This document shows positions 1 to 64,000 of a stretch of 64,000 bases of DNA, in pieces. The notes under the pieces are model-generated. The model ran no database searches and was not told where the DNA came from. It was given only the letters and a program-made list of their open reading frames with translations. Made by a program: the position numbers and the translations under genes. The number at the start of each line of letters is the position of its first letter. Within the stretch, counting starts at the first letter, position 1. The stretch spans positions 9,922,001 through 9,986,000 of the forward strand of contig NC_087245.1 in assembly GCF_037042905.1 (NCBI RefSeq), in the 5' to 3' direction. This stretch comes from Lytechinus pictus (lineage: Eukaryota).

Positions 1-934
1 CGTCATTAAACTTTTTTAGAGGATTAGCTCACAAGTTCATTCATCATCACATGGAATACTATAGTAATCACGTGCAGTTTGAGATGAATAGTCCCAATAA
101 CAATGTTTATGGGGGCCTGTTCCGGGGGTTCCGGGGTCTGTTTAAAACAATAACCAAAAATGCACTACCCGGGGTACTATTCCCTTTTTCTTCAAAAGTT
201 GAAACAAAATATTTTTATATTTAATTATAATAGCCTTTGCGGTAGATAAAATGAGTTAGAAATGAATATTAACAATAATTTCGTTTTCATTGAAAAATAT
301 TCATGAAAATTGAATGCCCCTTGCCGATTTGTAGGCCTACTAAATTCTTCTTTTGCGGGGAGGGTGAAATCAAAAATAGGGGCCTACATATAAATCTTGA
401 GAAAAATAATTAACAAATAATAGAAAATTTATGAGCATTTGAATTGAGATATCTAATGGTGCACATAATACGGTATTATACACAGGATGTATTACTTACT
501 GCCACTTTTTAATTATCAAGTACGTCTATCAATAGCTAGGGTTTTTTAATGGGGTGACATATAATTCAGGGCCAGCTATAGAATATATCGAGTGGACTCC
601 GGAGTGGACTATGGGCCTCAATCCACACGTGAATCTTGAATCATCATTGTAATTGATGATTGATATTATCGTTCAAGTGACTGTGCATGATTAACGTTCG
701 TAATTCTAATCTAAATTAGTTCACACGTGCCTCATTATAGCCTTATTTTTCACTTGAATCATCATTCAAATTACGATTTTTTTTTTTTTTTTTACCATGT
801 GAAAAATGTACTAGTCAAATTAGATAATGGACAAAATTGATGTTTTAGACTTTTGGTGTACGGGAGCACTGGCGGATCCAGGGAGCACAGCAGCCGGTCC
901 GTATTTTTTTCATGGATGAAATGCACAATTTGGG

Positions 935-3330
935 CATGGGCGGAAATCCCAGGGGGGACAGGGGGGACGTGTCCCCCCTACTCAAAATAGTAGGGGGGAC
1001 ATAATATCAAATGTCCCCCCTACTATTTTTGGTCTTTAATGATGGTAAGAAATACATCATTCTAAATCGAAATAAAACATTTATTTTGGGACGAGACGAC
1101 CTTACTTTGGCGATGATAACCTTTTTTTTGCTTGTCAAATTTCCCCGCCCCTTGACCCCATAGGCGGATCCAGGAAGCCGAAAGCCCCCCCCCCCCCTTG
1201 GCGGAGCAAAAAAAGGGAAAGAAAGAAGGAAAAAAGGAGGGAAAAGAGAGGAGAAAAGGAAGAGAAGAACGACGAGTGCATAAGATAAGGTGAGGGGAAG
1301 ACTTGGAAAATAAAAAGAATCTTTCGTGCCACTATAAAAAAATTTCGCTCGATCTTCGCGCTCGCATTGCCTGTTGGGTGATTTACATATCTTGTTCAAT
1401 ATGGAGTTGGAATATCAAGTTTGGAACTCCAATATACAAAACGTATTTCACCTCGGAAATCGAACTTTCACTATTTTGTATAATTTACAAATTGGTTTTT
1501 AAAAAGTGCTCTGTAAAAATTTCAGTTTTATGGTCTAAATGTTAACATTTGCTGCTCGCGCTGCGCGCTCGCAAATTTTGATTGATCAGGTACCTATTAT
1601 TTTCGTGTATTCCATAAAGTTTTCAAAATATCCCTTTTCAGGTCTGATTGTCAAGACGTATCAGCTAGTGCGCTGCACGCTCGCATTTTGATTGGCGAGT
1701 TATATAAATGTTTCAGTATTGATTATACAACAAACTACTTAAAATCCCCTTTTCATGACAGTTTATCAAAAAAAATTAGCTCGCGATTTGCGCTCGCATT
1801 AATGGTTAAAAATATATTAACTGATGCATCCTATTCATATAATCACAAAAGTGAAATGTTCAATTTTTATGCCATGATATCATCAGATTTCGCGCCCTCA
1901 TTATATAGGCATTAATAACTATGATATTAATTTAATAATTAAATTGTCCCTTTTGTTTCATCTCGCGCTTAGCAGGAGGAATAGGAAGATAGTCATCATT
2001 TTTATATGATGACATGTCGGAGGGATGTCCCGATCCTATGTCAAAACTCAAAGTAATAATATTTTTAAGTGCGATCCATATCCACCTTACAATTTTTCTA
2101 CAAAGTGCTTGAAATATAAAGCTGAAATTGACTCTTTTTTCAAATCGGAATATCAAAGTTTCATGATTTTCATGATTAAAAATGTATTTAGAATGCCTAG
2201 ATTATAGGTATAAATATGAAACACGTTCGCGCATGTTTATCCAGATACTCAACTTGTTCTCTAATTTAAATCATTATCCAGTTTCAGATTACAATATCAA
2301 AATTTTTCTGCTCACGCTTTGTGCTCGCATTTTTAATGTAGGAAGACCCCATATCACTCATCCTTTTCATGATTTACAAAACATGAACAGAGTGGCCCGT
2401 TTTTAGGTCTAACTCTCGAATTTTGTTCTGCTCGCGCTTCGCGCTCGCATCATAAATCGTTTAATTATATAGCTATCCTGTTCACGATTATAAAACAGTG
2501 ATTAAAAATTTCCATTCTTTCTTTAGAAAGTTAAAAAAAATTCAGCTCGCGCTTGCATTTTTTTATTGTTGAAATATGTAACGCCTTCATGGCTAAGTGC
2601 AAGCAGTACTTAACAGGTACATTTTCAACAGGTACCAGTTCAAAACGTACATAAAAATTTTCTGCTCGCGCTTTGCGCTCGCATTATTAATACTCATCCT
2701 TTTCAGGATTTACAAAAGATGAATAGAGGGTCTCGTTCAGTAAATATTATGGGACTAAATCTCGAAATTTTCCGCTCGCGCTCCGCGCTCGCATTAATTG
2801 TTTACTTATATACCTATTCTGCTTGAGTTACAAAAAGTGCTTAGAATTTCCATTCTTTAGGTGAAAATTTCAAAAAAATTCAGCTCGCGCTTCGCGCTCG
2901 CATTATTTGATTGTTAAATGCTACTTTAACAGGTATCTTTTCCATCAGTTCAATTATGCTCGCGCTTTGCGTTCGTGGTAATTATTAAGTTTGATACACA
3001 TCTTTTTTAGGATAACAAACAATGCCCAGAAACAGTTCAAATTTTAGGGGAAAATACATAAAATTTCCAAAAAAAATTAGCTCGCGCTTTGCGCTCGCAT
3101 CATATAAATAAGGATTATGATATTATATATCAATTAAGAATAAAGCTAAGAAATGACTAATGAGGACTACCCCGTCAAAGAAACAAACAAAAAACATCTT
3201 CGAGCTGCCGATCGGGGAAAATAGGGGGGGGCGGAAATTTGTTTCAGCCCCCCCCCCCCCCCCCCCTATTGGCGAAGGCTGGATCCGCCCCTGTGTCCCC
3301 CCTACCTTTTGGGAGAGATTTCCGCCCCTG
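935..3330. mobile_element. Non-autonomous hAT-like element
   Basis: TIRs catgggcggaaatc / gatttccgcccctg; exact 8-bp TSD aatttggg at 927-934 and 3331-3338; internal gctcgcgcttcgcgctcgc repeats; no transposase. Confidence 0.85.
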
Positions 3331-4121
3331 AATTTGGGGGTAAAAACCTAATGTTTTTTTGCTTGTCAAATTTTCCTCGGGAAATCCTGGATCCGCCCCA
3401 GATTGGAATGTAGAAGATCTAGCTTTAGTAACTAACCGCCCTTTCACGCGGTAAAAAAAATCGTAATTTCAATGATGATTCCAGTGAAAAATAAGGCTAA
3501 TGACGAATATTTAGCACGTGTGAAACCAAACTAGTACATGATTATAAAGATCACAAACACAAATCACAGTCACGATTACATTACAATGATGATTCAAGAT
3601 TCATGAGTGAAAAGGCTCATAGTTTCATTCCGGACTCAACCCTGGCTGGCATTGAGTCCGCATGATATGATCGGCTCTATTGAGTTCGCTGATCATTGTG
3701 AGATCGCTCTGACCTGCTAGCTGTAATCAGTGGATCGAGCTATTACTGAAAAGCGTGAAAAAAAAAATATTGGCTCTAAACCATCGCGTACCGTGGGCAT
3801 AGGCGGCGGAAGCGGGGGGGGGGGGGGGCAGGGGGACATGTTCCCCTTAAGTTCAGGAGGGGACGCCCCCCCCCCTAAAAAGGGGGGAAATGAAGGAAGG
3901 AAGAAAAAAGGGGGAAGAAAAGAAAGAAAGAAGAAAGAAAGAAATAGAAAAGAAGAAAGGAAGAGGAAAAAGATAACCGTGAGTAAACTGAACTGCTGAA
4001 ACAAAGAAATATTAAAACGTATACAAAATGCCCCCTGGAGATATCACAATTCTGAAGCTGCCAGGGGCTTTGCTTCCTAGACCCCACCCGACCGCGGGCT
4101 TCGCGCTACACGAAAAAGAAT

Positions 4122-4318
4122 ATATCGGCATTTTCACGGTAACTGACGTTACACGGCACAATGTATACACTTTTCACTGTGTGTATGATTATCTCTAAAA
4201 CAACAAATGATGGGAGTAAACTCCCATCATTTGTTGTTTTTTCTAATCATAATTTATACACAATGAAAAGTGTATAAATTGTGCCGTGTAACGTCAGTTA
4301 CCATGAAAAAGCCCATAT
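4122..4318. mobile_element. Foldback MITE
   Basis: Near-perfect palindrome centred on gatgggagtaaactcccatc. Confidence 0.75.
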
Positions 4319-4477
4319 GTAAAAAAATAGATAAAATAAATAAAGGAGAAGAGAGCAAGATGCGAAGAAAAAGAAACGTGAATAAAATAAGGGGAGGGGA
4401 TAATTGGAAAATGAAAAAATATCGGGTTATTACATAAAAATGAAAATTTCGCTCACACTTCGCGCTCGCGTTCGCTG

Positions 4478-5006
4478 TTAAGGGTCAAGTCCATCCCAGA
4501 AAATGTTGATTTGAATAATTAGATGCTGAAAATTCCATCAAAATCGGATGTAAAATAGGAAAGTTATGCCATTTTAAAGTTTCGCTTATATTTCCCATAA
4601 AGTGCATGCACAACTAAGTGACATGCAAATATCTCTTTTGTTTTTTTATTGTTTGAATTATACAAATTTTTTAAACAGATTTGGCAATAAGGACCAACTT
4701 GACTGCACCATATAGTATAAAACAATGCTATTTCCATATTTTCAAGGAAAAATTAATCGTTGTTTCACTTGACAATGAGGAGAAAATTAAAATATTTCAT
4801 ATGATAAAATACAAAAGAAATAGTGAGTGGATGACGACATCAGTCTTCTCATTTGTTTGCATACCGATCAGTTTTGTGAAATTAAACGAAACTTTAAAAT
4901 GTCATAACTTTCTTATTTTACATCCGAATTGATGGAATTTACAATGTTATACTTGTTGAATTTTTCTCTTTTTATTAAAATCAACTATTTGTTCGGGTGG
5001 GCTTGA
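4478..5006. mobile_element. TTAA-type MITE, degenerate copy of the 60426-61037 family
   Basis: Begins ttaagggtcaagtccatccc; interior similar to the reverse complement of 60426-61037. Confidence 0.7.
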
Positions 5007-5271
5007 GATAATCTGCTCACTAGGATACCATGGAGCTTTGAATAGGCCCTATCCAATTTTAAAGTCAATATGCACAAATTGTTTTGCTCGCGATTCGAGT
5101 TTCCATTAAATTCTGTTCATGCAATACAAAAAGTACTGAATATAAAAAAAAATCTGCTTGCGCTACGCGCTGGCATTATTTGACAGGCAAATTAATGATA
5201 CGGTCGTATTCTGTTCATGTATTACAGAAATCAGTAATTCAAGGGTTATCGTTTCAAGTCAGTAAATCACT

Positions 5272-5427
5272 TATACCTCGGTCACATTTGCTCTACGGCG
5301 AGTCGAAAACTGCCGTTTTATTCATTTTTATGCAAACCACCTATGTATAGCTGGTACAAAAAATGTTAAAACGGTTGTTTTCGACTCGCCGTACGGCCAC
5401 CGTAGAGCAAATGTGACCGAAGTATTA
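5272..5427. mobile_element. Short palindromic MITE
   Basis: Arms tacctcggtcacatttgctctacgg / ccgtagagcaaatgtgaccgaagta. Confidence 0.75.
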
Positions 5428-5504
5428 CTTTCATCTCTCTCCTCGCATCGATTGTACATGACCGTCATGTTCATCGTTCAAAAAGTGCTTAGAATCTGAG
5501 GTTA

Positions 5505-6420
5505 ATTTGGGTCAGATTTTTTTTTAGCTCGCGCTTCGCGCTCGCATCAATTGTTTAGATAGATACATATCCTGTTCATGGTCATAATAAGTGTATTAGA
5601 ATTTTAAGGTTTGGGTCGGAATATAAAAAATGTTCAGCTCGCGCTTCGCTCTCGCATAAAATATTTAGTTAGATAGCCATTCTGTTCATGATTACCAAAA
5701 GTGCTCAGAATCTCAAAATTTTAGGTCAGATTACAAAAAAAATTCAGTTCGCGCTTCGCGCTCGCATCAATTGCTTAGATAGATATCCATCCTGTTCATG
5801 GTCATAAAAGTGCTTAGAATGTCCAGTTTGGGGTTGGAATAACAACAATTTTGAGCTCGCGCTACGCGTTCGCATAAACTGTTTAGTTAGATGCTCAATC
5901 CTACTCATGATAACCAAAAGTGCTTAGAATGTAAAAAGACATAGGTCAGAGAATCAATCTTTTTTAGCTCGGGCTTCGCGCTTGCATCAGTTGTTTAGAT
6001 AGATACAAATCCCGTTCACGGTAACAAAAAGTGCTTTAGAATATGAAAAACAAAATGTTCAGCTCGCGCTACGCGCTCGCATAAAATGTTTAGTTTAGAT
6101 ACCCATTCTGTTCATGATTATCAAAGTGCTTAGAATGTCTACATTGTAGGTCGGAATATTAAATATTTTCACATCAATTGTTTAGATAGATATACCCATC
6201 CTGTTCATGGTCACAATAGTGCTTTAATAGAATGTCCAGTTTTGTGTTGGAATATAAAAAAAAAATCCAGCTTGCGCTATGCGTTCGCATAAATGTTAGT
6301 TAGATACCCATCCTGCTTGATGACCCAAAGTGCTTAGAATGTCAAAATTTTAGGTCAGGTTATCAAAAATTTTCAGCTCGCGTTTCGCGCTCGCATAAAA
6401 GGTTTATTTTACTATCCTGT
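5505..6420. repeat. Tandem array of about 120-bp units inside the hAT-like element
   Basis: Recurring cagctcgcgcttcgcgctcgcat...tgtttag...atcctgttcatg...aagtgcttagaatg; related arrays at about 2200-3100 and 44630-45790. Confidence 0.85.
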
Positions 6421-6575
6421 TCATCATTCATGTTCATGAGGGGGTGCATATTTTTATCGAAAAGTACATAATGGCCAACGGGGTGCAAAATCATGTAAAT
6501 GCGCCAGTCTTGTTAGATATCTCATCATGTTTGTAAGAAAATTTAAGATGTACTTAAAACTACAGACCTTACACC

Positions 6576-7167
6576 TTAAAGGAGAATGAAACCCTTGAAA
6601 CCAGCTGAATCCATATCAAAGAGAAAAATCAAAGAAACATATTGTTGAAAGTTTGAGGAAGATTGAATGAATAATAAGAAAGTTATGAGCATTTGAATAT
6701 TGAGATCACTAATGCCATGTAGATCCTCCCATTGGCAATGCGACCAAGATATGTGATGTCACACACGTACAACTCCCTCATTACTTAAGTACTTATTTCA
6801 CATATATTCTCACTTTTATAGAGTCTATCACAAGGTGAGGTGTTCTCTTTATGAGAGGACAAGTACAGAGGTTTCACAACATTATATCATGGATGAATCG
6901 TTTGTCATATGATTAGAATGAGCAAAAAGAGATGTTTTGGGGTATATTTTCAGTGTCCAAAAGGGGAGAGTTGTTCATCTGTGACATCATAGATCTTGGT
7001 CGCATTGCCAATGGGAGGATCCCCATAGCATTAGTGATCTCGACATTCAAATGCTCATAACTCTTCTATTGCTAGTCCTATTTGACTCAAACTTTTGTTG
7101 ACCTTATTCTTTGATTTTTCTGCTTTCACAAAAGCTAACTTGCTCCAAGAGTTTCATTCTCCTTTAA
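6576..7167. mobile_element. TTAA-flanked MITE (piggyBac- or Kolobok-like)
   Basis: ttaa-aggagaatgaaac ... gtttcattctcct-ttaa, with long internal inverted arms. Confidence 0.85.
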
Positions 7168-7539
7168 ACAAAAATATTATATAAAAAAACAGCTTTTAGC
7201 AGCCAACTGGGAAAATACGGGTGAAAATAATTTTTTCCGTCCCCCCCCCCTAAATTGTTATGCTTCCGCCGCCAATGACCGTGGGTCGACGGCATTGGCA
7301 GACACCATCAAAATTTTGAGTAACTAATTAAGTGGGCACGCGATGACGCGAAGCGCGCTCAATTGCTAGGTAGGCCGATACTGACCTAATTAAACGGATA
7401 TGATGTATCTCACTGATCAAATAATGCGAGCGCGAAATTTAGGAAAAATTCAGACCTGAAGAAGGGGCATTCTAAAGCTCGGAAATGTTTTATAATTAGA
7501 CCTTAAAGCGGGAAATCACTTTAAATAGTCCTGAAAAAG

Positions 7540-7976
7540 AAGCATATGTCACTACATAAAACAATAATAACTCGCGCGCAGCGCGAGCAGAACATGTCGT
7601 TCAGACCATAAAACTGACATTTTTACAGAGCACTTTAAAAAAATCAATTTGTAAATCACACGAAATAATGAAAGTTCGATTTCCGAGGTGAAATAGGTTT
7701 TGTATAATGACTTCCAAACTTGATATTTAAACTCCATATTGAACGAAATATGAAAATCACCTAACAGGCAATGCGAGCGCGAGCAAAAATTTTATATAGT
7801 GACATGAAAGACTTCCCCTCATCTTAATTTATTCACTCGTCTTCCTCCTCTTCTTTTTTCTCGTCTCTTTTCCCTCCTTTTCCCTTTTTTATTTCTTTCC
7901 CTTTTCCCTCTTTTTTGCTCCGCTCGGGGGGGGGGGGGTGGCCGGGCCCGCTCGGGCCCCCCTGGATCCGCCTATG
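7540..7976 (-). mobile_element. Inverted partial copy of the element end starting at 1159
   Basis: Ends cctggatccgcctatg; interior is the reverse complement of about 1160-1570. Confidence 0.7.
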
Positions 7977-9864
7977 GGTATATCTTCTTACATTAATTAC
8001 ATTAATAATGTGAGCTCGAAAATTTTTGATATTCTGATCTGAAACTTTATAATAATATTAAAGCACGTTTTGAATAAAAAACAAGCTGCGTATCTGAATA
8101 AACATGCGTGAGCGTGTTTAGATTTAGACCTAGAAAAGGGCATTCTAAATACATTTTTTAATGAAAGTCAATAATGCGAGCTCCAGATGAAAATATTTGA
8201 TATTCCACATTATCCACAAGGTCGATGATATATTTTGAAGTTAATTCATTTAAAGGGGAAGTTTACCCTGACAAAAAGTTGACCGTGTAAAAATACCAGA
8301 AAAAAATATTGCCGAAGGTTTGAGAAAATTCCATCAAAGAAAAGAATGTTATTTGAATTTCAATTATTTGATTTGTGACGTCATATGCGAGCAGGTTTCC
8401 TACTGCTGCGACGCGTCGTATCGTAAATACAGCAATGAAATATAATTTTCTCAGAAACTTGAAAATGGTTCGATTTTATTTCATTTTGATTTGATTTAAT
8501 GTTCTCTTCTGCATACATTCATATAATTAATAATAATAATATTAATAGACATTTATATTGCGCCATCTATCTAGAAATAATCTATTCCGAGGCGCATCGT
8601 TATTATTATCATTACCCCGGCTTTTGCTCGAGCTGCCTCTCACTGCTCAGTGCATTCAAGGAATTAATCCTGCCGGGCACTGGCGGCATTTTTACATTAC
8701 ACATTTTAACTGTGCCTCTCACGGGCCGGCTGTGCCCCCCCCCCCTTTGAGAGGCACAATTAAAATTTTTAATGTAAAAATGCCGTTAAAACACAAGTGT
8801 GCCCCCCTCCCCCTTGAAAGTGAAGAACTTTTGGCATGAATCATAGAATAAATACTAAAAATATCATTAAAAAATGACCAACTACATGTAATTATTACTG
8901 CACCATTAGAATGTCAATAGACAAATCATTTCACATTCGTTCCTAAAAAGAAAACAAAAATATGTCATTACGAATTCGTCCTCCACTGGCAGTACATCAT
9001 AACAAATGAAAGACATGAATAAACACTAATGACGTTTAAATTTACAATTATTTAAAATTGAAGGAATATAAAATAATGAACATGTATTGCAATACAATAA
9101 AAATGAATTAGCTAAATAATTACTCATACGACAGAATGGAAAACTTCCCCTTTCAGTCTCACAATGGATTTTATCTTGGAAAACAACAACAAGCATTTTC
9201 ACACATTTCGGCACGTAGTCAATTTTTTTCAAATTTTACTGAATAACATGAATAAGGAAAGACCTCTAGAAGCAGGCGCGTATCCCAGGGGTGGTATTCT
9301 GGAACACTGTCATAACTTTTGTCATAAATATTGTCATTTCTCTCCAAGATGTGACACCGCTATGATTGTCACAAATCGGTATTCTGAAATTGTCTTTTCC
9401 CTGTCATATCTCTCAAAGTTACCGCCCATCTTTTCAGAATACGGCCCCAGGATTTTGCAACCCGGGGGGGGGGGGGGGCGACCTTATTTTGGCGCCCCTG
9501 TGAGCTTGTGAGCCTTTGGAAAATGGCGCCCTCTCCCGTCAGGTAGTGGCCTACCGTGGGTCACGGCATGGGGGAGGGGCACCAGAAAAAAATTTGAGTT
9601 CATGAAAACATGAATTAAAGGTGGTCTTCAATTGCCCTTTTCACGTGATTATGAAATACGATTATTCAACATGCATTTAAGGCACCTTTGTTTGCCTGGC
9701 AGCAGTGGCGTAACTACATCGGCTTGCCAAGTAACAAAACAAACAAACAAAAACGGAGGAAAGGAGAAAAAGAGGAAGAAGGAAATAGAAACGTAATGGG
9801 GGAGAAGAATACATAAGAAATATGTAATATGAAATATTATTATCATATATTTAAATATATGAAT

Positions 9865-10112
9865 TTGGCGCCTCAGGACAAACATCAAATAGGTGCTCCT
9901 GTGTCGAACATCAATTCGGCGCCCCTAAGTAAAACATAAATTCGGCGCCCCCCCCCCCCCCCAATGTCGAACATAATTCGGTGCCCCCCCCCCCCTATGT
10001 CGAACATCGATTCGGCGACCCTAGGTCGAACATCAATTCGGCGCCCCCTATATCAAACTAAAATTCGGCGCCCCCAGGTAGAACATAAAGTTTGCATAGG
10101 GGCGCCGAATTT
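9865..10112. repeat. About 30-bp minisatellite downstream of the tetraspanin stop
   Basis: Repeated gtcgaacatcaattcggcgccccc, with one inverted unit at the right end. Confidence 0.8.
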
Positions 10113-10243
10113 ATCTTCAACCTAGGGAGGCGACATGATAATAGTTCCACATACGCCATGTACTTAAAAGTTCATAAGGCGTCGACAGGCATATATTTTA
10201 TACGACGGTTGTCTTGAGATTATTGAACAAAATGGATGTTGCA

Positions 10244-10315
10244 TTAAACTGCGTAGTCGGGGATGTTAAGCTTCGTATTCCCTACCGCACAAATTCCTAA
10301 GATGACACCACAGAT
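10244..10315 (-). CDS. Tetraspanin exon 6 (end of TM4, C-tail, stop)
   Basis: gtttcag acceptor; ICGVILGICAVGNTKLNIPDYAV then TAA. All introns are phase 0; 240 aa in total with 6 EC2 cysteines, CD63/TSPAN6/TSPAN7-like. Confidence 0.9.
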   Translation of the reverse strand: MCGVILGICAVGNTKLNIPDYAV

Positions 10316-10912
10316 CTGAAACAAAACAAAACAATATTAATATAATGACACCTTTTTTATTATCATTATCAAATTAGACGAAGTCTTTTATTAGCTTTCC
10401 GTATCACCATGATCATTAAGCTCTTTGGTCTATTTTGGCGACAAATAAATTTATATACCCCCGACATCACCATAAACAAACGGAAATTCAATAAAGATAA
10501 TCAAAAAATTAAGATTGATTTAACGAAACGAAATGAATATGCGGCGAATGTGTACACCAGTGGTCTTATTTCAAATCACATCAATGTGTAAAATACTCTT
10601 CGGCACACATTTTGTGGGTTATGATTGAAAATAGTCAAACATCGAGAAAAAAAAACTTCATAAATTAATATTTGCCTTCACATTCCGGCCATCTGTAATA
10701 ATAATTACAACATCCAAATATTGAAAATTGTTTAATAAGTTGAAGCTGGGATACAATATCAGGTACTGGGCCAATAAACAAATAAACCAAATAGATATTA
10801 CGTAAACAGGACGAAATACATGTGGATAAATCTTCATATTGAATTTGATCCGGGTAGAACCACTTTTGAAAGCATGACCATGATCCAAATTTGTCAGCCA
10901 GCGATTACTTAC

Positions 10913-10996
10913 GTTAACAAAAGCAACGCCAATCGCGAGTCCTGCAATAATTTGAATTTGATCTCTCAGTAAATCTTGGACTGCGGAGTCGCAGGG
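10913..10996 (-). CDS. Tetraspanin exon 5 (last EC2 Cys and TM4)
   Basis: ttttcag acceptor, gtaagt donor; 84 nt; PCDSAVQDLLRDQIQIIAGLAIGVAFVN. Confidence 0.93.
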
Positions 10997-11379
10997 CTGA
11001 AAAGGAACAAAACAGCGGTCAAATCAATCGGAAAAGTTTATTATTTTGTTTATATGATACAAAAAATTCCCATGATGGTGATATCATTGATGATAGTGAT
11101 GATAAATTGTTAATGATACAGTAGTACAGTACTATAATGATAAACGTAGTAGTAGTGGTAATACTAATACTACTACTACTAATAATAATATTAATAATAA
11201 TAATGACAATATAAAGAAGATTTTATTAAATTTACAACGTATAGGACTTAATTAAAATGTTTCTAATAACAAGGACCCTTGGTCGAGCAGTTCTTGTAAC
11301 TGAAAGGGCTACCCTGTTAAAATAAGACCACAAATAAACAAATCAATTGCTTATTTAGTTAATCAGATTGAATTCTTAC

Positions 11380-11523
11380 GTTTGTATGTATGTCGAAAGT
11401 AGCTGAGCCAATGATGTTACAGCCAGGAGTTTTTAATTTACAGCATGAATAAGGTACAAGTTCTGGTTGATCCTTAACCCAGCCCATCCAATCAGTGTAG
11501 TTATGAACTCCGCAACACTTTAG
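11380..11523 (-). CDS. Tetraspanin exon 4 (EC2, CCG motif)
   Basis: aag acceptor, gtaaga donor; 144 nt; LKCCGVHNYTDW...VPYSCC...PGC, the tetraspanin CCG/DW/PxSCC signature. Confidence 0.95.
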
Positions 11524-11736
11524 CTTTAATGGAAAAACACAATGAGACATTGAACAAACGATTGAACAATGATATATCAACAGAAGTTTTATGTAATAGT
11601 TTCTTCTTAGCTTTATATTCTTCTAAACAAAATAAGTACAACCTTTTCAGCATTCTATGATGGCAACATCAGGCCCAAAGAACAATCTCTACAATTTTTT
11701 TTTTATCTCATTAGCCCTTATTTTAGCGCGAGCTCA

Positions 11737-11771
11737 TTTTTTTTTGGTAAACATAATGGAAAAGATTTATT
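11737..11771 (-). terminator. Polyadenylation signal and genomic A-tail of the RPL41 copy
   Basis: AATAAA at 11771-11766, followed 20 nt later by A9 at 11745-11737, about 450 nt after the RPL41 stop. Confidence 0.7.
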
Positions 11772-12214
11772 ACAGGCTGATACACCACAACAGTTTTTGA
11801 GTGAAAGATGTAAAAGTATGCAATAAAAACAACCACAAAGGGCACAGCAATCTAGCACAATGAATTAATTTGATGAAGATTGATTTATCTTGATATTAAG
11901 ATGGAATGTTTTAACAAAAATAATGGGAGAGCGTCTGTATAGCATGATGAAGTCTATCAATGTTTCCATCCATAGCAACAAAGGCCCAGTCATCAACAGC
12001 TTTCATGAGAACCAATTGATTTCACACAGGATGCAGCCAAGGATGTCTTCATGGGTGAGACAAGACCTCGCGGTGATAGGAGTATTGATGCACAAAAGTA
12101 TAGGCTCTGGGATGGTGAGGAAGTAAGGTTGTGAAGAATGAGAATTATCTTAATAAGTCCCTATTCAACAGCAAAAGTGCGATGCCCGGAAGAGTGGCCT
12201 TTCCTGGTGGCAGT

Positions 12215-12292
12215 CTACTTGGACCTGGCACGCATCTTTCTCCTCTTACGCTTCAGGCGTCGCATACGTTTCTTGCGCCACTTATCCCTCAT
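12215..12292 (-). CDS. RPL41: Ribosomal protein eL41 (RPL41), intact intronless ORF; probable processed retrocopy in tetraspanin intron 3
   Basis: Translates to MRDKWRKKRMRRLKRKRRKMRARSK then TAG, essentially the conserved 25-aa eL41 sequence. Identity is secure; functionality is unknown. Confidence 0.9.
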   Translation of the reverse strand: MRDKWRKKRMRRLKRKRRKMRARSK

Positions 12293-13322
12293 CCTCTAAT
12301 TCTAAGTATTAAAACTTCTTTTTAAGGTACTGGAAGTTTGAGGTGCTGATTATCCTTCAAAAGAAGGATCTAAACAGATTTGGGAAGCAACAACGAGCGA
12401 TGCCTTGGTAAAGAGAAAGCTGATTGCTTGTCGTCGCGAGTTCAATTGTTCTTTTAATTCCAAGTACTTTATCCTGAAAGTTTAACATTTTGAGCTATAT
12501 TTGTGATCAAGAAAATGATCCTGTTCTAACTAAACATACACACAAGAGCTTTAATTTTTAATTCACTGACCAGAAAAAAGGACCTGTTAAGGAGTGTTTA
12601 CAATCATGAAGACGATACGTATCTAAACATCAAATAATGCGAGCGCGAAGCGTGAGCTGAAAACGTTTGATATTTCGACCTGAAAAATTGAGAATTCTAA
12701 GCGCTTTTTGTAATCATGCACATATAGGTATGTAACTAAACGAATGAAGCAAGCGCGAGCTGAATTTTTATAAGATTGAGCTAAAAACGGAGTTCTCTCA
12801 ATGGACACTTCCGTCTTTTGTAACGACCGCTTCAATATCTCAGTAAGATGTTATAGGTTACTTTTGCAAAGACATGAGTTTCAGAAGTTTCAAATCGTAA
12901 TATTCATAGAAATTATTTTGAAATTAACAAAAGAATTTGGGTCAATATATTTCGATGAAAAAGATATCTACCAATTTATTTTTCTACAGAAGCCGGGTCA
13001 CTTGCATATACCAAGGATTCACAATAAATCCAGATCTGGCGGCGGTGAATATGCCTAGCAACCAGCTGAATATTAGATTTAGCATTAAACCTTGTAGATT
13101 TAAATATATAAAGCTAAAAGATTTAAATTTAAGTCTTCTGTGATTTTAAAGTTATTCCCTAAGATAAAAAGTAAACGAATTTTTTTACTGAAAAGTATGC
13201 ACAGCCGATCTGAATTCATTTCAAATCCTTGAGATTTAGAATGTATTCTTTATGTTTCTCGTTGTGTAACCATATATATTTTCTCTGTTGGATTTGAATT
13301 CGAATTGAGAAATTTAATATAC

Positions 13323-13493
13323 CTCCTGTTGCAAGCTATCGAAGATTTCTTGGGCCGATTCAGTTGTATTGTATTTGATCTGTATCTCATCCATGTTATC
13401 TTCGATCACTTGATCAATTTTATCACGAAGGAGATACCCAGAGATACCAGCAGCTAACTCCAGAATTAGAAGAATAACCAGAATGGAGACAAA
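13323..13493 (-). CDS. Tetraspanin exon 3 (TM3 and start of EC2)
   Basis: cctag acceptor, gtatat donor; 171 nt; FVSILVILLILELAAGISGYLLRDKIDQVIEDNM...IFDSLQQE; absent from the ORF track. Confidence 0.93.
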
Positions 13494-14303
13494 CTAGGAT
13501 ATCAAGCAAAATTATGATTTTCATGAAGACACGATAGAGTAACAAAAAAACAAACATATCGATTCCAATATCATTTGATTATGTAAATGAATTATTATTA
13601 AAATTAGAAAAATATTATCGACATCCAGCTATATTATCACCACTCGAAGGAGATTGGTGGTATCAACATCAAAAACTCTGAAGTCATAAGTCCGCTTTTC
13701 CTGTCTACAAAATTGGACATAACGGACATGGGTTATCAGTTATCATGTGATCTGAATTTCAGGTCATTTGATTATGGTCAAAACTATAAAGACATCTGTA
13801 TAAAAAGAATTGATGAAACATATTTCTTCTTTCAAACCTAGGCCTATATAAATCCAATCATTTTCTTATTCCTTGATGCTTGATAGAAAATGGGTGAGGG
13901 ATGCTCATAACCATTTTTAAGTATGTTTTACATGAAACATTGACAAAATATCATATTTGAATATTGAAATATTTTATATTCAAAATTATATGGCAGCGCA
14001 GTGGAATATGGTAGACTACCTAGATATTTCGTCATTTAAAAAGTAGGGGTTATGGTCATTACAATAGTTGCACGGCCGATGCCTATGTTTTGTCTCATTT
14101 CTTCCCTATTTTTTATCTTGCCCCTTTATTCTTTTTTTACGCTTGAGAATCATAGGGGTGTCACCCCCTGCCCCCTTCCTGGTAGAGATGCACAGCAATC
14201 TTTCGTTATTACATTTCAATGTGCATTTTTATACAGATGTTATTTCTTACAAAATATCGTGGTCCATATACATGATTAAATTCATAAATCGATAGAATCT
14301 CAC

Positions 14304-14492
14304 CGGTTTGAGCATGCGTCGACTTTCCCTGCAATTTCCACAGAACCCTAAAATTGAGACAAGACTCGATATAATCCCAACCGTGATTAAAATCACAGGT
14401 ATAGCGGTACCAGAATCATAAGTGAAGTCAATATATCCACGGTAGACATTCAAGGTGAGAATACCTACTATCAAAATACTGATGCCCAAGAG
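14304..14492 (-). CDS. Tetraspanin exon 2 (end of TM1, EC1, TM2)
   Basis: ttccacag acceptor, gtgaga donor; 189 nt; LLGISILIVG...ILGFCGNCRESRRMLKP. Confidence 0.93.
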
Positions 14493-15372
14493 CTGTGGAA
14501 AAACAAACAAAATAAAAGAACAATATCCAACTAATTTCATGTAGAGTTTCCACTCTACTGAATAATTAATAAGTCAAGAAAGATGTCTTATTTGACAAAA
14601 CAACCTAATTCATGTTCATTATCTCGTTACTTCAATAGCTAAAAAAATCATTTATTTTTTATCAATGAATTTTTATTTGCATTTCAAATAAATGTCTATC
14701 ATCACAAATATTTCCAATGTCTACGACTGTTGACATTTTCACATTGAACTAGAAATCAATGAATAAGAAATAATAAACATGATGCTTATTTGTCATGTGT
14801 GTTAAAAATGTATACATTAATTTTTAGCAACAATCATTACCGTTTAGCACCCTGAAATATTAGGGGAAATGAAAGAAAAAAATAGATTCCACATTTTTAA
14901 TCAAAGTTTGTACTTTTCTGAGGGAAATAAGCTGTTACCATGGCAACGGGCCAATTGGAACTATTTTGATGACCTTAAATATTTTTTAATTTCATTTATA
15001 TTTGATTTAAGATGAAAATTAATATTGGGTAATCTATAATCATGTTTATCTACCATTTACAGGGGAAAACATGTATCAATCCGTTTCTATGGCGACGGTC
15101 AAAGACAACAATCAGATTCGTATTCAGTACCCTAAAAACAGGGGAATAGGGAACAAACACGCAAAATATGATTCTATAGATTTTGGGGGAATTCCCTACT
15201 TGCCGCCTGTGATATTATGCGTTGGATGATAATCGCATAATGTCATTTCCTGCGACAGTATTATGCGTCGCTATACGACATTCTTGGTTGTAACAATGCC
15301 TACAACACGTACAAAGCCATGTAGCACCAAGGGAGCACCACCAGTTTAGGCTCGCTGTCCAGCATTACTTAC

Positions 15373-15435
15373 TAAAAATACCACATTGTAGAAACACATC
15401 AAATACTGACACGCCCTACTCCTGAACGATTTCAT
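15373..15435 (-). CDS. Tetraspanin exon 1 (N-terminus and TM1)
   Basis: aaaaATG start; MKSFRSRACQYLMCFYNVVFL then gtaagt donor; 63 nt, phase 0. In-frame upstream ATGs at 15531 and 15564 could extend the N-terminus. Confidence 0.85.
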
Positions 15436-18400
15436 TTTTGAAAGCCCGATCCAAAAGGCTAGATCCTTTTTCACAATTCCTGTTGCGGATAGAATGCTTT
15501 CTCTCAAGCAGACTGCCTTGAGCTTGCTCATGTCTTTCAGCTCATCAGTCGCGATGTGAATCATGTTTGCTTTCTCTCTTTATAGGCTTGGGTCGAGATA
15601 TCGAAATACATATTTTCCTATGCAAATACGAAGCATCGTTCTTTTTTTTTTCTTATTTCAATGGGTGTTCTGTGCATTCTCGTACCATGCATGGTCGCTT
15701 TCATAAACCCACATTTCTTGATCATCAGATCAATCTACCATTCCCTCTTTGTCGGTCACCATTCCAGGGTCCACCATTGCAAACGGGTCGCTGAACGGTT
15801 TTGAAAGCAGGGGAGGCTGATCGAGGCACCCCCCCCCCCCCATAGTTGCGTACGAGAGAGAAAGGGGTAGAAACGTTTTGTCTTCAAGAATCTAAATTTA
15901 GAAATTACGCCAAACATGTATAAATATTGATTTTCGTGGCTTGATAAAGGGGCGCTGATTTTACTCAGATTTTCCCTTTTCGACGGGAAAAGTTTTGTTT
16001 TTTTACTATGATCTTTAATATTGACGCTTATTGCGTGAACACCACCATAAAATTGTTGGACCACTTCCGCTGATCGGCAAATTTTATTTTCATCAAATTT
16101 GGTTCTTGCCTGTGCCGGGATATTCAACAACAAAAAAGAATAGAAAAGAGAAAGGTTCCATTTTCTTTCTTTCTTTCTTCTATGGAACATGAAGTTCGCG
16201 AAATTGAAAGCCAAGATATTTGGGCCTAAGTTACCCCCCCCCCTGAAATTCCTCTTGATTTCTCCATTAAAATTCATGTAGATTTCATTGACTTTTTTCG
16301 TTTGACGCCGCTGATAATGGGATTATGGGTCTACTGTCGAAAATTGAACATTTTCTGATTGTTCTGTTCTATATGATTTTTCATTTGTTGTCATGATATT
16401 GAGATTTGAGAACCATTAATTTCATTGATTTTGAAACAAAAAAAGAAGCAAATTTGCAACATGAGCTCGAGATTGCATCTGTTGGATTTATTAATGTTTT
16501 GTTTTATTTATTCACCATCGTCTTGTGATATAATTATAGTCAGGATGAAGATTTGTATTTAGGGGAATACTGCTAGTTTCTCATACATACACCGTTTTCA
16601 TGTATCTTGTTGCTCTATTGCGGGCTCTATTGTTCGTTCTTGAGACCAGATCATTTTGAACACGATATCGCCACACAAAAACCCGAACACGAATTAATGG
16701 TATTATGACAGTCGGGATTCAAAGAATGACATCCTAACCTTGATATACTACTTTTTTTTGCCTGGTGATTGTGGTCGAATCAGTGAATTGGTCATTTTGT
16801 GTTTCTGCACGTATCAGGGTATCCTCTTTTGATCACAATTATTCTTGACCTCGTCACTTTATATTCTGTGGGGTATCATCATCAACATCAAAAATGAAAA
16901 AAAAAAAAAACCGACAAAATTACATACAAAGGTGTCAAGATGCTGAATAAGCACATGTTTCGCTATATTTCTTTATTCTTGACCAGCTCTCACTTCCTTT
17001 TTGATATTGTTGTTGCATGCACGTTAATCCCATCCGTTATTCATCTTCAATTACTCCTCCCATTCCCGACACTATCTTTCTCCCCCACCCTCTCTTTCTC
17101 ACATCCTCAATACAAGCGCACGCATTTACCTCATCTCCTCCTAACTCCAACTCTCTCCTTCATATTTCACCCCCCCCCCCCAAAAAAAAAAAAAGAAGAG
17201 AGAGAAAAAAATGAATTTCCTTAATGTATTTCATCATTTCCTTCCTTTATTATTCATTAGCCAGGAATATCCTGCTAAGACCACAAGACAATGCAACCAA
17301 ACAACTCATGATTTAATTTCATCAAATTATTGCACTGACTAATATGGTTTATATGAGGTATTGTACAGCCTATTTATTTTTTAAGCCTCAATTGACATTG
17401 ATAACTTTAAGCATAAGTGATGTATTTGTCCAGAAATTACTGTTGATATTTATTATCTCTGCATGTGAATGGTTGATAGTTGAAATTATCATCTGCATTC
17501 ATAGAAATAACAATTTGTATTTTGCCCCCATCAGGTCTTCAAAAAGTTTGACAGTCTGTTACAGGATATGATAATGTTAGTTTACACACAAAAGAGAAAA
17601 TCAAGATGCAACTTTGAGAAGTGAAATACACTTCATTGTATAGCATGACTCATTCAATTACATATTTTCACATACATGTACTTTATATTTTATTGATGAA
17701 TACAATATCCTCAGTTGTTGAAGCATAAAAGTAATAAAGATAGGATTGGAATTAGTACATATACATCTTTATTTCAGAGTAATTATTTGAGCAATCAAAA
17801 GTCTAAATATAGCATATGAATCTTCCAATAAAAATATTCACATTAAATATTTTCTGTTTGATTTATACACATTGATATTCAATATTATATATGATCAAAG
17901 GAATTTTAGAAATAAAAACCACATGTTTAAGGAGTAAGAGATATCCCGAATTACCCCCTCCCTTACACATCTAATTTTTGGAATGCAGACAGTTCTTTGC
18001 CCCTCCCCCATTTCTTGAGTCTGAATTATTGACACAGACCATACTATAACAATACATGAATCAAGCATACACGCCAAATTGTTAATAGAGAATTTGGGGG
18101 AAATATGTGTACTATTATATGGGACTGATCACAAATAAAAGAGGTATATATTTATTTAGCAAGACTGAAAAGGGATATCATTCAGAAGTGATAAGAAAAT
18201 CTGTTTTTAAGTTAATATATTCAGGGGCATCATCAGGGTATTTTTATTGTTTGGGGGGGGGGGGGAGGCAAGATGAACAAGGTAACATCCCCCATCTGGG
18301 CATTACTGAGTAACATAACCTAGCCATATCTTTCTTCACTCTTCCACTTTTCTTTGTTTTGCTACTTCAAAACCCACGTAACACTACCATGAATATAATT

Positions 18401-19447
18401 GGGTGTTCTGCTGAACTAAATTGGCTACACTCACTATGTCTGGGGATGATAGTAAAATGTCAGAAATTGTTAAATAAACCCCCCCCCCAAAAAAAAAAAA
18501 AGACGGTTATTCATGTATCTCAGATTACCTAGTTAAAGGGATTAAATTGACAGTGCTTAGCTATAACAATTATAATCCAAAGTCACTTCTAAAAAAAAGG
18601 AGTACATTCACTTATCTGATCTTAATGTTCATATTTAATGAGAAATTCAACCTTGGTAGAGAGGTTAACTTGTAAAATTTTGAATGAAATAAAACCTTAC
18701 ATAACCTTACATAAGAAAGACAAAAAGTAATACATTTGTATAAATGATAATAATCAAACTAATTGACACTAAATTGAATCACCGGGTATTAATTGCCCGT
18801 ATTTTATTACACCAAAATATGGTTTAAATCTGTAGCTTAATGGTTGGCTAACAAATGTGACGATTCTGTCAATCCTGATGTAAATTATCTTGGTCTCATG
18901 CTTTCATTCTAGGACAGTTGTTTCTTAGTTCAACAATGATTAGGGGGTTGTTTCTTCAAAAACATTATTGAGTACTGGATAAACCATGGACAATGCCTTC
19001 TAATAAAATATGTAGATATGTGTTGTACATTAAACTTACAGAGAATTTACTGCCTTTTCAAATGATATCATATGTGCTCTGGTATTTATCCTACCTTCAT
19101 CAATTTCATGTATTAAAATTAATGTGAAACAGTCCCGAGTGCCCCTTTTGACATTCAATTTCAGTTACAAATGATTTTTCTTTTTCAAATTGCTTCATGC
19201 TGAAGTAAGCACAGACCTTTTACAACATCAACAATTTTCCTTTCATATTCCTTCAATGACCCATAGCTATTATAGACATAAGATTTATAACAATCTTGTA
19301 TAGCGCATATCATCGAACATCTCTACGTGCTTCCAAACAGGCCTTGGATATTGCTATGCTTAATAATAAATATCATGAAGTGATGAATACAACTTTGCCT
19401 TAATTTAAGGATAAAAAATATGGATAAACATTTTGGGGGAAAAAATA

Positions 19448-20255
19448 TCACCTTTTGACTAATCCCTTTAAGTTTTCTTGTAATCTGGCAATATCATCAT
19501 CAAGCTTTGATAAGCCTACCTGAAACTGAGCCTCATACTGTGATGCTATTGATGATATAGTTGACTCGGATACAACTGACCCTACCTCAGCGGCATTGAA
19601 TATTCTACCAAGGTCTCTCTCCGAGTGTTCATTTCTCCTATTCAACCTTGAATCACTTCTCAATGTAGATGGTGAGGATTGCTTATCATACCCTGTCCTC
19701 CCTAAGCTATCAGAAATATGTGCATTTCCACCATGTGGTACATGCTGTCTCGCTGACTTTGTTGCTGGCGACACCTCCTTTTCTACCCAGTCAGGTATGC
19801 CGCCACCACTACTAGTTCTATGGCGCGAGGTGTGGAATAGATAGGGCTTCCGATTGCCAATTCGGGGATCAGCAATGCTCATATACGCTGTCCCATCACG
19901 GTCTAATGTGTCATCCACAAGGGTAGAGTCTAAATCATCATATCTCCCATCCGCTCCAAATTTATCATCCATTTGAGATGGATTAAGTTTTTCTGAACCT
20001 CCAGTGAAGACAAAATTATGATCCAAAGAGCCTTGATGATCAGGGACCTGCCAATCTCCTGTGGGTAAAGCATGAGGAGAAGAGCGTTGATGATCAGAGA
20101 TCCTCCAATCTGACATGTGTAATGCATTAGGAGAAGAATGCTTGGTGGTATGATCTTCTTGCGATGATGACGACAAGGAATAAGATGACAAAGAATCATG
20201 CGGTGACCTTTGACATTGTCTCAATGCTGTTTGGAGACCATCAAGTGAACCATTT
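19448..20255 (-). CDS. CCDC14: CCDC14-like terminal coding exon
   Basis: tttag acceptor in phase 2 joins the 258-aa ORF; ends EAQFQVGLSKLDDDIARLQENLKGLVKR-stop, like the CCDC14 C-terminal motif. The nine exons sum to 3370 nt in one frame. Confidence 0.9.
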
Positions 20256-22391
20256 CTAAATTGAAATAGAAATTATGGGAAAAGGAATGGCAATTATTTA
20301 GAATTACACATAGAAGAGATGAAAAGAGAGACACACAATACAGTAAAATGCATTAAAAAATTATATAGATTACTCAGTATATATTACTGTATCAAATCCA
20401 TGTACATTCCAAATCAAATGGCATGGACTATATTTTTCAATACAGTGAGTGTGCTACAAATTGGAAAGAGGAGTATAAATTCCTTAATGACCTTCTTTTA
20501 GTCCAAGGCTTGAAGCCTTAAACATAGTTCAGCAAATATACTTTTACTAATTTTGTTTGAGAGTACAAAGTACACTGAGTTTGTAGACACTAAGACACTA
20601 TAAAGGTTCATAAACACAATTTTTTCAACCCCTTTGTGTGATGACTATTAGACATAAGAAAATGTTTATTAGACTACAATTAATTATGGTGATGTTATCA
20701 ACTTTCTACATGAGTTCTTGTAACTTCATTTATTTACAAGAATGTCACCCATGTATTCAATCTGCTTGTACCTTAAAACGATTTGATAGGATTTGATCAG
20801 GATATCATTTTACAATTTCTCTGAGACTTAGCTAAAGGCTGAATCCACCAAGATTCCAATAGGAAGAAGTACAGTAGATTGTTCAAATGATCAAATAACA
20901 CCAATTACATAACAGCTGCATTACAAATAATGAAATTACAACACTTTCAAGTCTGATTTTGATATTACTGTGCACAAGCACGTATTCAAGTTTTGAGGGT
21001 CATGAGCTGACTGCATGCAACATCATTAACAAATATTACAAAAACCCAATATAGTTTTTTTTTACTTTAATTACTTCTTTTTTTTTTAATGTTTTTATTG
21101 AAGAAATCAAAACAAATCACAAACAATCACAAGCAATCAAAACATTTACAAAATATTGTATCATTAAACAAAACAAAACAAAAAAGGAGGAAATAAAAGA
21201 AATAAAAAGGCAGCCTTTTTATATCCAATCTTACATCAGCTCTAATCACTTATGATTAACATGTAGGATTTTATAGATAAAAGAAATCAAAATGGAGCAG
21301 TCACACCTGTCCCAATATCAAAAGTGTCATTGTAGAGAAGCTCGATATAATATAAAATAAATTAATCTGTGATATAACCTCTGCAAACGAGGGCAAAAGT
21401 TGCATGATAATAAGACAAAACCATACACTCTTCAAATGTTGAGTAAAAGAGAGAGACAAAAAAAAATTATATTAAAAAAAAAAAAACATTAGCGGGTAAA
21501 AGGGAGGCATGCAAGTCTGCTGGGAAAAATTTAACACAAAACTTAAATTTCACATAAAAATATGCACATTCCAAACCCAATAAAACATGCACAGCTCTAG
21601 TGCTGTAAGGCAAAGCTGTGAAAGGTCCGGACGATCGCCGAAACGGCGATCGTCCGATCCGATCACAGCCTCCCCGTCGATCCATTCTCTCGTTATGATT
21701 GCGTAGTGATCTTTACTTTACTTCTTTAGAAAAGGATACCTTTTAGTTCTCTATGATATATTGGAAAGCATTATTAAAGAGGTATTCAACCCCAAAGGAA
21801 CAAGAGAAATGAGACAAGTAGAAAGGTGAACATTTTAATAATATTCGACTAACAATAAGAAAGTTACACAATTTGAAAAGTTGTCAAAATTTGTATTACC
21901 TATGGAGATAAAATGTCACTTTTTTATAGTTTTACTTCAAATCATTTTTTTAATTAGGACATAAGGCAATATGCTACCTGTATAATATTCTGATTACTGC
22001 CTATAAAGAGGAATTGGTACTTAAGAGTAAACCACAAATGCCTGTCAACTAAGTACATGCATGGCCTATGGGAAAGTCATCCATACCAGTTACCCAGTTT
22101 CCAATTTGGAATTAAGTTTGTCTTACGGATCTTAAAGTCCCACTGCACCTACGGATGCAGAGAGGATGTCAAACGGATAAGAATCTTGCCATCCATTGGG
22201 AACGTTATGTGTTTTTTGTGTACTCTTTGCATACGTGTTTCATACGCTCTATATCCATCAAGCATCCATCCACTATAATTTCATTGTTTGCCCATTTTGT
22301 CCATTGTCTGGAGCGGATGGAGCCACCCCAAAATTTTGCTTGTCCGCTGTATCCGTTATGAATATGTTTTGTGTCCGTCGGCCAGTGGGAC

Positions 22392-22553
22392 CAGGGGCCC
22401 GTTTCATAAAGGACTTGCAACTGTTGTAACTTTGCCATTATGGCAACTACCATGGTAACCTTGATTTTGAATGACTGCTGAGCCTGTTACCATGGTAGTT
22501 GCTATAATGGCAAAGTTATAACAGTTGCTAGTCCTTTATAAAAAGGGCCCCAG
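22392..22553. mobile_element. PIF/Harbinger-like palindromic MITE
   Basis: gggcccgtttcataaaggact ... agtcctttataaaaagggccc, flanked by 3-bp CAG duplication; relatives at about 30245-30405 and 34720-34865. Confidence 0.75.
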
Positions 22554-22966
22554 GCCTTTACTGGTTATCTGATTTCTTTCAAACTTTCTTCATTCTGTTT
22601 TACTAATTTTTCTCCTCTTCCACAAAATGTTATAACCAAAGTTGGTAATACAAGTTATACACCTATGTACCATGATAAGGAGATCTAGAAAATTTGTACA
22701 ACCTATACATTGAAAATCAAACAATGAAATCAATACTTGCAAAATACTTGAGGTAGATAAAATTAAATCATAACTAAGATGACTAAAACTTTATTTTGGC
22801 AAGCTACTTGATTTGACAATAAAAATGAAGCATGTGATTGTAATGCCTTTGGTCTATGTTTCACTTTCCTTTCAGAAATCTTTCTTTCTCTCTCTCCCCA
22901 TCATTCCGCCTTTCTCTCTCCCCCTCTTTCTCTCCCTCCCCACACCTCTCTTTAATAATCAATACA

Positions 22967-24646
22967 TAGGGGAAGGCGGGGTAAGTTGAGCATAGGGGCA
23001 AGTTGAGCCACCACCCCCAGGCTAAGAATGAATGAGTCAGACATTGTGGTGGTGTCATGCATTGATGACCCATTACATAACCCTTGACCCCACCACATTG
23101 TTTTCAACTTTGAAACAAAAAGTACTTTTTTAGAGGGAAAAATACAAATTTCAGCCAAAAAAGTAAAAAAGGGTGTGAAATTGATCAGTGCTTTTTACCC
23201 ACACACGTTTTAAAATATAATAAAGAAATAAGAACAATATTGTTAGTCCAGGTATGGATTCTCATTCTTGTCATAAGTCTTTTACATGATGGATGCATAA
23301 GAAATGTGTGGATGTGAAAATATCGCATTAAGTTTGGACTGGGGTAATTTGTGCCAGCCAACATGGGGCAAGTTGAGCCATGGTAATTCTTATGTTAATG
23401 TATAATAAAAAAAAAAAACCTTAAAAAAGCCATTGATATGCAGGCAGAACAGAGCAAATTCACATGACAGTTCTTTTACTTTTAGAGGATGTAATAATTA
23501 TAGAGAATTAGCAAAAAGACTTTAAATAAAAATTGACATGCCGGTTCTTCCCGCATACATTTATTTACATAGTTTTTGTGGCTCAACTTACCCCAGAAGG
23601 TGGCACAACTTACCCCACAGATGGGGTAAGTTGAGCCATTTGACATCGTTTTTTTCAAAGGTCACAAAGACTTTCAGTGTGGGGGTAGAAAATTATATAC
23701 AGTGCGTCCCAGAAAAAACGAAACCGAGATTTAGCGATGATTTATCATAACTTAATCACAAATAAAATAGACAAATGACCTACCAATGTAAAGCTTAGAA
23801 TCTCCTCTTTCATCTGATATTAATTAGATTATTTCTCCTTCACGCATGAGTGAGCAAAAACAATTTGAAGAGGGGATACCAAAAAGTCATTTGGCGGGTT
23901 GTATCTAGCTTTCAAAAGGAAAACCACATTTTTAAAAAGTTCAATATCTGCTCTTTAATTTGATACCTCAATTACAGAAAATGGTCAAGAAATAACAAAG
24001 TTCTGGTTATTTGAAATAAGGCTTGAATTTTAATAATTTCATAAAATGAAGAGGTTTTACAGGCTAGCGTTCAAACTCACTCGACACTCCGTTTTGTTTG
24101 CGATCAGCCATGCATTAAGTCTTTTGTTAACCATGCGATAGCTTCTGTGGGAAACCGGTGAAAACAGTTTATTTAATGAAATTATGGAAATTCAAGCCTT
24201 ATTTCAAATAACCAGAACTTTGTTATTTCTTGACCATTTTCTGTAATTGAGGTATCAAATTAAAGAGCAGATATTGAACTTTTAAGACATGTGATTTTCT
24301 TTTTGAAATTCATATACACCCCGCCAAATGAGTTTTTGGTATCCTTCCTTCAAATTGTTTTTGCTCACTCATGCGTGAATGAGGAATAATCTAAGTAATA
24401 TCAGATGAAAGAGGAGATTCTAAGCTTTACATTGGTAGGTCATTTGTCTATTTTATTTTTCATTAAGTTATGATAAATCATCGCTAAATCTCGGTTTCGT
24501 TTTTTCTGGGACTCACTGTATAGGTGAAAAATATTTCTGAAGAATCAAACTTAAAGGCAAGGTACTTAATTCTTCAATATTATTAGTCATATCAATTCTA
24601 ACATGCAAAATGCAAAAAGTGTCACAACTTACCCCGCCTTCCCCTA
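22967..24646. mobile_element. TA-flanked non-autonomous DNA transposon
   Basis: TIRs ta-ggggaaggcggggtaagttg / caacttaccccgccttcccc-ta. Confidence 0.85.
23700..24518. mobile_element. Tc1/mariner-like foldback MITE nested in the previous element
   Basis: ta-cagtgcgtcccagaaaaaacg ... cgttttttctgggactcactg-ta; inverted arms over 300 bp. Confidence 0.88.
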
Positions 24647-26676
24647 CTCATCCACAAGAAATTATGACATAAATATAAAAGAAAATAATTATGCTTATGA
24701 TTCTCTGCATACTATCAGAACAGCTGAATGTTTCAGGGTCATATGCAGAAAAAAAATCACTCAAAATATGCTAAAATCTCCCCCCCCCCTTTGCATGTAA
24801 AAACCCTCTCTTTTCATCAAGAGGTAGTAAAGATAGAAATCTATTCATTAATCTGATTATGTTAGAGTGTACTTGAAAGTCTATTCCTTAACCTTCAATT
24901 GTAATGCGATAAGTGTTTGCTCGGGCTTGGACCAATTATCTACCAGTATCAAATCCACCTGAAATCTATGGTTGAGCAAACACAATTAAACATGAAATGA
25001 GAGTGCAGTATAGGGCTATTGGCGTGTATACTGGACTCCAGTTTGACTGACACCATGGTCTACTGGGCTACAATTAATATATGGGTAACTATTAGTGTCA
25101 AATGTTTGTTTATATACTGAATGTGTCTTGCGAAAGTACTGGGATCATCCCCATGTCTCTATGGTGAAGAAAACTATTTCATATATAATTTCCGGATGGT
25201 TTTTAATGCTTAGAGTGCCAAATAGGATTATTTACCACTCGTCAGATGGAACACCCTATCGAAAAATGCTGTTTTTCATTGGGGTCCATACACACAAATA
25301 TACAATCATGGACTTACTATTAGGTCCATGATACAATCAAACATGATGATAACAAAAGCACAAAATCATGAATAATAAAATATTGGTAAAACAAACACAA
25401 ACAACAGATATGGACGTTTGTGTCACATTTGACCATAGAGCCAGTAAACCACAACTTTAAACATTGGTTTAAGTTTAACCGGAGTTAAGAATACAGGCCT
25501 TTATAATGAAGATGACAGAACTGCAAAAATTTGCAGTTTCATGGTATCATATGTACACATACATGTTCAGTCATTCTAAATGTATCTGAAAGTATAACTC
25601 TTTAAAGAGCGATCACTTGACTAGATATCACTATCATGGGGAGAGGGATAATACCAGCATAATAATATATTTCATTTATCATTGAAGATTTCCCTACAGG
25701 ATATACACATATACTACATCTTTCAGCTGGTAGAAATGCAACCCATATGGCCAAGAAGCTCAATGCAAGAGGGATGTTTTCAATACCCTCCACAGCTTTC
25801 AAGCACATATAATCACATGGTACTTTATCAATGCTTAACTTACAGGCACTTATAGGAGATAATAAGAAAAACATTGGAAAAATATTATTATTAAGTCCAT
25901 CCTGACATAAAAACATCTACTAGTTTCACTATACTTTCCCCATAGTCTGGTATATCTGTATACTCTTGTCGATTTTAATACACAACTGCAGCTGGCAAAC
26001 ATGTCATTGACCATATGAAAAATACTATGTAAACAATAAAGAAGCAGACATACAATAACCTTTATAGAATTTCCATAGACTGGAAAAAAAATCAGTATAA
26101 TTTAACACTGATATGATAGGTAATGCACATCCTTTTGGCAAGATTTAACCAATGCGGTGATGTCTTTTATACAGATCAAAACTGGGAATTTGAGTGCAAA
26201 TTTAAGTCTCACTTAATTTTTTGTGAAACACCCCTCCCCCTGCATCAATGAGAGCTTATAAGATTAAACATAAAAATGATTTATGGCTACACATATCAAG
26301 TAATACATTTAAAGCATGTGATACATCACACAATATTTAGTAATTGTGCAATAAGTTATCCCGTGCATTTCAGATTTATTGAGAAACATTTTACTTCCTT
26401 TTGAAAAAAAAAAAAAATCAAAGACTCCATTGGTATCAAAATGTTATAAACTACAAAGCAAGACAATGCAAATTTTATGCATTTTCACAAGTTGCCAAAA
26501 AAAAAAGGAAAAGGAAGTACCAGTAACCAGCATTGCTCTCATTGTATTACATACAATGAATTTATTCAGGCCTATATGTATAAAAGCACATTATTTTCTA
26601 AGCCCATTAATTTGATTTTTTTTAAAGCAAAATTTCACTTTCACTTGATGGAATCTATGCGTTATAAAAAGCATAC

Positions 26677-26805
26677 CTGTTTGAAGTGATGGATGACTGA
26701 TGATTCTCCAACCAATTCTCAAGTCTAGATTCCTTGCTCTCACCAGGAAGAGATGATTTCAATGATTTACCAGGTGCCACACTCGATATAATACCTTGCA
26801 TATTC
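26677..26805 (-). CDS. CCDC14: CCDC14-like exon
   Basis: tttcag acceptor, gtatgc donor; 129 nt; phase 2/2; NMQGIISSVAPG... Confidence 0.8.
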
Positions 26806-27074
26806 CTGAAAGAAATAATTATCATCTTTACAGAGTAATTGAGCAGTGCATGATTTTGCCTGCACAGTATCAGAACATACTGCACAATTATGAATAATGA
26901 TCCTTAAAAGATGGTAATAATCATAATGGATGTCTTTATTTCATGGGTTAAAGGAATATTCCACTTGTAAGGGCCATTATTGCCCTCATCTATGCTTCAT
27001 GCAATATGCGCCCGAACTAGCTGAATATTTCTGGTATTCAGTTCTGAGCCAGCCAATTTGATATGTATATATAT

Positions 27075-28018
27075 TTAAGGACGTTCCACAGTTATGTTTG
27101 TGCGCATTATGATCTGCGCATAGTTTACACTCTGCGCGCTGACGTCACAATGGATGAACAGGTGATTAATTAGCTGCGGGTATGAGCTGATTTTTCTCAT
27201 CTTCTGCACTTTAACTGCAGATCCGATACCTTATTTCATGAAGCTAAAAAATTGAATTATTCCATGGACCATTAAAAAAAAAATTCTCTACAATTTCAAA
27301 ATACTTTACTCTGCAGTGCTGCCAAGAATCACGAATATTACCCCGAGTTTGAATAAATGGTAGAGTGGTTTTGATTTTTTCTTCACATAGATACAAGGGA
27401 TTCGGCGCATTTTTGGTGTTTTAAAAAGCACATTTGCTCTAATAAAAATGCTGATAGTTTAAAAACAAGCACATGAACCCCTATTTTTTAATGTTTGTAC
27501 CTCTTAGGTATACCCTCCTCTACAACTCTGCAAATTTTGGTGAAAATGACATGGATTTTAAATAAAGTGCAGCATTTGTTGTACGTTTGTAGTTTGTGGC
27601 TGAAATTTTACATTTTTTAGATTGGGATTTTGTTATCTTTTACGCCATTTTAAAGAACTGACAGTGCTGTTAAACTTAAAATTGCAAACAAATAGCACTT
27701 TAAATAGATTCTCTATTCTAACGATACAATTACTAACTCTCTCGCGAAATTTGATGACTTTTTCATGTATTTTGACTGAGTAATACAGGTTTAAACTCAT
27801 TGTAGTAAACTTGGGCGGTCTAAAAATGCCAAATTCTTTTGAATGCGCAATTCTAAAGAACATTCATTTAGGTGAACTTTGAAGCTCTATAGCAAAAAAT
27901 CAAGCACATGGACCTATGTTAATTTTTGCATATTTCGAATATTAAGGTTCTTAATTATCTATGTGCAAAGTTTGGTGAAAATGACATGGATTTCACTTTA
28001 ACTGTGGAACGTCCTTAA
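27075..28018. mobile_element. TTAA-flanked non-autonomous DNA transposon
   Basis: Perfect termini ttaa-ggacgttccacagtta / taactgtggaacgtcc-ttaa. Confidence 0.85.
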
Positions 28019-30595
28019 ATACTTGATATTACATGCTAATTATATAATGCTGAAAATTATTATTTGCATCAATGGGAAGTTAAACATTTAAAATAAATAC
28101 AATATATCTCACTCTGACATGGCCTTTAATTAAATGCATTCTGAAACTAAAGGTTGGGTTACTGTTACAGGAAATGGGCATGTAAGAAAGTAGTGGAACC
28201 ACTTGACACTAATAACAGGAAAAAGAAAGTATCTATAAGCAAGGAAAATGATTGTAAATACACATTTTGCAAAAGGGCAAAAACAATTTTTTTTCATTTT
28301 ATTGTACAGGAACAAACTTTCAGCCCAAATACCAGTAGCTGTCATATTCCTGTCTCAGATGACTATAAAAAATACAGAAAATATTTGAAATATTTTTTTT
28401 TCCTTTTTTGTGTGTGGGGGGGGGGGGGGCAGCATTTTATCTCAACATAAGAAACATTTATATCATATTGGATGGCTTAGAATGGAATACCTGAAATATT
28501 CCAAGAGTTTGGGCAAATATTCCACGAATCGCAGATGAGTGGAATATTGGCCCTAACGAGTGGAATATTTCTGGTATTCCATGAAAGAAAGCCATCCAAT
28601 ATAATTATAATCATCTATCCCACCCCTAGCACTCAAAAAGAGGGATAAATTTGATTAAACAAGTCATATCACTTATGGCATCGTCACTTCATAAGTTCAA
28701 ATTTGGTTGTTACATGCGACTTGCATGTAGTTCATTATAACGTCATTGAGTGTTGTTGTTGTGCTGTGCACCGCATTGATTTCATCGTACGCGTTGCATA
28801 TTACACGCATTCGCGCATGCGCCCTATAATACTGTTGAATATGCTCTCACATTCATTAGCAAATTTTGTACAGGAGCCTACGGGATAATCTTTGGATTTT
28901 GGTTATTCTAGGGATACGCTCTGATACTGCACAGGCAATTAATGCAGACCAAAATACATGTTTTTAATGTATGGCTAAAACACTCTATATAGATAATAGA
29001 TTTTATCATATTGTATAAAACATGTCATTCTCACATTTTTATCTATAAACAGGGGGGGGGGGGTTTCACAGAGCTGTCTTTTTTTAAACTTATGCATGAC
29101 TTTAAGAATGACAGAAATCCAGAAAGTTGGATTGGGTATTGTGCTTGCATGACCTCATGTTGGAATATTCAGATATTTCCTGTCAACCACAATTTCTAGC
29201 AATATTTTTTCCATCTATTAAGGTATGTCGCAATCCCCGCATCGCGGCAGCGAAATTTCTGTCACTGTGTGTGCGAGATGGACGGGGAATCCCCTGTAAA
29301 TGGAGCTTTCTCAGTGGTTAAATGTACTTCTAATACATCGGATACTAGTTTTTGAGAATGTTGAAAACTTCCTCTTCAATTTGGTATCTGATTTATATTG
29401 AGACAATTTATGCTTGCGATAAGTCGACGAAGACAAAGTGAAGTGAAAGTTCAACCCGTTCAAATTCCATGACCGGGGTATTGGACCGAGATAAAAGGTA
29501 TATAGGATGATTATTTATCTTTTAATTAGTGCTCATGTGAAATCTTATCGAAATTTGACGATTCCAACTATCATTTTTTGAAGCGACATTGGTGCATGTC
29601 ATGGATTGGCAGTAACTCTTGTATGGTCACTACGGCTACGCTGTACCCGAATGCTACGTACTAATACATGAACTTGCACTATGCTGTGAGTGGCGATCGA
29701 ACGATCTTGTTATGTCATTAATTATGTATCAACAGTCTTTCCCAAAATAATCTATAAAGACAGACAAATGTATTTGGTAGCAGATATTTCACTCTACTTA
29801 TGGTAAAAATTTCAGATGGATTTCTTTATCCTGAAGAAAGTTATGACCATTTTCATTCTTCAATAGCGTGTTCTTGATCACAGTTTTTGGTCGTCTACAT
29901 AGGAAATGAATACGGTGTCAAATATGCAAATTTTTTAGTATAAAATTAGCATAACTTCCTTAATCTAAAACATTTAGGGATGAGTAAGGTATCAAATTAA
30001 AGGTTTTTGCAAGCTCTATTCAATGAGATAAGTTTCAAGATGTTTCCATGATTTTTATTTTTTTTGTAACATACCTACATCTATACTCTTCTAACAAAAA
30101 TGGGGCACAATTTACATTCAATCAAATACTTAACAAAAGTAAATAAATATTTTGAACTCTGACACTGACAAGTCATATCCTAAGCCCAGATACGAGAGTT
30201 TGGCGTTGAAACTTGAATTGTCAGGAGCATAGGAAAAGACACATTGTGCCTGTTTCATTGTAACTGTTATCACGTTGCCATTATTACAGCTATTCCACTA
30301 TTATGACTGCCATGGATTGCCATTGGCTGCTGAGCCCTGTTACCATGGTAGTTGCCATAATGGCAAAGTTAAAATAGTTTAACTCTTTATGGAACAGGCC
30401 CCTTGTCTATGGGAGATATTGTATTCTCTTTGACTTCAAAATGGCTCATCTTGGACATATCCTGGGCATAGCATAATAATCATCATGGATCCTATTATAA
30501 TGTAGATATATAGCTTCCTATGGGCAATGACATGATATAAAGAGCAAACTCATACTTGACACACTACACAGATCTTCAACCCAAAGATGCTGTAC

Positions 30596-30789
30596 CTTGT
30601 CATCTGTTGCAGTCTCTTGATCTCTGAATCTCTCTGCTTCACACTCTGTCTTAAAATATCTTTCTCTTTCTCAACAGCCTCAGCCCTAAGATTCTCAGAT
30701 TCCAGTTGAGATTTTAGCTTAGTGATCTCTTGACGCACTGTGCTTGTTTCCAGAGTCCAACTTTTTCTCTTCTCCTTTAGATCATTGTC
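30596..30789 (-). CDS. CCDC14: CCDC14-like exon (coiled coil)
   Basis: tttag acceptor, gtacag donor; 194 nt; phase 0/2; EKEKDILRQSVKQRDSEIKRLQQMT. Confidence 0.87.
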
Positions 30790-31467
30790 CTAAATATGGA
30801 AAAAATAATTTTAATCTCATTTTTATCTTTTACTTTGAGCAAGCAAACATGTCATCAGGATTGGAAACTGCAGAAAGAGTTATAATCACACTGCAACATT
30901 TTCCACTGTCTGATTGAATAAAAAGTATATATTTCTAAGATGCTAGCATTAATGAGCTCCTACCCCAAAAGTATCATACTGCCCTCTCTTGGCAATTTGT
31001 GGATAGTCAAGGGTAACTGGTACCATTCTCTTTACATCATAACAAATAGTCTCAGTCTTCATGTTTTAATCTTTAAAAGATATCAATTTTATCAAGTTTT
31101 TAATTAGATGGTATAACATTTATCAAAAATACTACTGGTAATTGATTTTTTTCTTCAATTAAGTGTTCAACATACTATTATCAATCAATTAATCACATGT
31201 TCAGTGACCTTAATTAAAGTCTACTTTAATTGCCTCTTGAACAATCCTGAATTTTCCATATCAGTATTTCATATAATTTCTCACATTTTGAATGTACTCT
31301 TTTTTTTAATCAAGACTGATATAAATGCACACTGAAATATAAATTTAAATTGAAATAATATTCAGTTGCTACACATTCTGCAACAAACAATACACATCTA
31401 CAGTCATTTAATGCACACATTTATAATGAAATAACCAAGGGAAAATTGGAGAGTTGTAGTATTTTAC

Positions 31468-31625
31468 CATTTTCTTGAAGACATCTTGCATATTGTGTTT
31501 ATCAGTAGTGAGAGTATCCACAGAAGCTCTTAACTCAGTAATATCTCTAGCCTGTCTCTCTGTCTCACTTTGCAGTTCTTCTACTTGCTTCTGAAGGTTT
31601 ACATTCAAAGACTGCAGAGTTAATG
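31468..31625 (-). CDS. CCDC14: CCDC14-like exon (coiled coil)
   Basis: gacag acceptor, gtaaaa donor; 158 nt; phase 1/0; LQSLNVNLQKQVEEL. Confidence 0.87.
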
Positions 31626-31674
31626 CTGTCAATGAAAAAAAATCAGAACTTATAATACAATTTAATGTCACTAT

Positions 31675-31898
31675 AATAATAATAACAATTAATAGCTGGA
31701 TTTATATAGTGCTTTTTGCCTGAGGATACAAAGCTCTTGCTATTTATCATCCCGGCTTTAGCTCGAGCTACCATCACCTGCGCTCAGTGCATGCAAGGAA
31801 TTAATCCTGGCAGGTACCCATTCACCTCACCTAGGTCAAGTGCAGCACAGAATGGATAAATTTCTTGCTGAAGGAAAACACGCCATGGCTAGGATTCG
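31675..31898 (-). mobile_element. 5'-truncated tRNA-derived SINE
   Basis: Shares the B-box end and core (tgctgcact.gacc.aggtgag...aatgggtacc) with the 36468 SINE; tatataaatccag...(tta)n tail; related fragment at about 8525-8680. Confidence 0.75.
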
Positions 31899-32858
31899 AG
31901 AGAAGACCTTTTATCTATCATATTTACAGGAAAATCACTTTCTTGTTTTCATATTAAGATAATCTTCCAAGGTGTATCCTCTATAAATACCATCTCTTTA
32001 TCCCAGAAAGTAACACCAATTCATCATGTCATAGGGGAGACTTTCCTTTCGGAATAAGAGTTATATCAGCCATGAGTGTTAGTGCTACTTTCAAACTAGA
32101 TGGGGACCAAGCGAGATGTGAATATGAATATAATGAGCTTAGCAACTCCCTGAGGAGTAGAGATGGTACATACATTGTATTAGGGTAAACTAGAGTCCAA
32201 AGATTGGGGCGATAGTCAGTAGCGCTAAGATTATCATCATTGCTGTAAATTTAACTTGTTTGAGATACAATGATTCATTATCCTATCAGCATCAAAGGAC
32301 TCCATAAAAGATTAGTAGTATTTTGTTAATACCGCTGTAATGGACCATCCTCCATATTTCATATGATTTATATAATTTGTTAAATTTGATCATGTATATA
32401 TTTTATTCTTTTTATATGTAAATAAATACAAACATACAAAGAAACATTTAATTTTCTTGTTATCACAGGGATTAATTGACTATGGGAACAGAGTGGTCCC
32501 TGTACAAGATCAATGAGAATTAGAAAATTCTGTATTCAATGGTTAATTAAAATCTTGATAATACCATTTTTTGCCTTGACTCATCGCAGACACTATTTTT
32601 ATACTTTGTGAGAGAGCACACAGTGAAACCCATCTATAAACATCACAATAATGGGAAAGAAAAGTGACCATTATAAGCAGGTGCTAGATATTATTAAAAA
32701 GAAAAAAGACATTGGTTCTTTTGGGGCAAATGATCTTTACAAAAAAGGTGGTCATTAAGCAGATTTGAATGTACAAGAGGTTAAGACAATGAATTAAAAT
32801 TTAAATTTTTACAATATGCATGTATTTGATTGACAATACAAGAAGCAACATTGCTAAC

Positions 32859-33089
32859 CTTCTAAACTGACTCCTGATTGGCTGCTTTCCTTTGTTTGTA
32901 CTTGAAGTTGGATCTGTCTAAGTTGCTGATTGGCTATTCTAAGTCTTCTCCTAAGCTGACTATTCTCACTTCTGATTGGTTGAAGGGCAAGACTAATCTC
33001 TGTTTGTAGATCTCTATTAAGACTGGTGAATGGTAACGTCTCAATCACTTCCTCAAGCTCTGATAGAAGCTCTTGAGTTTGTACATCAC
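32859..33089 (-). CDS. CCDC14: CCDC14-like exon (conserved core)
   Basis: tgtag acceptor, gttagc donor; 231 nt; EISLALQPIRSENSQLRRRLRIANQQLR matches the CCDC14 LQPLRSENAQLRR.LRILNQQLR hallmark. Confidence 0.92.
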
Positions 33090-33757
33090 CTACAGAGATG
33101 ACAACAAAATGAAAGAAAGATTTACACTTACAAGTACAAATTATAACTACTTCAGCTTTATTCAATCTCTATTTCAATAACAATAATATAATGTAAAGAC
33201 TGATGGAACATCAATTTGGTACCATTCTACACATGCTTATAAATACGATTTTAATTTTACAGAGTACCGGGAAGGAGAATGTAATGTATAAACAAGTGTC
33301 CTGCCTAGGGTCAAAACTAGAGCAATGTTTTGGTATTTACAGTCAAAGTTTGAATGCAGTCCATTATTAAAGATATTAGACCATTCTACACATTCCAGTC
33401 AATATTGAATCTTTTAAATCCATTGCTCAACACTTTATAAAATCTCCATTTGAAAAAAAAAAAGGATGGCGAGTCTGTGATCATTCACAGATATCAACAA
33501 ATGTTACTTTATAAATTGCATCGGTATCAGGTTATCTTCTACCTGAAAACTCCCTTGCGTATGGCTTCCCGAAGAGACAGCTTCTTTCTAGAAAACTCTC
33601 TTGAAAGGACCTTTTTCCAAATGTTAACTCCCCTGAGGGACTTTGTTTTTTTATTTTAGTGTTATTGTTGAATGATGAGAATGAATCTAATGAAATTATA
33701 TTAAAAGCTACAAAGTATTAACCTACACCAGAGAGAATGAAATACACATTATCTCAC

Positions 33758-33949
33758 CAATTTTCATGTTTGCACAATGAAGCTCCTTAGTAATGTACCT
33801 CAGTGTTCGTACCTGATCCCATAATGCATTGCTACCTTTAGAACCTGTCAGAACAGCAGGAGGTCGAGTGCTCAAGGGCGGAGTCTGTACACCAACATCA
33901 CCTTTTGCTTGAGGACTTTTACGAGATGCATGACGAGGCTTGAAGTTAC
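33758..33949 (-). CDS. CCDC14: CCDC14-like exon
   Basis: ctaag acceptor, gtgaga donor; 192 nt; phase 1/1; ends DQVRTLRYITKELHCANMKI, resembling the CCDC14 YLLGEL motif region. Confidence 0.8.
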
Positions 33950-34140
33950 CTTAGAATAAATGAAATAATCCAACAGATATTCCATTTATCTTAGCTTATG
34001 AGCAGCTAGTAATAGGCTGTTGCAAGAAATTTATGCTCAATTCCACACCAAGGGTAAGTCCCAAAACGAGTATAAGTCATTGATTAAAAGTGCAGTTAAC
34101 TTTGCAGTTGATTTGCGTTCAATTGCAACTCACTTTTTTT

Positions 34141-34437
34141 GCACAGCCCAATTACACTTGATTTGCATTTGAATGCAAGACTCTTGAAATGCCCCTTAAG
34201 AGTATGAATAGAAATGAAAGAAATACTTTTATTCCAGTTTAAAAGTGCACCCATCTTGTGATGTATATGTTTTAGGATAAGTATTTTATGCACAGCCCAA
34301 TTACACTTGATTTGCAATTAAATGCAAGACTTTTAAAATGCCCCTAAAGAGTATGAATAGAAATGAAAGAAATACTTTTATTCCAGTTTAAAAATGCACC
34401 CATCTTTTGATGTATATGTTTTAGGATAAGTATTTTT
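34141..34437. repeat. Direct tandem duplication, about 149-bp unit
   Basis: gcacagcccaattacacttg... starts at 34141 and again at 34290 with few substitutions. Confidence 0.85.
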
Positions 34438-35069
34438 ACAGATAATTGGTGCTATACAAATGCTGTTCATCATCAAGTATATATTGGCCTATCTTTGTGA
34501 AAAGGAATTCTAAGGTTAAGAAATAATGTTATTCCATCTCACAATTACTATCGATTCCTGACTAGCTGCCTTCAAGAAAAAAAAACACAAATTGATGTTA
34601 GAGGAAAATGCATTCAGAGGAGCATTTCATGAACTATTTTGCTATATGAATATCTTATATAGATATCTTTTGTTTCCTTTTAATTTTAAGTTAACATGAT
34701 GATATGAACCATGTACAGTTCCATTTCATAAAGACTTGTTATAGTAACAAATGCATAATTTCTAAAACAAATTTACAATCAGCCAATCAGATAGAAGGAT
34801 TTCAGTAGCTTTTAACTGTTATTGTGAATTTATTTTTGTAACAAGTTTTATGAAACGGGTCCCAGATTTTTGTATGAATTTATGTTTAAGAAGTAGAAAT
34901 GTGTGAAATGGAAGAAATTAAATATTTGAATAAATGAATGAATAAGCTACTGAAATTCTTGTATTTGATTGGCTCTGAGCAAATTTGTCAGTAAAAGCCA
35001 CTAACATGGTGCTTCATAAAACACTCGCTGGTCTTTTTGAAATCCATGATAAAACCATTCATACCATAC

Positions 35070-36419
35070 CTGTCTTCCTGTCCACCACAGTATCCATTGG
35101 ATCTTCAGCAGTCTCAGGTGAAATTCTTTGCATCTGTGTCACAACAGATCCAGGGCTCTGATTAGTGGCCTGCTGATCACATGACTGGCCAGAATCCCTG
35201 ACTGGCTCAAGCTGCTCGGCTCCATTTAGAAGATCTGTATCATGCATTCCTACATCACTATCTTCTAGATGAGTCCCATGGTTTGCGGACCTTGATGTAT
35301 GATAGACTTGACTATGCTTGGGAAAGTTCTTGTTCATTGATATAGTATCTTGAATCTTCCTCTCTTGGTCTCTTGCATCATAATCCACACCCCTCCTGTG
35401 AAAATCCTTTGATTCTTGCCCCGCTTGTTGCTGTGTATGGCTGGTATCATTCTGGGTCATTGCATTTCCTGAGGGGTGTGAAAGCTGAGCTTGTGGGGTT
35501 TGGATCTGGCTTTCATTCATTCTCTGGAGTTTGCCCACCAAGTCTCGCAAGATAGATTGAGTTGTCTGCACTGTTCCAAGCCCATGGCTGACTGGACCAT
35601 GCCACACTCCATGATCAAGCTTTGAGTCAAGACTTCTGGAAGATTGTGTGCCTGGAGCCATTCTAGAGTTATTCCATGTACATGTAGATGCACCTGGCTG
35701 ACCAGTTGTAACATAACCTTGATTATGCTGATCTTGTGTATTTGGATGCTGCTGATGCTGCTGTTGGTGGATCAGGTGTTGATGATGAACAACCTGTGTT
35801 TCTAGATTGTCTTCATTCCCAGGAGTACTTTCTGCACGGTCTATATCTATACAACTCACCCATGGTTGAGCATTAGGGTCTAGGTAATTCCCAGTACTCA
35901 TGTCACCAGTTTGTCCATTAGTTTCTTCAGGAAACTGCTGTTCTTGTCTTACTTGCCTAGGCTGCAAAGTACTTTCAGTCTTTGGAGCTCCTGCATAACG
36001 ATGTGGTCTCTCATCCAACGTGGCTTCCATAGGTCTTTCCTTTTGTCCAGGATGCTGTTTTATAGGGTTTCTGATTGCTTCTGCCTTTACTCTTGTCTTT
36101 CTGATAACATTTTCATTCAGTACCTTGGGTGTTACATCATATGTTTCAATGAATCTTCCTTGGCCGTCCATTCCCTGTAAGCGTTGCTTTGATAACGGAA
36201 AGTTCTCCTTTCCTGGAGAAACCCTTGCAGGGATCCTTAAATGAAATTTATCTACTACCTCTGTCTTTTCTTGGTGTATATCTTTAGATTGCATTCTATC
36301 TCTATATGGCTTCTTTCTTTCTCCATTGCTCAATTTTGTCTGTTTATGATTTGGTGTTGAAGAGATAAGCTTCTGATTGAAGGACCTCCTTCCTGTCTGT
36401 TTCTTGTCTTTGAGAGAAC
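35070..36419 (-). CDS. CCDC14: CCDC14-like large low-complexity exon
   Basis: tgcag acceptor, gtatgg donor; 1350 nt; phase 1/1; contains the 424-aa ORF; Gln/His/Ser/Thr-rich. Confidence 0.85.
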
Positions 36420-36467
36420 CTGCACAAGAAAAAAATACACACAGTCAATACTTTGTAGGCTGAAGGT

Positions 36468-36760
36468 GGAGCGTCGTGGCCCAGTGGATTAGTCTCCAGG
36501 CTTTGAAACAGAGGGTCGTGGGTTCGAATTCCAGCCATGGCGTAATTTGCTTCAGCAAGAAATTCATCCACAGTGAGCTGCACTCGACCCAGGTGAGATA
36601 AATGGGTACCTACCGGCAGGAAGAAATCCCTCAAAAAGCTGTGTGCACCTGAATAGGTAGCCTAGCTTAGCCGGTGTAATAAAAATAGCAGGGCCCGCTG
36701 GGAAAACAGTTTCATAACTGAAGTGGCTACCCTGGGTAAATATACCCCGTTATTATTATT
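36468..36760 (+). mobile_element. Full-length tRNA-derived SINE
   Basis: A box tggcccagtgg, B box ggttcgaattcc, central core, 3' tail ending (tta)n. Confidence 0.85.
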
Positions 36761-37249
36761 AAAGGACACTTCTTTTTCATTACTTTTTTTTTTTTTTTTG
36801 TCTTCAAGTTGAATTGTCAATGTCGAAGCTTTTTATAATTAATTCTAGCAGATTTATCACATAGCAGAAATAAGTTCACAAACATCTGCAGTGTCTCTAC
36901 AGTCTACTTTGCATGTACATGTAGCAAGTAAATATAGTCAAAATAATATTTTGGTTAATATGTAATACATTTAAAAAATATGTACCTGTTATATATGGTG
37001 TTGTAACAATTAAAACCATGAAGGTCTTTTCCTGTATTTCTTAATTCATTTTTATTCCCTTACTTCATCATAACCTCCTGTATGCAAGAGGGCAACAGTT
37101 ATTAAATACACTTTCAAAAGTTTTCAAAAAGTCTGTTAGTTATACCATATTACATAATGAACTACAATTTTTTTTTTCAAATAGGAAAAAAAAACAAAGT
37201 TCCACAAACCTCAAACAAAATAAATTTGATTTTACAAGATAAACCAAAT

Positions 37250-37652
37250 TTAAAGGTAAATTCCAGTTCTGGGAACGATCTCAAAATGACTTTTTACAGA
37301 ATCTAATATAATGACCACCCAAGTGTCTGTTTGTATGAATAAAAAATATGTGCCAAAGGATTCTGGAAGAAATTGTGTAATTGCTGAGAAATAAGCAAAA
37401 TAAGCGCGGATTCGGTCACTTCCGTCGGGTCTTTATTCCAGCAATAATAATACACTGTCCCACGTGCGCCTATCTGTGTTGGCAATCTTCAGTGTGATCG
37501 TATTTCAGCTTAGATTTTATGATTTCACAAAGTTCAGTTTATGTAACTGTACCAGATCTAGATCCACAATGATAAAGTCATACTTAACCTTGGTTTTACA
37601 GACTTTCTCACGAAATTAGTGTTTTACTGCAAATACTGTAATTTAGCTTTAA
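37250..37652. mobile_element. TTAA-flanked MITE
   Basis: ttaa-aggtaaattccagt ... actgtaatttagct-ttaa. Confidence 0.7.
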
Positions 37653-37694
37653 CCCTTTTTTCAAACATTATTTAGTCTTATCATTAATTCTCAC

Positions 37695-37850
37695 CAGACT
37701 GAGTAGATTTCTTCTGGGTGGAAGGTGCCTTTGATTTAGTCTTTGCAACAGGACCTTTCTGCTTTGTTGTCAATTTATCATGCTGATTTCTGTGTGACAT
37801 GCCTCCTTGCTTGACCTTTACACCTCTTTCTAGTTTTGTAGGGATGCTTT
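37695..37850 (-). CDS. CCDC14: CCDC14-like exon
   Basis: ttccag acceptor, gtgaga donor; 156 nt; phase 1/1; open Lys-rich frame. Confidence 0.8.
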
Positions 37851-38685
37851 CTGGAATAAGAAATGACCATTCTAACATTAGTACAAAAATGTTGACAGAA
37901 TGATTGTTTTATGCACATTAATTGATTCCCATTTCATAATGAATTCAAGTTTGATATTTGCAATATGTGTACATAAATCATAACCTCCCTATTCTGATAA
38001 TATATAGAAGAAGTGTTATTTCATGTAGTAATCACAAATAAACTTTGAAAATAAAGAGAAACATATGAGAAAAGAAACTTAATCTTATCCCCATTATTCA
38101 TGTCATCATTTTTATTCATCATCATCATTAGCATAATAATAATCCTTCTTGATCTTGACCTTGTTCATCTTTTCATCTTCCTAATGGCCTTGAGCATTTT
38201 TATCAAATGAAATTGGTGCTTCACAAATATGACAATTATTATCTGTCATGGAAATTTATTATCAATACTGTTACTATCAATCTTATTATAACTTTTATTA
38301 CTTTTATCATAATCATTGATTATTATCAGCAAAGTTTTTATATCATTATCTTTCCTCAGCTAAGCTTCTGAAAGATAGGTGAGAGCGATCTCCAAATTGC
38401 CTGTAAGATATGAATAATCTGTCCCATCAGCATGTGTAGTAATTTGTTTCTATCCATACATTATTCATCATCCAATCATAGCTTCCTGTACAAGCTGCCA
38501 AAGGGATTACTACATAAAGTGTCAATAGCCTTCACAAAACTTAAAATATGTTTTTAAATACATTTTTTTTTTTTTTTTATAGTTAAACAAACAATCCAAA
38601 TACATAACTGAATCAAACCAGTTCTATATACATGAAAACATTCCTCCTTAGATCTACTGTATAAGAATCCCTCATCCTAACATAC

Positions 38686-38837
38686 CTGATCCGTCACTCT
38701 CCATCATATTAGCAAGGAGAGCAGCACACCTATCTAACCCTCTATGAGTACTCATCACTTGATCATCAGTATCAGTTGAGTATAAAGAATAGCCTGACTG
38801 GATTGATGATGGGCTCACAGGTCTCTGGGATTTAATC
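38686..38837 (-). CDS. CCDC14: CCDC14-like, first recognised coding exon
   Basis: cttag acceptor, gtatgt donor; SGYSLYSTDTDDQVMSTHRGLDRCAALL resembles the conserved CCDC14 N-terminal motif (SGYS...GLDxCAxLL); needs an upstream phase-2 exon. Confidence 0.85.
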
Positions 38838-39712
38838 CTAAGAAAGAAAAAATATAGAAACACTTTATTTGATAAATGGTATTTACTATAAGATTCAATT
38901 TGCAGCCAAAGGCTGAATTACATGAATTTGTACAAAGTAAAAGTTTCAATATACATATACAAAAAGATAATTGAAAATGTATATTAATAATGTATAATAT
39001 AGGGAAGGGGAATTCAGAGAGAAATGTATACAAAAGTAGTAATGTCCGAAAGAATGGGAGATTAGGAGTAGACTGAAGTTATATACAGTATAATAACATT
39101 TTTAAATAGTGAACATTTTATCCTAAACAGTGGTGCTAAAAACTTAGTGAACCCAACCAGAAAATGAACATATTTCAAGTGTTCAAGTTCTGCCATGTTA
39201 TAGATATTTAATTGTGAAGTCAGGTGATAAAACATTACATTCAATAAAATTGATTTCTCTGGGCTCGCCGAACATAGTGTTGTTGTCTCCATTCAACACT
39301 CAGGATGAAGGAATGCATATTCTGGTGGGGTTCACTAACATTTTAGCACAGAGATGGGTTAGTGGCTACTGGCTAGGGCGAACCCAATCTGATTAGCAGT
39401 CAGATAAACAGATTTTCCACCCCACCAATTACATTCCTTGGTTGAGTCAAGATGAGTTTTGAACAATAAGCCGCCATGCCTCAACTGGATCAAAGCAAAT
39501 GCTTAGATACAGTACATGTATGGAAAAATTATACAAATGTGAGAAATTATACATGTACAACAGCTTTGTCAACTTTTAATATTTAAATAAGAAATGAATG
39601 AAGAGAACAATGGTAGGCGTAGCTTAAATCAAGGTTCCCCAGAGCTACTTAGCCTCTGGAAACTTTGGTGAGGCAAAAAAAATCAGAGCAGGTTTTCCCT
39701 AGCCTCTTACCC

Positions 39713-39784
39713 GTCTCTGTTGTCTAGTGGTTAAGGCACCAGCGTTGTAAGCTGGGGGCCCAGGTTCGGTTCCAGGCAGAGACA
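39713..39784 (+). pseudogene. tRNA-like pseudogene, nominal Thr(TGT)
   Basis: 72-nt cloverleaf: acceptor 7/7, D stem 4/4, anticodon stem 5/5, T stem 4/5. Non-canonical G32 and T-loop TTCGGTT; no T-run terminator. Confidence 0.65.
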
Positions 39785-40489
39785 TTGTTTCGGCCTCACC
39801 AATTGACCAATATAAGTAATGATACCGTATAAGGAAATAAAAATATATTGTATGGATAAGTTTACCTAGTTTTCTCTGCACTGCATTTTTTATTCAGCTG
39901 CTTCATTTGCATTTCCTGTTGATTAAAAATAAAAAAATAAAAGGTATACATACATGTTTGATTATTATCATTTTCTTCGACAATTCTCTTTATAAGAGAC
40001 TCAAAGCCTAAAATCAATAATTTTGTGATGCAATGAACATATTATATACATGATTTAATTGCTTGCTTCACCTTCTTTGCAAAGTTTTATAGTAATAATA
40101 ATAGAACAGTTCTTGTAAAAGCACATTATAATATCGCGTCTGTAAAGTTGTGTAATATCGCGTCTGTAACGTTGGCGAAGAACAATAAGAAACAATATGG
40201 CGGCGTAAACATCAAGCAAGTTTCCCCCGTCTTTTCATATTTTTCTCGTTTTTTTAATGAATTCTTGTTTAAAAATGAAATCAATATCGTAGAGATGTCA
40301 GAAATGAAGTTTTATCCCATTTACATGATTTAGGGCTAGATCTTTTAAGGAAAGTAGAAATCTCGGGAGGGGGGGTGGGGCAAAAGTTTCAGTTGTTATC
40401 GCGGTACATGCACATGAATGAGATGCAATCCCTGGCTCCGTGGAGAGTACCGGTAAGCCTACACTAGATTTTAATTCGTCATTAGGACG

Positions 40490-42131
40490 AATTAGGTGAT
40501 CTGTCTCTGATCTCATGATCACGAATACAATCACCATGTTTATTGAGATCAATATGATCATCACGATGAAAACTGAACTTTTCTTACGACAAAAGAAGAT
40601 GTCAAACTCTTGAAGAGGGAAATAAGAAGATTTGTGAAATAGGTGTAGGCGATACACATGGTACATGTTATATTTAAAGGGATTTTAATATCTGTTATTG
40701 CGCAATATTTCATTTTATATACCTTGTAATGGTCATAAAGGACCATTTGTGAAATGTTGAAAAGAAACAAAAAAGGAAAAAAAATGTCATGTTCACCCTT
40801 GGGCTCGAACCGTCTGATGCCTTACCAATTGAGCTACACTATTCCCCATAGAGATTACACGTAAGCAAATTTGAGAATTACAATTCCAATTTTGCAAGTG
40901 AAATACGGGCATGATCTGATCAAAAAATTGAGGGAACACTTCCGAAAGCTTAGAATCTCAGCTACGACATACTAAAAGCTCAGGGAAAACTGACAAGAAA
41001 AAATGGAGATATGGCTCACGAAATAGAGGAATGTCGAATCTAGTTTTGAGAAAAAGTCATGTCCCATAGAGATTACACGCAAAATGAGTAAAAATGACAT
41101 GCCTTTATTATTTGCATTTTTTCAGGATGATCTGTTTATTAAAATGAAAAATAAAGGCAATAACTCAGAAAGAGTAAGACCTAAGCTACATCATATCGAA
41201 AATTGGGCGAAAATTGACCAATATTCACGGAGTTAAATCCTAATTTGCATAATTATTATGACGTCATAACAAGGAAAATATATATTTTGACTTCCGACGC
41301 AATTTTGATGACGTTATGATATAATTGAGGGACAATGCTGACATGAAATCAAATCTACAACTCATATTCTATCGATATATAGGAAACAAAATTGGGGCTC
41401 AACGGACTATTTAAAGAGCTACAGTGAATTTTCAATAGGCATGTTTTTGCCCATATATGGCCTATAGTGAGAGCTCGCGCGCGCACGTGCTGCAAACTTT
41501 AACAGGTGTTAATTTCGTTGTTAATGATTGTAGAAGGTTGATCAAGGTATCAAATTGCTCAAAATTATATTATCAATGCAATGATATAAAGAAAACAGTG
41601 TTTCTGCGTTGCGTTGAAGGCGTTACGCGCACGCAAAGTTTTGAAATGCTTTAAATGACCTGAAACGTACCCCACTTTGGTCTAAAAGTGATTTTGAGCA
41701 TTTTAAAATTTTGACGCGCACGTACGCGCGCGTCTTGACCTTCAGGTGACCTTTGATGACATGACCTGATGACCCTTGACCTGAAGTTAATGTGATAAAA
41801 ATATTGTTAATTTTTTATAATTGATAATGGAGATATGATTGATAATGTGATTTTACAAAATGGCGTCTAGATGACGTCATCATGACCTGATGACCTTGAA
41901 AAGCTTATTTTGGCGTTTCCATGACAGATGCTATTGATGACATGAAATGCAATGAAATTGACATTGTCAAATTTGAGATATCTTGGCGACAAATATGTAG
42001 CCATTAAAAATAAAGAAAATTAAAGAAAAATTTTGACGAAATTAATAGGTGATCTGTCAAAGACAGACCACCTAAAAAGAAAATTCATACGAAATCAATA
42101 GTTGATCCGTCGATTGACAGATCACCTAATT
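40490..42131. mobile_element. Non-autonomous element with inverted ends and a subterminal hairpin (Helentron/HINE-like layout)
   Basis: aattaggtgatctgtc at left, gacagatcacctaatt at right, plus hairpin taggtgatctgtcaaagacagaccaccta near 42046-42074. Confidence 0.55.
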
Positions 42132-42894
42132 AGTAGAATGATTTTTACTCTCCAGGAGCCTCCTGGCTAGGCACTCTTATATTGCCCCCCCCCCACAAAA
42201 AAAAAAAAAAAAAAAAACAGTACACACTACACACAACATTAATTCACGAGAGCCATTTCTCAATTTTGGATAGCCATTTTTTAAGATACCATCTGGAGCC
42301 ATTTTCATAATTTACAAAATAGAAAATATCACCTATATCAGTTAGATATAAATCTGGCCATTTCTGAAAAGTTACTGGCCCGACAGCAATTTTTACTGGT
42401 CTGGGACCGTCGGACCAGTGCCAGTGTCGCGCGTAGACCAAAAGCTTCGGTCTCTGTTATGTTGGTTGTTCAGCTGAACTCCGTTGGCTTCACTCACCAA
42501 ATACAGAGACCGAAGTTCTAGCGCGATCTGTACAGGGGACTCAATGGCCATATGTTTATGTGTATTAAGTTCGGATAAAACAGGGCAGTGAAGTTGCGCG
42601 ACAGCCGAGGTAAGTCACTGTTTTTGTTCCTTTTTACTTGATTTTCCCCGTTTTTTGGCAATTAATGCCAAGAGGGAATATTAATTTGCATTTTGGTCGC
42701 ATTAATTTTCAAATGTTTGATTCATTAAAGACAAAAATTGAAGAGCCCAGACGGGGGGATTTTGCATTGCAAGTCCCCTAATGGTGGCTGCACGATAGCG
42801 AGCCGTCTGTGTATGAGGAGAAATTAAAAAAAAATTAAAATGTTAAAAAACTCCTCGAAACAGACGGCTGTCAGCTGGCTATGTCGCGCGCTGC

Positions 42895-43222
42895 CATTGA
42901 CCTATTGACCTTGAAATCAATAGGCTTCCTGTGATTCATGCTAGTATCATACACACCAAATTATATGAGCCTAGGTTAAGTTAAACTAAAGTTATTGTAT
43001 TTACAAGGACCACTAGGCCACTCACACGTATTGCGAGGTATTAAGATGAAAACATGTCAGTGTGACCAGTACTAACCTCGCATGTTGTGTGAGTGAGTGT
43101 GACCTTGACCTTTGAATCTCAAAATCGATAGGCTTCCTGGGATCCATGCTAGTATCATACACACCAAATTATATGAGCCTAGGTTAAGTTAAACTGTAGT
43201 TATCGTGTTTACAAGGACTACA
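42895..43222. repeat. Two about 190-bp tandem units of a pearl/HINE-type repeat core
   Basis: tgacctt...ataggcttcctg...catacacaccaaattatatgagcctaggttaagttaaact occurs twice. Confidence 0.7.
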
Positions 43223-43662
43223 GAAGGTATTGCGACCCCATATTCTACCCCATTTTGGAGAGTACCCTCTGCCTAGAGTCCTGGGCTCCGGCCCGCTTCG
43301 CGGGCCGGAGCTCGTTGGGTTAAGTGGAAGTGGAACACCCAAGTTTTTCAATCATGTATTTAGCCTACTTCTACTTTTTTTTATAGAGACAATTTTTACA
43401 GTAACAGAGAATTCAGATTAATTAATTGGTCTGTTGATAAACCAAAAAAAATAAATATTTCTGTATAAATTTTAATACCTACTTTATTTTGGCTTGACTT
43501 TGATTTTGCTGTTTGTCTTTGATCGCTTGAATTGGATTTGCCGGTAAATATTATTCTGTTAATGTTTATAGAGGGCGCAGTATAAATATGAAGACGTGAC
43601 GTGTGTATGATGAAGGAGGTGGAGGACTGGTGCCGTGGCCGAGTAGCTCGCCTGGCTATACG

Positions 43663-45972
43663 CATGGGCAGAAATCCCAGGGGGGACAGGGGTGACGTGT
43701 CCCCCCTACCATTTTGGAAAGGGGGGACATAATATCAAATGTCCCCCTTACTATTTGTGTCTTTTATTATGGAAAAAAAATACATTTTTCAAAATCGAAA
43801 TTATGCACACGTATCCTCGAATTTCGAAATATATATAAACAGATAGTTTTTGTTAAGAACTTGTATAGGAAAAGAAAAGGCATACCGGCCCGACTATTCT
43901 CGAAGTCGCATCTAGTCCTATATGCCAGACAAAGAGTGATGACATCGATGGCCATTGTCAATTTCATAACTAATAAAAATGACGAAAAAAGAAAATCGCC
44001 TCTGGATACTTATAAGCGCATAGATGGTAGACGTGAATGTCCCATACCCCGTAAAAACATTCCTTTGTTAAACCAATTCATTTCCCCTTTATTCCAAATT
44101 TACTTGGAATTTAAGAATATTTTCATTGTTCGCGTACTCAGTAAAAAGAATGGTTTTCATGAGTTATGATTAATCATTCGCAGTGAATTTTTAACTATGT
44201 TTAATCCCTCAAAATTTGTTTTTAAATACTCTATTAACGAGACTTGGGGACTTTTATATTCCATTTTTACACAAAATTCCTGCCGTGGGAGGGGTCATCA
44301 TAGGTAGGTCAAGGGGGCGAAGCGGCGGCCCACCCCCTATTGGAGGCGCAAAATAGGAAGGTGAGGAGAAAAATAAGAAGAAAGATAGGACGAGGAAGAA
44401 AATTAAATGATGGAAGGAGAGGGGAATAATTGGAAAAAAAGAAAACTTTCAGGTCATTGTATAAAAATTAAACAAAATCGATCGCACTTTGCATTAATAC
44501 ACAGCCATCTATTTATTTCAAAACGTGCTTAAAACCTTTTCACTTTTTAGATCGAAATATATAAAATCAAATCATTTATTTAGGAAGATATCCATCTTTT
44601 TCATGATATGTAGGTTTAAATCTAAATAAAATTTAATTCGCGCTTTGCGCTCGCATTGTTTGAGATAAAATGCTTGTTCTTTAATTCAAAAGTGCTTGAA
44701 AGATCCAGTTTTCAGATCTGAGCGCTTCGCGCTCGCATCAGCAATACGGTTGAGTCAGATACTATCCTCTTTATTGCTATAAAGTGAAAAGAAGATTACT
44801 TTTTTGGTCAGAAAAAAAATGAGGACACGCTTCGCGCTCACATTAATTAAAATTTAGTTAGATTGCTAACCTGTCCTTGATTTTAAAATATGCTAATAAT
44901 ACCAATTTTAAAATGACAATATCTTCAGCACACACTTCGCGCTCGAATCTAATATTGTTTAGTAAGATTCCTATCCTGTTCATGATTTGAAAAAATGTTA
45001 CGATCGATTGTCCAGTTTTTAGGTTGGAAAATACAAAATTTTCAGCTCGCGCTTCGCGCCCACATTAATTGTTTAGATTCCTATCCTGTTCATAATGTTT
45101 TTTTTAAGTACTAACAATGTCCAGTATTTAGGTTGTAAAATAAAAAAACTTTCACCTCTTGCTTCGCGCTCGCATTAATTGTTGAGATTCCTATTCTGTT
45201 CATAATTTTTATTAAAGTACTAAGAATGCCTATATAGTATTTAGGTTGGAAAATCAAAAACTTTCAGCTCGCGCTTCGCGCTCACATTAATTGATTAGAT
45301 TCCTATCCTGTTCATATTCTTTTTAAGGTGCTATGAATGTCCAGTTTTTAGGTTAGAAAATAAAAAAACTTTCAGCTCGCGCTCCGCGCTCGCATTTATT
45401 GTTTAGATTCCTATTCTGTTCATTATTAAGTGCTAAGAATGTCCGAATGTCCAGTCTTTAGGTTGGAAAATTAAAAAGTTTCAGCTCGCGCTTCACACTC
45501 GCATTAATTGTTTAGATTCCTATTCTGTTCATGATTTGAAATTTTTTTACGAATGTCTATTTTTTAGGTAATTCCTATCCTGTTCATGATTTGTAAAAGT
45601 GTTACGAATGTCTAGTTTTTAGGTTGGAAAATAAAAAACTTTCAGCTCGCGCTTCGCGCTGACATTAATGGTTTAGGTAGGTTCGAATCTAGTTCATGAT
45701 CACAAAAAAAATGTTCAGAATGTTCAATTTCCAGGTCACAATTTATGAAATATCAACATATTTGGGCTCGCGCTTCGCGCTGGCATTATTTATTGAGGCC
45801 TTTCATCTTTAGTTAGGAATACCTCCCCTCTTTGAAATATGTATATATATATATAATGTGTGTGTGAGGGTGTACGTGTGTGTGTTTGAGTTAGTAATTC
45901 TGTAGAACGTACCTAAAAACGGAAAACTCAATTATGTCCCCCCCTACCTTCAAGGAGAGATTTCCGCCCATG
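43663..45972. mobile_element. Non-autonomous hAT-like element inserted into a SINE
   Basis: TIRs catgggcagaaatc / gatttccgcccatg; exact TSD gctatacg at 43655-43662 and 45973-45980; same termini as 935-3330. Confidence 0.9.
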
Positions 45973-46674
45973 GCTATACGTACATGAAAAAGTCTGGGGT
46001 TCGATCCCCGGCCGCGGCAGCTATGCCCGTGAGCAAGGCATTTCATCTACAATGCTCTTTTATCCTGCTTTCAAATAAATTGAAATGCTATATGCATTAT
46101 TGGTAACTAGGTGTGAACTTGTTTTAATAAAATATGAAGACTCGTCTACCCAGGCCAGCACTGATGGGGGGGGGGGATAGAAAATCATCCACATTTTCCC
46201 CCTAAAAACTAAAAAACTATTCAAAAAAATATATATCTAAAAAAAAAATTTCCTTTAAGGGTAGTCCTAAGTACTGGGGTACAGATTTTAAAAAAATTGT
46301 CGACCACGAAAAAAAGAAAGAAATGGAAAGGAAACCGTGACGGTGTATTTTTCTAGATGTCGAAATCTATCCCAACTCCGAGCACGAAAAGCGCGAGCTG
46401 AATTTTCATACATATACTGACCAGACAGAGAAACTTTTCAAGCACATCATGCATCTATTCTACCTAAATAAATGCGAACGCGAAGTGTGACCCCATTATT
46501 TTCTTATAAAATAGTGTGACCTGGGGGGCGTTTCATCAATATTTTCGTCCGACAAGTTGTCAGATCTGACAACTTTCCTGGATTCTGATTGGTTGAGAAG
46601 CACTGTTACTATAGTAACTGTCGGATAAAACAGGACTTGGATAAAACGTCCGACACGTCCTTTCATGAAACACT

Positions 46675-48366
46675 CAGTGGCGTAACAGGCGGGGGGGGGG
46701 GGGCAGGGGGGGGCAAGCTGCCCCCCCTGGCGGATTTCACCGGGAAAATAAAAAAAAAACGGGAAAAAGAAAAAAAAGGGAGGGAGAAAGAAAGGGAAAG
46801 GGGGAGGAAAGGGGAAAAGGAAAGGAGGAAAGGGAAAGGGGAAAAGAAAACGAAGATTTTTTTTTTTAAATGGAAAAGGAAAAAAAGCGGGAAAATGTAC
46901 GAAAGAAGAACATTTGACAAAGAACAAATCATTCCGTAATAGGCTTATGTAATGCAGTAGCTTGATGGGAAATAAATTAAAATATAACAAAATGACAAAC
47001 AATAGCGGGAAACGAAGGAAGAATGGAATTAGTCAAAAGCTAAATTAGAAAACAAACAAAAGGGACAAGAAAAAAAAAATAATAACACGACCGGGCTGCC
47101 GAAGATTGAAAATAAAGAGCGGGAAGAAAGATGAACTGCACGCAACATTGTGCTATAAGCTTGCTAAATTTTATGCAAAGCAGTAGGGGCTCTTCATCTA
47201 TAACCATCAAATGGCTCTATAACGCCCCCGTTCAATCACGGGCGTACAGGCGCGGGGAGGGGGGGGGGTCTTGGTTCCACACCCAAGAGGAAATAGAATA
47301 AATTATACAGGAGACAACGTGTAATAAAATGAATGGAAACAATGAAATGTGTTATTTGCTGTCAGCATTGCTGAATATAATGGAAAAATCTATCACATAA
47401 TTAGAATTCAATTTCAATAGGCAATGTTCGAGCTCGCTTTGCACGCTGGCGACTTTTAACAAATTCAATTCAATTTACTCACATCCATTAAAAAGGTACA
47501 ATATACAATATTATATGAACAATAAAAAACAATACATAAAAAATCAATATAATGACAAATAGAAAGAGTAGAACCAACATGCAGTGGATGTAGGATGTAA
47601 ACTTTCCCACAATGCTATGTTTTACCACCTCAAATATTTGGTTCATTACGCAACTGGGTTGAATAAATGTGTTGTGTAAAAGCTATATTCTGTATATATT
47701 CGCGATTTGATTAAAATAGCGGCAATCTGCGAGGTTTGAGTGGCTTTGATATCAAAAAGTTCCGGGGGGCTCCGCCCCGGACCCCAACCGCACAGCACTG
47801 CCAGATATGAGTATGGAAGGGTTAAGCCATTGGCCCCTAAAAGTTCTACAAACAAGAACAAAAAAGAAGGAGGAAAGAAAAGCAAAGGAAAAGTGTAGGA
47901 TATCATTTTATTTACTGAATATAATTTCAAAAATATCTCAAAGGTAGATTCTCATGAAAAAGGTGATTTTTTCTCGCTCGCTTCGCTCGCTCGGGACTTA
48001 TATTAAGCAGCTTTTTAGCACATGTGTCATACTGCACCCCTCGTTTTTTTACTCTTCACGCTACTGCCGCAAAGAATCCTGTTCACAGTGGCGTTCAGAC
48101 CACAAAAAAAGGAATGGAAGAGAGAAGAGTGAAATATATTATTTTCTGGATATCGATCATTTCAAAATCTATCACAAAAATTGGATTTTTATGTATCAAA
48201 AAGGTAAAAAAATTTGCTCGCTCGCTCGCAACTTAAAAAAAAAAAATTCTGCCCTATACGCAATATCTGGCCCTCTCAAAATAGTCGCCTCATTACACCA
48301 TTACGCCTGTTCATACCATGATATGACCGGGACATTTTTGGCTCTTGCCCCCCTGTTACGCCGCTG
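46675..48366. mobile_element. Non-autonomous hAT-like element inserted in the right TIR of a CTG-flanked MITE (46521-48380)
   Basis: TIRs cagtggcgtaacagg / cctgttacgccgctg; TSD gaaacact vs gaaacgct (7/8). Confidence 0.82.
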
Positions 48367-48733
48367 GAAACGCTCCCCTGATCTCTCGCCTGAATCCTCA
48401 CACCACCCTAAATCAGGGGCCGCGGAAGTGGGGGGGGGGGCGGCCCCTGCTAATTTATCAAAATAGTGCAGGTGATTTTTTTTTTAATCTTCATTTTACT
48501 TCATTTTCTATGAATTTTCGTTAATTTCTCTTTTTTTCTCTTGCTCTAAAATGAAATACTTCACGAGAATAAGGAAGTGTTTTGGCCACTCGTTCCTTTC
48601 CTTTCTCATGTAAGTATTCTACCAAATAATATCATTTTTTTCCTTCAAATTAGACTAAATAAAGATACTGTTTTTCTACATAATAGACATATGAGAGAGT
48701 GTATGGCCAGCGCGTGCCGTATAAGAAGTTGTA

Positions 48734-51090
48734 TGATTGATTGATTGATTGATTGATTTTATTTGTCAGGTAACTATTAACAAGTACAAGAAAATATGAA
48801 CAGAAGTGTATACCTTGACATGATTGCCCATGAAAGCCGAGATGGCTTATTTCCAATGGGGTCCTTACATCTGTAATTGAAGACAATGTACATCTATGAA
48901 AAAAACACCTATAGAAATCTACAAACTACATCAATTAAGTCTAGACCACTAAATTAACACGATGAATTGTAAAACTTAATATATAAAAAGACAAAAACAA
49001 ATAAATTTGTCATGAAAAACATTTACGCAGTCAACAAAATATGATTAAAATAATTGTAAAACAGGTTGAGTTAACGATCATTATTTCTAAGTTACATATG
49101 AAAATTATACTACTAATCAGTTTTTAAGTAGCGCTAAATGCATCGTAACTAATACAAGATTCATGAATCGTAAAACCTAAGATATGAAAAGGTACGAATA
49201 AGTTAGACATCAAACTTTCACGCAAACAACAAAAGATGATAAACAATGTAAAACAAGTTGATTAAATAAATCATAACTAAATAGATTATATATAAGACTA
49301 CACGATACACATGAAATTAGAAAGAATATTTAACATTACAGAGTGGGGACATTTTTTAAGTGTTGTTTCAATACTCTTTTAAATTGTGTAAAAGTCTTGA
49401 CCGATTTAACATGATTAGGGAGGGAATTCCAAAAAGGTATACCTTTATAATAAAATGTGTTGCCAATTTAACCTTTTCTCATAGGTACCACAAAGTTAAA
49501 CAGGCTATTTCTTGTTTCGTGCCCGTGAATATTAGATGACCGTGTAAATTTTTTTGATATGTAATGATATTCGTTTGAATAGAAAATGTTATGAACATGG
49601 TGAAGTATAAGTTGTTGCGACCTCAAGTCTATGCGAAGAAGGCCAGCTTTTTCGATTTCATTCTTCCCAACATGTGTTCTTGGGTGTAAGCAAGTAATAA
49701 ATCTAACAATCTTATTTTGAATAATTATAAACTTTTTTTGATCAACCTTTCCAAGACTGCAGTACCATGCTGCATTAGCATAATCAAATAAACACTGTAT
49801 TAATGAAAAGCTTAAAATGCGTCTGGATTTCGTATTCATGCAATTTTGGTACCGGGCATTAGCTTTTTTGACAATAGAGTCAACCATAGATGTACATGAG
49901 AGATCACTATTTAATATCTGGCCTAAATACTTCACGGAATTCTGTCTCTTAATTAATTGATTGTTATAGTATATATTGAAATCATCTGTATGCTTATAGA
50001 CTTACCCCGCGAACAAAACAAAATACTTTCAGTCTTACCAACATGTAAGCTAAGCTTATTATCTGTCATCCATTTAACACAATTTGATAATTCTAAGCTA
50101 AGTTTTTCACCGATCAGCTTAGGACTTGTATCAGAATAGAGTAAAACGCTGTCGTCTGCATATAAAAGTAATTTACTTTCATTAACACAAATACACATAT
50201 CATTGATATATAGCACATAAAAAGAATGGGACCTAATATGCTCCCCTGTGGAACTCCACACTTTATAGGCATAGAATATGAAAGTACATTTTGCATGGAT
50301 ACCACTTGACGGCGATTGGTCAAGTAAGACCTAAACCAATTTAAGCATGCTGAATTCAAACCCATCACTTCTAATTTCTTTAAGAGTATTTCATTATTAA
50401 CCGTATCGAATGCTTTTCGTAAGTCAAGAAGAACCATCCCAACATAACGGCCTTCGGAAATTTCATTCCTAACAAAATCCAACAAGTGAATTAAACATGT
50501 TTCAGTAGAATAACCATTCCTAAAACCAGACTGAAATTCATAAATGATTTTGTATTCTTTAAAGTATTTCTCAATTTGAGAATACACGCATTTCTCCAAA
50601 ATTTTCGACACTATGGTTAACACACTAATAATATGTCTATAATTCCCAACATGGGTTTTGTCTTTCTTTTTGTGTAGTGGTGTGACTTTAGCGATTTTCA
50701 TTTCATCGGGGAAGGTACAAGTTGAAATAGATAGGTTATAGTTAAAGGCATAAAGACGTTTTTTGCACCATCCTTTAAAAATCTAGCAGGAACCAAGTCA
50801 AGTCCGGTACTTTTTGATATTTTCAACTTGGATAATTCATCAAATACAAACTTTTCTGTGACAGGAGAAAAATTAAAACAGCCTCTTTGTATACCTTTAT
50901 TGTCGTATAGTTTTTTTTAATTAGGACTGTCGGCCCCAAACTCACTTCTGTCCGTAATGGGGAGCTCACAAGCTAATTTATCGGCCACTGTTGTGAAATA
51001 ATTGTTAAATTCGTTGGCTATCTTCAGATTATCATAATTCCCCTTTAATATTAATAACACTTTTCTGAATATTTTTTTTTCTTTCTTTCT
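48734..51090 (-). mobile_element. 5'-truncated, frameshifted non-LTR retrotransposon (CR1/L2 group) ORF2 remnant
   Basis: RT motifs QSGFR, LDLRKAFDTV, GVPQGSILGP, LYADD and KYLG spread over three ORFs; about 700-bp 3' UTR ending aataaa-(atca)n. Confidence 0.92.
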
Positions 51091-51148
51091 AATCATGGTT
51101 ATTGTGTTAATACTTTGCAAGATCGTATTATTAGAAAGTCAAAAAGGG

Positions 51149-51187
51149 GCCTAAGCTTTCGATCCTAGCAGAATCTTTGTCGGAGGC
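51149..51187 (-). ncRNA. Degenerate minimal hammerhead-like motif in a probable Penelope-like fragment
   Basis: gcct-ccgacaa-a-gattct-gct-aggatc-gaaa-gctt-aggc; core differs from CUGANGA at two positions. Confidence 0.4.
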
Positions 51188-51519
51188 AAAATGACAAACA
51201 TATAAAGTGGAAAAACCATAATATAGACCACAAACAAGCTACAGCAACACTAGAAACAAGGAGACAAAAGGGGCATTAGTGAGTAGAGAAGACCAATCAG
51301 GTTAGTGAAGGGGATGAAAGATTGTATTATCTCACAAACGTTAATTCGAGATTTTCTTTTTAGACCATTTTAATGTATGAAGGCTATCGGCGTTTTAAAT
51401 TTAAATTTCACATATTTGTCAGTAAATGGAAGACCCCCAACCCCCTAAAAAACAGCGTGGATGAAGCTGTTATTTTGGTCCATTATTGTACTCATTTTTA
51501 TAGGCATCGTCTCCCCCAT

Positions 51520-51600
51520 CCCCCCCCCCCCTTCTCTTTCTCCCCCTCTCTCTCTCTCCCCCTCCCTCTCTCTCTCTCTCTCTCCCTCACTCTTTCATTA
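51520..51600. repeat. (CT)n / pyrimidine microsatellite
   Basis: Direct reading. Confidence 0.9.
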
Positions 51601-52438
51601 TCTGACAATACACTCTCTTTTCTATCCCCTTTTCCTTCCCCTAATGACTTTCTCTCTCCCTAGTATTTCCAATTCTCTCCAACTTCATCTCACCTAGCTC
51701 CCTGTTCCACCACATCCAGGTTAATCGTCTCGCCTAGCGTAATAACCAAGTAACCATTGTCTCTCGAGACGAAAATGATCATTAACCCAATTTCCATTTA
51801 CTTCTCATAAAACAGCTTAATTTCTTCATTTTCACGCACGTGATTGAAATAGGTTCAGACAGTGATATATGCAATAAAATCACTTTTGGTGTTATTGGCT
51901 CAGTTATTTCATTTTTGTACCCGTTCTCCTATCTTTGGAAAGCAAAATTAAAAAAGTTGAGTGATATCTATTTCATACACAACTGTCTGATTTTTTTTGG
52001 TCTTTTCAAATCTCGTATATAGATTTTTAAGGTGATTTTATTTTCGAGCACAATTCAATGTTTTACTGTTTAAATACATATTTCCGTACTATTGAATTCA
52101 CCTGACATGTATAAAATAATGTAGCTATTTGAGGTTTGTAGTTATTTTTGTGGTATTTACGACTTAGAGGTGATTCGGCACGGATGTTACAAAAAAAGTG
52201 TACTAATTTTCCAAACTGAATATTCCCTCTAATTATCGATTTGCATTATATTCTAGAAACGTACTTTATTTAAGTGAAAACATTGTTTGTAGGCCTACAT
52301 ACAACACACAATTTTACGTAAAATCTTGTTTAGTCATTTTTTTTTGTACAGATGTCAGGTTAACCAACTTCTTTTGGGGATATTATTTTCAAGTTTATCT
52401 TCAAATCTCCCTGTTTCGGATATTGCAGTTAATGTTTT

Positions 52439-52562
52439 TTTTTTCTAACAACGAAATTGTCTTTAAATCAAATTGTCTTTAAATCAAGTGGCGATATATA
52501 TTTTTTTCTAACAACGAAATTGTCTTTAAATCAAATTGTCTTTAAATCAAGTGGCGATATAT
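52439..52562. repeat. Near-perfect tandem duplication of about 63 bp
   Basis: ttttttctaacaacgaaattgtctttaaatcaaattgtctttaaatcaagtggcgatata occurs twice. Confidence 0.85.
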
Positions 52563-52734
52563 TTTCACGAGCGCGAGGAAGGGATTCTGTGTTCCACACC
52601 CCAAAGAAGATTCAATGAATATTCGATGCGAGGGCCTTACAGACGGCGTAAGCAGAAAAAATGAAATAAAACTACCGCAATCGCTTTGGACGATAAGGTA
52701 TAGTACACTCTCCGAGGTCGAACAAATTCTCTGA

Positions 52735-53411
52735 AATTACTTAAATTATTCATCATTCACGCATGAGTAAGCAAAAACAATTTGAAGAAAGGATACCAAA
52801 ACTCATTTGGCGGGGGGTATCCGAATTTCTAAAAGAAAATCACATGCCTAAAAAGTTCAATATCTGCTATTTCATTTGATACCTTAATCACAGAAAATGG
52901 TCAAGAAGTAAAAAAGTTCTGTTCCCTCGAAACAATGCTTGTATTTCCATAATTTCATTGAATAAAAGCGTTTTCATCGGTTTCCCACAGAAGCTACGGC
53001 TGATCGTCAACTATAAACGGAGTGTCGAGTGAGTTTGGACGCTAGCCTGTAAAACCTCTTCATTTTATGAAATTGTTGAAATTCAAGCCTTATTTCACAT
53101 AACCAGAACTTTGTTATATCTTGACCATTTTCTGTAATTGAGGTATCAAAATAAGGAGCAGATATTGAACATTTAAAAACTGTGGTTTTCTTTTTGAAAC
53201 CCAGATACAGCCCGCCAAGTGACTTTTCGGTATCCACTCTTAAAATTGTTTTTGCTCACTGATGCGTGAATGAGAAATAATCTAAGTAATTTAACATGAA
53301 AGAGGAGATTCTAAGCTATAAAATGCTAGGTCATTTGTCTATTGTATTTGTGATTAAGTTATGATAAATCATCGATAAATCTCGGTTTCGTTTTTTGTGG
53401 GACACACTGTA
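52735..53411. mobile_element. Left-truncated copy of the 23700-24518 MITE family
   Basis: Same arms; ends ggtttcgttttttgtgggacacactg-ta. Confidence 0.82.
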
Positions 53412-53936
53412 TAATGCACTTTTTGTAAAGATGAACAGAAAGCGTACCTCTCTAGTACCAAATAATGAAAACTTGAATCGCGAGAAGATGTTAAAATCTC
53501 CGTTTTCATCTTGAGCAGATTGTTTCACTGAACAGGTAATACGAGCGGGAAGTGCAAGCGAATTTTCTATTTTGTGTATTTAATGACCTATTCTTTTTAT
53601 TTATAAATTTCCTCTCTTTTTTTCTTTCTTTCTCCTACGTATTCAGGTGCATTTGGCACTCTTTCACATTATTCATAATAACACGATATTACCGTGATTG
53701 CATAAGAAGGGATTTAATTGCATAAATTCCAATGGCTTCGTCGTCGGCGATTGAGATTTTGAAAACAAAAATGACAACAACAAAAACATTTAAAAAGGTT
53801 CTCGACCAAACATGAAGGTCATATTGGTTAAATTTCTAGTTTTTATCATAATTATGATTTCCAGGGATGCCAGCCCGCCTAGACAATAGTCTTGGGGTGC
53901 TGCAGGAGCCCCCAGCACCAGCCCCCCCTATGGGTT

Positions 53937-54336
53937 GGTTTATTTTTAATTCGTCTAATGCAAATTCGTCCAATTGCCAACTCGTCTACTACCATTTGGT
54001 CTATCAGTTCGTCTACTCACCACGCGGTCTACTTTCATTCAGTCTTATGCCATTCCGTCTAATAACCAGTTGGTCCAATAGCCATTTAGTCCATGTACCA
54101 TTTGGTCTAATTAAAGTAAAGTGTTAATTGTGCAAAATGAATGAAAAGAAAATGGGAACTAGACCAACCGGTCATTAGACGAAATGGTGATTAGACGAAG
54201 TAATGACTAGAACAAATGGTTATTGGACCAAATGGTTGTTAGACGAAATGTTGATGGACGGAATGGCATCAGACTAAATGAAGGTAGACCATGTGGTGAG
54301 TGGACGAGTTGGCAGTGGACAAATTGGCAATTTACC
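53937..54336. mobile_element. MITE with short inverted subterminal repeats
   Basis: ttcgtc/gacgaa-type repeats in opposite orientation; flanks tatgggtt and tatggttt (7/8). Confidence 0.65.
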
Positions 54337-55544
54337 TATGGTTTAATGGGAAACCACCGATTAGAAATTAGAAATTTTGAAATTTGGCGAGACACTTTTT
54401 TATCTCGCAAAGTCGACATAAGGTTAGGTCAAATAGCGAGATAAGTTATCGTCCAGCTAGTCGACAGGCGATTAAACGTATGCCGGCATTTATAAAGTTT
54501 CTTGTGTCGACTTGTCGAGATAACTTATCTCGCCAAGTTGACATACATCTTTTCCGTATGTCGACTCGGCGAGATATTGTCTTGCCATCTATTATGTCTA
54601 TACAAGTCGGTGGCACTTTTTAGGCTTCTGCATGGTATGGATAAACTTGATGAAAGTAGAAATTTGAGTAAAAAAATGTACAGAGAAGTAATTGGAGAGT
54701 TATACAACAGTGACATAACACATGTTGGTCACATTACAAATGGGAGGATGTCCACATCATTAGTGACGTTATCATAAATTATGCTCATAAATTATTTATT
54801 AAATTTACCCTCAAATTTTGATTATTTCTTTGATTTCTCCGTTTTTCTTTTTTAATAAAGTTACTATTTCACTTTCTCTTTTAGTTTCAATTTAGTTTAT
54901 TTATGATTTGAATAAGCAACATAACGAAATTAGTGTTCTCTTTCATTTCAAATATTGTTCCTTAGTTTAGACGTACAAATACTGCAAACCCCTGAAAGGA
55001 AAATATTCTGGTGCATTTTACTTATGTATTGTCTAGATTTTGATATTTCTTCATTGAACCCTTTCCCTTTCTCTTGTATTAGGTTTTGTGAGTATAGTTC
55101 CGTATAAGAATTTCATAAACCTAAAAGGGAGCGAAATTATGCGATTCTGAGAGGCACTCGTTCAAATCGACCAAGCTCTTCATTTTGTTGCCTCTAAAAA
55201 AATAACATTCAAAGATACTTTCACTTCCCAATTGGGAGATCCTCTGAATTTATTATTTTTTCTATATTACATCACTTTTCTTCCCTCAAATTGTCTTTAT
55301 TGCAGGTTCCCCCGCCCCTGTTACTATATGCAGCTGGGTATTACGACTTGCGACAGAAACAAAATTTATCGGTCAGATACAAAAGAAAATGTGAACCTCT
55401 TTGATCTTTACTTGTAAAGACTCCCCTTTTCTTTTGGCATTTTGAATAATATCTATGTTTCACGGGCGTAAATCCGTGGGGGGGGGGGGGGTGAGGGATA
55501 CACCCCCCACACACGCACTTTTCGGAGAGAGGGGATGGCATGTA

Positions 55545-57939
55545 CGGTTACACTTCGTAATCCCGAAGATTCCTTATTCCGAAGGTTCGTGATTCCGAAA
55601 CACGTAAATTGTCTATACCTCGATGTTTGTTAATCCGAAAACGAAATAAGGTTCGTTGTTCCGAAAACGAGAAAAGGTTCGTTGTTCCGAAGGTTCGTTA
55701 ATCCGAAAACGAAATAAGGTTCTTTATTCCGAAGGTTCGTTAATCCAAACACGAAATAAGGTTCTTTATTCCGAAAGTTCGTTAATCCGAAAAATGAAAT
55801 AATCGGTGGCGAAGCCGGGAAACCCGGAAGGGTAAGCGTGGTGGAGGGGGGGGGGGGGGACCATTGCTATTCAATTGTCATGAGGATGGGGAGGCAAAAG
55901 GAAGGTCGGCGGAGCAAAGTAGAGTAAAGTAGAGCAAAGCCTTCTTACGTTTACCTTACTAAAAATAAATGATAACAATAACGAATAAATAGGATTTTCT
56001 AGTCTAACATGTATACTTTAAAAAGGGTATTTTATTTCGAATAACGGCACATTTCATTTTGGAAAAAAAACAAGGGAATTTCCCATTTTGCAAAAAAAAA
56101 AAGTATTTCGTTCCTACGGGGATTTTTTTTTGTTTGGGGTGCAAGTGCCCCCCTGTCCCCCCCCCCCCCCCGCGCTTTCACCACTCCTATGGGATGGGGC
56201 TGATCTATCGTTACCAGGGGAATTTACGTGCGCAGAATTCTCTCAAAGGGATGATCACACACTCTTAAAACAAATCAGTCAAATTGACTAGACCAGTAGT
56301 CAGCTGGGTGCAACTGATATGTCTTGTCACATATCTGACATATATTCTAGTCAGAAATATATGTTCTAGGAAAATACGACTAGAAAATAGACAAAAATAA
56401 CTATGTTCTAGTAAAATACGACTAGAAAATAGTCAAATATGACTAGAATTACAGTTGCACCCAGCTGACCCTATTAACTAGTCATTTTTGACTGATTTGT
56501 TTTTAGAGTGCAGGCTTATGATGCTAGTTCATGTTTTTCTCTCATTGCTAGACCTGCAAATATTTATTTTATTATTCATTTTATTTATCCGGTTTAAACA
56601 TATACATAAATGTAGCATGATGCAAAGGTACAAGAACCAAACTGAACATGTTTACAGTATAATTTCATCTTACAAAAAAGACTATACTGAATATCAAACA
56701 AATGAAATATAAATGCATTCAAAGAGAAAAGTACAATTAACAAAAAAAAAGTATAAGAGCAGAATAATTAATATCATAGAAATAATCAAATAAAATATCG
56801 CTAAGGGCGTGTTGATGTATTTTGAAATTGTTTTGTCAAAGTTCAAAATGTCCACTAAACTAAAAGATCCATTCTTAAATGTTTACCACTTATAAGCCTT
56901 TAAAAAATCGCTTTGGGCGGGGGGTGTGATTGTTTGGACCAGAATAGGGGTGATTAAGACCTCAAACACCCCTTTTTGACTGGGGCGGGACAAAAAAGTC
57001 ATCCGCAGCCAAGGCGGAGCCATGCTCTTCGGAATGAGGAGAAGGGGCACACTTATTTCACATTAAATGTGTATGCATATAATATACACATTTAATTATA
57101 CAGATGTGGATCGAGCTTTTGCCAATAAGGGGGAGGGGTTCATTCACATTTTCCCCAAACGGCTGCTCAAAGCTGATTTTCATTTTTTTTTTCTTTGAAG
57201 GGGTAGTCCGAACAGTGACTTCTTAGCTTTATTCTTATAAACAAGATAATTGTATCTCATAATCCCTGATTGAATATTGCGATCACGAGAAGCGAGCTAA
57301 ATTTTATAGAAATTTGGGTATTTTGTCCTAAAAATTGAACATTCTGAGCAATGTTTGTGATTATGAACAAGACGCGTATATGGAACTAATTAATACTTCG
57401 AGCGCGAAGTGCGAGCTGAAATTTTGGATTTGGATTAACTGTCATAAAGAGGGATTTTCAATAGTTTGTTAGAATTCATATAGAAGTAGGCCTATACATA
57501 CTAATGAAAATGCGAGCACGCAGTGCCAGCTGATAAGATTTTAAGATCAGACCTGATAAGGAATATTTTGAGAACTTAATGGAATACATGAATAGAAATA
57601 AGTACTTCAAACGAACCTTATTTCATTTTCGGATTAACAAACCTTCGGATAAATGAACCTCATTTCGTTTTCGGACTAACGAACCTTCGGATTAACGAAC
57701 CTCATTTCGTTTTCGGACTACTAACCTTCGGAATTACAAATCTTATTTCGTTTTCGGACTAACGAACCTCCGGAATTACGAGCCTTATTTCGTTTTCGGA
57801 CTAACGAACCTTCGGAATTACGAACCTTATTTTGTTTTCGGACTAACGAACCTTCGAAATTACTAACCTTCGGAATAACGAACCTTCGGAATATTCGAAC
57901 CTTCGTAATAACGAAGCGTCGGAATTACGAATGTATGCG
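55545..57939. mobile_element. Non-autonomous DNA transposon with inverted subterminal minisatellites
   Basis: TSD ggcatgta at 55537-55544 and 57940-57947; ccgaaggttcgttaatccgaaaacgaaataagg units at 55550-55800 mirrored at 57610-57930. Confidence 0.82.
56260..56510. mobile_element. CACT-terminal (CMC/EnSpm-like) MITE nested in the previous element
   Basis: cactcttaaaacaaatcagtc / gactgatttgtttttagagtg, with 2-bp CA duplication. Confidence 0.75.
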
Positions 57940-58850
57940 GGCATGTACAATCATCCCCCACAACTTTTCAAGATAGAAAAAAAAAGTTTAATCATCAAAT
58001 GTTTAATACTACTGTTAGTGTGTGGATTTAGCTTTAGATGCTTTCAAAGTGCTTAAATTGGCCTAATTTTGCATTCTAAACTTTCAAAATTTCTCGCACG
58101 GTCGCTCTGCTCCCGCGCTCAATCGATTCTTATACAAGAATTTGGCCGTGACAAATCTCTGCGTTATGGCAAAAACAAAGGTTATAATTTATCCACTGTA
58201 TCATGGGAGTTTAGTTATAATAAGTCCATTATAAATATGTGATTCCAATGACCCTTAAATATGATTATAACTTATTATAACGAATAAAAATATCATTTAA
58301 ATACACTCTCGTGAATATGGGGCGGGGGTCATATGGTATCTTTCTTGAAGCGGGGAATTTCGTTTTAAAAATATTTGGCCTACCGTATTCTTCAAAATTA
58401 ATTAAGTGTACGATGAGTCACTGATACCATTGATAAAATCAATGCCGTTAACAATCTTTGCTCAAAATATCGAATGTTGCATCATCTCCCAATATAATCT
58501 TAAAGATTATTCAAAATCTTTCCTTTTCATATACAATTTCATTGTGATATTACCAGTTGTTTTTTTAAGTTTATATTGTGGCCTGTGATGGCCTATGATA
58601 ATTTCATATGGCAATCTTATTCCCGATAATCATGATCCTATTTTTCAAGTTCATTCTCATCTCACTCTAACCAGTGAGCAATTAAGTTTTCGTTGAACAA
58701 AACTCGACTATTTAATCCCTATTTGCTCTTTTTTTAATATTTCTTGTTCACATTCTTCTAAAGTTTACGTTGACGGATAATACCCTTATCATCGTCATTT
58801 TAAACGACTGAAGCAACGTTTTTTTATAAGGCTCGCTAACTACGCTCACC

Positions 58851-60287
58851 CAGGCGCGTAGCCAGGGGGGGGGGGGGTGGGGGCGGTCGCCCCCCCCAAA
58901 ACGTCCCCAAAAAGAAAAAAAAAAGGGGGAAAAAAGAGAGGAGAAAAGGAAAAGGGAAGGGAGGAAAGGGAAGAAAGGTAGCTTTGTGTTTTTTTTTTTT
59001 TTATTCTTAATTTTTTTTCTCAAAATAGAAACTCCTTCACTCTTGCTCTAAATTTATATATGAATTTTGCTTCCGTGCTGTGCGCGGTTAAATGACGATA
59101 CTGAAGTTCTCCATTGTTTCCCAACCCTGTTTTCCCACCTCAGCTATATGTGTTTCTTGCCAGTTAAAGTTCAAATGTATACATTAGGGCATATGGAATT
59201 AGAGTAAGGTTAGGCCGAAGTATATGAAATTATCTTTTTTTTTTAATTGATCGCGCAACTTCTGGTCGGGTCGGCTCCGGGCGGATAAAATCTTTATATC
59301 AATTTCTGCCGTCACCTCCATAAAGTCAACTTCTCCCGCTTTTCAGCTCATAATTTTGGGGCAAACAGGTTCCTAATTTTAAAAGAGGAAGGTATAAAAT
59401 TCGTGTCGTATTAAATAAAAAAGTACAATATTTTTATCAAAGTCTATTAAACTTCATGTCAATTCCCTGCACATTCATCTCCTGTCCTGTTTTGCGCCCT
59501 CAGTTTGAAATTTTGAATGACACTTAAGTTTCTTTATAATTCAAAATGAAGCGCTTCAGGATAAGTCAAAGAAATTAGGCATCCTGTTTTATATAATTTA
59601 AATAAATCACAGAAGTTTCAACCCTTTTCGCACTATTTTCCTTGTAATGAAGTTCAATAATCTTAGAAAATCAATTGAATTAGAGCCGATGAGGTATGAG
59701 AGATATCTGCATTTGATGAAACGTCCGCTCTTTAAAATTCCAGAGTTTCATTGCTCTGCGCGGGGAGGAATATCTTCCTCCCGGCATATACACTTCTTCT
59801 CCTCTGTTTTGCGACTTAAAGATATGCACTGTCGCTAAATTGTTTGTAATCAAATCTGATCTTTCCAAGGGAAGTATTCAATATATCATTGAGAATACCC
59901 TTTCTCTGGACCCTTTTCATGGCAAAAAAAAATGATAAAACGCTTCAGCTTCCGCGCTTTGCGCGGGGTTATTATTATATTACTTTTCTCCATTGTATTC
60001 CTTTTTTGTGCGTTCACAATCACTTTTGAAAACAAGGTTCATGAAAAAACAAGGTTCATAATCACAATATAGTCAACTGAATTGGAGCTGATATAGGTAC
60101 TAGAATCAAGAGAGACGGCTCCTTTTCATTTTAATTTATGAAACACCAAAAGCTTCGCGAGGGAGGGGGAAACTCCCCCTCCCTGCACCCACCCCCTAGG
60201 GAGCGCGCTTCGCGCGCTCTGTAAGTGTTGGCACGCTTCGTGTGCATTTACCGCCCCCTCCAAAATGAAATCCTGGCTACGCGGTTG
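58851..60287. mobile_element. Non-autonomous hAT-like element
   Basis: TIRs caggcgcgtagccagg / cctggctacgcggttg; exact TSD cgctcacc at 58843-58850 and 60288-60295. Confidence 0.88.
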
Positions 60288-60425
60288 CGCTCACCGCCGC
60301 ATCTCCCACATCTCCCATATTGAAAGACAATTTGGTTACCATTCTGTCTTCCAACTACGGAAAATTTGCTCGCTCGCTCGCATTGAGTCCAGTAGTTTGC
60401 GCCACAACACATCCATAACACCTCA

Positions 60426-61037
60426 TTAAAGGACAGGTCCACCCCAACAAACAATTATTAATTTGAATAAGATGAGTAACATCCAACAAGCGTAACACTG
60501 AAAATTTCATCAAAATCAGATGTAAAATAAGAAAGTTATGACATTTTAAATTTTCGCTTTAATTTCACAAAACAGTTATTATGCACATCCTGATCGGTAT
60601 GCAAATGAGGAGACTGATGACGTCATCCACTCACTATTTCTTTTGTTTTTTATTACATGAAATATTCTAATTTTCTCCTCATTGTCAAGTGAAACAACGA
60701 TTAATTCCTCCCTGAGCATGTGGAATTAGCATCGTTTAATCAGTACTATATGGTTCAGTCAAGTTGGTCCTTATTATCAAATCTGTAAAAAATGAAATAT
60801 TGTATATTTCAAACAATAAAAAACAAAAGAAATCGTGAGTGAGGGACATCATCGACTGTCTCATTTGCATGCCACTGAAACGTGCTTATCATTGTTTTGT
60901 GAAAAATAAGCGAAACTTTAAAATGTCACAACTTTCTTATTTTACATCCTATTTTGATGAAATTTTCAGTGTTATGCTAGTTTGATTTTTCTCTATCTAT
61001 TTAAATCAACATTTTCTGGGGTGGACTTGACCTTTAA
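60426..61037. mobile_element. TTAA-flanked MITE
   Basis: ttaa-aggacaggtccacccca ... tggggtggacttgacct-ttaa, with long inverted arms. Confidence 0.85.
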
Positions 61038-61659
61038 AGACGATTTTGGTCATTATGTCTTTCAACAATTGAAAATGCTCGCTCGCATTTGGATATTAAG
61101 TGTATTTTAATCACACAACAAATTCATTACAATTATAACCATTGGGAAAAAAATAGTGAGAGATCTTTAACTAAAAGATTAAAGGATTATGTACACGGTT
61201 ACATAGCCCTATATGGGTGTGGGGTGTCCCCCAAATTTTTAGGTCAGTATATATCCCCCCGAATGCTCAGACCGGATTTGCCCCACTGCTATGCATACCG
61301 TACGTGTCTTTTAAAGTCTATTTTGCTCAGAATGATAAATTGGGCTTAGTGCAAAGAACTCTTCAGTGACTGATATGTATCGTCGAAGTCCCCGAAATAA
61401 TGAAAAGCGCTTACGTGTGATAAAAAGTTTTGGATTCAAACATTGGAGAAATGGGGGTATTTGTCTGTATACATATAGCAAGTGTATTCCTTTATGGTCG
61501 GTTGAAGCATTTTATTTCATTCAAATCCTCAAAATCACCAAGAAATTGATTAAATTGATATGAATTTTAAGGCCGAGTTTGTAACAGCATTAATTTCTCC
61601 TGAAAAAAAAAAAATATTGGATAAACTCTACCAACTCCCTATGCCAAGTTATCTCTCCC

Positions 61660-62061
61660 GAAACTGACCAATGAATGAGGCCCGTGAGCGAAGAATACGA
61701 GGTTTTCGTGAGAACTAGGTCAGTAGGTCATTTTGTTATTTGTGTCTGGCCTGAGCTCCGCGACAGTGTTGTGTGTGTGCTCCATGAGTTTTTCACACAC
61801 AATTCTCAAGCTAACGGAGCTCGTACTCGATTCGAGCTGGGCCTACTCATCGCTTGAGCTCCTCCTGCTCGCTCGCGCCGCTCGTGTGCTGTGATTCCTA
61901 GAGCTAGCTAAGCGAGAGGCAGAGACTTTCTGATGTTCCATTCATTCGCGAAGCCTACCTCCTGAGTAAGAATCGTGTTTCGTATTGCATGTCGGCAATT
62001 AATTAATTCGGAGAAGAAAAGTGTTTCCTTAGAAAGTGCCTGTATCATCATAATTCAACAG
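61660..62061 (+). promoter_or_regulatory. Probable promoter and non-coding first exon of an unidentified plus-strand gene
   Basis: Apparently non-repetitive, CpG-rich patch; CCAAT at 61668-61672; AACTAGGTCAGTAGGTCA at 61713-61730; strong donor CAG/gtaaga after 62061; no coding exon recognised downstream in the window. Confidence 0.55.
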
Positions 62062-62914
62062 GTAAGAATTTGTAAATAATTCTCCGCTGATTTTTTTTTA
62101 GTTCACAACTGTATCTGTTTTTGTCAACAAAGCACCAGACGAAGCCTTTGTTACAGCGTAGCGCTTAGCAGGGTCGAGCTACGGGCAGCGGTGGGCAGGC
62201 GGACCACGAACAATGACCTATTTCTACCAAGCCCTTTGTTCTCACCGGTGACTTCTTTTCTGCATTTGGCACTTTGTCGCACGTCAAACAAGGGATAACG
62301 AAGTGCTTTCACCTTTTACCAGAGTTCACGTTTGTTTTGCATTCGTCTGTTATTCTAAATGGGTTTAAGCTGAGTCAAAATTACTGTGAATGTAGCTAGC
62401 CGGTAGTATATATATATATACTACAGTCTATAATGTTTCACCCCAAAATTCCCAGGAGAGAAGTTGTTATAAAATGAAAACAGTGCATGAGCTAGAGTAA
62501 TAAAAGAGAAACAATAAAAATAGATCAATAAAAAAAAAATCTAATAATTTTGAATGGGATTTTCCATCATTTTGTCTAACTTGACAGGCCTATCAGATTT
62601 GCCTGAATGTTCAAAATTTTCCAGAAAAGAGTATTTATTAACATATCAGATAAGACAGTGTCTAATGTTAGATCTACTCTAACTCTGTCATGTTTTTCAT
62701 AATTTTTAGTCATTCTATAACAAGTAGATTCTTACTAAATATATTGTACAATAATTATAATATTTTAGTTATGATGATGATGATGATCTTATTCCTGGTA
62801 CTGCAGTCAACCTCCACAAGAAGGATATGATTGCTGCAGGCATGTGTGGCTAGTGTTTGAATTAATAATTTGCTCCCCGCATGAAATTAGACATTTGAAT
62901 TTTGCTTTGATGCT

Positions 62915-63050
62915 TTGATGGTGATGGTGATTATGAAGAGGATGATGATAAATATGATGATGGTGAATGGCGGTGATAATGATGATGATGAAGAACATGA
63001 TGGTGATGATGATGAAGCTAATGATTAATAAGGTGATCATGATGATGTAA
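62915..63050. repeat. Degenerate (GAT)n microsatellite
   Basis: Direct reading. Confidence 0.85.
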
Positions 63051-64000
63051 AAGCAGCATATGATTTTCTTGGTGCATGTATTGCATAAAAGTTTGCTCCA
63101 CATTTAAAAAAAATGTCTGCTACACTAAATTTCTTTTGTGTTTAAATTTTCACTTAGGACTGAACATAGTTATAAAAGGCTTTTTCCTTACAACCAGAAA
63201 TGCCAATCAACTCTTAAGAAAAAATTATTCCCTGAAAGGTAATAGGCTAATTATAATATAACTGGTAATAGTAATACAAGTCACATCAATTAGATGAACA
63301 TAGGTGGCATTATAATTATTATTTACATTATTACATAAAATACAAATGAAACTATAAATGAAATGGATGTGGAGGGGAAAATTTGAAGACTTAAGAGTAG
63401 ACAAAAAGAGAAGAGGGGTATAAAGGAAATGAAATTCCACAAAAATGATTATCATAATCAGGAGAGATAGATTGCAAAATAAATCTATTCTTATACTGTA
63501 TATCTGAAGTCAAAGAAACCTTGTTCAAAATGAAGTGACAATGTAAAGTAAGCTATGTTTGCATTACCATATCTACAGGGTATGGAGTTCTCTTCAAGAG
63601 TTATAAAAAAATGAAATAAATACTTTCTGTATACTTGTCGTTCACCTGTTGATTAACCATGTGAATTTCAACTTCCAGAATTTAGCATATAAAAATGATG
63701 GTACACTCTTGTAAGATTGAGCTTCACATATCATTTTGTCAGCTGTGTCTACTGTGACACCAGTATTTAAGTCTAGAATTACTCCCACCCCCGTAATGTT
63801 CCCTTTCATACTGTATCATTATTTATTAGCCTTATATTCCATAGCCAATGTTAAAAAGGTTTTTCTTTGTGTTTTTCTTTGTGTCTTTAATTCCATGCTC
63901 AATTTTATAGTATTACTATGATTGTTAAATGTACATGTACTACGTCACATCAATGAAGCTGTTGCCCTACAGTATCTATATAAAACTACAGAAGAGGTAG

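Follow-up and report, generated by a model that had tools for sequence, protein, structure and literature searches.

We identified, in the third intron of a tetraspanin gene of the sea urchin Lytechinus pictus, what is most probably a full-length copy of the mRNA for ribosomal protein eL41 (gene RPL41). The element occupies positions 12419 to 11737 of the window, the 64,000-nucleotide stretch of contig NC_087245.1 analysed here, and all coordinates below refer to that window. It lies in the sense orientation within its host intron, was probably inserted by a LINE-type reverse transcriptase, and appears to be inactive as a source of protein. Taken separately, the retrocopy origin of the element is very likely and its inactivity as a protein gene is likely.

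The coding sequence of the copy (12215 to 12292, minus strand) consists of 25 contiguous codons and a stop. The initial annotation had described this 78-nt open reading frame as encoding a 25-aa eL41 peptide; translation of 12292-12215 returned the peptide it had given, and the identification was confirmed by a match to Pfam Ribosomal_L41 (PF05162) over positions 1-25 of 25, the full length of the model. The score of 46.5 bits against a cut-off of 22.3 (E 3.5e-12) excludes a chance match. Comparison of the peptide with the PDB retrieved 30 sequences at E up to 1. Position 3 had been singled out as Asp where vertebrates have Ala, and Ala3 is indeed present in the commonest eL41 of the PDB (305 entries), but Asp3 is parental and not a feature of the copy. 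It is carried by the best PDB match and by the eL41 of the solved structure 7pzy, and the abundant mRNA of a relative (organism B, see below) has an identical coding sequence, which together rule out Asp3 as a copy-specific change. Specifically, the coding sequence of the window shows 0 differences from the organism-B contigs, records 19 and 20 of run X6 (11749-12389) and records 15 and 16 of run X4. The exact protein was absent among about 15 billion proteins, which is uninformative for a 25-aa product, and a 31-nt pattern from the coding sequence and UTR gave 0 loci in metagenome contigs. The lack of any Rfam family within 10000-16000 rules out the element as a hosted snoRNA. The protein itself forms bridge eB14 of the ribosome, and null mice are described as viable in an excerpt of PMC13485352.

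Transcript evidence came from 24 listed sequencing runs, 20 of which hold part of the window and four of which (X1, X4, X6 and X24) were aligned to 11340-13560. Of the alignment output, the listings discussed here cover 40 of the 105 difference rows, 15 of the 18 joints, 24 of the 221 loose ends and 24 of the 727 contig pieces. X24 consists of raw RNA reads, with a quarter of the run read, and X1, whose library type is not on record, holds spliced cDNA; marine metatranscriptome runs (shares 0.14-0.23) were left out and not counted as evidence. Because X24, X6 and X4 carry organism-B alleles, only X1 represents the species of the window. X1 is the run closest to the window, with 172 of 172 positions identical in host exon 3 and, in the intron, 139 of 139 in one piece and 9 differences in 758 nt in another.

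The copied mRNA reaches about 127 nt beyond the 5' limit of 12292 proposed at first, to 12419. Its 5' UTR (12293-12419, minus strand) is 127 nt long and free of upstream ATGs, with mRNA depth on 12293-12389 in X24, X6 and X4 and as far as about 12416 in X4 and X6. Although no 5' pyrimidine tract had been noted initially, a run of 10 nt is present at 12419-12410, 127 nt before the ATG and close to where the X4 and X6 contigs end, and this run is likely the TOP/TCT initiator of the parent. It matches the mammalian ribosomal-protein initiator consensus (Y)2C+1TY(T)2(Y)3, as given in an excerpt of PMC554972, at 9 of 10 positions with C+1 at 12415; a second 9/10 match at 12366, inside the UTR, makes the motif weak by itself.

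The 3' UTR (11746-12214, minus strand) is deeply covered by mRNA down to 11749 in X24, X6 and X4, all three of which contain a deep organism-B-type RPL41 transcript on 11749-12389. The AATAAA (11771-11766) and the A9 (11745-11737) of the initial annotation are both present, 20 nt apart, but A9 is probably mostly target duplication and not tail. AATAAA followed by A9 occurs as 6 matches on both strands of the window, two of them at adjacent positions, and is weak evidence alone. A9 starts where an X4 contig is polyadenylated, this contig following A9 and adding 12 more A past 11737, and parent-like contigs carry other sequence there; the run appears to combine a remnant of the tail with the A-rich beginning of the 3' target copy. 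X24 molecules end at 11775 and 11749. In X4, X6 and X24, homology is limited to the mature mRNA, with the match running from about 12416 to 11749 and no further.

Continuations unlike the window in two runs, together with two versions of the 3' UTR in X1, indicate that the parent gene lies elsewhere. Record 19 of X6 (1529 nt) and record 2 of X1 (1268 nt) match the window over 491 and 298 nt, respectively, down to 11749 and then continue for about 1 kb with sequence unlike it. Given that contigs either diverge or are polyadenylated at the end of the element, we conclude that the element ends at the poly(A) site of the mRNA and lacks the downstream DNA of the parent. X1 holds two versions of 12014-12230: one, at depth 24.3, shows 12 differences from the window, and the other, at depth 9.2, shows 2. 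Five sites have the letters of organism B in the former and those of the window in the latter. The description of the element as a processed copy is thus supported by parent-like sequence that differs past the poly(A) site, by the two X1 versions and by the departure of most organism-B mRNA at 12389. The depth of 24.3 is oddly shallow for a ribosomal-protein mRNA, and the parent-like version in X1 could itself be another copy. The additional 1 kb beyond the main poly(A) site in the X6 and X1 contigs suggests a long 3' UTR form of the parent or read-through.

At the 5' end, 1233 reads of X24 part from the window precisely at 12389 and continue in a different 5' sequence, whereas the X4 and X6 contigs stay with the window for 27 nt past 12389, to about 12416. 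The simplest reading is a parent with two alternative first exons; in the window, the pyrimidine-led one directly abuts exon 2, with no intron between them. On the evidence of these breaks, 12390-12419 would represent a parental first exon joined directly to the next exon at 12390/12389. Contigs also break at 12281 (nt 12 of the coding sequence, X1) and 12258 (nt 35, X4), although variants or errors can also break contigs. Vertebrate RPL41 has introns within its short coding sequence, and the two breaks coincide with what we take to be the positions of these introns; we found no text in the literature that states them. The mammalian L41 gene has its AUG in exon 2, according to an excerpt of PMC554972. 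Judging from the contig and read breaks, the copy has likely lost the parental introns, at 12390/12389 and probably after nt 12 and 35 of the coding sequence.

The RPL41 mRNA of the relative has two 5' forms joining at 12389. The leader without the pyrimidine tract is dominant in X24, where there is no depth on 12390-12464, and in X6; the pyrimidine-led form is abundant in X4 and accounts for about 1.5% of depth in X6. Use of the TOP and non-TOP first exons may switch with stage or tissue, a possibility that could be of more interest than the retrocopy.

The flanks of the element carry a degenerate duplication, where the initial annotation had reported no target-site duplication. The 5' copy (12420-12455, core 12447-12435) starts at TT/AAAAG and lies just before the pyrimidine tract, and the 3' copy (11717-11745, core 11739-11727) starts with A9; both are read on the minus strand. 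The cores are identical at 11 of 13 positions and the alignment can be extended to 29-36 nt with an indel. The local score of 11 was reached in 77 of 5000 random pairs, in 37 of 5000 when the 3' side was fixed and in 261 of 5000 without the A-run. As the segment shared by the flanks starts with A9, most of A9 is probably target DNA. The duplication is more diverged (2 of 13 in the core, several more distally, and the indel) than the 2.3% decay of the copy (see below) predicts, and we consider the flanking segments to be probably a degenerate target-site duplication.

The insertion interrupts a repeat. Its upstream part (12435-12772) is a degenerate array of a unit of about 110 bp that is common in the window, with blastn identities of 69-81% to many window copies in alignments of more than 100 nt, and its downstream part (11595-11724) is colinear with an uninterrupted copy at about 57211-57367. 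Blastn aligns 12464-12513 and 11595-11635 with this one copy and a motif search adds 11724-11707, with 13 of 18 positions matching, the flanks following the order of the copy throughout; a three-way alignment places the same segment of the 57.2-57.4 kb copy in both flanks. Gapped blastn of the reconstructed empty site gave no single match spanning the junction. Decayed arrays of the repeat, with a GCGAGCGCGAAGCGCGAGC-like core, occur at about 1350-6400, 12435-12772, 44600-46500 and 57200-57430 and reach a summed depth of about 9000 in X1 and X4. Intron 3 also contains two further small repeats. One (11643-11688), past the 3' end of the copy, appears as a 46-nt piece at high depth; the other (13036-13202) includes 165 nt that are skipped in an X1 contig of depth 101.7, which possibly stems from other repeat copies.

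We propose that RPL41 mRNA would have been inserted by target-primed reverse transcription at an A-rich site, leaving a degenerate duplication of 13-36 nt, and that a LINE-type reverse transcriptase was the likely agent. The TT/AAAAG start of the 5' copy resembles the LINE-1 nick motif 5'-TTTT/AA quoted from PMC4859970, and a tail and a duplication are named in an excerpt of PMC5470649 as accepted hallmarks of retrocopies when other signs fail. The window contains a reverse transcriptase remnant at 49468-50782 (minus strand) with overlapping frames (RVT_1, 82 bits and 17.5 bits), probably from a decayed non-LTR element; it indicates that such elements occur in the genome and has no tie to the RPL41 insertion.

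Two alternatives would dispense with reverse transcription. The element might be the only RPL41 gene of the species, intronless and nested in the tetraspanin intron; its coding sequence is identical to that of the expressed mRNA and it has a pyrimidine initiator. The initial annotation had named a sole RPL41 locus with its own transcription start as the case in which this would be a true nested gene, but X1, despite its perfect agreement with the window in exon 3 (172/172) and over 139/139 positions of the intron, also contains another version at greater depth, as well as a contig departing from the window at the poly(A) site. The element, moreover, splits a repeat, and its terminal A-run coincides with the polyadenylation site of the mRNA; we regard a sole nested gene as extremely improbable. 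A duplication at the DNA level, or capture by a transposon, of an intronless parent would account for the degenerate target duplication, the scarcity of true tail and the repeat-derived flanks. It would hardly produce an element whose two ends are transcript ends (about 12416 and 11749) and which contains none of the downstream DNA of the parent, so that we give this explanation next to no weight and retain reverse transcription of the mRNA as the origin of the element.

The substitutions in the copy bear on its age. Comparison of the window with two X6 contigs gave 23 differences, all of them listed, and removal of those at 12146 and 12150 as indel alignment artefacts left 21, all of them within the 563 UTR nt, with the 78-nt coding sequence free of differences. 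Eight of the 21 are common to the window and X1 against organism B. Compared with both the X1 parent-like contigs and organism B, window-only substitutions number 13 in 563 UTR nt (2.3%) and 0 in 78 coding nt. The X1 parent-like contigs have about 14 private differences, a figure taken from totals of which the listed rows cover part. The copy, the X1 parent-like version and the mRNA of the relative are thus related as a near star (13, about 14 and 8), and as three sequences form an unrooted star, the eight shared letters cannot date the copy to after the split from organism B. The earlier suggestion that the copy is possibly young receives weak support: with 2.3% window-only substitutions and near-star distances, it is not very young, and its age would be close to that of the split from organism B, as opposed to a fresh insertion. 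The copy is present in at least two haplotypes: the window alone carries a replacement at 12142-12154, a net gain of about 9 nt found neither in organism B nor in either X1 version, and the flank in an X1 contig spanning the 5' junction shows 4 or more differences.

The reading frame had also been described as intact, which it is, but its integrity is not evidence of function, since under neutrality a frame of this length would be free of disabling substitutions with P=0.81. At 2.3%, 1.8 changes are expected in the coding sequence, P(0) is 0.16 and Fisher's test of 0/78 against 13/563 gives p=0.38, the coding sequence being too short for power. The absence of coding substitutions is nevertheless compatible with selection, with p=0.095 in Fisher's test against all 21 differences from organism B.

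The host is a CD63-like tetraspanin gene on the minus strand with six exons, canonical GT-AG introns and a product of 240 aa, of which 223 are identical in the CD63-like protein of Lytechinus variegatus and 135 in a Strongylocentrotus protein. Gene models, supplemented by protein comparison for exons 1, 5 and 6 and by Pfam for exon 2, place coding exon 1 at 15373-15435, exon 2 at 14304-14492, exon 3 at 13323-13493, exon 4 at 11380-11523, exon 5 at 10913-10996 and exon 6, with the stop, at 10244-10315. Exon 4 encodes the CCG motif of the large loop. Intron 3 (11524-13322, 1799 nt) holds the retrocopy, as originally reported, and its joint (11523/13323) is supported by one X1 contig and 1 X24 read. 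Exon 1 is one residue shorter than in the L. variegatus match, and the 17 differences in 240 residues are rather many for a close relative. A 26-27-bp tandem repeat at 10000-10089 lies about 155-245 nt downstream of the tetraspanin stop, and an X1 spliced contig has a length compatible with termination within this repeat. Exons of a CCDC14-like gene (19448-36444), likewise on the minus strand, lie some 4 kb upstream of the tetraspanin gene, with a match to Pfam PF15254 of 74.7 bits at 32854-33168 and a weaker one at 19448-20272; an open frame of 461 aa at 35059-36444 on this strand has no Pfam hit.

The copy had been suggested to be still expressed, and we find that it is, but apparently in a passive manner. 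Copy-specific letters are present at 5 of 5 diagnostic sites in a contig of X1, the one run with such letters, at a depth of 9.2; upstream intron contigs have depths of 2.8-14.8 and the spliced host 10.6-11.3, contig depth being a poor measure. Another X1 contig extends from 12515, in the flank, across the 5' junction and into the copy. Neither a transcription start of the copy nor expression above the host background was seen in X1, whose contigs cannot show starts. We therefore favor, tentatively, a copy that would have no promoter of its own and be transcribed only within host pre-mRNA. RNA reading into intron 3 is not expected to yield eL41, as a stop follows two codons into the intron and 12 further ATGs, all downstream of the intron-3 donor, come before that of eL41. 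Ribosome footprints within the coding sequence would not be assignable to the copy, as it is identical to that of the parent. Splicing of host exon 3 into the copy was considered on account of two acceptor-like AGs (12295, which would give an in-frame eL41 fusion, and 12403, after the pyrimidine tract) and is not supported, with no such joint among the 15 of 18 listed.

Could the copy instead be a working second eL41 retrogene, transcribed from the retained pyrimidine initiator or a new promoter? A precedent exists in mouse Gm10076, according to an excerpt of bioRxiv 10.1101/2025.03.17.643322, and the urchin copy has a full-length 5' end with a TOP-like tract, 0 coding substitutions, an intact poly(A) signal and the X1 contig with copy-specific letters at all five diagnostic sites. 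That contig, however, is as deep as the host intron, and another enters the copy from the flank with no separate start visible. The DNA upstream is a decayed repeat and not the promoter of the parent, and neutrality would be expected to leave the frame intact. At least 99.5% of X24 reads have the parent letter at the diagnostic sites 11895, 12055, 12175, 12200 and 12302, though the relative may lack the copy. On balance, we consider a working retrogene very unlikely.

A further possibility, which would add to the retrocopy reading, is that the host uses the poly(A) signal of the copy, producing a composite terminal exon in which exon 3 is prolonged by 1.57 kb of intron 3, up to an end at about 11746. 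In X1, a contig of 758 nt branches from the exon-3 donor into intron 3 at a depth of 6.25, compared with 10.6 for the spliced form, and contigs continue on 12595-13352, 12486-12624, 12281-12515 and 12014-12230, with the bins 11565-11639 and 13515-13560 empty. The X1 contig joining exons 3 and 4 is unbroken at the intron-3 acceptor, and none of the listed pieces crosses from intron 3 into exon 4 or from intron 2 into exon 3. Spliced contigs of 545 and 561 nt fit unbroken exons 1-3 and 4-6, which, from their lengths, would leave a branch at 1 of 10 exon-intron borders. The coverage in X1 has the shape that defines a composite terminal exon in an excerpt of PMC10227441. The intron-3 donor is the sole one of five without a G at +5, and a retrocopy of RPL32 is described in an excerpt of PMC2584115 as having become a new 3' exon of RPS29.

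These observations come, however, from shallow contigs of a single run of unrecorded library type, and the ends of RNAs are not visible in contigs. A-runs of at least 8 (A9 and A10) occur in intron 3 and in none of the other four introns, so that oligo-dT priming on pre-mRNA predicts the same pattern; AATAAA occurs in all five introns, and the intron-3 donor matches at 6 of 9 positions, like three others. No copy-like contig for 11749-12014 was found among the listed pieces, and none of the 3 hits obtained from 41 candidates was a 143-aa form. In Drosophila, nested poly(A) signals on the same strand are mostly silenced, according to an excerpt of PMC3890989. The X1 pattern thus reflects either intronic polyadenylation at the signal of the copy, which we regard as possible but doubtful, or priming on the A-run. 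Poly(A)+ RNA of urchin eggs has been reported to contain interspersed repeats (cited in an excerpt of PMC2114458), and RNAs of this read-in type may therefore be commonplace.

Each reading of the locus has a known precedent. The human genome has about 8000 processed pseudogenes, with ribosomal-protein mRNAs as the most abundant source (excerpt of PMC4859970), and 22 human RPL41 pseudogenes are cited in bioRxiv 10.1101/2025.03.17.643322, as excerpted. The urchin element resembles such pseudogenes in deriving from a highly expressed ribosomal-protein mRNA, in having its 3' end, marked by an A-run, at the poly(A) site, in its candidate A-rich target duplication and in the absence of parental flanks. 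It differs in its echinoderm host, its full length to the pyrimidine tract, its degenerate duplication and its near lack of a tail. With mouse Gm10076, an Rpl41 pseudogene reported in the same preprint excerpt as a working second eL41, it shares an intact 25-codon open reading frame at a second locus, missed by the size limits of annotation. Whereas expression comparable to that of Rpl41 and a knockout phenotype are reported for Gm10076, the copy-specific sequence of the urchin is found only at host-intron depth and in one run.

Like the RPL32 retrocopy that serves as an alternative last exon of human RPS29, an intronic ribosomal-protein retrocopy could give its host a new 3' end, but the RPL32/RPS29 case, as presented in PMC2584115, is a spliced exon with ESTs and the urchin case would be an unspliced extension of exon 3 whose candidate RNA end comes from contigs only. 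The intronless Drosophila retrogenes RpS10a, RpS15Ab, RpS28a, RpL10Aa and RpL37b are likewise invertebrate ribosomal-protein duplicates made by retroposition; an excerpt of PMC2246290 reports purifying selection and, for most duplicates, cDNA support, whereas the urchin copy shows no significant constraint. We found no report of this locus in the literature searched, which lacks most subscription papers, and no echinoderm survey among the 15 of 143 papers listed on sea urchin retrocopies. Among non-chordate invertebrates, an excerpt of the retrocopy review PMC5470649 names only insects and nematodes. RetrogeneDB applies an alignment floor of 150 bp (PMC5509963), and copies with a 78-nt coding sequence would thus be missed.

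As a retrocopy, the element matters little in itself, ribosomal-protein mRNAs being the commonest source of human processed pseudogenes according to PMC4859970, as excerpted, but it provides an example of mRNA retroposition operating in a sea urchin. It is possible, though doubtful, that the retrocopy also acts as a terminator that diverts about one third of tetraspanin transcripts to an end in intron 3. Read-through from exon 3 stops after two codons in the intron, and the product would be a 143-aa tetraspanin with three predicted membrane helices and no CCG loop; the output of the full-length protein would be lowered. If the read-through in X1 reflects true polyadenylation, the locus would be a compact, species-limited case of a pseudogene altering the output of its host, in which a neutral-looking pseudogene retunes a membrane gene in an urchin lineage.
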